The position numbers were made by a program, and so were the translations under genes. DNA of 64,000 nt from positions 6,418 through 70,417 of the forward strand of contig JBIKRQ010000001.1 in the NCBI GenBank assembly GCA_044349155.1. The letters are read 5' to 3'. The notes under the pieces were generated by a model, which worked only from the letters and a program-made list of their open reading frames with translations, was not told where the DNA came from and did not search any database. This DNA comes from Myxococcota bacterium. Its GTDB lineage: Bacteria > Myxococcota > UBA727 > VGSZ01. Of the stretch, positions 1-64,000 are shown piece by piece (position 1 is the stretch's first letter; each line of letters starts with the position of its first letter).

Positions 1-421
1 GCAACGCCGCCGACTTCGGCAGCTCCTTGTGCGCGCGACGCACGCGCGGCGGTGACGACGACGGCGTGTGGTCGCGCAGGTGTGCGCCCAGCGGCAAGCC
101 GGTGTCGGCATCAATGATGCGCACACCGCCGACAACGCCTGCACCATCAAACGCGCCCATCAGGGTTTCGCGCAACAGCTCGTCAACGAGTTCGTCGTCC
201 GCCGCGTTGTCGCCGCGAAAGAAGCTGCCGCGCACCACGACGGTGTCCTCGTCGATGTCGACGATCTCGAGATCGGCCGGCACCAGCTGCGCGCCGTCGG
301 GGCCGCGCGGACCATCGGTCCCCAGGGCGACCAGCACGTTGGCGGCGCGCTCGGCGGGCGATGCCAGCGCGTGCGACGAGAGAAGCAGCAACGACAAAAA
401 CGCACCGCAGATGTGACGCAT
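1..421 (-). CDS. hypothetical secreted protein, 5'-partial in window (N-terminal ~140 aa present; continues beyond position 1)
   Basis: ATG at 421..419 on the minus strand. Manual translation gives MRHICGAFLSLLLLSSHALASPAERAANVLVALGTDGPRGPDGAQLVPADLEIVDIDEDTVVVRGSFFRGDNAADDELVDELLRETLMGAFDGAGVVGGVRIIDADTGLPLGAHLRDHTPSSSPPRVRRAHKELPKSAAL, which has a clear signal peptide. Third codon positions are strongly G/C, as expected for a coding frame in this genome. The gene is missing from the ORF track because it has no stop in the window. Confidence 0.6.
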   Translation of the reverse strand, partial: MRHICGAFLSLLLLSSHALASPAERAANVLVALGTDGPRGPDGAQLVPADLEIVDIDEDTVVVRGSFFRGDNAADDELVDELLRETLMGAFDGAGVVGGVRIIDADTGLPLGAHLRDHTPSSSPPRVRRAHKELPKSAAL

Positions 422-804
422 GCGCCCACTGTGACCGACGATGACGCGCTGCAAAAGTGTTGAATGTGCGTTGTGGTGCGCTCCGGTTCTCTTCGAGGCT
501 CGGCGAGATCTGCGGCGTTTTCCGTGCCCACGTCGGCGGTTCGTATGCTACGACCCACGTGTCTTCGCGTGTGTGTGTCGTCCGCGAAGGTCTCTTTCCT
601 CAGGTTCGTGCCTGCGCACGAAATCCGCTGCGACGGAAACGCCGGCAGTGGCACCCAACCAGAGGATGACGTCGACGTCGGGCCAACTGCCCGCCTGACG
701 ACCGGTTCCGGGGCTTGTCCCCGCGTTTGCGTACCTCACGGATGGTCATGCCCACACCACGTTCCCCACGTTCCTCTTCTGTCGGCGAGCCCGGCCGCGT
801 TCGC

Positions 805-1443
805 ATGGACGGCACCCGCGCTGAGCCTGGCGAGCCCGCCGCCCGCCCCGCCGCCAGCAGCTACGAGCGCTACAAGCAGCAGCTGCACGCGTTCTTCAAC
901 GGCGACAAACCGCTGCCTGAAAACCTGCGCGACATGCTCGCCACGCGCCCCGGTGCAAGCCAGCACGGCTTCGACGAAGACGAGGTCGCTGCCGCCGACG
1001 CCGCTGCCGCCGATGCTGCTGCTGCTGCTGCACCAAAGAAGCCGAAGAAGGCCTCGGTCACCCGCAGCGGGCGCCCTGCACCTGCTGCTGACGACGACGC
1101 CACGCGCCGTCGGGTTGGCGCGACGTCGTCTGCCGACGATCTCCTGCTCATCGAAGCCATCCGCAAAGCCACCAGCCCGCGCGAAGTGCAGGCCTCGGTC
1201 GATGCCTTGCTGGCTGCCGGTTTGCCGCTGCCCAAAGATGCCGAGGTCCTCGGTAAAGCGCTGGGCCACGCCGACGACAGTGTCCTTGAGCAAGCACTCA
1301 GTGGGCTTCGTGATCTCGTGCTCGAGGGCGCCTTTCGCGGCAATGCGACGTTGCTCAAGACCCGCTTGAAAAACGTGGCGCTCTTGTCGTCGTCGTCTTC
1401 TGTGCGCGAACTCTGCACTGAGGTCAGTGGTCGGCTGCAGTAG
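805..1443 (+). CDS. hypothetical protein (Ala/Lys-rich low-complexity segment, C-terminal helical region)
   Basis: The in-frame ORF 715..1443 takes on protein-like composition from about MDGTRAEPG onward, with high GC3. The first 30 codons of the track ORF have poor GC3. The start (ATG 805) is uncertain and no clear SD was seen. Confidence 0.4.
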   Translation: MDGTRAEPGEPAARPAASSYERYKQQLHAFFNGDKPLPENLRDMLATRPGASQHGFDEDEVAAADAAAADAAAAAAPKKPKKASVTRSGRPAPAADDDATRRRVGATSSADDLLLIEAIRKATSPREVQASVDALLAAGLPLPKDAEVLGKALGHADDSVLEQALSGLRDLVLEGAFRGNATLLKTRLKNVALLSSSSSVRELCTEVSGRLQ

Positions 1444-1596
1444 CCCTCCTTGACGTCGTCGATTCGCCTTCCGTCGATTCGTTTTCGCTTCGTCGATTCG
1501 CTTCGTCGATGTGCTTCGCGGTCCGCTTCACGTCGCCGCGTCAGGCGATGGTCGTTGATCAGTGCGTCCCAACTTTGCGCTACGCCTTCGGCGCGA

Positions 1597-1627
1597 GTCA
1601 GGGGGCGCTCGCGCTGCGCCCCCTGAC
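1597..1627 (+). terminator. perfect 12-bp stem / 7-nt loop hairpin downstream of CDS 805..1443; TTTTT follows 13 nt later
   Basis: gtcagggggcgc-tcgcgct-gcgccccctgac read directly from the sequence. It lies in a 500-bp gap between convergent genes. Confidence 0.4.
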
Positions 1628-1948
1628 AACCCCCCGCGCTTTTTGTGGTCTGTGCGTCGCTCCCCGTGCACTTTGAGCGTCGGCGCCGAAGGTTGCTCCG
1701 TCGTCGATCGGGCTGGCGCCTCCTGGTTCAAAGTGCATCGGCCAGGCGCCCCTCCGGCCAGCCATGTGCGTCTTCGCGTTCGCGTTGCACTCATTCCTGG
1801 GCGTGCTCGCGTTCGCGTTGTTCGCGTGCGTGCTCGCGCGTCCGGCCGCGTCGTGCGGGCTCGTTTGTTGGCGTTTTCGCCGGCCTGAAATGCAACGCGC
1901 GCAGCGTCGTGATGACGTGCGCGCGCTGTGTGCTGTGGTGTGGACAGC

Positions 1949-2083
1949 TCAGGCTGAGTAGCCGTCGTCGTCCTCGGTGACGAAGCGGTCGGGATTGTCG
2001 GTCGACATCGGCGGGGCATCCTCGTCGAGGGCCTTCAGCAACAAGGTGGCGAGGGTCGGCTTCAGCGTCGGGTCGGAACCCAT
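1949..2083 (-). CDS. small acidic protein (44 aa) of unknown function
   Basis: MGSDPTLKPTLATLLLKALDEDAPPMSTDNPDRFVTEDDDGYSA. There is a perfect Shine-Dalgarno AGGAGA 5 nt upstream of the ATG (mRNA sense ...caccAGGAGAaacccATG). An alternative start 7 codons upstream (MNHQEKP) would place the SD inside the coding sequence. Confidence 0.35.
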   Translation of the reverse strand: MGSDPTLKPTLATLLLKALDEDAPPMSTDNPDRFVTEDDDGYSA

Positions 2084-2302
2084 GGGTTTCTCCTGGTGAT
2101 TCATCGCTGAAACCATGAGCAATGGTCGGGCCAATCCCGGACACGTCGCGGACACCTGTGGCGCTGTGCCGCTTTGTCGACGTCGAACGGGTCGCGGACG
2201 CCCAAAACACACACTTCCAACACGCGTGTGGCTTCGCCCTCACACAGACGCGCTGCAGCATCTGCCCGCTGTCGTTTGCCAACGCCGCCACGTCGGCCAA
2301 AG

Positions 2303-2974
2303 ATGCGCGCCGTGAGCCACTCCCACGACGCAGACGACCGCGAACCTTCTGACGCAGCGGAACCTGGACAACGCACCTCTCGACGGTGGGCGTTGCTGCT
2401 GTTGCTGCTGTGCGTCGTCGCGGGCGTGCTCGTGGTGGTGCTGCGTGAAGAACCGCCACCACCTCCACCGCCGCCGTCGCTGCCGGCGCCTGAGCCGCCG
2501 CCACCTCCTCCGCCCGAGCCGCTGCCGCCCCCCGTGGTCGTCGAGCCGCCGAAGCCGAAGCCCGCCAAAGCCGCCGCGCCCACCCCTGCTGCGCCGCGTA
2601 AAACGGCCGCTGCTGCGTTGGGCGCGACCGTCGCGGTCGGCGGTGCGGTGGGCGGCGATCCCCACGTGCGCAAGGCCATGGAGCGCGCGCTGCGCGGTCG
2701 CCTGGGCGCTGCTGAAGTGCCCATGAGCGAGGCCACCTACAGCGTCACCGTCCAGGTCGACGACCAAAAGGCCAACGCCAACGAGGTCACCGTGCGCTGC
2801 GCCTTGAGCATCGCGCTGCTGCCGAAAAAGAACATCGTGGCGTCGTTGAAAGCGCGCGCCGACGCTGCGGGCGAAGGCACGCCCACCGAGGAACTGCTCG
2901 ACGACGCGGCCACCGCGTGCGGCCAAAGCCTTGCCAGCGACTTGCGCAGCTGGCTCAAGAGCCATCCCGGGTAG
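2303..2974 (+). CDS. membrane-anchored protein with a TonB-like proline-rich spacer and a C-terminal periplasmic domain (function unknown)
   Basis: MRAVSHSHDADDREP... is followed by a hydrophobic helix, WALLLLLLCVVAGVLVVVL. A Pro-rich linker EPPPPPPPPSLPAPEPPPPPPPEPLPPPVVVEPPKPKP follows, then a globular C-terminal region with high GC3. The 129 nt upstream in the same frame (track start 2174) has poor GC3 and is rejected. Confidence 0.55.
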   Translation: MRAVSHSHDADDREPSDAAEPGQRTSRRWALLLLLLCVVAGVLVVVLREEPPPPPPPPSLPAPEPPPPPPPEPLPPPVVVEPPKPKPAKAAAPTPAAPRKTAAAALGATVAVGGAVGGDPHVRKAMERALRGRLGAAEVPMSEATYSVTVQVDDQKANANEVTVRCALSIALLPKKNIVASLKARADAAGEGTPTEELLDDAATACGQSLASDLRSWLKSHPG

Positions 2975-2982
2975 CGTTGTCG

Positions 2983-3034
2983 CACGTCGTCACGGCGCGT
3001 CGTCGTTGCCGCGCACGCGCGCCACAAGTGCGCG
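2983..3034 (+). repeat. 52-bp GC-rich repeat element, copy 1 (intergenic, immediately 3' of CDS 2303..2974); contains hairpin GCGCGC-CACAAGT-GCGCG
   Basis: cacgtcgtcacggcgCgtcgtcgTtgccgcgcacgcgcgccacaagtgcgcg matches 7841..7892 at 50 of 52 positions, in the same orientation. Confidence 0.7.
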
Positions 3035-3153
3035 TCGGCTGTTGGCAAGGTGAGCGCTGCACACGTACCCGACGAAGTGAGCGGAACGACCGCGACGTCC
3101 TCGGTGTTGTCACGTCTTGAGCGACGCGAGCGTGCAGCCCTGTGGAGGTCGAA

Positions 3154-4545
3154 GTGGTGTCATTGCTGGTACGGTGCTGGTCGTTGGTTGCGGTTGTCCT
3201 GTTCGCCTCGACAACGCGCGCGCAGTCTACCGACGACGAGCGACACGAGCGTGTTCGGTGCGTCACCCAGGCGTTCTCGGCGGCGGTCGCGTTTCCATTG
3301 CACTGCCGAAACAACGACACCGTGAAGGAGCCACCCCGCTGCAAAGGGCCGACGTGCGTCGTCGACGTCGAATCGTGCTGCCACTCGGGCCGCCCAATCT
3401 ACGCAACGTGGTTGCGCGGGCCCGACGGCGCCATCGTGGAGATCGCAGAGGCAAATCTCATGGCGCCCGTCGCCGTTGCCTTCGACGCCAGCGGCCACTT
3501 CGTACGCGACGACACCTCACACCGTTGGATGCCGCCGTCCCCCGAGGCGAGCGCATCGTCGGCGGCACCGAGCGACACACAGCAGCAGCAGGCCATTGGC
3601 GCTTGTCGACGCCACGCCCCGACGTGCGCCAAAGCGTACACGTCGGTCACCGGCGGGAACTGTGGACACAAGGGCTGCTTCCTTGTGGTGAAGGATGGCG
3701 AAGAAAAGGGCGGCGCCTTCTGCACTGTGTGGGTCCCACGACGTGGACCGGCCCAGGTTGTCAGCGCTGGCGACGACGCCGAGCCGCCGTCCTCGATGGC
3801 GTTCGTGCCGCCCGACCAGCTCACGATCGAGTGGCCCGACAGCAAAGGGCTGGTGAGCAACGAGAAATTCTTCACGTTCGGTGGGCCGCTTCGCCGCGCG
3901 GCGGTTGGCGGCGAAGTGCCCGTCGTCGATGTCGACACGTGGCAGCAGGTCTTACAGCGGGAGCGCAGAACGATTGTCCCTACCGAGACCAACGGCATCA
4001 CGAGCATGGTCAGCGGCGCGATGCCGTGGAGCGGCAACGGCGACGTCGACATGCTTGTGCGCACTGCTGTCGGCGACGACGTGTTCGCCTTTGAAGCGAT
4101 GCTGGCCGACAACGTGATCGTGTTTCCGGGAGCGAACGTCGCTGCTGTCGATGCCGATCATCTTGAGTTGCTCACGGGCAAGGGCCTGCTTGCGTTTGTC
4201 CCGCGCGATGCGCGCCGCGTCGACGTCGAGCGGTGGCGCACGGCCGACGGCGTCGAGGTGCGCGAGCCCTTGCCCGGCGCGAGCTGCATGATCCGCGCGG
4301 CGCGGGCGACCGACGACACAGCACCCCAGCAAGCGTTGCAGACCGTGCGCGTGCTCGCGTGCGTTGTGCCGCGTGCGCTCCTTGGGATCGATCCGACGAA
4401 GGAAGCAATAAGCCTGCGCATCTCAGACGGCGATGGCGCGGGGCAAAAGACATTGAGCGCGGTGGCGATCGGTCCGCTGCGTCCCACGGCGATCTTCCCT
4501 CCCGTCGCCGCGCTGCCGGCCACTGGCACATGCCGGCCGCGGTAG
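3154..4545 (+). CDS. secreted Cys-rich protein of unknown function (463 aa)
   Basis: The ORF runs to the stop at 4545. A GTG at 3154 is preceded by a perfect GGAGG (3144..3148) with a 5-nt spacer. The signal peptide reads MVSLLVRCWSLVAVVLFASTTRAQS. The mature part has many Cys residues and high GC3. Confidence 0.6.
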   Translation: MVSLLVRCWSLVAVVLFASTTRAQSTDDERHERVRCVTQAFSAAVAFPLHCRNNDTVKEPPRCKGPTCVVDVESCCHSGRPIYATWLRGPDGAIVEIAEANLMAPVAVAFDASGHFVRDDTSHRWMPPSPEASASSAAPSDTQQQQAIGACRRHAPTCAKAYTSVTGGNCGHKGCFLVVKDGEEKGGAFCTVWVPRRGPAQVVSAGDDAEPPSSMAFVPPDQLTIEWPDSKGLVSNEKFFTFGGPLRRAAVGGEVPVVDVDTWQQVLQRERRTIVPTETNGITSMVSGAMPWSGNGDVDMLVRTAVGDDVFAFEAMLADNVIVFPGANVAAVDADHLELLTGKGLLAFVPRDARRVDVERWRTADGVEVREPLPGASCMIRAARATDDTAPQQALQTVRVLACVVPRALLGIDPTKEAISLRISDGDGAGQKTLSAVAIGPLRPTAIFPPVAALPATGTCRPR

Positions 4546-4603
4546 TCGCGTGACGACGTCGCCGTGAGCCCAATGTCGCTTCTGCGATAGTGGCAACGAG
4601 CGG

Positions 4604-6778
4604 TCACCAGTAGATGGGCGTTTTCCTGGTCCAGGTCGACGACGACCACTGCTGGTGCAGCAACGTGAACGCCGCCTTGGTGTCGGCACCGCCGCTCGTG
4701 TAGCGACTGTGATGCACCGCCAGATGCAGCAATTCGGGCGACAACGCGTGCGTCGGGTTCGCCTTCGCAAACGCGATGGCGGCGCGTGCGTAGGCGATGC
4801 TTGAACCTGGCGCGATCGCGCTGTCTTCGATGGCTGCTGACGACGTCGCCCACGGTGGCGTTGGCACGCTGCCCTCCGTTGGATTCCAGCCGTTGCGCGT
4901 GGATTCGCAGCCGTAGCGGTAGTGCTCGGCGGCCGCGATCGCCCCGACGGCGCGGTCGTTGACGAACAACAGGTTCGCCGAAGCACCGGGGTGCTCCATG
5001 GCTGCGCGCAGGGCAAGGCCGCGGGCGGTGGGGTCGTCGACGGTGTCGCGGACGGCCACCAGATCGGTGGCTCGTTCATCGAGGGCCAGCACTGCTTGTG
5101 CGGCTGCTTTGACGTTGCCACCGAACAGTGCTGCGCGGACAAAAGCCGACCACGCCAACGACTGCCGCAGCGGGACCGGCAGTGTGGTCGTCGACGACAA
5201 CGACAGCATCGTTGCCCCATCGAGGCCGCTGCTGCCAACGCGCCAGCTCAGGGTTTCATCGATGTGGTGCGAGTCGATGACGACGTTGTAGTTGGTGGCC
5301 GCCTTCTTCGGCCAGATGAAGGCGAGGGCGTCGACGGCGGTCTCGGCGAGCAACACCCGTTCGCTGTCGAAGAAGTTCTGCGCCGACGTTGACCACTTCG
5401 ACGTGGGCAGTTCTGCCAGACGTGCGCGCGCTTCGGCGCGTTTGCCCGACAGGCGCAGCAAGCGCACCTCGTGCACGGCCACGGTGGGGCCCACGACCTC
5501 GGCGGGGTCGATCGCGCGTGCGGCCGCCAACAACGCCGGCAGCTCGGGCTCGGTGCCGTCGGCAGCGGTGAGGGCTGCGAGCAGCCACGGCTTCGTGGGC
5601 GTCTTTGTCCACTGTGCGAGTGCTTGCTTCTTCGCCTGTGCAGCACCTGCAAGCAGCCGCCTGTGCTCGGGGCTCCAGGAAGCGACGGCCTCGCTGTTCC
5701 ATCCGGGCACGACGAGCTGGCGAAACACCGACACCCACTGCTGCAGGGCGGGCAGCGCGTCGCAGGCGATGGTGAAGCCGGGCGCTCTCTCTCCGATGTA
5801 GCCCTCGTTGTTGACGGGAGGGACGGCGGCCTCAAATGCCTCCAGGAGGTTCGGCAGCGCGTCGCCCCGGGTACGTCTCATCAAGTCCGGGATCGCCTCG
5901 CACAGGCCGCCACGTTCGCGCAGCGCCAGCAGCAGCAACGACTGCACCGCACCCGCGATGCGTTCGTCTTTCGCGGTGATGGCGCGCAGGCGGCGCTCGG
6001 CGTCGGCAAAGTACGCCGCGCGTTGTTCGGGGGTGGTGGCGTCGAGGGTGGCCTGCCGCAGACGTGCCCGTGCCGCGTTGATGCCGGCCCACGCGGCGTC
6101 ATCGCCGGTGGTGATCGCGTCAAACGCCGTGACGGCGTCTTCGTGGCGGCCGTCGTAAAACGCCTCGAGCGCGCTGAGCAGGGCGACATCGGCAGCGACG
6201 TCGGCGGCGAGCTTTGGCGGTACGGTTGCCGGCAAGGTGGTGGGCGCGTCGAAGTCGACGCTGAGGATTCTGCTCTGCCACGCCGTCCACGCCTTGAGCA
6301 GCTCGGGATACTCGGCGTAGCGCTGCTGGCGCACCTTCAGGCGGTGTTGCGCGCGTCGAAACGCGTCGGGGTTGATGCGCTGGTAGTACGCGGTGCCGCC
6401 AAAGACCTCGCCACGGCCTGACGGCTGCATGCCCAGCACGCGCGACGCCGCCTTCTCCCAGAGCAGTTGCGCAGCTTCTGCTTCTACCCGGCCGTCGACG
6501 TCATCGTAGGAGCGGGCCCACGAGCGCTCGAGGGCAGAAAGCTCCAGCGGTGTGATGGGCACCCCCGAGGCGGTGCGAAACAAGAGCGCCAGATTCCGCA
6601 CAGCAAAGTCGGGCGTGACGACGGTATGCAGTGCTGACGTCGCGTACGGGGCGGCGTGGACGCGCAGGAAGTACCCATCGCCTCGGAAGTAACAGCACGC
6701 TTGCGCCGGCGTGGAGAGACCCGCGATCACTGTCGCGATCATGGCGGTGGTCGCCATCGTCTTGATGCTCATCGCCAT
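4604..6778 (-). CDS. secreted protein of unknown function, 724 aa, largely helical repeats
   Basis: The real start is the internal MAMSIKTMATTAMIATVIAGLSTPAQA signal peptide (ATG 6778..6776) with GAGGTG upstream. The 209-aa N-terminal extension in the ORF track (to 7405) is low-complexity Arg-rich and overlaps the upstream lipoprotein gene in another frame. The start overlaps the stop of the upstream lipoprotein gene by 10 nt. Confidence 0.6.
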   Translation of the reverse strand: MAMSIKTMATTAMIATVIAGLSTPAQACCYFRGDGYFLRVHAAPYATSALHTVVTPDFAVRNLALLFRTASGVPITPLELSALERSWARSYDDVDGRVEAEAAQLLWEKAASRVLGMQPSGRGEVFGGTAYYQRINPDAFRRAQHRLKVRQQRYAEYPELLKAWTAWQSRILSVDFDAPTTLPATVPPKLAADVAADVALLSALEAFYDGRHEDAVTAFDAITTGDDAAWAGINAARARLRQATLDATTPEQRAAYFADAERRLRAITAKDERIAGAVQSLLLLALRERGGLCEAIPDLMRRTRGDALPNLLEAFEAAVPPVNNEGYIGERAPGFTIACDALPALQQWVSVFRQLVVPGWNSEAVASWSPEHRRLLAGAAQAKKQALAQWTKTPTKPWLLAALTAADGTEPELPALLAAARAIDPAEVVGPTVAVHEVRLLRLSGKRAEARARLAELPTSKWSTSAQNFFDSERVLLAETAVDALAFIWPKKAATNYNVVIDSHHIDETLSWRVGSSGLDGATMLSLSSTTTLPVPLRQSLAWSAFVRAALFGGNVKAAAQAVLALDERATDLVAVRDTVDDPTARGLALRAAMEHPGASANLLFVNDRAVGAIAAAEHYRYGCESTRNGWNPTEGSVPTPPWATSSAAIEDSAIAPGSSIAYARAAIAFAKANPTHALSPELLHLAVHHSRYTSGGADTKAAFTLLHQQWSSSTWTRKTPIYW

Positions 6779-7620
6779 GCTGCCACCACCTCGTCGAAGG
6801 CCTGCGGGGTCCAGGCACCAGGATGAAAGACATAGACCCGTTTCGCGCCGGGCACGGGGCCGTGGGCCTCGTCTGTCGACACGCCGACGCTGTCGCCGCA
6901 ACCGCGCAGGGCGTTGTCGTTGGCGTAGCGGGCGCGCCAGATGTCGGCGTCTTTGCCCAGCCGAAACAGCTGCGGCACCACTTCGCTCACGGGGGCGTCT
7001 GTGAACCACGGCGTGTCTTCTGTGCACCACGATGCGAGCCCTGTCATCGACAACGTCTGCTGCGGCGCGAGCCGTTGACGCAAGCGTTGAAGCACGCGCA
7101 CGGCGTCGGCGCGTTCGGACACGCGGGCGTCGAAGTCGATCATCACGCCGCTGGCGTGCAGGGCGTTCATGCGTTCGGCGATCGCCGTCGTCAGCATGTC
7201 GTCGAGGATCGCGGGAATGCCGCTGCCGTGGGTCTCCAAACGCACGACGGCGATCGGCGCTCGATGCTGCTGCGGGAGCTGCACTGGTTGTCGTCGTCGC
7301 TGGACGTCGATTGTGCCGCCCTCGATGCGGATGTCGGCCACCAACACCGCAATGTCGACGTCGTTGGGCACGAAGCGCAGGTCTTGTTCGGCGTGCCAGG
7401 CCCACAGCGTGAACTGCGGGCGTCCCTTCGGCGGCGCCTTCAACGGGTCGCTGCAGCCGCCCAACTGCAGCAGCGTGAGCAAGAGTGCCAACCAGCCGCC
7501 AGTCGATTGGGGAAGTTTCCCCGCCCGCCCTTCATGCAGCACGCTTCGATGTCGCTGCGCGCGCATCGTCGAGGCGAACAGGCCGATCAACGCGACCACC
7601 GACCAACGCTGCACCTGCAT
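6769..7620 (-). CDS. lipoprotein of unknown function (lipobox LLQLGGC)
   Basis: The coding signal is strongest from MQVQRWSVVALIGLFASTMRAQRHR... onward; an alternative start is MRAQ at 7566. WLALLLTLLQLGGCSDP is a lipoprotein signal. It appears co-transcribed with the downstream 724-aa gene. Confidence 0.5.
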   Translation of the reverse strand: MQVQRWSVVALIGLFASTMRAQRHRSVLHEGRAGKLPQSTGGWLALLLTLLQLGGCSDPLKAPPKGRPQFTLWAWHAEQDLRFVPNDVDIAVLVADIRIEGGTIDVQRRRQPVQLPQQHRAPIAVVRLETHGSGIPAILDDMLTTAIAERMNALHASGVMIDFDARVSERADAVRVLQRLRQRLAPQQTLSMTGLASWCTEDTPWFTDAPVSEVVPQLFRLGKDADIWRARYANDNALRGCGDSVGVSTDEAHGPVPGAKRVYVFHPGAWTPQAFDEVVAAWR

Positions 7621-7840
7621 CGACCGCACTTTGACCTCCACAGCCGTCGAGCGCTCGCGTGTCTTGAGGGTGGGCGGGGAGCCTTCCCCCGATGGTTGAG
7701 GTGGGGAATCGTTGCGTCGGACGAACATCTTCAATTTGCAATTCATTTCGGGCGCAGATCCCTGCGTCGACGAGCGCGCGGCACGCACCGACGAAGCGAG
7801 CGGAAGGGCGAGCCGCTTGAGCAGCACGAGCGGCTCATGT

Positions 7841-7892
7841 CACGTCGTCACGGCGTGTCGTCGATGCCGCGCACGCGCGCCACAAGTGCGCG
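7841..7892 (+). repeat. 52-bp GC-rich repeat element, copy 2; overlaps the C-terminal 15 codons and stop of minus-strand CDS 7848..8378
   Basis: cacgtcgtcacggcgTgtcgtcgAtgccgcgcacgcgcgccacaagtgcgcg. Confidence 0.7.
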
Positions 7893-8378
7893 CAGATCGT
7901 CGGGGCCCTTCAGCTGCCCGCGCCACTGTTCGGTGCTGACCGCACGCAACGACTTCGGCGACCCCGGCGTGCCGACCACCTCGACAACGTCGGTGCTGAG
8001 CGCGGCGAGTGCGGCTTTCGCTTCTTTCGCTTTGCGAATCGCGATCCGTTGCGCGCGTCCCCGTTGCCACTCGGCGAGGTGTTCGCGGCGCACAGTGAGC
8101 CACTCGGCCTCGTCGTCGCTGATGGTGCCGTCGAGTTCGCGTTGCCGCAGCTCCACACCGCAGGCGATGCGCTGCAGGCGCCCGCCACGACGACGACCCA
8201 GCGGATCGGGCAATGGTGGAACTTCGCCGCGCTCGCGCATCGCGGTGCGTTCAAGCACCACTTCGTCGACGAGCCGCTGCTGCTCGGCCTTGTCGATTCG
8301 CACCGGCGGCGTGCGTGGTCGCCGGCCTCGTTGTGGTGTCTTGTGTCCTGGTGGCGCGAGCTGTGCGGTGGCGTTCAT
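7848..8378 (-). CDS. hypothetical protein with basic N-terminus (176 aa)
   Basis: ATG at 8378 and high GC3 throughout, with no recognisable motif. The last 15 codons are supplied by the 52-bp repeat element. Confidence 0.4.
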   Translation of the reverse strand: MNATAQLAPPGHKTPQRGRRPRTPPVRIDKAEQQRLVDEVVLERTAMRERGEVPPLPDPLGRRRGGRLQRIACGVELRQRELDGTISDDEAEWLTVRREHLAEWQRGRAQRIAIRKAKEAKAALAALSTDVVEVVGTPGSPKSLRAVSTEQWRGQLKGPDDLRALVARVRGIDDTP

Positions 8379-8482
8379 CGTGATCCCCCGTGATCGATCT
8401 GTGGCACTGCGTGTTTCAACACTTTGAAAAGAAACAGGAATTTACGATCGGCTCTGCCTCGGGAACCTGACGTGCAGGGCCC

Positions 8483-8866
8483 ATGTCGGAGCAACACACG
8501 CCCGCAGCGCAGGCTGCGGCGCAGTACCTGGAGGTCTGTATGCAGCTCGTCCTCGAAGCCGGCGCGGTCGGCATCGTCATCGTCGTGGTATTTGTGGCCG
8601 CTCTTGCCGCACGGGTGACGGGGCGCGCGTCGTCGTCGACGCCGTGGGTGCTCGGCCTCTTGTCGCTCGGTGCTGTGGGGCAGGGGCTGGCACAACGCGC
8701 GGTGCGCGACGCCGTGCTGGGCCTCGAGAGCATCGACGTCGACGTCGCCCGCATCGTTGCCGTGGGCAGCGCCGAAGCGAGTGCCAACCTGCTGCTGGCT
8801 GGCAGCGCGGCGTTGGTGGTGCTGCTGGTGGGTCTGGCCCGCGACCGCGCGTCGACGTCTCCCTGA
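8483..8866 (+). CDS. small membrane protein (127 aa, ~3 hydrophobic helices)
   Basis: High GC3, with hydrophobic segments IVIVVVFVAALAA, WVLGLLSLGAV and LLLAGSAALVVLLVGLA. The antisense alternatives are S/T/A/R-rich junk frames. Confidence 0.4.
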   Translation: MSEQHTPAAQAAAQYLEVCMQLVLEAGAVGIVIVVVFVAALAARVTGRASSSTPWVLGLLSLGAVGQGLAQRAVRDAVLGLESIDVDVARIVAVGSAEASANLLLAGSAALVVLLVGLARDRASTSP

Positions 8867-9149
8867 CGTCGAGCACACGAACGTTGTCGGCTTCCTGAAC
8901 ACATGTTTCCCCCTGGTCGGTGTGGGCCCTGACCCCACGCCTGTACCGCCGCAACGCCTCGGCAATTCGTGCACAGGTGGCGCAGGTGTCGTTGTCAGCT
9001 GCGCAGATCCGGCTCGCCGGCATCAGCAGCACCGCGGCGCAGACGCGGCCTGTGGAACGATCTGCGGGAAGACGCGCCTCGGCGACAAAGGCCAGGGCGT
9101 CTCGCTTCGAGACTCAAACTGTCGGGGGCCATTTCTGCGCGGTCCTGCT

Positions 9150-11126
<1,977 letters not shown>

Positions 11127-11249
11127 CCTCGCTGCTGCGGGAACACGCACGTCGGCGGAGACGTTTCACCGCCCGCCGGCAAGAGACTCACGTCGTCGTC
11201 ACACCCCGCAGCGGGGTTCTCGTCGAGACGCACACACAAGAGGCAGCCC

Positions 11250-12203
11250 ATGACCCGTCGTGACCGCATCGTGTTGAACAAGGCTTCGTTGCGCGGCGTG
11301 TGGACCGCGTTGGTGACACCATTCACCGCCGACGACCGTGTCGACGTCGACGCGCTGCGGGCGTTGGTGCGTGAGCAGTTGGCGGCGGGTGTGGCGGGCC
11401 TCGTGCCGTGCGGCACCACGGGCGAGACGGCCACGATGAGCACCGCCGAGCAGGACCTCGTGATCACCACGGTGCTCGACGAGGTGAAGGGGGCGATTCC
11501 GATCGTTGCTGGTGCTGGTGCCAACGACACGAAGAAGGCCATCGAGCGGCACCAGCAGGTGCAGGGCCTCGTGAGCAGCGGCGGCTTCGTCGTCGACGGC
11601 GCGTTGCACGTCACGCCCTGGTACAACAAGCCCACACAAGACGGTTTGTTCGCGCACTTCATGGCCGTGGCGACGTCGGCCGAGCTGCCCATCATTCTGT
11701 ACAACGTGCCCGGCCGTACCGGTGTCGACATGCTGCCCGACACGGTGCTCAAGCTCGTCGTCGCCGACCGCCGCTTCGTGGGCATCAAGGAAGCCACGGG
11801 TTCGGTGCAGCGCAGCCAGGATCTGCTCAACGCATTTCATGCAGCAGGCAAGGGCAACGACGTCGCCATCTTGTCGGGCGACGACGGCCACATCCTCAGC
11901 CTGCTCGCCCTTGGTGGCGATGGCGTGATCAGCGTGACCTCGCACCTGTGCGCGCGCGAACTCGCCCAGATGGTGAAGGCGTTCGACGCTGGCGACATGG
12001 CCACAGCGCAGGCGTTGTCGCGTCGCACGTCGCCACTGTCGAACCACATGTTCTTTCGCAGCAACCCCATCCCCGTGAAAACCGCCCTCGCCATGCGTGG
12101 TCAGGCAGGCATCGCCGCACGGTTCCGCTTGCCGCTGGTGCCGCTGTCGGAGAGCGAGACCGCGGAGTTGAAGCAGCGTTTGACGTCGTCGGGCTGGCTG
12201 TAG
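11250..12203 (+). CDS. dapA: 4-hydroxy-tetrahydrodipicolinate synthase
   Basis: Conserved DapA motifs GVWTALVTPF, PCGTTGE, YNVPGRTG and IKEATG. SD AAGAGG is 6 nt upstream of the ATG. Confidence 0.9.
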   Translation: MTRRDRIVLNKASLRGVWTALVTPFTADDRVDVDALRALVREQLAAGVAGLVPCGTTGETATMSTAEQDLVITTVLDEVKGAIPIVAGAGANDTKKAIERHQQVQGLVSSGGFVVDGALHVTPWYNKPTQDGLFAHFMAVATSAELPIILYNVPGRTGVDMLPDTVLKLVVADRRFVGIKEATGSVQRSQDLLNAFHAAGKGNDVAILSGDDGHILSLLALGGDGVISVTSHLCARELAQMVKAFDAGDMATAQALSRRTSPLSNHMFFRSNPIPVKTALAMRGQAGIAARFRLPLVPLSESETAELKQRLTSSGWL

Positions 12204-12230
12204 CCGCTGACCTGCACTCCGGAGGGGACC

Positions 12231-13022
12231 ATGACTCGCTTGTTTGTCGTCGTTGTTGGCGCGCGTGGTCGCCTTGGTCGGCTGGTGCTCGACGAGGTGC
12301 AGCTGCGCACCGACGTCGACCTCGCTGGTGCCGTGAACCGCTCGGGCCTCGTGTCTGACCCCGACGCGGTCGTGGTGGTGGGCCCCGACATGGTCGATGT
12401 GTTGGCGCGCTGTCCACAGCGGCCGTTGGTGGTGGTCGACGTCGCCACGCCGGGGGCCACGGCCGTGCACGCAGCGGCGTGTGCAGCGGCAGGTGTTCCG
12501 TACGTGTGCGCCACCACGGGCCTGTCGGTCGACGACAAAGCAGCGCTCGTCGCAGCGGCCACGAAGGTGCCGGTGTTGGTGGCGGCGAACCTCTCGCCCG
12601 GTGCGCACCTGGTGGCCTTGCTCGCGCAGCAGGCGGCCCAGGCGATGCCCGAGGCCGACGTCGAGCTCGTCGAGGTGCACCACAAAAAGAAGGTCGATGC
12701 GCCGTCGGGCACGGCCCTCATGCTCGCGGAGGCAGTTGCTGCGGGGCGTGCCTCGAGCAGCATTGTGAGTGGTCGACATGGCGCGAGCGCGCGTCAGCCC
12801 GGCGAGATTGGCATCGCTGCCGTGCGCGGTGGCGACGTCGTGGGCGAACACACCGTCACGTTCTTCGCCGACGGCGAACGCGTCGAACTCGTGCACAAGG
12901 TCTCTGACCGCCGCATCTTCGCCAAAGGGGCCCTCGACGCCGCGACGTGGCTCGTGGGCCGAAGCCCTGGCACCTGGGGCATGCAAGACGTGCTCAAGAG
13001 TCGGTTGTCGTCGACGCTGTGA
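12231..13022 (+). CDS. dapB: 4-hydroxy-tetrahydrodipicolinate reductase
   Basis: Conserved DapB signature VELVEVHHKKKVDAPSGTA, plus EHTVTF. SD GGAGG is 5 nt upstream. It lies 27 nt downstream of dapA. Confidence 0.85.
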   Translation: MTRLFVVVVGARGRLGRLVLDEVQLRTDVDLAGAVNRSGLVSDPDAVVVVGPDMVDVLARCPQRPLVVVDVATPGATAVHAAACAAAGVPYVCATTGLSVDDKAALVAAATKVPVLVAANLSPGAHLVALLAQQAAQAMPEADVELVEVHHKKKVDAPSGTALMLAEAVAAGRASSSIVSGRHGASARQPGEIGIAAVRGGDVVGEHTVTFFADGERVELVHKVSDRRIFAKGALDAATWLVGRSPGTWGMQDVLKSRLSSTL

Positions 13023-13027
13023 GCGCG

Positions 13028-13056
13028 GCCGCTCGTTGATCCATCCAACGAGCGGC
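13028..13056. terminator. bidirectional hairpin (11-bp stem, 7-nt loop) between convergent dapB and the PilX-N gene
   Basis: gccgctcgttg-atccatc-caacgagcggc read from the sequence. There is no U-tract, which is common in high-GC genomes. Confidence 0.45.
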
Positions 13057-13073
13057 GCGGCCCACGCCCATGT

Positions 13074-16000
13074 TCAGCGACGCACCCAGCGCAAGCGGTC
13101 CGTGTCGACCACCAGCGGCGCACCGGGGGCAAGACCGCCCGGGCCGTCGTTGCTCGGGTCGTAGGTGATCGAGCGGCGTGCCGACTCCCAGGCGTATTCA
13201 AATCCGGGATTCAAGCGGCAATCTCGAGATCTTGTTTGTTGGAGGTCCTGGCCACCACAAGCAGAGAACATGTTGGGCATAAAGCCCTGATTCAGGATGT
13301 GCTTGCCGTTGGCTTCTCTGCTGTAGAACATGGCAACCACGCTGCCATTGACAAAGAAGTCGATGTAGGCGGCGTTCGACAGCTGCGCCCAGCTCTCCTG
13401 GAAGCGAAAAATGCCGTAGATACCTTCATCAAGCGACGCATATGTCCAATTGGCGTTGTTGCCAGTGACCGTGTATGAGTCGTTTTTGATGTGATTTACG
13501 CCATAAGATGGATACGCTTGGTCTTGTGGACAGCTCCAGGTCGTGCCGGTCAAAATCGAGAGATTGATGGCCAATTGGTCGCCATTGGCTGCCTGTGGAA
13601 GGTTTGCCAACGCCGGGTCAATCACCGACGGCACGCCCTGGCCATTCGGGTCGATCAAGGCACTGCGGTCGCGGGTGAAGATGACGTCGCTGCCGGTGGT
13701 GAACAGCGCTGTGGTGTCGACAGGAGCGAAACCATTGCTGCCAAGGATGCTCCTGTAGGTGACGTCGAACGCGGCACCACCTGATGCCAGCATGCCGCTC
13801 ACCATGGCGTTGCCGGCGCCCACGGTGCCGCGCTGCGGCTGGACGGGCGGCATGAGCACGGCGGTGGGCGACAGCGTGCCGCTGTACGTGATCGCGGCGA
13901 CGCTGTTGTTGTCGGCGAGGTGGTGGCGGCTGTTGAGCGTGCAGCGCATCCAGTCACGCACCGCTTCGCGATCGTTGCGCGCGGTGGGGGTGTTGCGCGT
14001 CGAGAACGCCGCGTTGCTCGTGTTGAAGTCGAGGAACAGGTCGAGGTCGACGAACGACTCCAGCGGTGCGTACGCGACGAAGGCATTCATCAGCCTGTCG
14101 GCCGTGAGTGCCGTTTCAGCGCCGTCGAGGACGCCGTTGCGGCTGTCGTCGTCAAACAGCGCTGTAGGTGCTGCGGCTCGCAGATCCACTCGCCAATCGC
14201 GCGCCACGGCAGCCGGGGCGTACACGTGCGGGAAGTTGTCGGCAGCGTTGGGAACCGTCGTGCGACGGCGCAGCAAAAGCTCACGGAGCAGGTTGCTGCA
14301 CGGCGCCGGTGATGCGGGCTGCGAGCCAGCCGTGACGACGTAGTCGGTGTCGACCGCACCCCAGGTTTGATTGCCCGGCAAGATCTCGTTGCCGGCAGCG
14401 ACGTTCACCGTCGCGAGCTGCCCCACGGGGGCAAATGGATTGCCCGCGAGCGTGTTGAACTTGTCCGACAGGAACGTGACCGCGTCGCCCGCCACCGACG
14501 CAGGCACCTTGCCCACGGTGTAGCCAGCGCGCGAGGCGTTGAAGCCGCCAACGAGGGTGTTCACGTCGCCTTGCAGGTAGAGCGGGGCGTTGGTCGCAAA
14601 CGTAAAGCCCCGCTCACGACCGCCGGCAAACACCGTCGGCAAACGTTGCGCGTCGCGCAGCAGCACACCGGTTTCGACGAGCTCGTTGCGGCCACGGTCG
14701 ATGACGCCGTCGCCATTGCCCTGGGGCAGGCGCAGCGGGCCATCGCCCAGACCCTGCACACGCGCGGCAGTGGGCGCGCAGAACGCCGACGACGGGTAGT
14801 AGGGATTGTCGAGGCGGGTGGCGCTCGTGACGTTGTCGTTGGCGAGCTGTGCTGGGCTGAGGGCGGAGAAGCCGTAGTTCGTCGACATCTGACCGCGGAG
14901 GTAGTGCGGCAGGTCGAGGAAGTCGGCGTTGCAGTTGCCACCACCATCGAGGGCGTAGAAGGCGGCGTCGGGGTTGAGGCCCCAGTTGTCGACGGGCGCG
15001 TTGAGGGTCTCGCCGAAAAAGATCACGCCATTGAAGCCCGCGGAGTCGAGAAACGGCAGGCAGCGCGTGAGGCGGTGCACGTCGACCACCTGCACGCGAC
15101 GCATGCGTCGATCCTGGAAGTCCCAGAAGCGCTCGTCCTGGATGGCCGGCACGCCATCGCTGTTGGCGACGCTGTTGTCGGTGCCTGGGGCGTAGCCGTA
15201 GTAGACGCACTGGGTCTCGATCGACGTCGGGTCCGACTGCGAGAACCACGGGTCGTAGCTGCCGCTGGCGTTTCTGCGGGTCCACACCCCGTCGACGACG
15301 CGGATGCCGGCGCGGTGCGCGAACTTCACCTGCTTGAGCGCGCCGGTGTCGGCGGGGCGCGGCAGATCGATGACCTGCCAGTCGGGCGAGAGCGGCACGC
15401 CAGCCAGAGGCGTGTTGACGGTGTTGCCGGTGCTCTCGTCGATGCCGCAGGTATCAGGCACGCCCACCACCTTCGCTGTGAACGAGGCGGCGTCGACACC
15501 GGTGGGCAAGCTGAGCTTCTGTGTGCCGTGGGCCTCGTCGCGAATGAACGGCAGGTTCGTCGTCGTGTAGCTGAGCCACGACAGGCCACCGGGGCACGTG
15601 ACCCTGTTCGTTGGAGCGTTGTCGCACGGCAGGGTGACGTCGACGCCACCAGCGTTGTTGGTATCAAGCCCGGGCGCACGACCAGAGACCTGCGACGCTG
15701 TCTGCGAGATCGCGCGCAGGTGCACGTGGCCCGGCGTGGTGAGCAACGGCTTGAGGAACTCGATGTCGTTGGCACCGTCGCCGAAGAAGAAGCCGGTGTT
15801 GCTGTGGATGCGCCCGCTCACCGCTGAGGCTTCGGGGAGGTAGTACTCGATGGGCCCATCCATGAAGAGCGCGAACTGAAACACCGGGATGAGGTTGACC
15901 TGCACCGCGTCGGCGACGGTGGCGCGCGCGTTGCCCACCGACGACGACGCGAGCACCTGTATCGGCAGCTGACTGGCGATGAGGCCGCGATATGGGCCCG

Positions 16001-16379
16001 TGGTCAGCGGTGTTGGCGTGGGCGTTGGTGAAGGTGGCAGCGTCGACGTGGCGCCGGTGTCTTTGTCGAGCAGGTACTTGATGCTGTACTCGGGAAACGA
16101 CGCCGTGGGTGCTGCTGTCGCCAGCTGGGCCAGGGCCGTGGCGGTGAGCGTGGTGACGTCGGGCGTGGGGTTGATGCGCAGCGCTTCGCTGACGAGGCTG
16201 GTGCCCACCGCAACACCCGCTTCTGCTGCGTACAACGCGCGTACCGCGTTCTCCTGCTGACGCCCTTCATCGCGATCGCGCGACGTGGCGTACAGCAAGA
16301 TGCCCGACAACGCCGCGAGGACGATGCCAAACACGAGCACGAAGATGATGGCGTACCCACGAGGTGTGCTGCGGTTCAT
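13074..16379 (-). CDS. large (1,101 aa) type IV pilus protein with a PilX-type pseudopilin N-terminus and a long secreted C-terminal region (possible PilX/PilY1-like tip-associated protein)
   Basis: The start is the internal MNRSTPRGYAIIFVLVFGIVLAALSGILLYATSRDRDEG, which matches the PilX N-terminal pattern. It forms an ATGA stop/start overlap with pilW (16376..16379). The 210-codon upstream extension in the ORF track is Arg/His-rich junk. Confidence 0.7.
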   Translation of the reverse strand: MNRSTPRGYAIIFVLVFGIVLAALSGILLYATSRDRDEGRQQENAVRALYAAEAGVAVGTSLVSEALRINPTPDVTTLTATALAQLATAAPTASFPEYSIKYLLDKDTGATSTLPPSPTPTPTPLTTGPYRGLIASQLPIQVLASSSVGNARATVADAVQVNLIPVFQFALFMDGPIEYYLPEASAVSGRIHSNTGFFFGDGANDIEFLKPLLTTPGHVHLRAISQTASQVSGRAPGLDTNNAGGVDVTLPCDNAPTNRVTCPGGLSWLSYTTTNLPFIRDEAHGTQKLSLPTGVDAASFTAKVVGVPDTCGIDESTGNTVNTPLAGVPLSPDWQVIDLPRPADTGALKQVKFAHRAGIRVVDGVWTRRNASGSYDPWFSQSDPTSIETQCVYYGYAPGTDNSVANSDGVPAIQDERFWDFQDRRMRRVQVVDVHRLTRCLPFLDSAGFNGVIFFGETLNAPVDNWGLNPDAAFYALDGGGNCNADFLDLPHYLRGQMSTNYGFSALSPAQLANDNVTSATRLDNPYYPSSAFCAPTAARVQGLGDGPLRLPQGNGDGVIDRGRNELVETGVLLRDAQRLPTVFAGGRERGFTFATNAPLYLQGDVNTLVGGFNASRAGYTVGKVPASVAGDAVTFLSDKFNTLAGNPFAPVGQLATVNVAAGNEILPGNQTWGAVDTDYVVTAGSQPASPAPCSNLLRELLLRRRTTVPNAADNFPHVYAPAAVARDWRVDLRAAAPTALFDDDSRNGVLDGAETALTADRLMNAFVAYAPLESFVDLDLFLDFNTSNAAFSTRNTPTARNDREAVRDWMRCTLNSRHHLADNNSVAAITYSGTLSPTAVLMPPVQPQRGTVGAGNAMVSGMLASGGAAFDVTYRSILGSNGFAPVDTTALFTTGSDVIFTRDRSALIDPNGQGVPSVIDPALANLPQAANGDQLAINLSILTGTTWSCPQDQAYPSYGVNHIKNDSYTVTGNNANWTYASLDEGIYGIFRFQESWAQLSNAAYIDFFVNGSVVAMFYSREANGKHILNQGFMPNMFSACGGQDLQQTRSRDCRLNPGFEYAWESARRSITYDPSNDGPGGLAPGAPLVVDTDRLRWVRR

Positions 16380-17407
16380 GTGCCGCTCCTGTTGCGTGCT
16401 GCGGCGGTGATGAAGCTGCCGCGGTACCGGCGCTTGCCCGGCAATGCAGCAGTGCTGTGGTTGGAGAACATCGACGGTGGCGGAACGACGAAGCCGTCGG
16501 ACGCGGCCTTGCCAAACGCAAGCAGGCCGATGTGCAGGCCGAGAAAATTGTTGGCGTTCGCGCCCGCGGGCAGCGTGCCACTCAGGCTGTCGGTGGAGGC
16601 GATCTCCGACGCAGCGACGACGCCGTCGCCGTTGATGTCGTACCAGCGCTCCACCTGCAGGTCGGCGATGTTCTCGGCGATGATGGCGCTCGCTCCACCG
16701 TTGACCGAACGTCGCAACGAAGGCGCATCGGTGGTGCCGGCAATCTCGTAGCGAAAGCTGGTGCCAAAGGCGAAGGCGATGGGGTTTATCTCGGTGAGCA
16801 CATCCGCGAGGTTCGTGTGCGTCGTGCCGTACTTGCCGTTGTAGGCGGTGACGGCCTGCGCCCCACCAGCGCCCACCGGCAACACGAGGTTGCAGCTGGC
16901 TGCATTCGAGAGATGCCCCGACACATCGATCGACCGTGAGGCACCGATGACGATGAGGCGGTGGCCGTCGATGTCGGAACTCGAGCACCCCGTGAGTCCG
17001 ATCGGACACACAGCGGGGCTGCCACGAAACGCAACGCTCGACGTGACGCCAGCGGTGCCGGTGATGCCCACGCTGCCACCGCAGACGGACTCGTCACGCT
17101 TGAAGAGTGTGAAGGCATCGGAGCCATCAAGGCCGTCGGCCTCCTCGACGATCACCAGGTCGCCGCTTTGCGACAGCTCGCCGCCGATGCCCTGACTGTC
17201 GCGCAAGATCGCGTGGCTCGCTTGCCGCAAGCGCACCTGCGCATCCGACACGTTCGTCTCTGAACTCAGCCGCGTGACCATCATGACGACGAGCGATGTG
17301 AGTGCCGCTATCAAGATGAGCGCGATGGTTTGGCTGACCATCACCTCGAGCAGCGTCATGCCGCGCGCTGTCGATCGGCGCTCAGCGAATGGTTTGCACG
17401 ATGACAT
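16376..17407 (-). CDS. pilW: type IV pilus assembly protein PilW-like minor pilin
   Basis: MSSCKPFAERRSTARG|MTLLEVMVSQTIALILIAALTSLVVMMVTRL carries the prepilin cleavage/N-methylation motif. GGGAG SD lies 6 nt upstream. Confidence 0.7.
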   Translation of the reverse strand: MSSCKPFAERRSTARGMTLLEVMVSQTIALILIAALTSLVVMMVTRLSSETNVSDAQVRLRQASHAILRDSQGIGGELSQSGDLVIVEEADGLDGSDAFTLFKRDESVCGGSVGITGTAGVTSSVAFRGSPAVCPIGLTGCSSSDIDGHRLIVIGASRSIDVSGHLSNAASCNLVLPVGAGGAQAVTAYNGKYGTTHTNLADVLTEINPIAFAFGTSFRYEIAGTTDAPSLRRSVNGGASAIIAENIADLQVERWYDINGDGVVAASEIASTDSLSGTLPAGANANNFLGLHIGLLAFGKAASDGFVVPPPSMFSNHSTAALPGKRRYRGSFITAAARNRSGT

Positions 17408-17846
17408 GGCGGCTCCCGTTGAGGACTGGGTAGAGCACGACGACGCGGATGTTCTTGAGGTCGGCCGAGGGGCTGCCGTCGGTGACGCGCCAACACAGGT
17501 CGTACACGCCGGCAGCATCGGGGTCGCCGAGCTCGTTGACGCGAAAGTGCTGTGGGCCAGTGGTCATCGTGCACAGCGCGTCGGCGGCAGTGCCGGCACC
17601 TGCGGCGCTGGCGGTGTTGGCGTCGAGGGTGGTGGAGTTCCTGGGGATCGCCGCCAACAACTCCATGCGCTGCTGCGCAATGCTGAAGGCGATCCACTCG
17701 TGCTTCGCGCTGGCCTGGTTCACGACGCTGTCGTGAAAGGCGACAACGGCGGTGCCAACGACGAGGCCACTCAACGCGAGGGCCACCATCACTTCCACCA
17801 GCGAGAACCCGCGACCGCGACGTCGAAACAGACTTCGGTGGTGCAT
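17382..17846 (-). CDS. pilV: type IV pilus minor pilin PilV-like
   Basis: MHHRSLFRRRGRG|FSLVEVMVALALSGLVVGTAVVAF prepilin-type N-terminus. GGGAG SD is present, and the start lies 1 nt after the stop of the upstream pseudopilin gene. Confidence 0.7.
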   Translation of the reverse strand: MHHRSLFRRRGRGFSLVEVMVALALSGLVVGTAVVAFHDSVVNQASAKHEWIAFSIAQQRMELLAAIPRNSTTLDANTASAAGAGTAADALCTMTTGPQHFRVNELGDPDAAGVYDLCWRVTDGSPSADLKNIRVVVLYPVLNGSRHVIVQTIR

Positions 17847-17847
17847 C

Positions 17848-18426
17848 TCAGCTCCCGCGCTTCAGGTCGATGGTGCCGAGTGCGGCGCGCACGCGGAGGT
17901 GGTAGGTGTCGTCGCCAGCCGTGAAGACGATGTCGGCGTCGCTCGACGCGAGGCTGCCCGCCGGACACGCCGTTGGTTCGCCGCCGCCCGCGAGGTGGTG
18001 GTAGCCGTCGCTCGACGCACAAAACCGCAGCACCGCCAACGGTCCCGCGGGGGTGCTGCTCAAGACCGTGCCCGCAGCGTCGAGCAGGTCGAGGCGCACG
18101 AACTTGCCGTTGCCCTGAATGAAGATGTCGCGCGCGGGCGTGAAGCTGTCGATCACCTTGCGAACGACTTCGGCTGGCGCTGTGGCGGGCGAGAAGGTGG
18201 CTGTGCCGAGGGTGACGTGGTCGGGCAGCACCTGCAGCTGCACCGGTGCGTTCTCACGCTGGCTCAGGCCTCGTGCTGCGGTGGTGGCGGCGAGGGCCGA
18301 GCGGGCTGCCTCGGCGGCGCGGTACTGGCGCGCCATCGATGTCAGATTGGGCACGGCGATCGTCGCCAAAATTCCGACGATCGCCACCACGATCATCAGC
18401 TCCAACAACGTCATCGCGCGCATCAT
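17848..18426 (-). CDS. FimT/GspH-like type IV pseudopilin
   Basis: The internal start MMRAMTLLELMIVVAIVGILATIAVPN is a prepilin-like N-terminus with Ala at -1 instead of Gly. The 20-codon upstream extension is rejected. Confidence 0.6.
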   Translation of the reverse strand: MMRAMTLLELMIVVAIVGILATIAVPNLTSMARQYRAAEAARSALAATTAARGLSQRENAPVQLQVLPDHVTLGTATFSPATAPAEVVRKVIDSFTPARDIFIQGNGKFVRLDLLDAAGTVLSSTPAGPLAVLRFCASSDGYHHLAGGGEPTACPAGSLASSDADIVFTAGDDTYHLRVRAALGTIDLKRGS

Positions 18427-18514
18427 CAGCTGACGCTGACAGGTCCGTTGTCGACACCGCGACTGATCCGTTGTGCTGTGGCTCACAACGTCTCGAAAAG
18501 CGGTGAGGTTTGCC

Positions 18515-19744
18515 TCACTTCACGGTGATGCGTGCCCATTTCGTCTTGCCGGCGCGCACTGCGTGGGTGCCGAGGGCGAGTTCGAACTTCACGTCCGACA
18601 CCTTCTCGCCGTTCACGTTCAGGCCGCCCTGCGTGATCAACGCGCGCGCTTTCGACTTGCTCTCCAGCAGACCGGTGTCGGTGAGCGCATCCACAACAGC
18701 GACGGCCGCACTGGTTTCGAGCGTGTAGCTCGGCGCGTCGTCGGGGATGGCGCCCTTGTTCTCCTTCGAGAACAGCCGCAGGAAGTCGGCCACCGCCTGG
18801 TCGCCTGCTTCTTTGCCGTGAAAGCGCGTGACGATTTCGCGCGCGAGCTCGACCTTGGCGTCGCGTGGATGGCCTGCCTTGAGGGCCGCGATCTCGTCGT
18901 CGGTCTTTGCCGACAGCAGCGTGTACATGCGCCACATGTGGGCATCACACACGCTCATCACCTTGCCGAACTGCATCTGCGGCTCGTCGAACACGGCGAT
19001 GGTGTTGCCGAGGGACTTCGACATCTTGGGGCCAACGACGACGCCGTTTTCTTCGCGCGCGTCAGTCCCCTCGAGGATCGGCAGCGTCATGATGCACTGC
19101 GGTTCCTGCCCGTAGCTGCGCATGAGGTCGCGGCCGACGAGGAGGTTGAACTTTTGGTCGGTGCCACCGAGCTCGACGTCGGCCTTGAGCGCGACAGAGT
19201 CGTAGCCCTGCGCGAGCGGGTACAAAAGCTCGTGGAGCGAGATGGGGCGGCCTTCGCTCAAGCGCTTGCTGAAGTCGTCGCGCTCGATCATGCGCGCCAC
19301 CGAGTACTTGCCGGCGAGGCGAATGACGTCGTCGAAGCTCATCTGCCCGAGCCACTCGGAGTTGAAGCGGATGACGGTCTTGCGCTCGTCGAGGATCTTG
19401 AAGACCTGCCGCTTGTAGGTGGCGGCGTTCTGCACGATTTCGTCTTCGGTCAGCGGCGGACGCGTGCTGTTTTTGCCCGTGGGGTCGCCGATGCGCGCGG
19501 TGAAGTCGCCGATGAGAAACACCACCGTGTGGCCGAGCTCTTGAAACTGGCGCAGCTTGTTGATGACGACGGTGTGGCCCAGATGCAGGTCGGGCGAGGT
19601 TGGGTCGGCACCGAGCTTGATGATGAGCGGCTTGTCTTTGGCACGGCTCTCGGTGAGCTTCTTTTTCAGCTCGGCCACCACTTCGACGTCGACACAACCA
19701 CGAGAGAGGATGGCCAACTGTTCTTCGACGGGCGCAAACGGCAT
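18515..19744 (-). CDS. tyrS: tyrosine--tRNA ligase
   Basis: Class I aminoacyl-tRNA synthetase HIGH motif ([10 protein letters not shown]) and KMSKS motif, plus a C-terminal S4-like domain. The start MPFAPVEEQ has GAGGT upstream. The 355-codon upstream extension in the ORF track is rejected. Confidence 0.9.
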
Positions 19745-19847
19745 CTCAAACCTCGACTCAAGCCGACAACCAGGCAGGCCACGCAGCACACGCGTGACGA
19801 CGCACGGCGTTAGCGCCCCGGATCGCAGTTGTCGACGCTGCGTGTGG

Positions 19848-20447
19848 TTAGCCGGTGTGCAGCAGGCCCGCTGCCGGCGAACACAGCCAGTGCAGGCGCA
19901 CGTCGTGGGGCTCGCGGGGGACGCGCGGCCACCACTGCTCGTCGCCCAGCACGCCGACGACGCGCTCGAGGTCGACGCCCAACAGGGCGCGGTCGTAAAA
20001 GCCGCGGCCGTAGCCGAGGCGGGAGCCGTCGACGCTGAAGAGCACGCCGGGGACCACCACCAGCGCGCACGCCGACAACGCAATCGTTGGTGACGACGAC
20101 GACGGCGTGGGAATGCCGAAGCGGTCGAGGGGCAAGCCGTGGATGTCGCCGTCGACGACGTGAAACACGAGTTCGTCGCCGTGGATGCGCGGGACGGCCA
20201 CCGCACAGCCTGCTGAGCGCGCCGCACGCTCGAGGGGACGCACGTCGAGTTCGTCGGCGCGCGAGGCAAACAGGGCGATCGTCGTCGAGGTCGTGACCGC
20301 TGTCGGCCACAACGACGAACGCACCAGATGCTGCGCGACCTGGTGGCCCGCGTCGATGAACGTCGAAGGTGCGAGGGCCGCACGTGCAGCGCGTTGATCG
20401 CGGCGCAGGCGCTGCTTCTCGGCGCTGACGTCGTCGTGCGCGGACAT
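19848..20447 (-). CDS. 5-formyltetrahydrofolate cyclo-ligase
   Basis: The GYGRGFYDR motif is diagnostic of the MTHFS/YgfA family. The start is immediately adjacent to the stop of the upstream adenosyltransferase gene. Confidence 0.75.
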
Positions 20448-21017
20448 TCAGTGCTTCTTCTTGGCCTGCCACGGCACATCGCCATGGCCGTTGCTGTGCG
20501 CCGACAAGCGCGCCCAGGCGAACAGCACGTCGGAGAGGCGGTTGATGTACGTGATCGCCAGCGGTCGCACCGGCGTGTGCCGCGCCAGCGTGACGAGCTC
20601 GCGCTCGGCTCGACGCACCACCGTGCGCGCCAGGTGCAAGCGCGCGGCAGCATCGCCACCGGTGGGCAGCACGAACGTGGTGAGCGGCGGCACGCGGGCC
20701 GTGGCGTCGTCGATGGCGGCTTCGAGCTCGGCGATGCGCGCTGCATCGATGCGGCTGTCGAGGCGTTCGGCGAGGGCACCATCTTTGTTGGGCGGGGTGG
20801 CGAGTTCGGCACCGAGGTCGAACAGGTCGCTCATCACGTGCACCAACGGCTCCCGCAACATCGGCGGCAGGTCGGTGGCGGCGTGGGCGAGACCAATGGT
20901 GGCGTTGGCCTCGTCGACGGTGCCGTAGGCCGACACACGCTCGTGGTCTTTGCCAACGCGTTCGCCACCAAACAGGGCCGTGCCGCCGTCGTCGCCAGTG
21001 CGGGTGTAGAGCTTCAT
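20448..21017 (-). CDS. cob(I)yrinic acid a,c-diamide / cob(I)alamin adenosyltransferase, PduO type
   Basis: [21 protein letters not shown] matches the PduO/MMAB N-terminal signature. GAGGA SD is 5 nt upstream of MKLY; the 5-codon upstream extension is rejected. Confidence 0.75.
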
Positions 21018-21131
21018 CGAATCCTCGTTCAAAAGAGTGCAGGCATCGCAGACAGCAGTGAGATGTCAGTGGTGCCGTCGACGTCTCATCCCGAATGGGA
21101 GGTCATTCGGGATGACGCGCGGAGCGGCGGA

Positions 21132-23054
21132 TCACTCGAGGGTGGTGTGTACCGTCGGCACGTCGTCGGTGTGCAGGCTCGTGAAGAACTCCGTCACGAG
21201 TGCTTGCGCGACGGGGTTGTCGAACACGGCGAAGTGGCCGTCGACGGGGTACTGCACGACCGCAGCGGTGAGCGGCGCGTCGTCGTCGGTGCGCAGGTTG
21301 CCGCTCACGGTGGTGTCGCCCACGTCGTCAATACCCAGCAGCGACAGCACTGGCAGCGGTGCTGCAATCGGGCTGGCGAGCGGCACGCTGTACGAGCCCG
21401 CCAGGCCCGCGTGGTTGCGCGGCGGCGTGAACGTGTCGAGCTGCCCCGACGTGACGACGAGGTGCGGCGTATGTCGACCTTCACGATGACGCCACAGCGG
21501 TCCGTAGTTCAGCGGGTCGGCAGGATCGACGAAGGTCTGCAGCAGCGACGGGATCGGATGGAAGGTGTCGATGACGTCGTCAGACGGCATGAGCAGTGCG
21601 GTCTTCAGCACGTCGGCGATCACAATCGGTTCGGTCTTTTCGATCAAGCTCGGCGCGAGGCCCGCACCAGCACCCGACAACAAGGCACCCGTGATGCGGT
21701 CTTCGAGGGCCACAAACAACGCGCCGACAATGCCGCCTTGCGAGTGGCCGAAGTAGGAAAGATGCTCGGCGTCGAAGTGGTGTTCGACGTCGTCAACACC
21801 GCGCACGCGCAGCGTCTGCAGGGCGGTGACCTGCTGCACTTTTTCGAGCGCGCTTTGGCGCCAGTTGTCGCGGCCCGCGAAGGGGTTGAAGAAGTTGAAC
21901 GTGAGGATTTCTTCCTGGCCTGCGCGGTGGCCCAGACGCGTGCGGTGCAGCGGTTCGCTGATGGCCAACATCGCCGAGCCCGCCGCCGTCACGCGCACCG
22001 CTTCGGAGCCAGCACTTCGGCCGAGGCCACTCTCGAGGTCACCGCCGGTGCCGTGCCCGTAGACCACCGCCGGCCACCCTGCAGCGGGCATGTCGCCGCG
22101 CGGGACGGTGAGCACGAACGGCACGACTTCTTCGCGCTGGATCGCCGGCACACCGTCGTCGTCGAAGACGAAGCCGCCGTTGACGCCGTCTTGCGTGTCG
22201 AACGGTGCTGTGCCCGCTTGAAACGCCGCAATCGTGATGGTGCCGTCGAAGACGAGGTACGACAGGCGCGCATCATCGGCGCGTTGCACGACGTCGCTGA
22301 CGGTCGGGACGTAGGCGCGAGCGACGTCGTAGGCCTTCACGAGCCCCGCGGTGCTCTGCTGCGGGGTCACCGATTGCACGAGGGCCACGTCGTAGATGGC
22401 GAGCCCGCTGTCGGTCAGCACCTGGGCCGCGGCGGTGCAGTCGACGTCGCGGTCGAGGGTGGCTGGCAGCGTGCACGACAGCAGCGCGCGCAGGTCGTCT
22501 GACGGGCCGAGGGGCACGCCGTCTGCGCGGTGCACAGTCGACGTCGCCACGAGGGCAAAGCGACCCTGGGGCACAGCGCCGAGCAGCAGGTTCACAGCGA
22601 CGGTCCCGGCGGGCAGAAACGAGGTGCCGTCGGGGTAGTGGCGCCACTCGATGGGGAGGCGGCGGCCGGCAAGCGGGCCATCGAGCTCGACGACAAACAG
22701 GCCGCTGTCGTCGTTCATGCTGGCGGCGGGTGTGGCGGGCAAAGTGCTTTCGTCCACACCGCCATCGACCTTGAAGTAGAGCGTGGACGACCCTGCGAAG
22801 CCGGGGGCGTGGGCGAAGATCGCGAGGTAGTCCTCGAGGGCGGCGGAGTCGTAGGGGTTGGGGAAGGCGCGGAAGTCGAGGGTGCCGTCGTCTTTGACGA
22901 GGAGGTCGGAGGGGTAGGGCGTGTCGAGGAATGCTGTGCGCTCACCGGTGGGGAGCACGAAGGTGACAGGCGCGCGCTCGGGCTCGGGCTCGGGGGTGCA
23001 CGCGATCGCGGGCAGGAGCAGGAACGAAGCGGCAGCAAGCGAGGGGCGCAGCAT
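21132..23054 (-). CDS. secreted lipoprotein with an alpha/beta-hydrolase (GxSxG: GHSQGG) domain, 640 aa
   Basis: The internal start MLRPSLAAASFLLLPAIAC carries a lipobox. The nucleophile-elbow motif GHSQGG is present. The 22-codon upstream extension is rejected. Confidence 0.65.
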   Translation of the reverse strand: MLRPSLAAASFLLLPAIACTPEPEPERAPVTFVLPTGERTAFLDTPYPSDLLVKDDGTLDFRAFPNPYDSAALEDYLAIFAHAPGFAGSSTLYFKVDGGVDESTLPATPAASMNDDSGLFVVELDGPLAGRRLPIEWRHYPDGTSFLPAGTVAVNLLLGAVPQGRFALVATSTVHRADGVPLGPSDDLRALLSCTLPATLDRDVDCTAAAQVLTDSGLAIYDVALVQSVTPQQSTAGLVKAYDVARAYVPTVSDVVQRADDARLSYLVFDGTITIAAFQAGTAPFDTQDGVNGGFVFDDDGVPAIQREEVVPFVLTVPRGDMPAAGWPAVVYGHGTGGDLESGLGRSAGSEAVRVTAAGSAMLAISEPLHRTRLGHRAGQEEILTFNFFNPFAGRDNWRQSALEKVQQVTALQTLRVRGVDDVEHHFDAEHLSYFGHSQGGIVGALFVALEDRITGALLSGAGAGLAPSLIEKTEPIVIADVLKTALLMPSDDVIDTFHPIPSLLQTFVDPADPLNYGPLWRHREGRHTPHLVVTSGQLDTFTPPRNHAGLAGSYSVPLASPIAAPLPVLSLLGIDDVGDTTVSGNLRTDDDAPLTAAVVQYPVDGHFAVFDNPVAQALVTEFFTSLHTDDVPTVHTTLE

Positions 23055-23166
23055 GCGGGGGATGATGGCAGAGCCACGGCACGACGCCAGCCGCACAAAA
23101 CGCAGGTGCCGACGCAACAAACGCTGGACAAGCCCAACAGGTTTGCTAAGAGCACGTCCAGACTTC

Positions 23167-23241
23167 GGGCTCGTAACTCAGCGGTAGAGTATTACCTTCA
23201 CACGGTAGGAGTCACAGGTTCGAATCCTGTCGGGCCCACCA
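23167..23241 (+). tRNA. tRNA-Val (anticodon CAC), CCA encoded
   Basis: Folded by hand. The 7-bp acceptor stem GGGCTCG/CGGGCCC has one G-U pair. The D arm is ACTC/GAGT. The anticodon stem TTACC/GGTAG carries the loop TTCACAC. The T arm is ACAGG-TTCGAAT-CCTGT. The discriminator is A and CCA follows. Confidence 0.9.
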
Positions 23242-23252
23242 AGTCGGCAAGA

Positions 23253-23278
23253 ACCCAGCGGCAACGCTGGGTTTTTTG
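23253..23278 (+). terminator. rho-independent terminator after tRNA-Val (8-bp stem, GCAA tetraloop, T-tract)
   Basis: acccagcg-gcaa-cgctgggt followed by tttttgtt. Confidence 0.8.
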
Positions 23279-23371
23279 TTGCCACCACGTCTACGTGAGC
23301 GGCTTTCACGATACGGCAGGTGGGCAGTCAACAGAGTTGCGGTGCCTGATCGCGGGTGCTATCGACCGAAC

Positions 23372-24157
23372 ATGCTACGGGGGGGCCCAGCACTCGCGCT
23401 TTGTGCGCTCACATTGTTCGGCTGCGACCGGTCGGTTGCGCCCGACCAGCGTCGTGCAGCCGAAAACGTCATTGGCAAGCTGCCCGCACCGATCCGCGAG
23501 CGGTTCGCCACCGCTGCCGGCCGCCGCGAGATGGAGCGCGCCCTCGACGACAAAGCGCTGCTTGTCGCCGAGGCTCGACGACACGAGTTTCACGAACGTC
23601 CAGACATTCGGACGGCCGTGCAAGAACTTGAGAACAAGTTGATTGTGCAAGCGCTGCTCGAACAAGAGCGCGCCACCGTTTCATCGACAGAGCCAGAACT
23701 TCGGGCGTACTACGACGCCCACCGCGCTGACTTTCGCTTGCCCGCGCGGCGTGAAACCTCGCGCATCCTCGTCGCTGACGCTGACCCAACCGCGGCGCAA
23801 CAGCGGATCGATGGCTTGAAGAAGCGCCTTGCTGCTGGTGAGCCGTTCGCGGTTGTGGCTGCTGCCGGAGACGGTGCCGAGCGCATCACATCGGGGCGCC
23901 TCGGGCACGTGAACCAAGCGCAGGAGGATCGCGCGCTCGCCGACGCTGTCTTCGCCGCCGAGGTGGGCAAGGTGGTTGGCCCGGTGCGCGTCCGCGACGG
24001 CCAGGCCCTGCTGCTGGTCACCGCCGTGCTGCCGGCGTCTGAGCAAGCTTTCGAGGCCGTCCGCGGCGTCGTCGAGAACAAGCTGCAGCCGACGCTGCAG
24101 CGTCGGTCGTTTGAACGTCTGGTGGAACGTCTGCGGACGGAGGCTGACCGTGAGTGA
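23372..24157 (+). CDS. parvulin-type peptidyl-prolyl cis-trans isomerase lipoprotein (SurA/PrsA-like), copy 1
   Basis: MLRGGPALALCALTLFGCDRS carries a lipobox. A SurA-N-like helical segment is followed by a parvulin-like core (RRETSRILV...GDGAERITSGRLGHV...VGKVVGPVRVRDGQALLLV). Its stop TGA at 24155..24157 overlaps the start of the giant gene. Confidence 0.65.
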   Translation: MLRGGPALALCALTLFGCDRSVAPDQRRAAENVIGKLPAPIRERFATAAGRREMERALDDKALLVAEARRHEFHERPDIRTAVQELENKLIVQALLEQERATVSSTEPELRAYYDAHRADFRLPARRETSRILVADADPTAAQQRIDGLKKRLAAGEPFAVVAAAGDGAERITSGRLGHVNQAQEDRALADAVFAAEVGKVVGPVRVRDGQALLLVTAVLPASEQAFEAVRGVVENKLQPTLQRRSFERLVERLRTEADRE

Positions 24158-27100
24158 TCGCCACGCAGGCCGGGGGGCCCTCGCGACGTTTGTGACGACG
24201 ACCATCGTTGCTGTTCTGTGTTGCTTCAGCAGCGCCACGTCGGCGGAGCCTGTCGGCGTCTCTGTTCGCCAACCGATACGCGTCGGTTCTTCCACCACCG
24301 TCGAGTTGAGCATCACCAGCAGCGGTGCCCAGGTCGCGGTGAGCGCGCACGGCGTCGACGCCGGTGGCGCCTTTGCCCAGGTTGATGGCGTGACCACCGC
24401 CGTCGACGCCAGCGGCGTGGCACGCCTCTCGTTGCCGTTGCTGCGTGCGTTTCCTGAAGGTGGGCGCCTCGATGTCGACATCGTCGATATCGATACCAGC
24501 GGTACCCGGAGCCCGGCTGTTCGGCGCACCTTCGACGCGAAGGCTGCTGGGCCCCGCTTCGACGCAGAGCCCGCCGTCGAGATCAGTGCCGGTGGTGTCG
24601 GCGTACGCTTGAGCCACCCTACCGACGTGGTCCTCAGTGACGTGCGCATTATCCTCGCCAGCGCCGAAGCGCTTCGTGGCGTCAATGGCGACTTGCAGCG
24701 CGCCGCCGCGTTGTCGGTGTTGTCCGTCGGCCGCGTCACGACCCCAACGCGCGTTGGCGCGACGTCGACATCGTCGTTCTTTCCGCTGCTCGAGAGCCGA
24801 TCGCTGCCTGCTGATGGTGTGGCGCTGGTAGAGGCGACGTTGAGCGACGCCTTTGGTCGCACGTCGAGCCGCTCGCTGGTGTCGTTCGTCGATACGGGGG
24901 CACTCGACCAGTTGCTCAGCTTGTCGATTGGTCAGGGTCCTGTGCTGCTGTCGGCGGGGTTTGGCCAGCGGCTCGCGCTGCCGGTGACGGGGCACTTTCT
25001 CATCGCCGGCGATGTCGACCTGCGCGGCGCCGAGTCGGGCGTCGTGTACACGTCGAGTGACATTGAGGTTGTCGCCGTCACCAGCGACGGCACCCTGGTC
25101 GCACGCAACAACGGCACAGCGACGGTGACGGCGCGGTTCGGCAGCGTTGAAGCCAGTGTCGACGTGATCGTGGACAGCACAGCAGAACTCGTGTCGTTGG
25201 CGATCGCCGCCGCAGACGGCGGGCCAGGCGCAACGATTGAGCTGCCACGAGCCGATGTCTCGCAACGCGTTCGACTGTTGGCGACCCTCAGCGACGACCG
25301 CATTGTCGACGTCAGCGACGCCAGCACCATCTGGGCCAGCAGCGCGCCGGGCATCGTTCGCGCCGATCCTGGAGCGTTGTTGGTGGCGCGTGCGCCAGGC
25401 GAGGCAACGGTCACCGCCACACTCGGGACGCTGCAGGGGAGTGCCCGCGTGGTCGTTCGCGACGGCGAGCCCACCATCACCGTGAGTGCCGCGCAAGCTG
25501 TGGCTGGTGAAGCCTTCGAAGTCACCGCCTACCCCGCCGACGACATTGGCGTCGAGCGCGTCACCTTCTTCATCAACGGCGTCCCTGCCAACGTGCTCGA
25601 AGCCGCCCCATGGACGATTCAGCTGCAAGCGCCACCACGGCCCGGTGCGCAGATCACCGTGGCCGCCGTCGTGACCGACACGGCGCAACAGCCGACCCGC
25701 AGCAGCGACGTCAATGTGTCTGTTGTTGCTGCTCCGGTACCGAGCGCCGTTGCTCTGTCGTTTGTGAAGCCGACGACCTCGAGCTTCCTGGTCGCGGGGC
25801 AGGGCACCACGCTGACGGTATCGGGGGGCTCGCAGCGCGGATTGCAGGCGGTCCGCTTCTACGCCGACGGGACACTCATTGGGACGTCGACAGCGGCACG
25901 TGTGGTCCTCGAGCCCGGCGTTGCAACCGCCGAACCGGTTCAACGGGTGCTGTGGGAAGTGGGCTACACGCCAGCGACGTCGTTGGCTGGTCGCGGCGTC
26001 GTGCTGCGCGCCGTTGGCGTGGAAGCGAGTGGTGCCGAGACTGCAGCGGCCGTCGTCGCTGTTCGCGTTCAGGCAGACACAACCGCGGCGATCGTGATGG
26101 CGGCGCCGCTGGCTTCGCCAGTGCAGGCAACCGTTGGGCGCGTGATGACCTTTAGCGGCACCATCGTCGACGACACGTTGGCGCTGGGGGCCCAACTCAC
26201 CCTTGTTGTCGATGAGCGCGACATCGCGTCGACGAACATCGTGGCGACGACAACAGATGGCAGCATCGCTGGCACGGCTCCGTTCGCTGTTCGCTTTGTT
26301 CCAACAGCGATCCGTCACGAGGTGAGCATCCGTGTCACCGACACGAACAACAAAGTGACATCGCGATCGTTCGTGGTGCTGACGACGACAGAACTCCCGC
26401 CCGAGGTGTTGATCCTGACGCCGGTTGTGGGTGCTTCGTTTGCTGTCGGGCAGCTGGTGCAACTCAGTGCGGCGATCGTCGACGAGAGCGCATCGACGAC
26501 GACGGTGCAGTGGTTCGTCAACGGCAGCCCTGTCGCCACCACAGACCCCACCGGCCTGACCGCGTCATTCCGCGCCGGCGTTGCGCAGGTTGGCGGACCG
26601 GTGACCATCGAGGCGCTCGCCACCGACGACACCGGCAACCCGCGACGTGCTGCGCGCGATATCAGCGTCGTGCCCGACACCAAGGTGCCGGTCGTGAACA
26701 TCGACAGCAGCCTTTCGCCCAGCGTTGTCGTCAACAACGACCTGTTGGTGACGGTCACCGGACAGGACGAAGGCGGCATCGACCGCTTTGAGTTGCTCGT
26801 CGACGACGTGCTGGTCGCGAGCACCAATGCCCCGGGTCAGGCTGGCGACCTCGACGTGGCGCATCTCCTCGTCCCCCGGGCGCAACTGGCTCGCCTCGGA
26901 GCGCACACGCTCAAGGCCCGTGCCTTCGACAAGGCGCAGAACCCGGGCGCATCCCCAGACGTGGCCATCTCGGTCGTCGCTGATGGCCCCCCTTCGGTGG
27001 CAATCGCCAACAACCGTCGGGTTGTCACCGGCAGCACCTTTACGCTGGAAGCAACAGCAAGCGACGACACCCGGGTCGTCGAGGTTGAACTCCAGTGCAA

Positions 27101-30100
27101 CGGCGTGACCACCGTTCGCACGGCGCCGCCCTACACGGCACCTTGCACAGCACCGCTTGCGCCAGGACCGCTCGAGGTTGTGGTCACGGCGCGCGATGCG
27201 ACGCATGCGACGACGGCGTCGAAGACGCTCGCGGTCGTTGCCGACACCAAAGAACCGTTGGTCTCGATCGCGCCCACATCGCTGTCGCCCCACTTCGTTG
27301 GGCGTCCGCTCACGGTTGAAGTGACTGCGAGCGACGACACCGCGGTCGCATCGATATCGCTCACCCTCGATGATGTTGTTCTTGGCCCGCCCCTCCGTCG
27401 TCGCATCGGTTTGTACGAGGTGGCGTCGTGGTCCTTGCCTGGCGCCACTTTCGCGAACGCCGGCCAGCGGCTGCTGGTCGCGAAGGTCGTCGACAGCAGC
27501 GGCAACCCCACCGAGCGGAGTTCGACGCTGTTGGTGGTGACTGATCGGGCGCCTGTCGTGACCATCACAGAGCCGGCGGGGCGGAGCATCCACAAGGAAG
27601 GCGACGACGTCACGATCGCCTGGAGTGCCAGCGACGATGACGGTCTCGTTGGTGCCGTCGGCGTCTCGGGCGGCGTTTTTCAGGGGGTTTTGCCAACCAC
27701 GACGACGCCGACCTCGTTGCGTGGTCAGCAGGTGACCGTGGTGCAAGGGCCGACACGCAGCGCCGAAGCGAGCGTCGGGATCGCTGCGAAGGACACCGCT
27801 GGTCAGGTCACGATCAAGACTGTTGACCTCACCATTCGCGCAGACCTGGAACCGCCGCAGGCCACGCTCGTGCAGCCTGCACTCAGCGCAACGCCGATCG
27901 TTGTCTACGCCGGTGGCGCCCTGGGCATGCGTGTTGAGGGCACCGACGACGTGCGCATCCAGCGGGTTGAGGTCGCCATCGACGGCGTGCCGCTGGCCTC
28001 GCTCGATCGCATTTCCGAAGTTCTCGAGACAACGCGCTTCCCCGACCCGTTTCAGCCGGGTCAGACGACGACGTCGAAGCTGCGTCGGAGCGTGTTTGGC
28101 GAAGTGGTCTCGCTCGCTGGGGTTGCGCAGGGGCCGCACACCCTCAAGACGACCGTCTACGACCTCGCGAACCCCGTGACGCTGCGCGAAGTGCAGATCG
28201 ATGTTCGTCCGTTCACCGACGACCAAAAGCCGGTGGCCACAATCGTGTTGTCGCCCACGCCCGACACCTGCGTTATCAACGCCACGATCGATGTTCGTGT
28301 GACCGCGACCGACAATGTTCGTGTCAGCAGCATGACTGCAACAATCGGCGGGGAACAACGCGAGGTCATCGGGGGAGATGCAACCTTCCCCTACGTCGTC
28401 GCCGGCCCCGTTGGTGCGCGCCGCTCGTTTTCACTGGTGGCTCGCGACGCTGCAGGAAATCAGGGCACCGCCTCGGCGTCGTGCCTCGTTGTCGCCGACG
28501 CCGCGCCGACGGTCGCTGTGACCACGCCGGCATCGGGCGACGTGGTGTACCCAATGGAGACCGTGAACGTCTCCAGCCGCGTGTTCGACGACCGTGGTGG
28601 CACTCGTACGTTTGCGTTCGCGGCGACGGCACTGCCGAGCGTGGTTGGTGGCGCCGTGGCGGTGGGGATCAGCAGCGCACAGCGGTCGCTTGCGATCGAC
28701 GCGGGCGGGGGCGGCGCCGACGTGTCGGTGAGCGCCGGCGTCGTGACGGTGGTGCCGCGTGGCGCCGTTGGGGAAGCGCCCCTGCGCGTGACGTTCGATG
28801 CACCGTCGCGGTGTTCGATCCACAGCGTGTGGCGTACGCGCCTTGGCGCTGACTCCAGTGCTTTGGCGACATTCGTTGAGCAAGCCGAAGCGCTCGCTGT
28901 CGAACACGATTGCCGTGGGTCTGTTGAACTCGACGTTCCCCACAACGACATCGACGTCGTTGCAGTGCAGGTCGACTTTAAAGACGGCGCGCAAGTAGAG
29001 GTTGGCTACGTCGATCGTGTTCCAAGCAGTGTTTCGTACGCCGATGGTGCGGACGCGTTGGCCGTGGCGCTGCGTGGGGCAACGGTGCTGGCGCCGACGA
29101 CGACGACCGTGTCGGCTCCGCTGCGCATCCCCGCAGCAGTCAGCCTGTTTGTTGGCACCGTGGCCATCGACGTTGTTGGTCAGAGCACGCTTGGGGTCAG
29201 CAGCATCTTCGTCGAAGAAGACGAGACCGCTCCGACCGTGACGATCGGCTCGCCGGTTGCGGGGCGCTCGTTCGTCGAGGGCTACGAGCTGCCGATCGAG
29301 GTGTCGTCGGTCGACCGGCTCGCCACAATTGACGTTAGCGTCCTCGTCAACAGCACCATCGAGTTGCCCGCTCGTTTCACAGCAGGCTCGGCCTGGGCGG
29401 CTGTGCATCTGCCATCGGTGCTCAAGCAGGAGCGCACACTGTCGATGGTCGCCACGGCCGTCGACGAAGCTGGCAACCGCAGCACATCGGCGCCTGTCGT
29501 CGTCAACATCGTTCCCGATGCGCGCCCCGCCATCGCATTCACCGAGCTGCGTTCGCCGGTTCAGAGCTATGATGAAGCGGCCTTGTCAGGTGGCGTCGTC
29601 GACATCTTGCAGGGGCAGCGTGTCGCAGTCGCTGCAACCTGTACGGACGACATCGGTGTGCAAACGGTGTCGGCCACGATCGACGGCACCGACCTGCCGC
29701 TGACCCGCTCGGGTTCGTCGGTGCAGATGGCGTGGGATGTGCCGCTGGGCGCTGACGGGACGCCTCACGTCCTCGTGGTCCGTGCAGGTGACGGCACGGC
29801 GTTCACAGAGCGTTCGCTGGTCCTCGTTGCCTTGGTGCCGAAGGCGCCAGTCCTTGGCATCGTCGCTCCGGCGGCCGAGCAGCCGTTGCCCGAAGGCAGC
29901 ATCCGCTTCGTCGTTGACGCGATCGCTGCCGACGACACCGAAGTCGCGGCGGTCGACGTGCTGCTCGACGGTCAGCTCGCGCTCACCATCGATCGCGGCG
30001 AGGCACTGTCGATCGGTGAGGTCGACGATGCGGGCGTCGCCAAAGCGACAGACGCCGCGACGCAAATGGTGCTCAACGAGATGGACCCGGAGCACCGCGA

Positions 30101-33100
30101 TGCGCGTTCGGTCCTGAGGTTTGGTGGCACCATCGACCTGCTGCCCGGCTTTCTCGTCGCTGGCGAGCGCAGCAGTTTTGTTGTCACCGTTGTTGCGCGC
30201 GACATCGAAGGCTACGAAACGAGCGCCGAGCGCACCGTGGTGTTGGTCGATGATCAGACCCCGCCCCACGTCGTGGTGTATCGCCCCGGGCTGGCCGCCG
30301 CGGTTCACGAGAACGCCCTGCTCGAGGTCAACTTCGATGCACGCGACGACGTGTTTGTTGCCGCTGTTGAAGTGCGCGCCGGTGACCTGACCGCCGCCTT
30401 TGATGACCTGGAGATCGTCGAAACGATCGGCGGCTTTGACCTCGACAGCGTGAGAACTGCCGAAGGCAACGACGTTGTCTTCGGCCCGTTCACCGTCGAT
30501 GTGCCGGCACCTGCGAAAGCACCAGACGTCGAGGACTTTGTTGTCGCGATCGTGGCCACCGACGTGAACGGCTTGCGCAGTGCCCCCGAGTACATTGTGG
30601 TGAGCCTGAAGCCCGACACCAGACCAAACCTCTCGCTCGATGTGTCGACCACGGCCGTTGTGGGAACGACACTCCCCGTGCACGCCGACGCGTTCGACGA
30701 CGTCGGTGTTACCCAGGTCGAGCTCACCGTGAATGGGCTGTCGTTTCAGGTGTTGCAGCGTCCGCCGTGGACGTTCCTGGTGCCGCTCACAGCGGTGGGC
30801 ACGATCAGCCTCGATGCGACCGCGATGGATTCCGCTGGCCACGTCACCCCGCTCGCTGCACCCGTTGCTGTCGAGGTGAAAGAAGACACGGCTCCAGCGG
30901 TGCGGGTGTCTTCGCCACAGAACCACGACATTCGCGTCGAAGGTCGACCGCTGCTGGTGCAGGTTGCAGCGAACGACGATGTCGAGGTCGCCGGTGTCAG
31001 CCTCAACGTCGTTGGCCTGCCACAACCGCTTCGTTTGGCGAGTGCCGCAGCACCGTGGGTGTTTTCGATTCCGCTGCCGTTTGGCTCGGCGGGACGGCAA
31101 CTTTTGCTGACGCCAACTGCAACCGATAGCCACGGCACGTCGACGACAGGCGAGACGATTCAGGTCGACGTTGTGGCCGACCGCGCAGCGCCCAGCGTCG
31201 CGTTCCTCGCACCCGCCGACAACTCGCGCCTCGTTGGTGGTCGGCCTTTTGAAATCGACATCGACGCCGACGACAACGTGGGTGTGCAGCGCGTCGAGGT
31301 CGTGGCTCTGATCGGCGGGACGCCAACGCCACTCCCCAGCATTGCCGCTCCGCCGTGGCGCACCGTGTGGATGGTGCCCACCGCCGTCGGTCCGGTGGTA
31401 CTGCGTGCGACGGCGTTCGATGCCTCAAACAACGCGACACCGACGGAAGTCCTTGTGACCGTCGACGACGATACCAAGCCGCTCGTCTCGCTCGTTGGTC
31501 CTGCGAAGGTCACCGCCGGCGTGCCGTTTTCTCTGACCGCAGAACCAAAGGACGACACCGGCATCGCCTACGTTTCGTTCCGCGCCGCCTATGGCACTGC
31601 TGAACCCGTCGAGATTGGTCGGCGCTACCAGCAGCCCCACACGTTGATTCACACCGTGCCGAAGGCACTCATCGGCACCGCGGTGACCTTCTCGGTGGTG
31701 GCGATCGACGACGCACAGCAGCCGGGCGATGCGGCGATTGAGCCATTGGTCGTGCAGGCGGACACGCCCCCGACCGTCGCTGTCAGGCGCCCCCAGAGGG
31801 ACACCTTCGTCTTTTCCGGTCGGAGCATGCAGCTCGAGGTGGATGCCTCCGACCTCGAGACCAACGTCGCCGAGGTCAGCTTCTTCGTGAATGGTCGTCG
31901 CGTTGCGACCCGTACCGCGCCAGCGGGGCTGCCGGGGTTGTCCCACACCTACGTCGCGCCCTTCATGGTTCCGGTCGGCGTTGGCAATCGGCAGTTCAGC
32001 ATGTGGGCGACGGCGACCGACTCGTCTGGCAATCCTGCGATGTCAGAAGTCGTCACCTTTGGAAGCATCGTCGACACCGTACGCCCCGATGCTGCGCTCG
32101 TGAGCCCAGCGTCCCTCGACGTGCTCACCGCTGGGACACCCACCACGTTGCAGGCCACGGCCCTCGACAACGCGTCAATTCAGAAGGTCGCCTTCGAAGT
32201 CGGTGGCTCGCTTGTGGGCGAAGCGACGGTGCCCGTCGTCAGCGTTGCCGGGCAGCCGCAATATGAGTTCGATTGGCGCGTGCCGACGCAGCCGGGCCAG
32301 CTCGTCGAGGTCGTCGCTGACGCCAGCGATCCGACGGGCAACCACCGCCGCACGGCACCGGTTTCGTTTGAGGTTGGCCTCGCGCCCGCCACCTCGGTGC
32401 CGATGAACTCGGTGTCCGTTGCTGCGATCACCCGCGATGGGTTCGTCGCAGCGTTCAACACGGTTCCGCGACCAACCATCGAGCTGAAGCGTGTTGGCAC
32501 CTCGACGACGACATCGCTTGCGTCCATCGCCCTTGGTGACCAAGAGACCGTGCAAGCACTCGCGACCGATGGCCGCCTGCTGGCTGCCGCTGTTGCTGTT
32601 GCAGGCACGACCACCTTGCGCGTGTACGATGTTGGTCTGCCGACGGTGCCCGTGCTGCGCTCGACGCTGGCTTTGAACGAAGCCGACGTCGCCGGCATGC
32701 TCCTCGACGACGGCATCCTCCACATTGCGTCGCCTTCTCGTGGCGTGACGCGTGTGTCGCTGCGTACCCCCAGCGCCCCGCTGCGGCTCGACACGACCCC
32801 GACGGTCGGCAGTGCCCATGCGCTCGCGATTGCCGCCAACCGCTGGCTCCTCGTTGCCAGTGATGGCGGGCTGCGCATCCACGATCTGCGTCATCCACGT
32901 CTGCTCGAGGTTGCCTTCGTTCCGGTGCCTGGCGGCGCGCGCTCTGTCGCGGTTGATGGCAACCGCGCCTACGTCGGTGGTGCTGATGTTTCTGGATCGC
33001 TGTGCGCGATCGACCTCGCCGATATCAACGTCCCGTACATCGTCAGCATCGGCACGCATCGCCCGCGTCGGGCGGACCACCTGTCGAAGGGGTTGGCGTT

Positions 33101-36100
33101 TGTTGATGTCGAGGGGCAGCTCGTCATCTCGGTCGCCGACGTCATCGATCAAGACGCCCGCGCGGTGAAGGGCCTCGTGAACGTCGCCACGACGAACAAT
33201 CCGACGGCGGTCTTGTACCGCGCGAACCAACCGCGATCGCTGACGGAAGCGGCGACGTCGCACGCCCGCCCCGTGGGGATCGCCAACGGCCGCATTGTCA
33301 GTTTCGCTGGCGACAGCCTGCAAACGTTCGTTGTTCCGGCGCTGACCATTGTGGGCACAACGCCAGGCGACACAGCGTTGGCCGCAACAGACGCGGTGGT
33401 CTCGGTCCGCTTCAACACTGCTGTGGTGTCGTCGTCGGTGACCGCGACCTCGTTTGCGGTGCACGCTGGCGATCTCACGGGGCCAACCGTGCCGGGTGAG
33501 GTGCGTGTTGTTGGTGACCTGGTCACCTTCACGCCTGCGTCAACACTCGACGAAGCCGCCGGCTACACCGTCGTGCTCAAGGGCGGTGCGAGCGGCATCT
33601 CAGGTGAGCAGACGCACCTCCTCGCCGACCACAGCTTCCGTTTCCAGACCGCCACGTCGTCATCAGACGCCCCGACCATCGCACTCGTCAGCCCAGCGGC
33701 AGGCACGGTGCTTGGCGGGACCGAAGTCATGATCGCCGGCGCTGGCTTTCAACCGGGGGCCACCGTCGCGTTTGGCGTCGAAGCGTCGCCGGCTGTTCGC
33801 TTTGTGTCGCCTGGCGAGCTGCGCGCTGTGACGCCGCCCGGGCCGAGCGGCCCCGTCGCGATCACCGTCGTGAATCCCGACCAACAAGAAGACTCCGTTT
33901 TGGCAGGGTGGCTCTACCTCGACGGCGTTTCGGTCGGCGGGGTCGCGCCCAGCAGCGGGCACCTCGCAGGCGGCGATGATGTTGAGCTGACCGGCAGTGG
34001 CTTTGCTCCAGGCATGGCGGTGTGGTTCGACGACCAGCAGGCCTCAAACGTGCGCGTCGAATCAAGCGGCCGCGCGCTGGTCACCACGCCCCCGCACGCG
34101 TTTGGCCCGGCAGACATCGTCGTCGTGGTGGAGGGTGAGCAAGCGGTGCAGCCTGCTGGCTTCTTCTACTCAGACCTCAGCGTGAGCGCCCGCGTCTCGC
34201 GCTACGAGCCGGCGATCGATGGCTCGGTCCGCCCTGTCAACAAGCTGCCAGGGCGGTCCCTCGCGCTGACTGCTGGCCCCGCCGACGACGTCGTCGTGCT
34301 GGGAGCGGCTGCCATCAACACCGCCGCAGCAAACATCGCAACGTTGTTGTCGACGAGCCGCGCCGGCGCGGTCAACATCGTCGACCCCGCCGGTCCGGTC
34401 ATCGTCGGCGGCATCGATCTGCCGTTGCCATATGCGCCAACATCGATCGCAGTCTCGCGCGACGGCAGTACGGCGTGGGTGCTCGCAACGGGGGCCACCC
34501 TCGTCGATCTCGAGCTTGCTGGAGAAGGTCGCACGGCGCTGTTTGTGTTCGATCTCACCATGCCCACTGCGCCACAACTGGCGACGTCGTTGCAGGTGAG
34601 CCGCACTGGCACTGGCGCGGGCACGCTTGCGCTGATCGACGACGTGCTCTTTGCGGCACTCGGCTCTGACGGCGTCGGCGTGTTCAGCACCGCTGTGCCC
34701 ACGTCACCGACGTATCTTGGTGCTGTGCAAGGCTTCGTGGTCGCGGGGCGCTCCCGTGATCTTGTGGTCGACCACGTTGCTGCCGACGGTCCGCGCTTGC
34801 TTGCGGCGGACGCGCTCGCCGCCGTGTCGGTGGTGCTCGACACGACGCGCGCCGGCCTGCCTGTCCTGCGCGCCACCGGTGCGTCGTTCACTGCTGCAGC
34901 CTCGCGCGCAGACTTCATCTGGCGGGTTGTGCCCGCGGGACGCGACGCCACGCTCCTGCAGCGCCTCGCTGGCCAGCCAACATGGGCTGTGCAGGACACG
35001 CGCGGAGCGGCAATCGCAGGCACGCGTGCGAGTCACGCGAATCTGCTGGCGTCGACGAGTGCTGTGGCGTCGTCTGGTGAAGGAGGCGGAGCTCTCGAGC
35101 TCTTTGGCGCGCCAGATGCTGCCATGAAGCACATCGACGCCGTGTCGCTGTATCCGGCAGCGATGTTGACCGGCGTCCAGATTGCTGGCGGTCGCGCCGT
35201 CGTTGCCGTGCAGTCGTCGGTCACAGCCAATGAGCGCGAGTTGAGCAACGACGCACTCGTGATCGTCGACTTGCCCTTCCCGCTCGTGGTGGCCACAAGC
35301 CCCGCCGCGAACGCAACTTCGGTGTCGCCGGCGACATCGATCGACCTCACGTTCTCGCGCGACATCGACAACGTTGTTGCGACCCTGGTCGCACGCGATG
35401 GTTCTACCGATGGCCAGGCCGTCGATGTGTCGGTCTCGACCAGCGGCAAAGTCGTCCACCTGCAGCCACTGCAGTCGCTCGCGACCTCAACGAACTACGA
35501 GGTCAAGCTCACGTCGGCCATGTGCTGTGCGCGCGCGACATTGCCGGCTCCGTTCACGTTCCGCTTCACGACTGGCACTGTGGCGACGTCGAGCGAGCCG
35601 GTGATCGCGGCGCTCGCGCCACGCACGGGCAGCGTCGATGGCGGTGCTGCCGTCACCATCACGGGTCTTGGCTTCGAAGTCGGCGCCGTCGTCACCGTCG
35701 GTGGCGAGGTCGCGACCGTCGAGCATGTTGATGCCACGCAGATGCGCTTTGTGACTCCGCGCGGTGTTGCTGGGGCCGCAACTGTTGTTGTGACCAACCC
35801 GTCGGGGGCGCAGGCGACGCGAGTTGGCGGCCATATCTACCTCGACAACCTCGCGATCGACGCCCTCGAGCCCGCTCGTGGCTCTGTTGAAGGTGGCACC
35901 GAAGTGCTCGTGCGTGGGCGTGGTTTCGCGCTTGATAGCGACGTGACGGTGCATTTTGGTGCAACGCCGGCGCGCACGGTGCGAGTGCTCGGGCCGACCC
36001 TGCTGCGGGTCGTCACACCCGGCGGCACGCTCGGCTCTGTCGACGTCACGGTCGACAGTGGCGGCCAACGCGCCATTGCTGCCGCGGCCTTCACGTACGA

Positions 36101-39100
36101 CGCACCCACCGCCAACAGTGTCGAAGTCGGTGGCGTCGTGAGCGACATGGCGCTGGTGGGAGACTACCTCGTCGTTGCCGCGGGCACCGAAGGTCTCAAG
36201 GTGCTCGACACGACGGGGCGCTATCGCTTTGGGCCATTGGCAGGCACGTTGATTCCCCCCGAGCGACGCAGCCGTCTCGTCGACGAGAACGGCGATCGCA
36301 TCGACGACCGCGTTGTCGGGACGTGGTCAAGTGCTTCGCATGCAGTGCGACGTCTCGCGCGTGCGCCGGGGCATGGTGGCGATCGCCTGCTCGTCGGTGC
36401 GACCGCTGACTCGCTCGTGCGCGTGTTCGAACTCGATCTGAGTGCACCCGAAGCGCCGGCGCTGCAGCACGAAGAACTGGTCACCGGTGCGAAGGTGCTC
36501 GGAGACATCGACCTCGACGGCGAGCGCCTGCTCGTGGCGACGGATGTCGGCGTCGTTTCCTACGATGTCAGCGGCGCACCATTTGAAGTGGCACGCACAG
36601 CGACCTCGACGACGGCGCTGGCCGTGACCGGTGGCGTCGGCGCTTTCGGCAACAGCGCCGGCGCGACGCTGTTTGACGGGCACGCACCAGTCCCCAACGG
36701 CGGAACAGCATTTGCCGTCAACACGCGTGCGCTCGACGTTGCCGCAGACGGCTCGGTGGTCGCAGCGACCCCAACCGGCGTCGCCGTCTTCGGCTTCGGC
36801 ATGCCCCTGACGTCGTCGTTGTTCGCGACCGGCGCGTACGACATCGACCTCGTCAACGGGATCGCGCACGTGGCGAGCGGTTCCGATGGCGTTCGCGTGT
36901 TTGCCGTCGATCGCGGCAGGCTTGAGTCGCTCTATGCGATCGCCCCAGCGTCGAGCGGATCGGTTGAGGTCGTTGCCACCGACGGCCACCAGATTGCTTC
37001 GGCGCGTCGTGCCGACGGGCGCTGGTTCATCGACTGGACCCTGCACGGCGACCTCATGCTCACCAGCAGCAGCATCGCTCCCGATGCGGTGCTCGAGCAC
37101 GACCCCAGTCCCATCACCCTGTCGTTCTCGCGCCCCCTCGACGCCTCGACCGTGCCGTTGTCGACGACGTTGACCATCGGCAACGAGCGCATTTCCATCG
37201 CTGTCGCCGGTGGCAGCCTCGCTGCACCGGTGAGCACGCTCAGCATCGTCGCCGGCACGTTGCCATCCGGCGGTGTTGGTGAGCTTCGCATCGCGGGCTT
37301 GCGCTCCGTCGACGGTCGCACGCTCCGCCACGACATCGTCATCCCGGTGACCACGGCGCGCAGGGCAGGCGTGGCTCCCGTCCTCTCCACCGTCTCGCCC
37401 CGCCTGATTTCCACGAAAGGCGACACCGTCGTCGTCTTGTCAGGTCAGGCATTCGATGAGCCCGTCGTCACCATCGGCGGCTTCGAAGCAACAGTTGTGT
37501 CGTCGGAAGCGCGCGAGATCGTTGTGCAAGCGCCCGAGGGACCGCGTGGGCTCGCCGATGTTCAGGTGACAAATGCCAGCGGCCTGCACGACGAGCTTGT
37601 TGGTGGCTGCGTCTACGTCGAGCCAATCGCCGTCGACAGCGCAACGCCGCGGTTCCTGAATCCCCTCGGCGGTACGTTGGTGACCATCCGCGGCCATGGC
37701 TTCATGCGCGCGGGCCTTGAAGCTCCGACTGGGCCGACTGTGTTCTTCCGCGGCGTCCCTGCGGTGCAGGTGATCACGCGCTCCGACACGCTGCTGCAAG
37801 CTGTCGCTCCCGCAGGGACGTTCGGTCCTGTTCCCGTCGTGGTTCGCGACGCGGCTTCGAAGCGAGCCGAGGGCCCCGTGCTTGGCTACGGCCTGACCAG
37901 CACCCACAGCGAGCGCGTCAGCGGCACGACGGTGTCGTCGATCGATATCGACGAGAGTCAGCCTGGCTACGCCTTCGCCGCAGGCGGTGCGAGCAACGGT
38001 GGCAACCGCACACCACGCCCGTTCGTTGGTCCGCTCATGGGGGCAGGCACCATCCCGACGACGACGAGCGCCATTGGCTTTGACATCAGTGGCAGCAACG
38101 GCCCGAAGACAGCCCTCGCGGCATTCAGCGCGCTGTCGGACAATCCGGCGGAAGAAAACCTGCTCGCTGACCTCGTCATCGCGGTGCTGAGCTTCCGCAC
38201 GCCAAGAACCGTGGCGTTGCCTGATGTCGACCTCATGCCTGACAGCCACGACACGCTCGTCACCGGCGACCGCGTCCTGGTGGCGAATGGTGAAGCTGGG
38301 CTGGTGAGCCTGGCGATGACCGGCGAGGGCACCACGGCGTCGTTCTTCCGAGAGAGCTCGACGCAAGCACAGCTCGCCCGACGCGTGGCGCTCCGTGGGC
38401 ACACGGCACTGGTGACGGGCATCGAGATGGGCGTCGACCCACCACCTGACGACCAGGACGGCTGCAACGGAACGAAGCCTGCAAAGAATCAGGACGGGAC
38501 TGTTCAGATCGTCGATCTGCGCCAAGCCAACGACCCGGTCACCGTTGGTGCGCTCGCTGGCGGTAACGCCATCGACGTCGCCGTGGCCCGCGCAGGCCAT
38601 GCCGCAGTCTTGTCATCGTCGCTGAAGGGGGTGCTGTACTGCCCACCGAGTGCGGCGCAGATCGCCTCGGGCAACCCGCTGCCACAACCGCCAGAGTGGT
38701 CGCTCGACGTGCTCCCCGGTCACAACACCTGGAACCAGTCGTGGGCACGCATCGATGTGCTCGGCGCTGTGTCAACAAACGCCGTGCTCAAGGCGCAACT
38801 GTCGCTGACCGAAGACGCCGCAGACGTGGTGTGGATCACCGATCGCGTGCTTGCTGTCGCCGTCGAAAGCGGCGTTCGCTTCTACGACGTTGGCGCGCGA
38901 CTCACACAGGTCGCCTTCGTGCCCTTCGACGAAACGCTGATGGCCGTACCCGGCAAACCAAACGCGCTCGAACTCGTTGGCGACGTCCTGTTTGTCGCCT
39001 CGCGCGGTGGCGGCGTGGTCTTGATCGACGTGCGCAAGCCGACCGTTCCTGACGTGCTCTCGGCGGGCAACACGGAAAACGCCATCGACGTCGATGTGTT

Positions 39101-42100
39101 TGGCGACCGAGCCTACGTCGCTGGTGGGGCCTCGCTCGTTGAACTCGCAATGCCGTTCATGCTCGCCACCGGGAGCGCGCCGGCGCGCGACGAACGCGTT
39201 GCGCCCACGGCGGCACCGCTGCGCGTGTATCTCAACCGGCCCGTTGCGGGCTTCGCGCCGTCGACGGTGGTGCTCACAGGACCTGCAGGGCGCGTTGAAA
39301 TCGATGTCACCACCGAGCGCGACAATGCGCGCGAGCGCCACGCCGTGGTGGCAACGCCCAGAGCGCCGCTTGCCCCAGAGACCAGCTACGAACTCACAGT
39401 CGGCACCACGTTGACCGATACCCAGGGTGGGCGCCTGCTTCTCCCCTGGACGACGTCGTTCACGACCGGCCCTGCGGGCACGTTGCAGCCCTCGATCGAC
39501 GAGGTCAGGCCGCTGTTTGCGAGCGCTGGCGACGTCGTGACCGTGTCAGGCACCAACTTGACCGGCGTCAAGCACGTTCGCATCGGCGGTGTTGCTGCGT
39601 CGTTCGATATCGTCGACGGCGCGCTTGCGGTTGTTGTGCCGCAGCTTGCTGCCGGCTCCCACGATGTCGAAGTCGTCGACGCCGGTGGCCCGACCGCTAC
39701 CGAACCCCAGGGCCTGTTGGTGCTGGCGCCACTTGAGCCGGCCACCGTTTCTCCTGCGCATGGCCCGCTCGCTGGTGGCACCAGGGTGACACTCACGTTC
39801 CCGCGCGCGAGTCTCGCACCGGGGAGTTCGATCACGATCGGGGACGTTGCTGGCGTCGCCGTCGATGTCGACACGTTGATGGTGGTGACGTTCGCGACGC
39901 CGCAGAGAGACCTCGCAGGGCTTGTCCGCGTCGCTGTCACGCGGCCGGGCGAAGCGCCCGTCGTCGTGGGCTCCTTTGCGTACGAGACGCCCGAACAGCT
40001 GAGCATCGACCTCCCTGGCTACCCAGATCGCGTGGCCAGCGACATCGCGTTGCGCGCAACGCGGCTGTTCGTCGCCTCGGATGCGAGCGGCTACTTCGGC
40101 GCCGACATCATGGATATCTCGCTGCCGGAGCGCCCGCTGCGTCGCGGCTCACTTGTGACGACGGCACCCGTGCACGGCCTCGACGTGCGCGACGACCTGT
40201 TGGCCCTTGCTGTTGACGAGCGCGGCGTCCAACTGGTCGACGTGTTCGACGAAAACGCCCCATTTGTTGTGCGGGAGGTGCCGGTCTTTGGTCGCGCCAC
40301 CGACGTGCGTTTCCGCGAACAATCGCTGTGGGTCACCACCAGCGTCGACGGCGCTGCTGGCGGGTTCTTGCAGGAGGTCTCGCTGACCTCACAGCCAACC
40401 ACATTGCGCGCGATCGAATTTGACGAGGACGTTCTCGCTGTCGATGAAGGACTCGACGGCCTCGCGGTCCTCACGTCTGACATCACCGCAACGGGTGCTG
40501 ATGGGCTGACGCTTCGTCTGTTGGATGCAAACGGTGCGACGACGAACTCGATCGCCGTCGACGCAGGCGTCGCGAGTGTGGCGGACCGCGTCCGCAGCCG
40601 TCTGCTGCTGCTGCCGGGGCGCGCCTACGTCACGATTGGCAACCAGGTGCAGGTCTACTCGACCAGCCCATTGACGCTGCTCGAGACCAAGGTGGTCGGC
40701 GTGCGCACCGCTGGCCTCACGCGACAGGGAGCGCTCGTCTACGTCGCCTCGGCAGCAGAGGCGACACTCACCGCCCTCGAGGTCTCGCGCTTCCAGGTGT
40801 TCAACGTCGCGCCACGTGGGCTTGCACAGGCAAGCACCGCTGTGAGTGCCGAGGTAAGCCAACCCATCAGCGCACGGAGCCTGTCGCCCACATCGATGCC
40901 GGTGACGAGCGCGTTTGGTGCCGTCGATGGAACGCACGAGGTCACGTTCGACGTGCGCGGCGCCGTCGCCACCTTCACACCGCAAGGTCTGCTGCCGGCG
41001 CGTGTGACGGCGTCACTCACGACCGACCTGCGCTCGTTCAGCGCGGAACCGCTCGCAACGCCTGTCTCGTGGTCGTTCACCACGGTCGACGGCGACCAAC
41101 CAACGATCACGTCGGTGACACCGCACACCGTGTCGATCGATGCGCCGTTTCTCCTCGCGATTGACGGCAGCGGCTTCAACGAAGCGTCGCGCGTGTTCAT
41201 CGGCGACCAGGAGTGGCCGGCCACGCTCGTTGGCGACGGGCACCTCGAGGTCGACCTCGAAGGACTCGGCAACGAAGGCCTGTACGCTGTCGAGGTGGTC
41301 GATGCCTCGGGGCTTCGCGCTCGGCGCGACGCTGCGATCCGCGTCGACGACAACCTCACGCTGATTGCGTTGTCGCCCACCAGCGGTCCGCTGATGGGTA
41401 CAAACACCGTCACGCTGACGGGCCGTGGCTTCCGACCTGGTATGGCCGTGGTGTTCGGCGCGACGGCTTCCTTCCTGGTGAGCGTCGATTCGAGCCGCAG
41501 CGCGCGCGCCATCGTCCCGCCGGGCACAAGCGGCCTCGTCGACGTCACCGTGCAGGTCACGCAGGAGCAGGCGCAGTTGCCGGCGGCCTACCGCTACGGG
41601 TCTGGTGCGGTTGCCACGGTCACGTCTCCACCGCTTGCTGACGTTGCGCTTCACGGCACCGACATCTGGACTGCAGCGGGCGGTGCGCTCACCCGCGAAG
41701 GCGTCACGATTGGTCAGCCGCGCGGCATGATCGTCGGTTGGGATGCGTCGGAACCAAACGCACTTCGTCAGTACCAGGGCGTCATCGACGTTGGCGGTAG
41801 CGGTGTCGAGCACCTCGTCGTCGTCGACGACCTCCTCTACGCAGCTGCGGGGACCGCCGGTGTTCAGCTGGTCGACATCAGTGTGACCGACCGCGCTGCT
41901 GTCGTGGCGACGGCTGCTGGCGACGGTGCTGTGCACGACGTCGTGGTTCGCGATGACATCGTTCTCGCTGCTGACGACGCTGGCATCAGCCAGTTGCTGC
42001 GAACGCCCGCAGGGCTTGTTGCGCTTGGTCGTGTCAGCATTGCTGGCGGTGTTCGTCGCCTCGCGGTTGCGCGCAATCTTGTTGTGGCGTCGGCAGCCGA

Positions 42101-45100
42101 TGGAACGCTGCTCGTCGTCGACGCCCGTCGTGGCGATCTTCGCGTGCTTGGGCGCCTCCCGCTCGGCAGCGCCGCCACCGACATCGAGGTTGATGGCAAC
42201 CGGGCGTTCGTGGCACTCGGTGCACAAGGCATGGTGCAGATCGTCGATCTCACCGAGCCCACCGCACCAGCGCCCATCGGCACCGTCGTGTTGCAGGGTG
42301 ACGCCGAGGCCTGGGACGTCGACGTCACGATGGACACGATCCTCGTCGCCGCGGGCGCAGGTGCCATCCAGCGCTTCAGTGTGCCCGTTGGGGCGCAGCC
42401 GGCGTGGGTCGAAACGTTGTCGCTCAACGACGACGTCCGCAGCTTCGAACGTCGCGGACAACGTTTGTTCGCAGCAACGGTCTACCCGCTGCGCGCCGGC
42501 GAGCGGCTCGCCGCTGGAACGCCGTTGACGGTGAGCGACAAACTCAGCGGTGCCGTCGTCACCGTCAGCACCGAACATCTCGAAGTGCTCGAACTCAACC
42601 CCACCACCATCGACCCCATTGCTCCGAATGCGGCGTTGACGGTCGCGCTCGGAGAGCAGCTCAGTCCCTCGTCGCGTGCTGGCATCAGTCTGCACACCGA
42701 CGCTGGCGCGCTTGAGCCGCTGCGAACCCAACGCGTCGATGCGACGCGCATCCTTGTCGACGTGTCGACGGGCTCGACACTTCCAGCAGGGCAGGCCGTG
42801 CAACTCACCCTTGCTGGTCTCAAAGGTTTGTCGACGTCGACACAGCCGGTCACCCAGCGGGCCACGTGGCAGACTGGTACGCGTCCCAACGAGAGCGCGC
42901 CCGCCATCACCGAGGTCTCCCCCGCGGTCGCCCCGCTCGCCGGCGCACCGTTGCACATTCGTGGCGCAGCGTTGCCCGCAGACGCCACGGTGACAATTGG
43001 TGGCGCCGTAGCCGTCGCGATGTCGTCGTCGAGAGCTGACGACCTGGTGGTGCTTGCACCGGCTGGTGTTGAAGGCGCCGCGACGGTCGAGGTGACCACG
43101 CCCGGTGGTCTCGTCGCGCGCCGCTGGGGCGGCGTGCGTTACCTGCGTTCACCCACCATCACGACGGTGCAGCCGACGTCGCAGCCGTTCAACAGCCGCG
43201 GCGCGGTCGTGGTGAAAGGCACGGGCTTGTCGAGTGCTTCGGTCGTGCGCTTTGGCGCAGTGCCGGCGCGCACCACGTCGCAGCAGGCTGATGGCTCGTT
43301 GCTGGTCACCATCCCTGACGACGTCATCGGTGATGTGAGCGTGACGGTTGCGAACCCTGGCGATGTTGCCATCGCAACCGCCGCAACCGCGTTCACGTTT
43401 ACGCTCACGTCGCACAGCACGATCCCGGTGGATGGTCAGCGCGTGGCCGCCCGTGGCCGCCGTCTTGCCATCGCAGACGCCACCCGCGTTCATCTCTACG
43501 ACACGACTGTTCCAACAGCAGTGCGCGAACTCGCAACCGTGACGTTGGGCGCATCGGCGCTCGACCTTGAGCTCGACGACGACTCGATCGTCGCAGTCAC
43601 GTCGTCTGCGCTCTACCGCTGGTCCCTTGCGCGTTGCACACCATCGTCGTGCATACTCGGTGCACCAGAAGTCACGACGTACGTTGGTGGCAATCACGTG
43701 GCCGTCGGCACCGCAGACGATCGCCTCGTGATGGCCGTTACCGATGGAGATGAGGCGACCCTCTTTGCCTCGATCGATGGTGTCTTCGACGTCGTCGCCA
43801 GCACCGTGCTCGAAGCGCCGATCGCCGAACTCGCCGTCACCACCGCTGGCATCGTGGCGTTGACCGACGCAACGCCGGCTTCGTTGTTGCTCCTCGATAG
43901 CACCAATGGCTTGCTCGACGTGATCGAACGCCGTGAACTCACCGGTGATGCCGTCGCGCTCAGCACGTTTGGCACCCAGGTGGCCGCGCTCACGACGACG
44001 GGCTTCGTCGTGGTCGATGTCGACGGCGCCATTGCTCCTGTGAGTGCTGGTACCGCAGTGGGCGGATCGATTGCGTTGCACGGACCAGTGCTGGCGATCG
44101 CTGGCGCCAACACCAGCCTGTTCGACGTCACGACCTCCACGGCGCGGCATTTGTCATTCACACCGACCTGGTCGCGCGGTGTTGCCTTCAGCAACGGCAC
44201 CCTCGTGGCGCTGAGCAGCACCGCTGCTGTCCTGGCGCTGCCGTACGCCGTCCCCGCGTCTTCGACACCGTTGCCTGGTGGCGCGCTCGTCGTTGGTGAG
44301 CCCGTGACCATTGCACTCGGTACCGAGGCACCTGTCACCACCGTGTTGGGCGGCTTCGTCAACCTCGGTGTGGCACAGCACCAACTCACCACGGCGTCGT
44401 CGTTCGGCGCTGTCGCCAATGTACCCGTGGTCGGATCGTTCGCGGCATCGGTGCAGTTCGGGGCCTGGCCAGTCAACAACAGTGCCTTCGGCAGCCCCTG
44501 GCGCTTTGGCTGGCACGCCGTCGACGGTGTGCCGCACACGCTGACGTCGGTCACTCCCGATCATGGTCCGCAGGCTGGCGGCACCGTCGTCGCACTCAGC
44601 GGGCAGGGGATCGGCACGGCCACGCGGCTCGAGGTCGGCGGCGACGTCGTCGCCTTCACGCCCACCCTCGAAGGCATCGAGTTCGTCACGCCGGCAGCGC
44701 GCGCCGCGGGCCCGGTTGACATCGTCGTCACGACGCCGACCGGCACGCTTCGCGCCGATGCCGCGTTTGCGTACATCGCGCCGCTCACGCTCTCCACCAT
44801 CACGCCCGCTGTCGTCGACAACCTCGGTGGGTCGGTGGAACTGCGCGGCAGCGGCTTCACCCGCGGTGCCAGGGTCACCATCGACAATGTTGCTGTCGCC
44901 GCTACCTTCGTGTCGTCGACCGCACTGCAGGTTGCAGTGCCTGCCGGGCCGAACGCAGCGCTCGCCGTGACGGTGACGCAACCGGGCGTCGCCAGTGTCA
45001 CACGCAGCGATCTGCTGCAGCGCGACGACCGCCACGGTCCTGTCGTCGTCAACCTCCTGCCTGCCGACCGGCCCGTGTCGCCGACGTCGTCGTTGCAGCT

Positions 45101-48100
45101 CGTGTTCGACGAACCCGTCGGCGTGCCGCTGTCACCGATCGTCCTTGCGGGCGTCAGCCTTGCGCCACAGCGGTCAAGCGTCGACCCGCGCGTCGTCGAA
45201 CTCAACAACGCAACGCTGCCATCGTCTGGCTCGATGAACCTCGTTGTTCGGGCGCAGCGCGACCTGCTTGGCAACGCCGGCACCGAGAAGGCGATCGTCT
45301 TCCGCGTTCAGGACGTCGAGAAGCCAACACTGTCATTGCGTCGCCAAGGCGCCGCCGTCGTTGACGGCACGCCGTTTGCGCGCGGCCTGCCGTGGACGTT
45401 CAGCCTGAATGTGAACGACGACAGCCACGTCGTCAGCAGCCTCGTCGTCACCATCGACGGCGTGGTTGTCGCCAACCGCACTGGGGTCTCCGATCAGACC
45501 CTGGAGTTCACCTGGGCGTGGCCGCAAGCGACCATCGCCGACTCCACGAGCCACATTGCCATCACGGCGATCGACGCTGCACACAACCAGCGCGACCTCG
45601 GCGTCAACGTCCGCGTCACCGCCGACAATCCGCCCGCCGCCCCCACGATCGTGTTCTCCACCGCGAGCCCGCAGGACGCTGAACCAGTCGTCGTCGACGT
45701 CGCGTCTATCGATGACATCGCGATTGCCCGATTGGTGCTCACGGTCGACGGTCAGGTTGTTTCCGACGGCTCCAACCAGACCACGTCGGTGCGCCAGCGC
45801 TTCAGTGCGGGCGACCACGTGATCACCGCACGAGCAACGGACAACGGTGGTCAAACCAGTCCGCTGGCGTCGCGCACCATCTCGGTGTCCGCCGACACCA
45901 CCCCGCCGCAGATTTCGCTGCTCGCGCCGGTGGCGACGGCACGTCTGCCAAAGGATCGGCAGGTCACCATCGACCTCGACGTCACCGATACCGGAGGCGT
46001 TGGCTCGGTCGAGCTGCGCACTGCCGGGGTCAGTCGCACCCTCTCGGCGCCGCCGTGGCGCTTCGACGTCATGCCAGACAGCTCAACGCTCCAGGTCGAC
46101 GTCACTGCCCTCGACACGCGCGGCAACCACAACACGCGCCAGTTCACCTGGCAGACCACAGAAGCTCCTGGCTCGCTGCGTCTCACCTCGCCCGCCGGCG
46201 ATGCGCGCATCAACGAGCACAGCACGCTGACCATCGCCGGTACGGCGAGTGCCGCGACGGTGAGGGTTGATGCGTTTGGCGAAACGGTTGAGGTCGCTGT
46301 TGACGGTGGTCGGTTTGCCACCACGCGCCTGGCGCCAACGGTCGTCGAGGACGAAGTTGCTGTCATCTCTGTCGGCGATGGTCGCAACACTGCCGCGCGC
46401 ACGGTTCGCATCGTGAACGTCGACGAGGCCACCGGCGAACTCCACGTCCTTCGCTGGCCCAATGGCGCGCCGCTGTTGGCCGGCACGCGCCTCGACGTCG
46501 CTCAAACCGTGTCGGTTCCCGCCACGCCGTCGACGAGCATCGTGCAGGACGCTGTCGTGATCGGCAGCGGCGACAGCACGGCCTCGGCGACCACGACATC
46601 GGATGCGCACGACGTCACCATCGTCGCCGCTGCCATCACGACGGCCGCAGGCACCGCGCTGTCAGCGGCCGAAAACGTCGCCGTCACGCCATGGCTCACC
46701 ACTGAGAGCAACAACGTCATCGAGTTCGACGACCGCACAGCAGAAGTGGTCACCGTCGATGCCGACACCTCGGGAGCCACCACGCTGGCGCTCGGGCGGA
46801 CCTCGGGAGGTCGCGCGCTGCTCGCGAACGCCAGCGCGCACATCGACTTCGCCGGCGACCCTGTTGGCCTCGTCTCCGCGGGCGACGCCGTGCTCGTTGT
46901 CATCAATCACCAGGGCAGCACCCAGGTGCAGCGTCGTCGACGCGACACGCTTGCCCTCACCGGCACCACGACCATCGCCGGCACCACCAACGCGGTGGTC
47001 GAGGCGGTTGGCCTGGTTGCGCTTGGGCAGGATGACGGTCTCGTTGTCATTCGCCCTGACGGCACGGAGCTTCAACGTCACGTGTTGGGGGCGATCACCG
47101 CCCTCGCCAGCACAGGCAACAAGGTCACCGCGGTCGTTGACGCCGCAGATGTTGTCGACCTCGACGTCCTCACCGGCACCGTGAGCGCCGTTGCGCCGGC
47201 AACAGCGACATGGCCACAGCCGATCGATGCCGTCGCCGGTGCAGGCACAACGTTGTGCGTCCTCGGCGGTGCCAACGCCACTGACATCGTCTGCGCCGAC
47301 AACGCTGCGGTCGAGTTGCCGCTCCCAGCGCGATCGCTCTCGCGCTTTGGGCCACACCTGTTGGTGCACGGTCTGGCCGACACATCGTTGTTGGTTGGTG
47401 GGGCTGCGGTGTTCTCCACTGAAGACGAAGGCGTCGTCGTCAGCGGCGATCGCTGGTTCTTCACGCGCAACAACACCGTGCACATGCGCCGCCTGCACCG
47501 CGCCGCTCCGGCGTCGGTGGAACTCTCGGGAACAATCCCAACGACGATGGCAGCGACCACCACCGCCGCCAGCGGCCTGACCGTCAGCAGCAACAGCGAT
47601 GTTGTCGATGTCGTCACCGTTGATGTGTTCGTCGATGGCGGCCGCGTCGCTCGCGCCTTCAACGGCGTTCCGGCGCTGCCATCGATCGCCGCTGGCGCGC
47701 ACGAGGTCACCATCTGCGCGACGTCGGTGTCGGGCGCTCAGAGCTGCCGCAACAGCACCACCACGTTTGAGCCCACCGCGCCCGCCATCACCGCGTGGCG
47801 CGTAGCGACAACGGCCACAGCCGGCGGCGTCGTCAACCTCGAGTTCGTGCTGCAGGGCGCCGTCGCGGCCGTCGTTGTCGACGTCAACGGTGTCGACCAG
47901 GGCACGGGCACACCATTGCAGCAACGCGAAGTTGTCATGCCGTCTGCTGCGGGCTCGGTCGTGGTCGGCGCGGTCCCTGTGGCTGCCGATGGCACCCGCG
48001 GCGCGCGGGTCACGTCCACGATCGCGGTGGTCGCAGCAACGTCTGCCCCAACGTTCGAGCTCGTGCGCGACGGGAGCGGAGCCATCGCCGAAGGCACGCC

Positions 48101-51100
48101 GATAGGCGTGAAAGCCGTGGACGTCAGCGCCGACATCGTCGAGATCGCGTTCGAGGCCGTTGTTGGCACCGTCGTTGGCGATCGCCGCAGCAGCATTGCA
48201 GCGCCGTGGCGCGTCGACCTGCGCGCTCCGGCGACCACCGGCGCATCCACGGTCGTCATCCAGGCGACCGCCACCAGCCGCTCTGGTCAACAGCTGCGCC
48301 GCACACTCAACCTCACCGTTGTCGACGACCTCACAAACCCATCGCTCTCGCTGCTCGTGCTGCCTGATGGTCCAGTCGCTCCCGGCGCGCTCGTCACAAC
48401 CCGTGCGGTCAGCGATGCAGGCGCGGTCGAGGTCACCACCACCATCGCGATTGACGACGTGGTGCAGCTGACCGGCGGTGCCGAAACGGCCTTCGTTGTT
48501 CCCACGGTTGCCGCGGGCGCGCTGCTCCGTGTCGACGCCGTGGCGACCGACGCGGCGGGCAACCGTCGTCAGGCCACGGCGTCGCGCCGCATTGCCCCTG
48601 CCGACAGCACAACCACAACGTTGACCACCACGCCCGTCCGCCGCCTTGTCGCCGAGGCTGGTGTGCTCGTGGCGCACACCGCGAACGGTGCGCAGCAGCT
48701 CCTGCCGACGTCGTCGTCGTCGCAGCCAGGCGATGTCCTGGCGTTGTGGCGCGGCCAACGTGTGATCCGTGCGGCCAACGGGCTCGTCATCGGCGGCGTG
48801 CCGGTGGCGGTCGGCGCTGTCGACGACGTCAAAACGGGTCACGGGCGACTGCTCGCGCACACGTCGACTGGCCTTGTGGTTGAGATCGATCAAACCCTGA
48901 CCAGCACCGCGATCATCGATGCGAGCGCGCTGCTCGACGTTGGCGTCACCAGCATCCTCGTTGTGCGCGGCGGTCGCGTGCAGCGTGTGGTCGCGGGTGG
49001 CGTCACCACGCTGTTCACCACCACCGAAACGATCCGCGCAGGAGCGGCCATCGACGCCTCACGCGTGCTTGTGGTGACCGACACCTCGACAAGCCTCGTC
49101 GACGTCAGCGAAGGCGTTCTCGCCCGTGTCGACGTCGGTGGCGATCGGATCGTGACCGCGGGGGCGCGCGCCTTCGTGCTTGGCGATGCCTTGTATGAAC
49201 TCGACTTGCGTCGTCGCGCAGCGCTTGGCGTCCGCGCGGTTCGTGAAGCCGACAACATCAGCGACATCGCGGCGTTCGGCGACACCGTGTACTTCGCAGG
49301 CTCGACTGGCGTTCGCGCGCTCAAGTCGGCAGCGACAGACCACGACGTGTATGCGACCGTCTCGACCACAGCCCTCGGCGATGTTCCCGAGCAGATCGTC
49401 GACGTCGCCGGCGACCTGATCGTCCGCGGTGCGAAGTCGCAGCGGCTCGACATTGTCGGTGCGTCTCTTTCGGTGAGCGCCACCAACCTTCCCGTTGGCG
49501 TCGTCTCTTCGTCGACCGACCACGTCGTGTTCCTCACGAGCGAGGGCCGCTTGTCAGCCTGGCGTGCTGCGAGCAGCACCACGTGGACGCCGCTGTCACT
49601 GCCGGGTGTTGCCGCCACGACCACAGGCATCACAACGATGTCGTCGGGCCGTGGACGCGTCTGGTGGGGGCGCGGCAACGAACTCGGCACGGCGGCGTTT
49701 TCGACCTCGATCGCCTCGTTGACCACGCTGGACGGTACAATCGTCGACGTCGCGGCTGCTGGTGCGCAAGCGGCAGTGCTGTTGTCGTCGGGACGCGTCC
49801 TACTGATGGGCGTCGATCCGCGTGGTGCACCGCAGGTGCTCGCGTCAACAGCCGTGCCTGTGGGAACACGCGTGGCCTTCAATGGTGACGACGTGGTGGT
49901 CGCCAGCACTGGCACGCTCACCATCGTGCGCAACGTGAACAATGCACTGCAGCTCGCGACATCGGTGGCCCTCGTCGGCACGCCGCGTCGTGTGCGTCTG
50001 GCCGGGCATCAGGTCCTCGTTGCCGCAGGCAGCGCGGGTTTGCACGTCGTCGACACCGACACGTTCGCGGTCACCACCTTTGCAACGCCGCGCGCCCTCG
50101 ATGCCGCTGTCGTTGGCGATTCGCTCGTGGTGCTCGACGCCCTCGACGGCGTAACAGTGCGCCAGGCGCAGGTGGCCCGTGCGGCCGTGGCGGTCGTGGC
50201 GCCGTCGTCGGCCGACGTTCTCGCCGGCAGCATCGTGTCGGTGTTGGCCGACGCCCAACGCGCCGACGTCACGTCTGTCGAGCTGGTCATGGGGGCGACC
50301 CGTCAGTTGCTCGGCGACGCCGACGATGGCGACCTGCGTTTCAACGTGACCTTGCCGTCGTCGTTGAGCGTGGGCGCGCCGTTGCAGTTCGCGGTCACGA
50401 GCCAGAGTGCTGGCGGCACGAGCACGGCGTTGTCACCGGTACTCTACGTCGCAGCACCGCCGTCCACGCTCAGCGCGAGCTGGGTGGCGCCCGGCGACAC
50501 CGCCGTGCGACCTGGTGCCGACGTCGGGATCGCCATCGACGTCATTGGTGCTGCAGGCGTCGCCACGGGCCTCGTGACGGTCGATGACGTCGCAGTTGGT
50601 GAACTCGTCGACACCACAACGGCGGGCACCACGCGTCGCCTTGTCTCCACGATCACCGTACCGAGCGACGCCGTCGACACCATCGACGTTGATGTCGTCG
50701 TCACCGATGGAGCAGGGCGCTCGGCACAGGTCCGCCGTACCTGGAACGTCATCGCCGACACGGCGCCACCGTTCTCGCTCACGGGCTTGCCGAGCACGCT
50801 CAAAGCGGGGCCCGCCATCAACCTCGTGCAGCTCTCGGCGAGCGACGATGGCGTGTTCGCGTTGGAACTCGCGATGGGCTCGTCGGAGGCCGCGCTCACC
50901 ACGCTCACCCGTGTTGATGGCGTCGGCTCGGCGTCGTTGACTTGGGCGTTGGTGTTGCCGGCGAACAGCGATGGTCGAACAGTGGTCTTGCAGGGACGCG
51001 CGATCGACAGCGCCGGCCATGCGGCAACGCCAATCACCCGCAGCTACGTGGTGGCACCCGACGGTGTGGCTCCGGTTCCAACCGCAGGCGCGCCGTTGTT

Positions 51101-53726
51101 TGCGCGTGCTGGTGCCACGGTCACCCTGACGGCGTCGGCGTTCGACGAAGACGGCGACCTCTTGTCGCTCGACCTGTTCGCCAACGGCAGCCTCGTGAAA
51201 CACACCAACGGCGCCGCCATCGCCGAGCCATACACAGTCGGAAGCGACGACATCGTGGTCACTGTTGTCGCCACCGACCGTCGCACGCGTCCCGCACAGG
51301 TCACGCGCACCATCGATGTTCGCAGCTGCCCCGACCGCACGCTCACCGGCGCTGCGCCGTTGTCTGTGGAAGGCACCGTGCCCGCAGGCGACATCGTGTC
51401 GTCGAGCCGCTGCAGTCTTGGCGGGCTCGCCGACGAGACCTGGTCGTGGACCGTACCCCGCACCGGTCGCTACACGTTCGCGGCAGTGAACGCCCTCGGC
51501 GTCGTCGTTCGCGACGGTGGTTGTGGCGGCGCCGAGTTGGCCTGCAGCGGTCCCTCGAGCAGCAATCGCACGAGCCTGGCGCTCACGGCAGGCAGCGTGG
51601 TTGCGATCACCGTCGAGGACTTCGCCGGTGAGCGGTACACGCTCGACATCACGCGCACCGCAGAGTGCGGCGACGGGCTCGACAACGACAGCGACGGCGA
51701 GGCCGACTTCCCACGCGAGCCGGGCTGCATCGACCTGAACGACGACGACGAACTTGACCCGATCCCGCTGCCCGACTGCAGTGACGGCAACGACAACGAC
51801 AACGATGGTCACACCGACTTCGGGAGCGACCCGAGCTGTGTTGCTGCCAGCGGCACCGAGCACACCCCAGGCGACGTCTGTGCAGATGCACTGGTCATCG
51901 AGCCAAACGCGGTCACGCCAGCCGTGGTGCAGCTGTCACGAGCCGTCATGTCGTCGACCTTGTGTGAACCGGGACCCGACGCGTTTGTGCGGCTCGAACT
52001 GCCTGAGCAGTACCGCGCGAGGGTCGGCGTCGAGGCCTACCTGCCGGGTGGGGCGCAGGCTGACGTTGCGGTGTCCCTGGTGGAGACGTGCGGCACCACC
52101 GCGACGTGTCCTGCCGAGACCTTCGAGGTCAGCGGGTCACAGCTGATCGGCATCACGGGGACTGAAGACGTGAACCTGATCGTCGACGGCGTGCTGCTTG
52201 AAAACAGCCGCTGCGACAAGTTCAACGCGCTCGCGGCTCTTGCAGGCAACAGCAGCAACGTCGATGTGCGCCTCGCTTGCGACGAGGAGCTCGTCTGCCA
52301 AAACGACGGGCAAGGTGTCGACCGCTGCATCAAACCCGCGTGCAACGACGGCAAAGACAACGACCTCGACGGACTTACCGACTCGCCGAATGATCCAGGG
52401 TGCACCGGGCCTGACGACCTCGACGAGGGCGACCCGTGCGAGGCGGCCTACGCTGCACCCACGGTCACCATCACGGGCCAAACGACGACGGGCGGCTACG
52501 AAAACAGCGCAACGTTCACGATGAGCACGTCAGTGCCGGGCGCGTACCCGCAGTACGTGCTCGAGGTCAACGGCGTCGCGCAGCGCCCGCAGCGCTACAC
52601 CATGCCCGTGCGTCTCACGCAGTCCACAACAGTGCGCGGGCAGCTGTTGGTCGGCAGTCGCCTCGCATGCGCCGAGCACATCGAAGATGTCGTCGTCGTC
52701 GACACCAAGGCACCCACCGTGGTTTCAACGCTGCCGCGCAATGGCGCCATCGAGGCCGTTGCTCCGCAGCAGGTGGCGGCGCTCTCCGTCGCGTACTCCG
52801 AGTCGGTGCGCACGACTGGTGCGAGCACGTCCATTGTCGAAGCGGGCACAGACGGAGTCTTCAATACCGGCGACGACGTCACGCTCGAGCCATGTAACGC
52901 CACCGCCGCGGCCGCCGACGTGTTGCTTGCTCCATGCGACGTTGGTCCGGGGCGCTATCGGGCGACGGTGGCGGGTGTGACCGATGCGGCAGGGAACGTC
53001 GCTTCGAGCATTGAGTGGACGTTCACGGTCTCGCTCGACAGCGACGACGACGGCGTTCCGGACACGTATGAAGCGCTTCTCGGCCTTCAGCCCAACAACC
53101 CCGACAGCAACGGCAATGGCAAGCTCGACGGTCGCGAAGACTTCGACGGCGACGGCATCAGCAACGAGAGCGAGCTGGCGCTTGGCACCAACCCCGCCGT
53201 GGCAGACAGCGACGGCGACGGCAAGCCTGACGGCGACGAAGACAGTGACGGCGACGCACTCTCCGACGCTGCGGAACTCCTGGCAGGCACCAGGATCGAC
53301 GACCCCGACAGCGACAACGACGGCTTCCGCGACGGCATCGAGGTGGAGATGAAGTCCTCGCCCAACCTCGCGGCCAGCTACCCCAGCGGCTTCGTCGCTG
53401 CGAACGACCAGCCCACGGTGGTGCGCTTCGTCAACGAGTCAGGCGCTGCAGGCCTCGGCACGTTCGCTTCAACGGCGCAGCCAACGATTGTGCGATTCGT
53501 GGCCGATCCAAGTGCAGCCAACATGGGCACGTTCGCCTCTCGGCAGCAGCCAACGGTGGTGCGCTTCAGTTACGAACTCGGCGCTGCAGATACGGGCACA
53601 TTTGGCTCGCGTGCGCAGCCAACAGTGGTGCGGTTTGTCGTCGACGCAGCGGGGACGGGCAGTTTCGTGGCAACGCCACCGGTATGTGTAAACGGCAGCA
53701 ATCTCGACGGATTGCAGTGTAAATAA
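24150..53726 (+). CDS. giant secreted multidomain surface protein, ~9,858 aa
   Basis: Single uninterrupted frame. A GTG at 24150 is preceded by GGAGG (24137..24141) with a 6-nt spacer, and is followed by signal peptide ALATFVTTTIVAVLCCFSSATSA. Domains read by eye: two Big_2 (~25.0-25.5 kb), ~27 Ig-like ~100-aa repeats (25.5-33.6 kb), six to seven [IPT/TIG x2 - LVIVD propeller - SbsA-like Ig] super-modules (33.6-45.3 kb), more Ig-like and propeller-like regions (45.3-51.3 kb), three Cys-framed DxDxDG motifs inside pre-peptidase-C-terminal-like domains (51.3-52.4 kb), thrombospondin-type-3 repeats (53.0-53.3 kb), and four ~22-aa C-terminal repeats ending in a Cys-x10-Cys terminus. TAA stop. Confidence 0.8.
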   Translation: MSDRHAGRGALATFVTTTIVAVLCCFSSATSAEPVGVSVRQPIRVGSSTTVELSITSSGAQVAVSAHGVDAGGAFAQVDGVTTAVDASGVARLSLPLLRAFPEGGRLDVDIVDIDTSGTRSPAVRRTFDAKAAGPRFDAEPAVEISAGGVGVRLSHPTDVVLSDVRIILASAEALRGVNGDLQRAAALSVLSVGRVTTPTRVGATSTSSFFPLLESRSLPADGVALVEATLSDAFGRTSSRSLVSFVDTGALDQLLSLSIGQGPVLLSAGFGQRLALPVTGHFLIAGDVDLRGAESGVVYTSSDIEVVAVTSDGTLVARNNGTATVTARFGSVEASVDVIVDSTAELVSLAIAAADGGPGATIELPRADVSQRVRLLATLSDDRIVDVSDASTIWASSAPGIVRADPGALLVARAPGEATVTATLGTLQGSARVVVRDGEPTITVSAAQAVAGEAFEVTAYPADDIGVERVTFFINGVPANVLEAAPWTIQLQAPPRPGAQITVAAVVTDTAQQPTRSSDVNVSVVAAPVPSAVALSFVKPTTSSFLVAGQGTTLTVSGGSQRGLQAVRFYADGTLIGTSTAARVVLEPGVATAEPVQRVLWEVGYTPATSLAGRGVVLRAVGVEASGAETAAAVVAVRVQADTTAAIVMAAPLASPVQATVGRVMTFSGTIVDDTLALGAQLTLVVDERDIASTNIVATTTDGSIAGTAPFAVRFVPTAIRHEVSIRVTDTNNKVTSRSFVVLTTTELPPEVLILTPVVGASFAVGQLVQLSAAIVDESASTTTVQWFVNGSPVATTDPTGLTASFRAGVAQVGGPVTIEALATDDTGNPRRAARDISVVPDTKVPVVNIDSSLSPSVVVNNDLLVTVTGQDEGGIDRFELLVDDVLVASTNAPGQAGDLDVAHLLVPRAQLARLGAHTLKARAFDKAQNPGASPDVAISVVADGPPSVAIANNRRVVTGSTFTLEATASDDTRVVEVELQCNGVTTVRTAPPYTAPCTAPLAPGPLEVVVTARDATHATTASKTLAVVADTKEPLVSIAPTSLSPHFVGRPLTVEVTASDDTAVASISLTLDDVVLGPPLRRRIGLYEVASWSLPGATFANAGQRLLVAKVVDSSGNPTERSSTLLVVTDRAPVVTITEPAGRSIHKEGDDVTIAWSASDDDGLVGAVGVSGGVFQGVLPTTTTPTSLRGQQVTVVQGPTRSAEASVGIAAKDTAGQVTIKTVDLTIRADLEPPQATLVQPALSATPIVVYAGGALGMRVEGTDDVRIQRVEVAIDGVPLASLDRISEVLETTRFPDPFQPGQTTTSKLRRSVFGEVVSLAGVAQGPHTLKTTVYDLANPVTLREVQIDVRPFTDDQKPVATIVLSPTPDTCVINATIDVRVTATDNVRVSSMTATIGGEQREVIGGDATFPYVVAGPVGARRSFSLVARDAAGNQGTASASCLVVADAAPTVAVTTPASGDVVYPMETVNVSSRVFDDRGGTRTFAFAATALPSVVGGAVAVGISSAQRSLAIDAGGGGADVSVSAGVVTVVPRGAVGEAPLRVTFDAPSRCSIHSVWRTRLGADSSALATFVEQAEALAVEHDCRGSVELDVPHNDIDVVAVQVDFKDGAQVEVGYVDRVPSSVSYADGADALAVALRGATVLAPTTTTVSAPLRIPAAVSLFVGTVAIDVVGQSTLGVSSIFVEEDETAPTVTIGSPVAGRSFVEGYELPIEVSSVDRLATIDVSVLVNSTIELPARFTAGSAWAAVHLPSVLKQERTLSMVATAVDEAGNRSTSAPVVVNIVPDARPAIAFTELRSPVQSYDEAALSGGVVDILQGQRVAVAATCTDDIGVQTVSATIDGTDLPLTRSGSSVQMAWDVPLGADGTPHVLVVRAGDGTAFTERSLVLVALVPKAPVLGIVAPAAEQPLPEGSIRFVVDAIAADDTEVAAVDVLLDGQLALTIDRGEALSIGEVDDAGVAKATDAATQMVLNEMDPEHRDARSVLRFGGTIDLLPGFLVAGERSSFVVTVVARDIEGYETSAERTVVLVDDQTPPHVVVYRPGLAAAVHENALLEVNFDARDDVFVAAVEVRAGDLTAAFDDLEIVETIGGFDLDSVRTAEGNDVVFGPFTVDVPAPAKAPDVEDFVVAIVATDVNGLRSAPEYIVVSLKPDTRPNLSLDVSTTAVVGTTLPVHADAFDDVGVTQVELTVNGLSFQVLQRPPWTFLVPLTAVGTISLDATAMDSAGHVTPLAAPVAVEVKEDTAPAVRVSSPQNHDIRVEGRPLLVQVAANDDVEVAGVSLNVVGLPQPLRLASAAAPWVFSIPLPFGSAGRQLLLTPTATDSHGTSTTGETIQVDVVADRAAPSVAFLAPADNSRLVGGRPFEIDIDADDNVGVQRVEVVALIGGTPTPLPSIAAPPWRTVWMVPTAVGPVVLRATAFDASNNATPTEVLVTVDDDTKPLVSLVGPAKVTAGVPFSLTAEPKDDTGIAYVSFRAAYGTAEPVEIGRRYQQPHTLIHTVPKALIGTAVTFSVVAIDDAQQPGDAAIEPLVVQADTPPTVAVRRPQRDTFVFSGRSMQLEVDASDLETNVAEVSFFVNGRRVATRTAPAGLPGLSHTYVAPFMVPVGVGNRQFSMWATATDSSGNPAMSEVVTFGSIVDTVRPDAALVSPASLDVLTAGTPTTLQATALDNASIQKVAFEVGGSLVGEATVPVVSVAGQPQYEFDWRVPTQPGQLVEVVADASDPTGNHRRTAPVSFEVGLAPATSVPMNSVSVAAITRDGFVAAFNTVPRPTIELKRVGTSTTTSLASIALGDQETVQALATDGRLLAAAVAVAGTTTLRVYDVGLPTVPVLRSTLALNEADVAGMLLDDGILHIASPSRGVTRVSLRTPSAPLRLDTTPTVGSAHALAIAANRWLLVASDGGLRIHDLRHPRLLEVAFVPVPGGARSVAVDGNRAYVGGADVSGSLCAIDLADINVPYIVSIGTHRPRRADHLSKGLAFVDVEGQLVISVADVIDQDARAVKGLVNVATTNNPTAVLYRANQPRSLTEAATSHARPVGIANGRIVSFAGDSLQTFVVPALTIVGTTPGDTALAATDAVVSVRFNTAVVSSSVTATSFAVHAGDLTGPTVPGEVRVVGDLVTFTPASTLDEAAGYTVVLKGGASGISGEQTHLLADHSFRFQTATSSSDAPTIALVSPAAGTVLGGTEVMIAGAGFQPGATVAFGVEASPAVRFVSPGELRAVTPPGPSGPVAITVVNPDQQEDSVLAGWLYLDGVSVGGVAPSSGHLAGGDDVELTGSGFAPGMAVWFDDQQASNVRVESSGRALVTTPPHAFGPADIVVVVEGEQAVQPAGFFYSDLSVSARVSRYEPAIDGSVRPVNKLPGRSLALTAGPADDVVVLGAAAINTAAANIATLLSTSRAGAVNIVDPAGPVIVGGIDLPLPYAPTSIAVSRDGSTAWVLATGATLVDLELAGEGRTALFVFDLTMPTAPQLATSLQVSRTGTGAGTLALIDDVLFAALGSDGVGVFSTAVPTSPTYLGAVQGFVVAGRSRDLVVDHVAADGPRLLAADALAAVSVVLDTTRAGLPVLRATGASFTAAASRADFIWRVVPAGRDATLLQRLAGQPTWAVQDTRGAAIAGTRASHANLLASTSAVASSGEGGGALELFGAPDAAMKHIDAVSLYPAAMLTGVQIAGGRAVVAVQSSVTANERELSNDALVIVDLPFPLVVATSPAANATSVSPATSIDLTFSRDIDNVVATLVARDGSTDGQAVDVSVSTSGKVVHLQPLQSLATSTNYEVKLTSAMCCARATLPAPFTFRFTTGTVATSSEPVIAALAPRTGSVDGGAAVTITGLGFEVGAVVTVGGEVATVEHVDATQMRFVTPRGVAGAATVVVTNPSGAQATRVGGHIYLDNLAIDALEPARGSVEGGTEVLVRGRGFALDSDVTVHFGATPARTVRVLGPTLLRVVTPGGTLGSVDVTVDSGGQRAIAAAAFTYDAPTANSVEVGGVVSDMALVGDYLVVAAGTEGLKVLDTTGRYRFGPLAGTLIPPERRSRLVDENGDRIDDRVVGTWSSASHAVRRLARAPGHGGDRLLVGATADSLVRVFELDLSAPEAPALQHEELVTGAKVLGDIDLDGERLLVATDVGVVSYDVSGAPFEVARTATSTTALAVTGGVGAFGNSAGATLFDGHAPVPNGGTAFAVNTRALDVAADGSVVAATPTGVAVFGFGMPLTSSLFATGAYDIDLVNGIAHVASGSDGVRVFAVDRGRLESLYAIAPASSGSVEVVATDGHQIASARRADGRWFIDWTLHGDLMLTSSSIAPDAVLEHDPSPITLSFSRPLDASTVPLSTTLTIGNERISIAVAGGSLAAPVSTLSIVAGTLPSGGVGELRIAGLRSVDGRTLRHDIVIPVTTARRAGVAPVLSTVSPRLISTKGDTVVVLSGQAFDEPVVTIGGFEATVVSSEAREIVVQAPEGPRGLADVQVTNASGLHDELVGGCVYVEPIAVDSATPRFLNPLGGTLVTIRGHGFMRAGLEAPTGPTVFFRGVPAVQVITRSDTLLQAVAPAGTFGPVPVVVRDAASKRAEGPVLGYGLTSTHSERVSGTTVSSIDIDESQPGYAFAAGGASNGGNRTPRPFVGPLMGAGTIPTTTSAIGFDISGSNGPKTALAAFSALSDNPAEENLLADLVIAVLSFRTPRTVALPDVDLMPDSHDTLVTGDRVLVANGEAGLVSLAMTGEGTTASFFRESSTQAQLARRVALRGHTALVTGIEMGVDPPPDDQDGCNGTKPAKNQDGTVQIVDLRQANDPVTVGALAGGNAIDVAVARAGHAAVLSSSLKGVLYCPPSAAQIASGNPLPQPPEWSLDVLPGHNTWNQSWARIDVLGAVSTNAVLKAQLSLTEDAADVVWITDRVLAVAVESGVRFYDVGARLTQVAFVPFDETLMAVPGKPNALELVGDVLFVASRGGGVVLIDVRKPTVPDVLSAGNTENAIDVDVFGDRAYVAGGASLVELAMPFMLATGSAPARDERVAPTAAPLRVYLNRPVAGFAPSTVVLTGPAGRVEIDVTTERDNARERHAVVATPRAPLAPETSYELTVGTTLTDTQGGRLLLPWTTSFTTGPAGTLQPSIDEVRPLFASAGDVVTVSGTNLTGVKHVRIGGVAASFDIVDGALAVVVPQLAAGSHDVEVVDAGGPTATEPQGLLVLAPLEPATVSPAHGPLAGGTRVTLTFPRASLAPGSSITIGDVAGVAVDVDTLMVVTFATPQRDLAGLVRVAVTRPGEAPVVVGSFAYETPEQLSIDLPGYPDRVASDIALRATRLFVASDASGYFGADIMDISLPERPLRRGSLVTTAPVHGLDVRDDLLALAVDERGVQLVDVFDENAPFVVREVPVFGRATDVRFREQSLWVTTSVDGAAGGFLQEVSLTSQPTTLRAIEFDEDVLAVDEGLDGLAVLTSDITATGADGLTLRLLDANGATTNSIAVDAGVASVADRVRSRLLLLPGRAYVTIGNQVQVYSTSPLTLLETKVVGVRTAGLTRQGALVYVASAAEATLTALEVSRFQVFNVAPRGLAQASTAVSAEVSQPISARSLSPTSMPVTSAFGAVDGTHEVTFDVRGAVATFTPQGLLPARVTASLTTDLRSFSAEPLATPVSWSFTTVDGDQPTITSVTPHTVSIDAPFLLAIDGSGFNEASRVFIGDQEWPATLVGDGHLEVDLEGLGNEGLYAVEVVDASGLRARRDAAIRVDDNLTLIALSPTSGPLMGTNTVTLTGRGFRPGMAVVFGATASFLVSVDSSRSARAIVPPGTSGLVDVTVQVTQEQAQLPAAYRYGSGAVATVTSPPLADVALHGTDIWTAAGGALTREGVTIGQPRGMIVGWDASEPNALRQYQGVIDVGGSGVEHLVVVDDLLYAAAGTAGVQLVDISVTDRAAVVATAAGDGAVHDVVVRDDIVLAADDAGISQLLRTPAGLVALGRVSIAGGVRRLAVARNLVVASAADGTLLVVDARRGDLRVLGRLPLGSAATDIEVDGNRAFVALGAQGMVQIVDLTEPTAPAPIGTVVLQGDAEAWDVDVTMDTILVAAGAGAIQRFSVPVGAQPAWVETLSLNDDVRSFERRGQRLFAATVYPLRAGERLAAGTPLTVSDKLSGAVVTVSTEHLEVLELNPTTIDPIAPNAALTVALGEQLSPSSRAGISLHTDAGALEPLRTQRVDATRILVDVSTGSTLPAGQAVQLTLAGLKGLSTSTQPVTQRATWQTGTRPNESAPAITEVSPAVAPLAGAPLHIRGAALPADATVTIGGAVAVAMSSSRADDLVVLAPAGVEGAATVEVTTPGGLVARRWGGVRYLRSPTITTVQPTSQPFNSRGAVVVKGTGLSSASVVRFGAVPARTTSQQADGSLLVTIPDDVIGDVSVTVANPGDVAIATAATAFTFTLTSHSTIPVDGQRVAARGRRLAIADATRVHLYDTTVPTAVRELATVTLGASALDLELDDDSIVAVTSSALYRWSLARCTPSSCILGAPEVTTYVGGNHVAVGTADDRLVMAVTDGDEATLFASIDGVFDVVASTVLEAPIAELAVTTAGIVALTDATPASLLLLDSTNGLLDVIERRELTGDAVALSTFGTQVAALTTTGFVVVDVDGAIAPVSAGTAVGGSIALHGPVLAIAGANTSLFDVTTSTARHLSFTPTWSRGVAFSNGTLVALSSTAAVLALPYAVPASSTPLPGGALVVGEPVTIALGTEAPVTTVLGGFVNLGVAQHQLTTASSFGAVANVPVVGSFAASVQFGAWPVNNSAFGSPWRFGWHAVDGVPHTLTSVTPDHGPQAGGTVVALSGQGIGTATRLEVGGDVVAFTPTLEGIEFVTPAARAAGPVDIVVTTPTGTLRADAAFAYIAPLTLSTITPAVVDNLGGSVELRGSGFTRGARVTIDNVAVAATFVSSTALQVAVPAGPNAALAVTVTQPGVASVTRSDLLQRDDRHGPVVVNLLPADRPVSPTSSLQLVFDEPVGVPLSPIVLAGVSLAPQRSSVDPRVVELNNATLPSSGSMNLVVRAQRDLLGNAGTEKAIVFRVQDVEKPTLSLRRQGAAVVDGTPFARGLPWTFSLNVNDDSHVVSSLVVTIDGVVVANRTGVSDQTLEFTWAWPQATIADSTSHIAITAIDAAHNQRDLGVNVRVTADNPPAAPTIVFSTASPQDAEPVVVDVASIDDIAIARLVLTVDGQVVSDGSNQTTSVRQRFSAGDHVITARATDNGGQTSPLASRTISVSADTTPPQISLLAPVATARLPKDRQVTIDLDVTDTGGVGSVELRTAGVSRTLSAPPWRFDVMPDSSTLQVDVTALDTRGNHNTRQFTWQTTEAPGSLRLTSPAGDARINEHSTLTIAGTASAATVRVDAFGETVEVAVDGGRFATTRLAPTVVEDEVAVISVGDGRNTAARTVRIVNVDEATGELHVLRWPNGAPLLAGTRLDVAQTVSVPATPSTSIVQDAVVIGSGDSTASATTTSDAHDVTIVAAAITTAAGTALSAAENVAVTPWLTTESNNVIEFDDRTAEVVTVDADTSGATTLALGRTSGGRALLANASAHIDFAGDPVGLVSAGDAVLVVINHQGSTQVQRRRRDTLALTGTTTIAGTTNAVVEAVGLVALGQDDGLVVIRPDGTELQRHVLGAITALASTGNKVTAVVDAADVVDLDVLTGTVSAVAPATATWPQPIDAVAGAGTTLCVLGGANATDIVCADNAAVELPLPARSLSRFGPHLLVHGLADTSLLVGGAAVFSTEDEGVVVSGDRWFFTRNNTVHMRRLHRAAPASVELSGTIPTTMAATTTAASGLTVSSNSDVVDVVTVDVFVDGGRVARAFNGVPALPSIAAGAHEVTICATSVSGAQSCRNSTTTFEPTAPAITAWRVATTATAGGVVNLEFVLQGAVAAVVVDVNGVDQGTGTPLQQREVVMPSAAGSVVVGAVPVAADGTRGARVTSTIAVVAATSAPTFELVRDGSGAIAEGTPIGVKAVDVSADIVEIAFEAVVGTVVGDRRSSIAAPWRVDLRAPATTGASTVVIQATATSRSGQQLRRTLNLTVVDDLTNPSLSLLVLPDGPVAPGALVTTRAVSDAGAVEVTTTIAIDDVVQLTGGAETAFVVPTVAAGALLRVDAVATDAAGNRRQATASRRIAPADSTTTTLTTTPVRRLVAEAGVLVAHTANGAQQLLPTSSSSQPGDVLALWRGQRVIRAANGLVIGGVPVAVGAVDDVKTGHGRLLAHTSTGLVVEIDQTLTSTAIIDASALLDVGVTSILVVRGGRVQRVVAGGVTTLFTTTETIRAGAAIDASRVLVVTDTSTSLVDVSEGVLARVDVGGDRIVTAGARAFVLGDALYELDLRRRAALGVRAVREADNISDIAAFGDTVYFAGSTGVRALKSAATDHDVYATVSTTALGDVPEQIVDVAGDLIVRGAKSQRLDIVGASLSVSATNLPVGVVSSSTDHVVFLTSEGRLSAWRAASSTTWTPLSLPGVAATTTGITTMSSGRGRVWWGRGNELGTAAFSTSIASLTTLDGTIVDVAAAGAQAAVLLSSGRVLLMGVDPRGAPQVLASTAVPVGTRVAFNGDDVVVASTGTLTIVRNVNNALQLATSVALVGTPRRVRLAGHQVLVAAGSAGLHVVDTDTFAVTTFATPRALDAAVVGDSLVVLDALDGVTVRQAQVARAAVAVVAPSSADVLAGSIVSVLADAQRADVTSVELVMGATRQLLGDADDGDLRFNVTLPSSLSVGAPLQFAVTSQSAGGTSTALSPVLYVAAPPSTLSASWVAPGDTAVRPGADVGIAIDVIGAAGVATGLVTVDDVAVGELVDTTTAGTTRRLVSTITVPSDAVDTIDVDVVVTDGAGRSAQVRRTWNVIADTAPPFSLTGLPSTLKAGPAINLVQLSASDDGVFALELAMGSSEAALTTLTRVDGVGSASLTWALVLPANSDGRTVVLQGRAIDSAGHAATPITRSYVVAPDGVAPVPTAGAPLFARAGATVTLTASAFDEDGDLLSLDLFANGSLVKHTNGAAIAEPYTVGSDDIVVTVVATDRRTRPAQVTRTIDVRSCPDRTLTGAAPLSVEGTVPAGDIVSSSRCSLGGLADETWSWTVPRTGRYTFAAVNALGVVVRDGGCGGAELACSGPSSSNRTSLALTAGSVVAITVEDFAGERYTLDITRTAECGDGLDNDSDGEADFPREPGCIDLNDDDELDPIPLPDCSDGNDNDNDGHTDFGSDPSCVAASGTEHTPGDVCADALVIEPNAVTPAVVQLSRAVMSSTLCEPGPDAFVRLELPEQYRARVGVEAYLPGGAQADVAVSLVETCGTTATCPAETFEVSGSQLIGITGTEDVNLIVDGVLLENSRCDKFNALAALAGNSSNVDVRLACDEELVCQNDGQGVDRCIKPACNDGKDNDLDGLTDSPNDPGCTGPDDLDEGDPCEAAYAAPTVTITGQTTTGGYENSATFTMSTSVPGAYPQYVLEVNGVAQRPQRYTMPVRLTQSTTVRGQLLVGSRLACAEHIEDVVVVDTKAPTVVSTLPRNGAIEAVAPQQVAALSVAYSESVRTTGASTSIVEAGTDGVFNTGDDVTLEPCNATAAAADVLLAPCDVGPGRYRATVAGVTDAAGNVASSIEWTFTVSLDSDDDGVPDTYEALLGLQPNNPDSNGNGKLDGREDFDGDGISNESELALGTNPAVADSDGDGKPDGDEDSDGDALSDAAELLAGTRIDDPDSDNDGFRDGIEVEMKSSPNLAASYPSGFVAANDQPTVVRFVNESGAAGLGTFASTAQPTIVRFVADPSAANMGTFASRQQPTVVRFSYELGAADTGTFGSRAQPTVVRFVVDAAGTGSFVATPPVCVNGSNLDGLQCK

Positions 53727-53738
53727 GCAGGAGAGAAT

Positions 53739-54935
53739 ATGCTTGGAATCTTGTTGCTACACTTCAATCTCGCGGCGCAAGTCGTCCTCGTCGGCGGCAG
53801 CACCGGTGCAGATGGTGTTCTGAATAAGGACTATCTTGACGTGCACGACACCGATGGTCAATTTGGGAGCCCATATCTCCTCACGGTCCCGGCGGGTGGG
53901 CGATTTGAGTTTTCTACGATCAACATTCCAGCGAATGTCACTGTCGGGTTTAAAAGCAATGCAATGAATGACCCTGTCTATCTGCTGGCAACAGGCGATG
54001 TCACGATCGCAGGTCTCGTCCATGTCGACGGGCAACGGGGTCAAACCTCGGCCGGCGGGCGCGGTGGGCCTGGTGGCTACGATGGCGGCGAACCAGGTTT
54101 CGGCGCCACGCCCGGTGACGGCCACGGCCCTGGAGGCGGCCATTTCACTCCGGTAGCCGTTGAGGACAACAACTCACGAAGGGCCCTTTGGTCTGGCAGC
54201 TACTCGGCCGTCGGCCCCGACGGGACGGGTTGGGGTAGAAAGGGCACCGGATCCATCTATGGAAATCCATCATGCTTCCCCCTGACAGGTGGGTCGGGGG
54301 GAGCCGGTGGCTTCAATCAAGGCGGCGGTGGTGGTGGTGGTGGCGCGATCTTGATTGGGTCTGAAGGCAAGATTTCCATCTCGGGAGCTGTGCGCTCACT
54401 TGGCGGTATCTACCCGAACCAGCTGACAGCAGGTAGTGCCTCGGGCGGGTGCGTTCGGATCGTCGCACCGGCCGTGATTGTAACGGGCACGTTGGAGGCA
54501 ACCAGTGTGTTGCCAGGCGTCGACGGAACCGAGTACGGCGGTCGGGGCTTTGTCCGTATTGATACCATTGACCGCTCGGGTCTCGCTGGCATCTCCACCC
54601 CAAGATACAGCGTTGGATCTAATATGGTTGTGCGACTCCAAAGTATGCCACAAATTAGTACAATTTCGGCGGCTGGCCGCACCGTCATCAATGGTGAGAA
54701 GCTCTTCGTGACACTCACCAACGGCGAGCCCGCGCTGCAGGATGTTGTCGTCGAGGTCGCCAACTTCCCCGGGGCACCTGCCTGCGTGAACCTCAACGTC
54801 ATCACCGTGCCCGGCAGCGGCGCGGCCACGAAGACCTCGTTCCCCGCGAAGCCCAACGGCACCCACACGTTGTCCGTGAACATTCCGCAGAACACGGCGA
54901 CGTCGATCGAAGTCTACGGCACGGTGTGCCCGTGA
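53739..54935 (+). CDS. glycine-rich secreted protein, probable beta-helix fold (398 aa)
   Basis: Strong SD AGGAGA 5 nt upstream of the ATG. Signal peptide MLGILLLHFNLAAQVVLVGGSTG. Gly runs (GGRGGPGGYDGGEPG, GGGGGGGGAILIG) alternate with short hydrophobic rungs. The 5' half is ~50-55% GC, markedly below local background. Confidence 0.6.
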   Translation: MLGILLLHFNLAAQVVLVGGSTGADGVLNKDYLDVHDTDGQFGSPYLLTVPAGGRFEFSTINIPANVTVGFKSNAMNDPVYLLATGDVTIAGLVHVDGQRGQTSAGGRGGPGGYDGGEPGFGATPGDGHGPGGGHFTPVAVEDNNSRRALWSGSYSAVGPDGTGWGRKGTGSIYGNPSCFPLTGGSGGAGGFNQGGGGGGGGAILIGSEGKISISGAVRSLGGIYPNQLTAGSASGGCVRIVAPAVIVTGTLEATSVLPGVDGTEYGGRGFVRIDTIDRSGLAGISTPRYSVGSNMVVRLQSMPQISTISAAGRTVINGEKLFVTLTNGEPALQDVVVEVANFPGAPACVNLNVITVPGSGAATKTSFPAKPNGTHTLSVNIPQNTATSIEVYGTVCP

Positions 54936-55657
54936 AACGAGCGGCGCTGCTCGCCCTGCTGGCCGCGGTGGGCTGCTCGGGTTCGGGCGGTCCGAACGTC
55001 GCCGGCACGCCTGTCACCCCGGCAGACCTCGCCCTCGCCGAGGGCGCTTCGGCGCGCGCGTCCCTCGTCGACGACCTGCTGCTGCTCCGCCACGCCAAAG
55101 ACACCGACGCGCTTACCGACCCCGAGCTGCAGGCCCGCCTGCACCGTGCTGAACGCCAGCTCGTTGCCCAGCACGTCACCGACACGCTCGGCAAAGACCT
55201 CGACGACGCCACGCTCCGCAAGGCCTTCGAGAGCGAGCGCGCCTCGCTCACCAAGCGTCGCATCCATGTCGCCCACATCGTGCTGCCCGTGGGCAACGAC
55301 GGCGAACTCGTGCTGGCGCGCCTGCGCAGCGGGGCAGCCTTCGCCGACATCGCCCGCGAGGTCTCGCTCGACGGGGCCACGGCCGAGCGCGGCGGCGAGC
55401 TGCCCGAATTGCTCGAGGGGCAGGTCGACCCGGCGTTCTTCGAGGCCGCCGCGGCCCTCAAGGTCGGCGAGGTCAGCAACGTCGTCGTGGTGGGGCCACA
55501 ACGACACATCATCACAGCACTCGCGGAGGCCGACACCGCGACGCCAACTTTCGAAGCAGCCAAAGACGCTCTGCGCGCGCGGCTGCACCAGCAACGTCGA
55601 GCCGAGCTGCTGACGACGCTGCGTGAGCGCTACGGTGTGAAGGCGGGGGATTTGTGA
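54926..55657 (+). CDS. parvulin-type peptidyl-prolyl cis-trans isomerase lipoprotein, copy 2
   Basis: GTG start (54926, or 54932 giving MKRAALLALLAAVGCSGS with a lipobox). The parvulin-like core is KRRIHVAHIVL...VGEVSNVVVVGPQRHIITAL. It overlaps the preceding gene's stop, and its own stop overlaps the GTG start of the next giant gene (GTGA). Confidence 0.6.
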   Translation: MPVKRAALLALLAAVGCSGSGGPNVAGTPVTPADLALAEGASARASLVDDLLLLRHAKDTDALTDPELQARLHRAERQLVAQHVTDTLGKDLDDATLRKAFESERASLTKRRIHVAHIVLPVGNDGELVLARLRSGAAFADIAREVSLDGATAERGGELPELLEGQVDPAFFEAAAALKVGEVSNVVVVGPQRHIITALAEADTATPTFEAAKDALRARLHQQRRAELLTTLRERYGVKAGDL

Positions 55658-58600
55658 ACCGGTACGTGCTCCTGGTGGTGGTCGCATTGTTGGCAGGCTC
55701 GCGCGTCGAGGCTGCCGCGAACCCGTGTGTGCCCAACAACACCGCGCCGGCGTGCGATCGCGACGCCGACGGCCTGACCAACGCGCAGGAAGCCACGTTC
55801 GGTACGAACCCGGTCGTCGCCGACACCGACGGCGACGGCGTCAAAGACGGGGTCGAGGCCTGGAGCGACAACGACGGCGACGGCAAGAACAACGCAATCG
55901 AATCAAAGATCCTCGACGCTGACGGCGACACCACCGCCGACCAGTTCGACGCCGCCGACGCCAACCCATGCGCGCCTGCGCTGTCGGCACCCACCTGCGA
56001 TCGCGACAACGATGGGCTCACCAACGCACGCGAACTCACCTTCGGCACCAGCAGCACCAATCCCGACACCGACGGCGACGGCGAGCGCGACGGGATTGAA
56101 GCTCCGCTCGATACCGATGGCGACGGCAAAAACGACGCCCGCGAATCGTCGCTGCTCGACGCCGACAGCGACGGCGTGGCCGACGAGACCGACCCGCAAA
56201 ACACCAACGCCTGCGTGCCCTCAAACCGCGCTGGCACCTGCGACGCCGACGGCGACGGCCTCACGAACGCGCGCGAAGCCACCTACGGCACAAACCCCGA
56301 CAACGTCGACACCGACGGCGACGGCCAGCCCGATGGCTGGGAGGCCGCCAGCGACGACGACCAGGACGGCAAGAACAACGCCCTCGAGAGCCGCACGAGT
56401 GACGTCGACGGCGACGGCACTCCCGATCAATGGGACGCTGCCGATGCTGACGCCTGCTTCCCTGACGCGATCTCGTCGCCGACATGCGATGTCGACCTGG
56501 ATGGCCTCACGTGGCTGCAAGAGCAGACCTTCGGCACAAACCCCACGCTCGCCGATACCGACGCCGACGCCGAACTCGACGGCCTCGAAGCCGCCCTCGA
56601 CACCGACCACGACGGCATCAACGACGCGCTCGAGTCCTCGATGGTCGACGCCGACCAGGACGGCCTGAGTGCCGAGGCCGAGCTCGACGACGGCGATGCC
56701 TGCCACCCCTTCGACCTCGCGGGCACCTGCGACTTCGACATGGACAGCCTCACCAACGCCGAAGAAGCCCACTTCGGCACCGACCCCAGAAACCACGACA
56801 CCGACGGCGATGGCGGCTGGGACGGCGATGTGGGCGAAGCGTTCTCCGACGACGACACCGACGGCATCAATGGTGCCCTTGAGTCCGACGACGTCGACAC
56901 CGATGGCGACCTGTACGTCGACGAATACGACCACGACAACGTCGACCCCTGCGTGCCCGATGCTGGATCACTTGCATGCCTCACCCTGCGCGCCGACACC
57001 GACAACGACGGCCTCACCGACGCGCGCGAGGTGCAGCTCGGCACCGATCCCGCCCGCGCCGACACCGACGACGACGGCCTGGGCGACGCGTACGAAGTCA
57101 CCACTGCGGCCTCGCCCCCCGACCACGATGGCGATGGCCTGATCGACGCGCGCGATCCCGACGACGACAACGACGGCGTGCTCACGAGTGCGGAGCGCGG
57201 CCCCGACCCGCTGTCACCGCGCGACAGCAACGGCGACGGCGTGCTCGACCACCTCGACCCCTGCTTCCCGACGGCGTGCGCAGAACCACTGCAGCCGCTG
57301 GCGTGCGCGGGCTTTGGCGACGTGTGCGAGCAGTGCCTCACCGCCGAGCTCGATGCCGAAATCACCAGCGCCGCTGGTGCCGAAGCCGGCCGCACCGACG
57401 CCGTGCAGTGCTTGTGCCGCGACGCGCGTTTCGTCGTGCCACACACCTTCGGCGCCACCGCACCCGTCGCTGCGGGTTCCGAAGCATCGCTGCAGTTCGA
57501 CAACGGCAACACCCTCACGCGCTGCACGTACCGCGCGGCCGACGACGTGTTCGCGTTCGTGTCGTGCCTGAGCACCGCCCCGGGAGCGATCGCCGCCGGC
57601 GACGAAGTGCCTGCCGACGCCGTGGGCCTGCGCATCGTCGATGCGCCCACCACAACCACCGTGGGCCTGGCCCTCGTCGACGCCCTCGCCCCGCCACCCA
57701 CGCTCGCGTTGTCGGTGCAGAACCCCGCGGGCGCTGTGGCCGACGGCAGCATCGTGCAAGGCCCCGTCACCGTCGCGTTGTCGACGAGCGGCGAAGATGT
57801 CTCGACGTTCTCGCTCAATGGCGAGCCGTTTGCGGGCGGCACCATCAGTGCCGAGGGCACGTGGTTGCTCAAGGCGAAAGCTGGTTGCGGCGCCACCGTC
57901 GTCGACGCGACGCATGCCTTCACCATCGACAACACCGCCCCAACAATTGAGATCACGGGCGCTGTCGACGGCGAGATCCGTCGCACCGCTGCCACGATTA
58001 CCATCGCCGCGACTGACGCATCAGCCGTGGTGCTCGAGGCCAGCATCGACGCCGAGCTCGCGGGCACCTCCACCGTCGTCGACACCGACGGCGCGCACAC
58101 CGTGATCGCCACCGCGACCGACGCCGCGGGCAACGTCACCACACGCACCCTGCACTTCACGCTCGACCAGACAGCGCCCACCATCGATGTCATCGCGCCG
58201 CTCGGCGGCAACGTCAGCAGCGCCACCGTCGACGTCAACGTCATCGCCACCGACGCGTTTGGCATCGCCGACGTGAGCGTGTCGGGCACCTCGTTGTTGC
58301 GGAGCGACAACGACCACTACCGCGGCACGGTCACGCTGGTCGCCGGCGACAACCTGCTGACCTTCGACGCCGTCGACGTCGCGGGCCACCACACCACCGC
58401 CGTTCGTCACGTCTTCTTCACCGCGGGTGGTGAAGGTGAAGGCGAGGGCGAGGGCGAAGGTGAAGGCGAGGGCGAGGGCGAGGGTGAAGGCGAAGGCGAA
58501 GGCGAAGGCGAAGGTGAGGGCGAAGGCGAAGGTGAAGGCGAAGGTGAAGGAGAGGGCGAAGGTGAAGGTGAGGGCGAAGGCGAAGGCGAAGGTGAGGGCG

Positions 58601-61600
58601 AAGGCGAAGGTGAAGGTGAGGGCGAAGGACAGCTCCTCGTCTCGCTGAGCAGCCCAGCAGCGTCGTCGATTGTCGCCGATGCCACCATCACGGTCAGCGG
58701 TGCGATCAGCGGCGGTCGTGCGCCCTACACGGCGACCATCAACGGCTTGCCTGCCACCGTCGTGGGCAGGGGCTTTCAGCTCACGTTTGCACCGCCCGAG
58801 GGCCCACTGCATCTCGACGTCGAGGTGCGCAGCGGCACCGACACGGCCTCCGCCACGCGCGACCTCACCATCGACCGCACAGCACCCTCCGTCGAGGTCA
58901 CGAGCCCGATCGAGGGCGTTGTCGTGCAGAGCAATGTGCTGCTGGTCAACGCCACCGTGGGCGACTTGCATCTCGAGCGCGTGACGGTGAACGGTGACGA
59001 CGTCGTCGTGGTCGCCGGCACCGTCGCGCAGCAGGTGCTGTTGGTCCCGGGGCTCAACACCATCACGGTGCGCGCCGTCGATGTCGCCCACAACGTCACG
59101 CTCGTCGAGCGCCATGTGGTCTTCAGTCCGGTGCCGCCGCGCGTGCAGATCGTGGCACCCGCCCCCGATGCCACGCTGTACACCACGCCAACGCGCGTGC
59201 GCGCCACGGTGTCGTCGTCGTCGCCCATCGCCACAGTCACCATGAACGGTGTGGCCGCCGACAATGCTGGTGGTGTGTACGAGGCCGACGTTCCTCTCGT
59301 CGCGGGCAGCAACACCATCACCTTCGTCGCCACCGACAGCCTGGGCGCCCAAACCACGGCCACCACCACGGTCAGCTACGTCGATGGCAGCACCCAGCCC
59401 CTCACGGTGTCGCTGCTGTCGCCCGACGTCGACGCCGCCGACGTCGAGCCCGACACGTTGATCAGCCTCGGCTTCAGCAAGCCGGTCCTGTCGTCGTCGG
59501 TGGCCAGCGCTGTGCGCCTGTTGGTCAACGGCAACGCGGTTGATTTCAGCGTGTCGACGTCGCCCGACGGCTTGATGGCGTCGCTCATCCCGCAGCGTCC
59601 GCTCAGCGAGAAGGCGCGCGTCGTCGTGCGCGTCAGCGGGCTCGAGAGTGAAACCCCGCCGTCGCAGCAGGGTGGCTTCGAGGGCACGTTCACAGTGCGC
59701 GCGCCGCTCACCGGTGTGGTGGGCGTGGTGCTCGACGAAGACCTCCGGCCCGTGGTGGGCGCGCGCGTCGTCATCGAGGGCACAAGCCACACCGCGGTGA
59801 CGGGTTCTGACGGCCACTGGGGTGTGCTCGACCTCGAGGCCAACGCCTATCGTCTGCACATCTCGGCACCGGGCGAGGAGCAGCCGCTCACGGCGTTCCG
59901 TCCGCAGATCGTTGTCGAGCCCGAGCAGGTGAACACGGTTGGCCCGCACATCCTGCAGGTCATCGATCGCAGCTCAGCCGTGTTTGTCGACGCCACCGAG
60001 CCGCTCAACGCCAGCTTCGGCGGCGCGAGTGTGGGCTTCGGCGTGCACCAAACCGAGCCCCTCGGCATCGCCTTCACCGACGGCAGCACGCGCGGCCAGC
60101 TCACGGTCACAAAGGTGCCAACGCACTCGTTGCCACACGCCATCGACGGGCGCATCGGTTCGCCAGTGCTGTGGAGTGTGCAGCCGCAGGGCACGCAGTT
60201 CACAAAGCCCAGCACGCTGCACTTCCCGAACACCAGCGGTCTCGCGGCGGGTCACGTGGTGATTGTCTACGCCCTCGACGACGCCAGCGCGCGCATCGTG
60301 CCGCGTGTGTTGGCGCGCGTGAGTGCCGACGCGAGTCACATCGTCGCCGACAAGCCCATCACGGGCGTGCTCGACATCGTGGGCTACCAGCCGCTCACCA
60401 CCGAGCAAGAGCAGCAGGTGTTGGGCACAGCACCGGGCACGCAGGGCGCCTGGCTCGACGACGTGCGCAACGCCGTGCTGCCAAGTGCCCACGCACAGTT
60501 CCTCAACGGTCTCGACTTCACGATGCCGTCGCCACCATCGCCAACGCCCACAGCACTCACGGGCAGGGTGAAATACATCTCGCGCACAGCAGGCCAGGCG
60601 GGCGAGACGGGCATCGGAATTCCGAACGTCCTCGTCTCGGACGTGAACGACGATTCGCGCATCACGGGCCCGACGGGTGGCTTCGGCTTCGTCGTCAACC
60701 TCACCGGTCAGCTCACCGAAATCGTGACCGCGGAAATTGCCCTCGGCACGTTCCCGGTCGCGCACGTCGACGCCGAGGGCCGTCGCCGCATCGTCATGGT
60801 GCAGAGCCGCTTGTACGCGCGCTCACCGGTGTTCGACATGTTGCCGGGCGCCGTGTTCAACACGAGCGTTCTCGTCGACGCGCAGGTGTTGCGCGGCAAG
60901 GTCACCTTCGTCGACCACGAAGGCAAAGTGCTGCCACCGATCGTCACCGGCGGCGAGACCGCGCGCGACGAGCAGGGCGAGCTCACGGCCATCTCGAGTG
61001 CCGACGCTTCAACAACGGAAGTCCACTTCTTCAAAGCCGACGACCACACCCGCGCGATTGCGAAGTACTCGATCGTTGCCCCCGTCGTGGGCTCGACGAC
61101 AACCCATGGTTCTTACGCCCGTTTGCGCTTCGGGCCGCGCGACCTGGCGAAGGCCGAACGCGTGCGCGCCGGCATCGGCGATGCGCGTGTGATTCGCGAG
61201 GGTGACGAGGTCATGGTCTTCGCCATCAACCACGCCACCGGCTACGCGGGCATGACGACTGTGAAGGTGCCCGACTACGGCAACGAGGCGGCGCGTATCA
61301 CCGACATCGTCGAGATCGTGGGCGACATCAAGCTCTTCCCGCCCGAGATCGAAGTGGCCGTCGAACGTCAGTTCACCGCGCAAGGCGTGAAGTCGACGTT
61401 GCCGCCGTCGAAGGTTCGGCAAGGCGGGCTTGCAACACGTCAAGATGATTGGCTCAAGGTCGCGACGCGTTGGCGCGTGCGGCTCGCACCGGCAGTTGAA
61501 GATGACCTCGTCGATGGCGGGCTGCGCGGCCCGCTCGATCCGCGCATTGATGCCGGTGTGCTGACCACCGAGGTTCGCACCGATGCCGGCGAACCAACGG

Positions 61601-64000
61601 CATTGCTCGATGAAGGAGCCGCAGGCGGACTCCTCGAGCGGTCGTGTGCGGAACTTGGAGAAGACGCGTCGCTGCGCGAACAACTGGAATGTCTGAACGA
61701 TGAACGAACCTTGACGGCGGTGCCTGAAGGCGTGCCGCCGCTTGCTGCGCGTCTTGTGCATCTGTCGGCAGCAGCGTCGACGGACACGCTGTTTCACATC
61801 ACCGGTGGCACCACCCTGACACCACAGGTCTTTCATGCAGCCCGACGGCTCGAAAGCGGCTCACAGCTGCAGGTCACCGAAGGCGTTCACCTGGTGCATG
61901 TTGTTGGGCGACAGATGCAATTCGCCGACGCCGACAACGACGGCGAGTTGAGCGTCGCTGAATCCATCGTGGGTACGGCCTGTCGAGAAGTTGAAGGCGG
62001 GTTCGCGTGCAGCGCGCCAATTCAGCCGAGCGACGCAGTGCTCGTCACCGGTGCGCCAGACTTCCGCGACGACGCAACACTCCGGGGCTTCCCCAGGCAA
62101 GCGATTGCGGTGAAGGCCTTGTACGACGCGAACCTCCGTGACGAGGCCAAGGGCGCGCGAAAGGTGCAGGCCTACGATCGCGTTCGCGAACATCGTTTTC
62201 GCATCGCTTCGCTGATCGGCAACGACGTGCGCGCTGGCGCCAACGAGTCTTCAACGCGGAACCTGAGCGACGAGAAGGAGCCACAAGCGGACGACCAGGA
62301 TGCCTTCATCGGGCTTTCCCTGTTCTTGAACGACGTCGGACGAGGGGAGCGCGCCGGCGCGCGCTCCGACTTCGAGGTTCGTCTTGGCACTGACGCTTCG
62401 GGTGTTGAGTGCGATTGGCACATCGATCAGCAGTCGCAGGCCGTCACCGCCGATTGCGACAGCGAGTACCTGCCGGAGATCATCAGCGCGAACGACCTCG
62501 TCTACGTCGAGCTCTTTGAGCGCAGCAACAGCGCCAATGTGCTGTACCGCTTCAACTTTTACGGCGTCTCGACGCGCGTTGACCATGCGTCTGCCACGAC
62601 GACCCAAACGCTTGAACGTGCTGTCCCCGACGACCGGAGCCAGTTCGTGCGGTTGAACCGTGCGCCACACAGCAAGCTGAACAAAGCCATCTTTGCGATC
62701 AGCGAGCACCTGTTTACCGGCAACACGGCCGCGCTTGAGTTGCGCGCTGGCGACACCGTTGTCCGCCGCATCAACGTCACTCGCGCCAACGGCGAGGTTG
62801 CGATTGTCGGCGACCCGACCGACGGGTGGCAGGCACCCATCGTGCTTTTCAAGGAGCAAGTCGGTGCGACTCGCTACGCAGAAATGGACCTGCCAGCGTG
62901 GGTCACCTCGATGCTGGCGCGGGTGAACGCGCCGGCGTTGTCGCTCTCGGCGCGCTCGCCAACGGGAACAACAACGATCGCCATGGGTCGTGCGATGGGT
63001 CGCATCGAGAGTCGCGCAGCGCGGCCACCAGGTCACCGCGTCTTCAACGACCTCGACATGATCGACGGACGCTTGTCGTTCACCGATGTCGATATTGATG
63101 TGCCCGAGCGCGGCGCGCGCGTTCAGTTTGTGCGGACGTACAACAACCAGAACAACGAGGTGGGCAGCCTCGGCGTCGGGTTCACGCACAACCACGAAGC
63201 CTTCGTTGTCGAGGAGACACGGCTTGTCGAGGCCGCTGTCATTGGCCGCTACTCGGTTGTCGTCGGTGGGCAGCAGCTCACCTTCCCCGAATGTCAACAC
63301 AACACGCGCTGCGCCAGCGACAAGAGCATGGACGCGACGCTGACGGTGACCGACACCATCGTCGGTACCTTGAAGGCAACACTCGAGGACCACGGCTCTG
63401 GTCGGATTCTCACGTTCGAGCGGCCCGCAATGGCTGGCACAGACGAGCTGAAGGACAAGACCTGGTTGTCGTCGATCGACGACGGGCTCAACGGCAAGAT
63501 CCGCTACAGCTACAGCGGCCAGAACGAACTCGCATCGGTCGCGCGCGACAACGGCCTGGTCCGCATGGAGTTCACGTACGACACGCTCGACGTCTCTCCG
63601 CTGACACATTCGAAGCTCCGCGAGCAGATCGAACTGTTCGGCCTCAAACGCCTCGCGTCCGTCACGGTCAAGCATGGCGACACCGAGATTGAGAAGGTCG
63701 TTTTCTCGCACGACACGGGCGGCACCTCATGCGCGTCGTCGCTGTCGCGCGAACCGCAGGTGATGAAGCTGAACCTGCTGCTCGCTGCCTGTCGACCGCT
63801 ACGCGCCCCGATGCCGGAGTGGCACTTCGTGTACGAGCGCATTCCAGGCGATGTCACGCTGCCAACGAAGCAGCTCTTGCTGGCGAACGAGTTGAAGTCG
63901 CGCGAACTCCACGTCAATGGCGGTGCGCTTTACAGCAGCTGGAAGTACACCCACGCGACCGGCGACGAGTTCAAGGTTGTTCCCCACCTCACGCGCGGCG
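55654..64000 (+). CDS. second giant secreted protein, 3'-partial (>2,782 aa in window): TSP3-like Ca-binding repeats, Ig-like domains, (GE)n linker, CarboxypepD_reg-like domain, RHS/YD-repeat onset
   Basis: It is not in the ORF track because there is no stop before the window end. The frame was verified by hand at 55654, 57001, 58420, 59401, 60001, 61981, 63001 and 63961. GTG 55654 follows a TGA at 55624 in the same frame. Signal peptide MNRYVLLVVVALLAGSRVEAAA. There are seven repeats of C-x-P-x(4-6)-C-D-x-D-x-DGLTNA-x-E-x(3)-GTNP-x(3)-DTDGDG-x(2)-DG-x-E. Near the end are VQFVRTYNNQNNEVGSLGVGFTHNHE and IRYSYSGQNELASVARDNGLVRMEFTYD, which are the RHS/YD onset. Confidence 0.75.
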   Translation, partial: MNRYVLLVVVALLAGSRVEAAANPCVPNNTAPACDRDADGLTNAQEATFGTNPVVADTDGDGVKDGVEAWSDNDGDGKNNAIESKILDADGDTTADQFDAADANPCAPALSAPTCDRDNDGLTNARELTFGTSSTNPDTDGDGERDGIEAPLDTDGDGKNDARESSLLDADSDGVADETDPQNTNACVPSNRAGTCDADGDGLTNAREATYGTNPDNVDTDGDGQPDGWEAASDDDQDGKNNALESRTSDVDGDGTPDQWDAADADACFPDAISSPTCDVDLDGLTWLQEQTFGTNPTLADTDADAELDGLEAALDTDHDGINDALESSMVDADQDGLSAEAELDDGDACHPFDLAGTCDFDMDSLTNAEEAHFGTDPRNHDTDGDGGWDGDVGEAFSDDDTDGINGALESDDVDTDGDLYVDEYDHDNVDPCVPDAGSLACLTLRADTDNDGLTDAREVQLGTDPARADTDDDGLGDAYEVTTAASPPDHDGDGLIDARDPDDDNDGVLTSAERGPDPLSPRDSNGDGVLDHLDPCFPTACAEPLQPLACAGFGDVCEQCLTAELDAEITSAAGAEAGRTDAVQCLCRDARFVVPHTFGATAPVAAGSEASLQFDNGNTLTRCTYRAADDVFAFVSCLSTAPGAIAAGDEVPADAVGLRIVDAPTTTTVGLALVDALAPPPTLALSVQNPAGAVADGSIVQGPVTVALSTSGEDVSTFSLNGEPFAGGTISAEGTWLLKAKAGCGATVVDATHAFTIDNTAPTIEITGAVDGEIRRTAATITIAATDASAVVLEASIDAELAGTSTVVDTDGAHTVIATATDAAGNVTTRTLHFTLDQTAPTIDVIAPLGGNVSSATVDVNVIATDAFGIADVSVSGTSLLRSDNDHYRGTVTLVAGDNLLTFDAVDVAGHHTTAVRHVFFTAGGEGEGEGEGEGEGEGEGEGEGEGEGEGEGEGEGEGEGEGEGEGEGEGEGEGEGEGEGEGEGEGEGEGQLLVSLSSPAASSIVADATITVSGAISGGRAPYTATINGLPATVVGRGFQLTFAPPEGPLHLDVEVRSGTDTASATRDLTIDRTAPSVEVTSPIEGVVVQSNVLLVNATVGDLHLERVTVNGDDVVVVAGTVAQQVLLVPGLNTITVRAVDVAHNVTLVERHVVFSPVPPRVQIVAPAPDATLYTTPTRVRATVSSSSPIATVTMNGVAADNAGGVYEADVPLVAGSNTITFVATDSLGAQTTATTTVSYVDGSTQPLTVSLLSPDVDAADVEPDTLISLGFSKPVLSSSVASAVRLLVNGNAVDFSVSTSPDGLMASLIPQRPLSEKARVVVRVSGLESETPPSQQGGFEGTFTVRAPLTGVVGVVLDEDLRPVVGARVVIEGTSHTAVTGSDGHWGVLDLEANAYRLHISAPGEEQPLTAFRPQIVVEPEQVNTVGPHILQVIDRSSAVFVDATEPLNASFGGASVGFGVHQTEPLGIAFTDGSTRGQLTVTKVPTHSLPHAIDGRIGSPVLWSVQPQGTQFTKPSTLHFPNTSGLAAGHVVIVYALDDASARIVPRVLARVSADASHIVADKPITGVLDIVGYQPLTTEQEQQVLGTAPGTQGAWLDDVRNAVLPSAHAQFLNGLDFTMPSPPSPTPTALTGRVKYISRTAGQAGETGIGIPNVLVSDVNDDSRITGPTGGFGFVVNLTGQLTEIVTAEIALGTFPVAHVDAEGRRRIVMVQSRLYARSPVFDMLPGAVFNTSVLVDAQVLRGKVTFVDHEGKVLPPIVTGGETARDEQGELTAISSADASTTEVHFFKADDHTRAIAKYSIVAPVVGSTTTHGSYARLRFGPRDLAKAERVRAGIGDARVIREGDEVMVFAINHATGYAGMTTVKVPDYGNEAARITDIVEIVGDIKLFPPEIEVAVERQFTAQGVKSTLPPSKVRQGGLATRQDDWLKVATRWRVRLAPAVEDDLVDGGLRGPLDPRIDAGVLTTEVRTDAGEPTALLDEGAAGGLLERSCAELGEDASLREQLECLNDERTLTAVPEGVPPLAARLVHLSAAASTDTLFHITGGTTLTPQVFHAARRLESGSQLQVTEGVHLVHVVGRQMQFADADNDGELSVAESIVGTACREVEGGFACSAPIQPSDAVLVTGAPDFRDDATLRGFPRQAIAVKALYDANLRDEAKGARKVQAYDRVREHRFRIASLIGNDVRAGANESSTRNLSDEKEPQADDQDAFIGLSLFLNDVGRGERAGARSDFEVRLGTDASGVECDWHIDQQSQAVTADCDSEYLPEIISANDLVYVELFERSNSANVLYRFNFYGVSTRVDHASATTTQTLERAVPDDRSQFVRLNRAPHSKLNKAIFAISEHLFTGNTAALELRAGDTVVRRINVTRANGEVAIVGDPTDGWQAPIVLFKEQVGATRYAEMDLPAWVTSMLARVNAPALSLSARSPTGTTTIAMGRAMGRIESRAARPPGHRVFNDLDMIDGRLSFTDVDIDVPERGARVQFVRTYNNQNNEVGSLGVGFTHNHEAFVVEETRLVEAAVIGRYSVVVGGQQLTFPECQHNTRCASDKSMDATLTVTDTIVGTLKATLEDHGSGRILTFERPAMAGTDELKDKTWLSSIDDGLNGKIRYSYSGQNELASVARDNGLVRMEFTYDTLDVSPLTHSKLREQIELFGLKRLASVTVKHGDTEIEKVVFSHDTGGTSCASSLSREPQVMKLNLLLAACRPLRAPMPEWHFVYERIPGDVTLPTKQLLLANELKSRELHVNGGALYSSWKYTHATGDEFKVVPHLTRG
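58429..58629 (+). repeat. hexanucleotide (GGY GAR)n microsatellite encoding a perfect (Gly-Glu)~33 dipeptide run inside the second giant CDS
   Basis: ggtgaaggtgaaggcgagggcgag... read directly. The antisense frame reads (PS)n and the +1 frame reads (KVKA)n, which explains shadow ORFs 58407..58691- and 58427..58648+. Confidence 0.9.

Follow-up and report, generated by a model that had tools for sequence, protein, structure and literature searches.

The genes for secreted proteins of one large family, comprising about 4,800 clusters at 50% identity, nearly always follow a gene for a giant surface protein in an operon for toxin delivery, and this arrangement extends across many bacterial phyla. 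In a survey of 88 loci spanning over 10 phyla, Akkermansia muciniphila included, the gene for the secreted protein nearly always lay immediately downstream of one for a giant Ig-rich protein, and an RHS/YD toxin gene was often carried in the same operon. Tail type follows the subfamily of the secreted protein and not the host phylum, and one 7,437-aa protein contains eight fused copies of a unit made up of TSP3 and a domain resembling this family.

The stretch of DNA analysed here (64 kb, referred to as the window) holds a gene of this family, c0, whose position is marked by a patch of low GC content. As originally predicted, the patch sits between two foldase/giant modules, each of which we find to consist of a PPIase and a giant protein, and it is made up of the last ~100 codons of the upstream giant gene, giant1, together with codons 1-325 of c0. 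The predicted TAA stop, AGGAGA Shine-Dalgarno motif and 398-aa product ending in EVYGTVCP all agree with the sequence and its translation:

53724-53726, forward strand: TAA stop codon of giant1, which encodes an Ig-repeat protein of ~9,860 aa
53729-53735, forward strand: AGGAGAG, upstream of the c0 start codon
53739-54935, forward strand: c0 open reading frame, with its ATG at 53739, encoding 398 aa

The dip over the C-terminal end of giant1 and the secreted-protein gene is real and constitutes the lowest 1.3-kb stretch of the window. GC content at 53400-54700 is 59.7%, compared to a whole-window mean of 66.6%, with an sd of 0.017 among windows of 1301 nt; of all such windows in the 64 kb, the one lowest in GC begins at 53421, and the next-lowest that does not overlap it has a GC content of 0.617. 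The contrast first proposed, ~50-57% against ~70%, describes only the local minima, where 300-nt GC falls to 0.507-0.567 (53550-53999) and 0.573-0.60 (54450-54899) between flanks of 0.65-0.73, and overstates the patch mean, which is ~60% against ~67%.

Codon usage shifts abruptly towards A/T-ending codons, as had been claimed. In the giant1 frame, GC3 runs at 0.82-0.96 before dropping to 0.68, 0.64 and 0.58 across 53427-53726, remains at 0.52-0.68 over codons 1-325 of c0 and then rises abruptly to 0.92 in its last 73 codons. When expected values were computed for the encoded protein sequence from codon usage in the window itself, observed GC3 was 0.597 compared to an expected 0.795 +/- 0.022 (z = -9.0), and observed total GC was 0.592 compared to an expected 0.661. 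Across the two giant genes, GC3 was never this low in any of 476 windows 325 codons long (minimum 0.677), and rare codons account for 12.3% of c0, compared to 4.5% of the reference set and 8.0% of its highest window. The dip is thus caused by synonymous codon choice. Glycine, asparagine and isoleucine content, which had been named as a possible sole explanation, is ruled out because GC3 is low given the amino-acid sequence and non-Gly codons are shifted likewise (0.61 compared to 0.80).

The conserved protein that the patch marks is unnamed, with no match in Pfam, NCBIfam or PDB, and checks for membership among pectate lyases, bactofilins and tail fibres, each suggested originally, were all negative. 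[quoted passage not shown] Our best guess is that c0 supplies the giant fibre with a terminal or specificity module encoded by a gene of its own. The earlier suggestion of a structural cap or adaptor, which we prefer, is compatible with the strict adjacency of c0 to giants, the eightfold fused form and the tracking of tail type with c0 subfamily.

The patch had also been proposed to be a horizontally acquired cassette, and as a recent foreign insertion this is not supported. Both the gene and its place directly behind the giant are kept in every related locus examined, gene order is unchanged in all six Myxococcota-clade loci, and a search of the patch boundaries for tRNAs, direct repeats, promoters and terminators found none. 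Furthermore, c0-specific low GC3 recurs in all six of these mutually saturated loci (0.62-0.70 compared to 0.77-0.87 in neighbours), which marks it as a long-standing property of the gene rather than an un-ameliorated import. What survives of the proposal is narrower: c0 is exchanged by recombination as an anciently diverged allele, since divergence near saturation lies beside a near-identical PPIase. Comparison of the window with its closest relatives gives 52-57% identity for c0 and 91-95% for the adjacent PPIase; against the closest, L007, c0 and the giant1 tail show 52-78% nucleotide identity, with 4-fold sites near saturation (0.40 identical, chance 0.27), whereas the adjoining PPIase shows 92-100% (0.87 at 4-fold sites). 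Very different versions of c0 are seen in otherwise near-identical relatives.

The low-GC patch that the original prediction had placed at 53400-54700, spanning the C-terminal end of the Ig-repeat protein giant1 and codons 1-325 of a 398-aa ORF that we refer to as c0, stands out clearly from the rest of the window: its GC content is 59.7% compared to a window mean of 66.6% (sd 1.7% for windows of the same length), and it holds the window's lowest 1.3-kb stretch, which starts at 53421. The predicted contrast of 50-57% with a 70% background is correct for local minima only and does not describe the patch mean; in 300-nt windows, GC is 0.507-0.567 at 53550-53999 and 0.573-0.60 at 54450-54899, with flanks of 0.65-0.73. 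The patch lies within an operon ordered PPIase1, giant1, c0, PPIase2, giant2, whose genes are tightly packed, with either a 12-nt gap or a 4-10 nt overlap between neighbors.

Features of the c0 operon and the sequence directly upstream of it
23167-23241, + strand: tRNA-Val(CAC), directly upstream of the operon (ARAGORN)
23372-24157, + strand: PPIase1, parvulin-type, predicted lipoprotein (MLRGGPALALCALTLFGC; lipobox LTLFGC; Rotamase_2 E=1e-17)
24150-53726, + strand: giant1, Ig-repeat surface protein of ~9,860 aa (ORF listing, Pfam)
53409-53685, + strand: giant1 C-terminal tail, four tandem 69-nt (23-aa) repeats QPT(V/I)VRF...GTFAS, followed by PPVCVNGSNLDGLQCK and the stop codon (repeat family D1, translation)
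53430-54713, + strand: low-GC3 rare-codon patch, comprising the giant1 tail and c0 codons 1-325 (GC3 profile, codon statistics)
53729-53735, + strand: Shine-Dalgarno sequence AGGAGAG, inside the 12-nt spacer that separates the giant1 TAA from the c0 ATG (sequence)
53739-54935, + strand: c0, 398 aa, member of an unnamed family (translation, homologues, alignment, AlphaFold2)
54926-55657, + strand: PPIase2, parvulin-type, predicted lipoprotein with lipobox LAAVGC (Pfam and NCBIfam)
55654-64000, + strand: giant2, with signal peptide, TSP3-like repeats, Ig-like domains and DUF6531 at ~63,055, running off the window (open frame, Pfam)

The foldase part of the modules named in the original prediction consists of the lipoprotein parvulin PPIases that precede each giant; for PPIase1, the start codon and lipobox were taken from reading the sequence. 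The start of giant1 overlaps the PPIase1 stop and encodes a Sec-type signal peptide, after which Pfam finds Big_7, TIG and Big_5 domains and then TSP3 repeats, with RHS absent; the JGI gene call for this protein is 9,844 aa. PPIase2 starts at a GTG at either 54926 or 54932 and overlaps the c0 stop, and the JGI gene call for giant2 is at least 4,520 aa. DUF6531 is a domain that usually precedes RHS repeats. The DNA comes from an uncultured Myxococcota bacterium. Upstream of the operon are dapA and dapB, and the best named dapA relative, which is 84% identical, comes from a Myxococcota MAG. On the + strand, the ORFs at 20217-23639 appear to be shadow frames without coding function, and one ORF among this stretch (22503-23639) that was considered as a c0 paralogue ahead of giant1 has no similarity to c0. 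The exact c0 sequence is also recorded in JGI sample 3300059473.

At the border between giant1 and c0, the first description is right about the TAA stop (53724-53726), the AGGAGAG motif, the start ATG (53739) and the 398-aa product, and the spacer measures 12-13 nt in five of five close loci. The stop of giant1 and the start of c0 (53724-53741) share a reading frame, with the TAA plus four codons between them. Stop-codon read-through from giant1 into c0 was rejected, because the frame is shared in only three of the five close loci (the window, L008 and the contig of the c0 homologue P0001, but not L007 or the P0003 contig), which is no better than chance; the shared frame is probably a coincidence. 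No promoter-like site, terminator-like site or Rfam match was found within the patch. Just ahead of the giant1 tail repeats, 53295-53390 (around DSDNDGFRDGIEVEMKSSPNLAASYP) has a weak, below-cut-off NCBIfam match (E=0.0017) to 'Amuc_1099 family pilus-like system protein', which covers the last TSP3 repeat and a GSxPxDxxSxP motif. The tRNA-Val(CAC) gene heads a giant-protein operon of more than 40 kb and, because tRNA genes are common sites of island integration, the operon as a whole might be an island.

An abrupt shift in codon usage had also been predicted, and GC at third codon positions (GC3) bears this out. Read in the giant1 frame, GC3 falls from 0.82-0.96 to 0.58-0.68 in the final ~100 codons, with the left edge of the patch (~53430) falling inside the tail repeats; c0 itself has a GC3 of 0.52-0.68 over codons 1-325 and then 0.92 in its last 73 codons. 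The change in composition is abrupt and does not match gene borders. With the amino-acid sequence kept fixed and codon usage taken from 16,122 reference codons of the window, c0 codons 1-325 have a GC3 of 0.597 compared to an expectation of 0.795 +/- 0.022 (z = -9), and a total GC of 0.592 compared to 0.661. None of 476 equal-length windows in the two giants is as low in GC3 as c0 (minimum 0.677). Third-position T and A are both approximately doubled relative to the reference (25.5% vs 13.2% and 14.8% vs 8.1%, respectively), and reference-rare codons account for 12.3% of c0 as opposed to 4.5% of the reference, a 2.7-fold difference (the top reference window reaches 8.0%). One alternative, that the dip follows solely from Gly, Asn and Ile content, can point to a ~40-kDa protein that is 19% Gly and to a gene along which GC2 ranges from 0.32 to 0.76. 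This amino-acid-only explanation fails, however, because the GC3 deficit persists once amino acids are accounted for and is equally strong in non-Gly codons alone (0.61 vs an expected 0.80), and we regard it as having practically no chance of being correct.

Low composition also occurs at other points of the window. A second low-GC spot at ~13,190-13,520 (300-nt GC 0.50), as low as the patch minimum, corresponds to the 3' end of a minus-strand ORF (13077-17093; 1,339 aa, no Pfam match) beside dapB/dapA. Within the giants, GC3 is moderately low (0.63-0.69 vs means of 0.78-0.82) at 41,592-42,340, 58,354-58,800 and 61,354-62,100, the last of which shortly precedes DUF6531.

To what does c0 owe its composition? 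Across six loci of the window clade, c0 GC3 is 0.62-0.70 compared to 0.81-0.85 for the PPIase and 0.77-0.87 for giant2, and these loci are mutually near saturation at 4-fold sites (0.29-0.53 identity). Because a donor signature would have ameliorated over such divergence, low c0 GC3 is a stable, gene-specific trait. Family-wide, once amino acids and neighbor codon usage are taken into account, z falls below -2 in 26 of 48 loci and exceeds 2 in one. Low-GC genomes also show the deficit (41-48% GC, with genomes of 43-48% GC among the 26 loci), and most Verrucomicrobia loci have none. Averaged over the family, it is concentrated in the Gly-rich core (octiles 3-5, -0.08 to -0.11) and is gone in the C-terminal Ig-like domain, while in the window clade it spans the N-terminal 80% of c0 and continues into the giant tail. 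We conclude that the low GC reflects a preference for rare A/T-ending codons that is specific to the gene and has long been maintained, and not foreign DNA. Candidate causes of this preference are slowed or limited c0 translation and the avoidance of extreme GC in a GGN-rich message.

Two other accounts of the composition deserve consideration. The original prediction proposed a horizontally acquired cassette, which in its strict form is a recent arrival from a lower-GC donor whose composition has yet to ameliorate. This would fit the abruptness of the change and its disregard for gene borders, the high divergence of c0 and the giant1 tail from the closest relative between near-identical flanks, and the abundance of the family in lower-GC Verrucomicrobia. 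Nonetheless, the gene is neither absent from nor unlinked in related genomes, an outcome that had been envisaged, but is present with the same neighbors in all close and distant loci; the closest c0 alleles are all on high-GC contigs, the low GC3 is retained in six loci saturated at 4-fold sites, a deficit in genomes of 41-48% GC is inexplicable by a low-GC donor, and neither mobility genes, a tRNA nor flanking direct repeats were found at the patch. A recent foreign insert is therefore largely refuted and very improbable, and what survives of the cassette proposal is the narrower sense of allelic exchange, in which c0 is discordant with its flanks. The other account is neutral: AT-biased mutation may have gone unopposed, either because deeply diverged alleles undergo less recombination and hence less GC-biased gene conversion or through relaxed codon selection, with no selection in favor of rare codons. 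Consistent with this, the patch falls on a hyperdivergent block, identity and GC being correlated (Spearman rho 0.58), and genomes of high and of low GC alike show the deficit. Weighing against it, a second hyperdivergent block at the N-terminus of giant2 keeps a GC3 of 0.82-0.92, the family deficit sits on the Gly-rich core whatever the divergence, and the deficit is strong in loci whose c0 is not unusually divergent (L055, z = -9.6; L076, z = -9.0). We consider a neutral origin quite unlikely, and retain the reading of a long-maintained codon preference.

Evidence for allelic exchange comes from the comparison of the window with L007, its closest relative among the homologous loci that we fetched. 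This comparison begins at window position 53557, where L007 starts, which puts the left boundary of the divergent block outside its reach.

Identity between the window and L007 (amino acid; nucleotide; 4-fold sites)
PPIase2: 95%; 92-100%; 0.87
giant2 residues 300-900: 92%; about 87-95%; 0.83
c0: 54-57%; 52-78%; 0.40 (chance 0.27)
giant1 tail: 74%; 0.67-0.69; 0.37

The giant1 tail and c0 thus diverge jointly, while giant2 retains 85% amino acid identity and a 4-fold identity of 0.76. The P0003 contig repeats the pattern, with a PPIase 91% identical to that of the window and a c0 only 52% identical, such that PPIase2 is 91-95% identical in relatives whose c0 is 52-57% identical. In both comparisons c0 is phylogenetically discordant with its flanking genes, as is seen in recombinational replacement. 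Relative to L094 and L095, which are more distant, every gene has diverged to a similar degree, and in other lineages c0 is roughly as conserved as its neighbors. Hypervariability as a family-wide trait was consequently rejected, since outside the group formed by the window, L007 and P0003 c0 evolves at approximately the rate of its neighbors, and the discordance instead points to a local recombination event. Judging from these sequence comparisons, the c0 block, together with the giant1 tail, appears to be an allele of ancient divergence that close relatives have exchanged, with the breakpoint near 54,960, where c0 meets PPIase2. The same pattern could equally have arisen if PPIase2 and giant2 were recently homogenized or transferred, rather than c0 replaced; alternatively, the compared loci may be paralogues. 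A query of JGI metagenomes for close relatives with the PPIase returned only distant PPIases, and a query for the left boundary with the giant1 C-terminus returned only remote matches.

Inside the divergent block is an island of conservation at 53686-53774, with 88% nucleotide identity to L007, that consists of the last 13 giant1 codons (in which PPVCVNGSNLDGLQCK is identical), the 12-nt Shine-Dalgarno spacer and the first 12 codons of c0. This island may be a recombination junction or a constrained coupling or export signal. A second hyperdivergent block covers the first ~250 codons of giant2 (55636-~56400; 61-78% nucleotide identity), which encode TSP3-like CDxDxDGLTNAQE repeats and lie between the near-identical PPIase2 and the rest of giant2. 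Because GC3 is normal in this block, allelic divergence alone is not the cause of low GC3.

To place c0 in a broader context, we fetched 88 loci from more than ten phyla, including Verrucomicrobiota (Akkermansia muciniphila among them), Planctomycetota, Lentisphaerae, Sumerlaeota, Nitrospirota, Methylomirabilota, Rokubacteria, Acidobacteriota, Burkholderiales and Xanthomonadales. ORF clustering indicates that large same-strand Ig-rich proteins are the only consistently conserved neighbors, and across the 88 loci the family gene is nearly always directly downstream of such a protein on the same strand. In Proteobacteria, the order is a ~1,000-1,300-aa TIG and 'choice-of-anchor Z' protein, c0 (sometimes tandemly duplicated), a ~2,100-aa Ig-rich protein and an RHS/YD toxin. 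L025 and L069 have downstream proteins with RHS_repeat, RHS core and Rhs_assc_core domains, and a Verrucomicrobia locus (L004) has RHS proteins upstream; with DUF6531 in giant2 of the window, these loci place the family in the context of RHS/YD polymorphic toxin operons. Two types of C-terminal end occur in the upstream partner: either TSP3 repeats followed by three to six short G.TVA.PPVSV.LP repeats, of which the QPTVVRF repeats of the window are a variant and whose equivalents occur in other phyla, or an IPT/TIG domain. The type of tail tracks c0 subfamily and not host phylum. For example, a repeat tail accompanies a class-A c0 in two MAGs of Gammaproteobacteria, L011 and L021 (439 and 421 bits, respectively), while in other Proteobacteria the tail is of the TIG type and c0 belongs to class B (200-270 bits). 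The c0 domain also exists fused behind TSP3 repeats, because the 7,437-aa homologue P0204 carries eight tandem [TSP3 + c0-like beta-solenoid] units at residues 3947-7410, in which the c0-like part corresponds to profile positions 44-266 and recurs with a period of ~455 aa.

The family to which c0 belongs is large. We obtained 968+ matches in a 90%-clustered database, all annotated as 'hypothetical', and 4,797 50%-identity cluster representatives at E<=1e-3, of which 1,675 are retained at E<=1e-30. Neither Pfam nor NCBIfam (E<=0.01) has a match for c0 or for its Akkermansia or Variovorax homologues, a PDB sequence search found no match to c0, and a literature search found the family described neither in its own right nor as a component of any RHS system. 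An alignment of 54 family sequences has 32 invariant columns and conserved motifs that include SGSTGADG (right after the signal peptide), NTPVYLLATGDVTI, GGPGGFDGG, PGDGxGPGGG, PLxGGSGGGG, GGGGGGGAILIAS, GSGGAIRLVAP and GRIRID; these Gly motifs are conserved, and the most variable segments of c0 are 121-160, 241-280 and 321-360. In this alignment most members have a clear Sec signal peptide. The N-terminus of the window clade (MLGILLLHFNLAAQ) is short and hydrophobic without the positively charged n-region of a standard signal peptide, and on this sequence criterion export is less certain in the window clade than in the rest of the family. An AlphaFold2 model built from the 54-sequence alignment (pLDDT 87.9, pTM 0.88) begins at its N-terminus with a hydrophobic helix. 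Its beta-solenoid rungs cover 46-95, 203-219, 238-253 and 271-278, and it further contains Gly-rich stretches at 96-135 and 180-202 that lack regular secondary structure but have pLDDT above 90, a variable low-confidence loop at 140-170, and a seven-strand Ig-like domain at 305-396. The predicted fold of c0 is therefore a four-rung beta-solenoid with conserved Gly-rich turns and variable loops, followed by a C-terminal Ig-like domain. DSSP likewise counts about four rungs in the model, on which the invariant residues R240, R273 and D275 could form a site. Neither the translation nor the model contains a beta-barrel, transmembrane segment or lipobox.

Three types of beta-helix had been suggested as relatives of c0, and our searches bore out none of them. 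Like right-handed parallel beta-helix proteins (the pectate-lyase superfamily, tailspikes, autotransporter passengers and the GGA(I/L/V) repeats of chlamydial Pmp proteins), c0 is predicted to stack three-strand rungs, and these start with Gly-rich turns (GGGAILI, GSGGxIRLVAP, GGxGRIRID) as in those proteins. It differs from them in its small number of rungs, in a ~100-residue Gly-rich insertion between rungs 1 and 2, in the absence of any Pfam match (including Beta_helix, Pectate_lyase and Chlam_PMP) and in its lack of a beta-barrel translocator. Solenoids of the pectate-lyase/tailspike type typically have seven or more rungs with a catalytic groove. Foldseek found no analogue of c0 in the PDB at E<0.001, the best match being a tailspike at E=0.039 with a TM score of 0.10. 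Matches in BFVD to 'collagen-like' and PA14 proteins were dismissed, as their TM scores are only 0.24-0.35 and Gly-rich composition is probably to blame. The second suggestion, a bactofilin (DUF583), is a protein that forms polymers in the cytoplasm; c0 has no Pfam match to it, and family members carry N-terminal signal peptides. As for homology to phage tail-fibre proteins of the gp38 type, tblastn against 50,697 phage records gave no c0 match, the window protein has no match in PHROGs (five of 54 relatives match the unannotated phrog_13336), and gp38 is outside the top 50 Foldseek PDB matches.

Despite this lack of detectable sequence or fold homology, gp38 provides the closest analogy in layout. 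In T-even-like Straboviridae phages such as Salmonella phage S16, gp38 is a small, monomeric protein that is encoded right after the long fibre gene and caps the distal end of the fibre, and it combines a beta-helix with conserved glycine-rich motifs alternating with hypervariable segments; it has been proposed that the glycine-rich motifs act as hot spots at which recombination exchanges modules (PMC12032242). Similarly, c0 follows a fibre-like giant gene, has a predicted beta-solenoid with conserved Gly motifs interleaved with variable loops, and appears to be exchanged as an allele, although the parallel is one of analogy only. Unlike gp38, c0 has an extra C-terminal Ig-like domain, belongs to a cellular host and is a predicted Sec-dependent protein, and its variability is spread along the protein as opposed to being confined to four short loops. 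Besides its beta-helix, gp38 has an attachment domain and a polyglycine-II sandwich.

The c0 operon also resembles RHS/YD polymorphic toxin loci (WapA, T6SS Rhs proteins, the BC components of Tc toxins) in that it ends in a DUF6531/RHS-type giant and, between close relatives, is a mosaic that combines conserved blocks with highly divergent ones. In classical E. coli Rhs elements, likewise, a GC-rich core lies beside AT-rich exchanged segments. The AT-shifted exchanged unit here is, by contrast, an accessory gene upstream of the RHS protein, neither toxin tip nor immunity gene, and no T6SS, T7SS or Tc-A component is seen near c0. Finally, the giants themselves are reminiscent of substrates of PrsA/SurA-type foldases, since a lipoprotein parvulin PPIase of its own stands ahead of each giant gene; c0 itself carries neither a PPIase nor a chaperone signature.

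The explanation we favor, at slightly less than even confidence, is that c0, a real and conserved gene, encodes an exported fibre-terminal module, has long kept its rare codons and undergoes allele exchange. Of the two readings raised in the original prediction, this leaves the structural cap or adaptor as the best available hypothesis, to which the adjacency of the two genes, the fusion in P0204 and the tracking of c0 subfamily by tail type lend support. Under our model, both giants would be exported by Sec and helped to fold by their cognate PrsA/SurA-like lipoprotein PPIases; c0 would be made by coupled translation directly after giant1, exported, and docked on the C-terminal TSP3/repeat tail of giant1 as the terminal module of the fibre. 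Variable surfaces on its conserved Gly-rich scaffold might then set binding specificity, whether towards target cells or in recognizing kin during RHS-toxin delivery, much as the gp38 adhesin caps the tail fibre gp37. A bolder version, which we consider rather unlikely, would make c0 the founding member of a so far undescribed class of terminal or specificity modules, each encoded by a gene of its own, exchangeable by recombination and built from a beta-solenoid on a Gly-rich scaffold plus an Ig-like domain. Such modules would cap the giant Ig-repeat fibres that are used with RHS toxins in many diderm phyla, including that of Akkermansia muciniphila, as a cellular counterpart of gp37/gp38, with rare codons selected to throttle or pace synthesis relative to the preceding 30-kb gene.

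Two different functions could be assigned to the same protein. c0 may be an export, assembly or anchoring accessory, periplasmic or outer-membrane-associated, that holds or threads the tail of the giant and does not set specificity. Its invariant position right behind the giant with translational coupling, the Sec signal in most members, and an evolutionary rate no faster than that of the neighbors in most lineages all agree with such a role, and the invariant R240, R273 and D275, which would face the surface on stacked rungs if their inferred orientation is right, might bind the acidic TSP3/tail. As a rule, however, it is the secretion accessory of a locus that is conserved, and here the PPIase is conserved and c0 is the discordant, exchanged part; c0 also lacks a beta-barrel, transmembrane segment or lipobox, and the c0-like domains that occur as internal repeats of a giant in P0204 fit a structural or display module better. 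We view this accessory role as unlikely but credible. More doubtful is that c0 is a secreted beta-helix enzyme, such as a tailspike-like polysaccharide lyase or depolymerase, acting on the matrix or on a target cell envelope. The predicted beta-solenoid fold, the invariant Arg/Asp/Tyr/Asn residues and the capsule-degrading nature of the tailspike that is the best, albeit non-significant, PDB match speak for an enzyme, but the model has only about four rungs, that match has a negligible TM score, and neither an enzyme family in Pfam or NCBIfam (E<=0.01) nor a PDB sequence match was found. A terminal module of the giant1 fibre accordingly remains our preferred role for c0.

Giant Ig-repeat proteins and RHS toxins are widespread, and how they are displayed and how their target specificity is set is poorly understood; c0, as a large family without a curated Pfam, NCBIfam or solved-structure match, is a candidate for a missing terminal or specificity component. 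The family is found in the tractable gut commensal Akkermansia muciniphila and in the culturable Variovorax sp. W6 (L083), Lysobacter arvi (L049) and Rhodanobacter thiooxydans (L025). Furthermore, one gene of the operon keeps its rare-codon, low-GC3 style across deep divergence, so a low-GC patch can be a stable property of a gene and not a sign of foreign DNA, which matters for the heuristics used in island prediction.

The fetched loci offer several additional observations. Tandem duplication of the family gene occurs in L031, L047, L049, L059, L070, L071, L077 and L081, which belong to Proteobacteria, Nitrospirae, Acidobacteria and Methylomirabilota. In several Verrucomicrobia and Lentisphaerae loci (L001, 8327-8971; L002, L009, L014, L032 and L056), the family gene is followed by an uncharacterized protein without a Pfam or NCBIfam match, which in most of them measures ~215-290 aa. 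Ser/Thr protein kinases, some with WD40 or TolB-like propellers, lie upstream of the giant/c0 operon in unrelated phyla (L018, 3094-6309; L083, 3336-5435; L030, L048, L054 and L072). Lastly, an A. muciniphila MAG (L026, ~9,860-11,032) encodes a full-length family member right after a 1,559-aa protein with LVIVD, Big_7, Big_5 and TSP3 domains.
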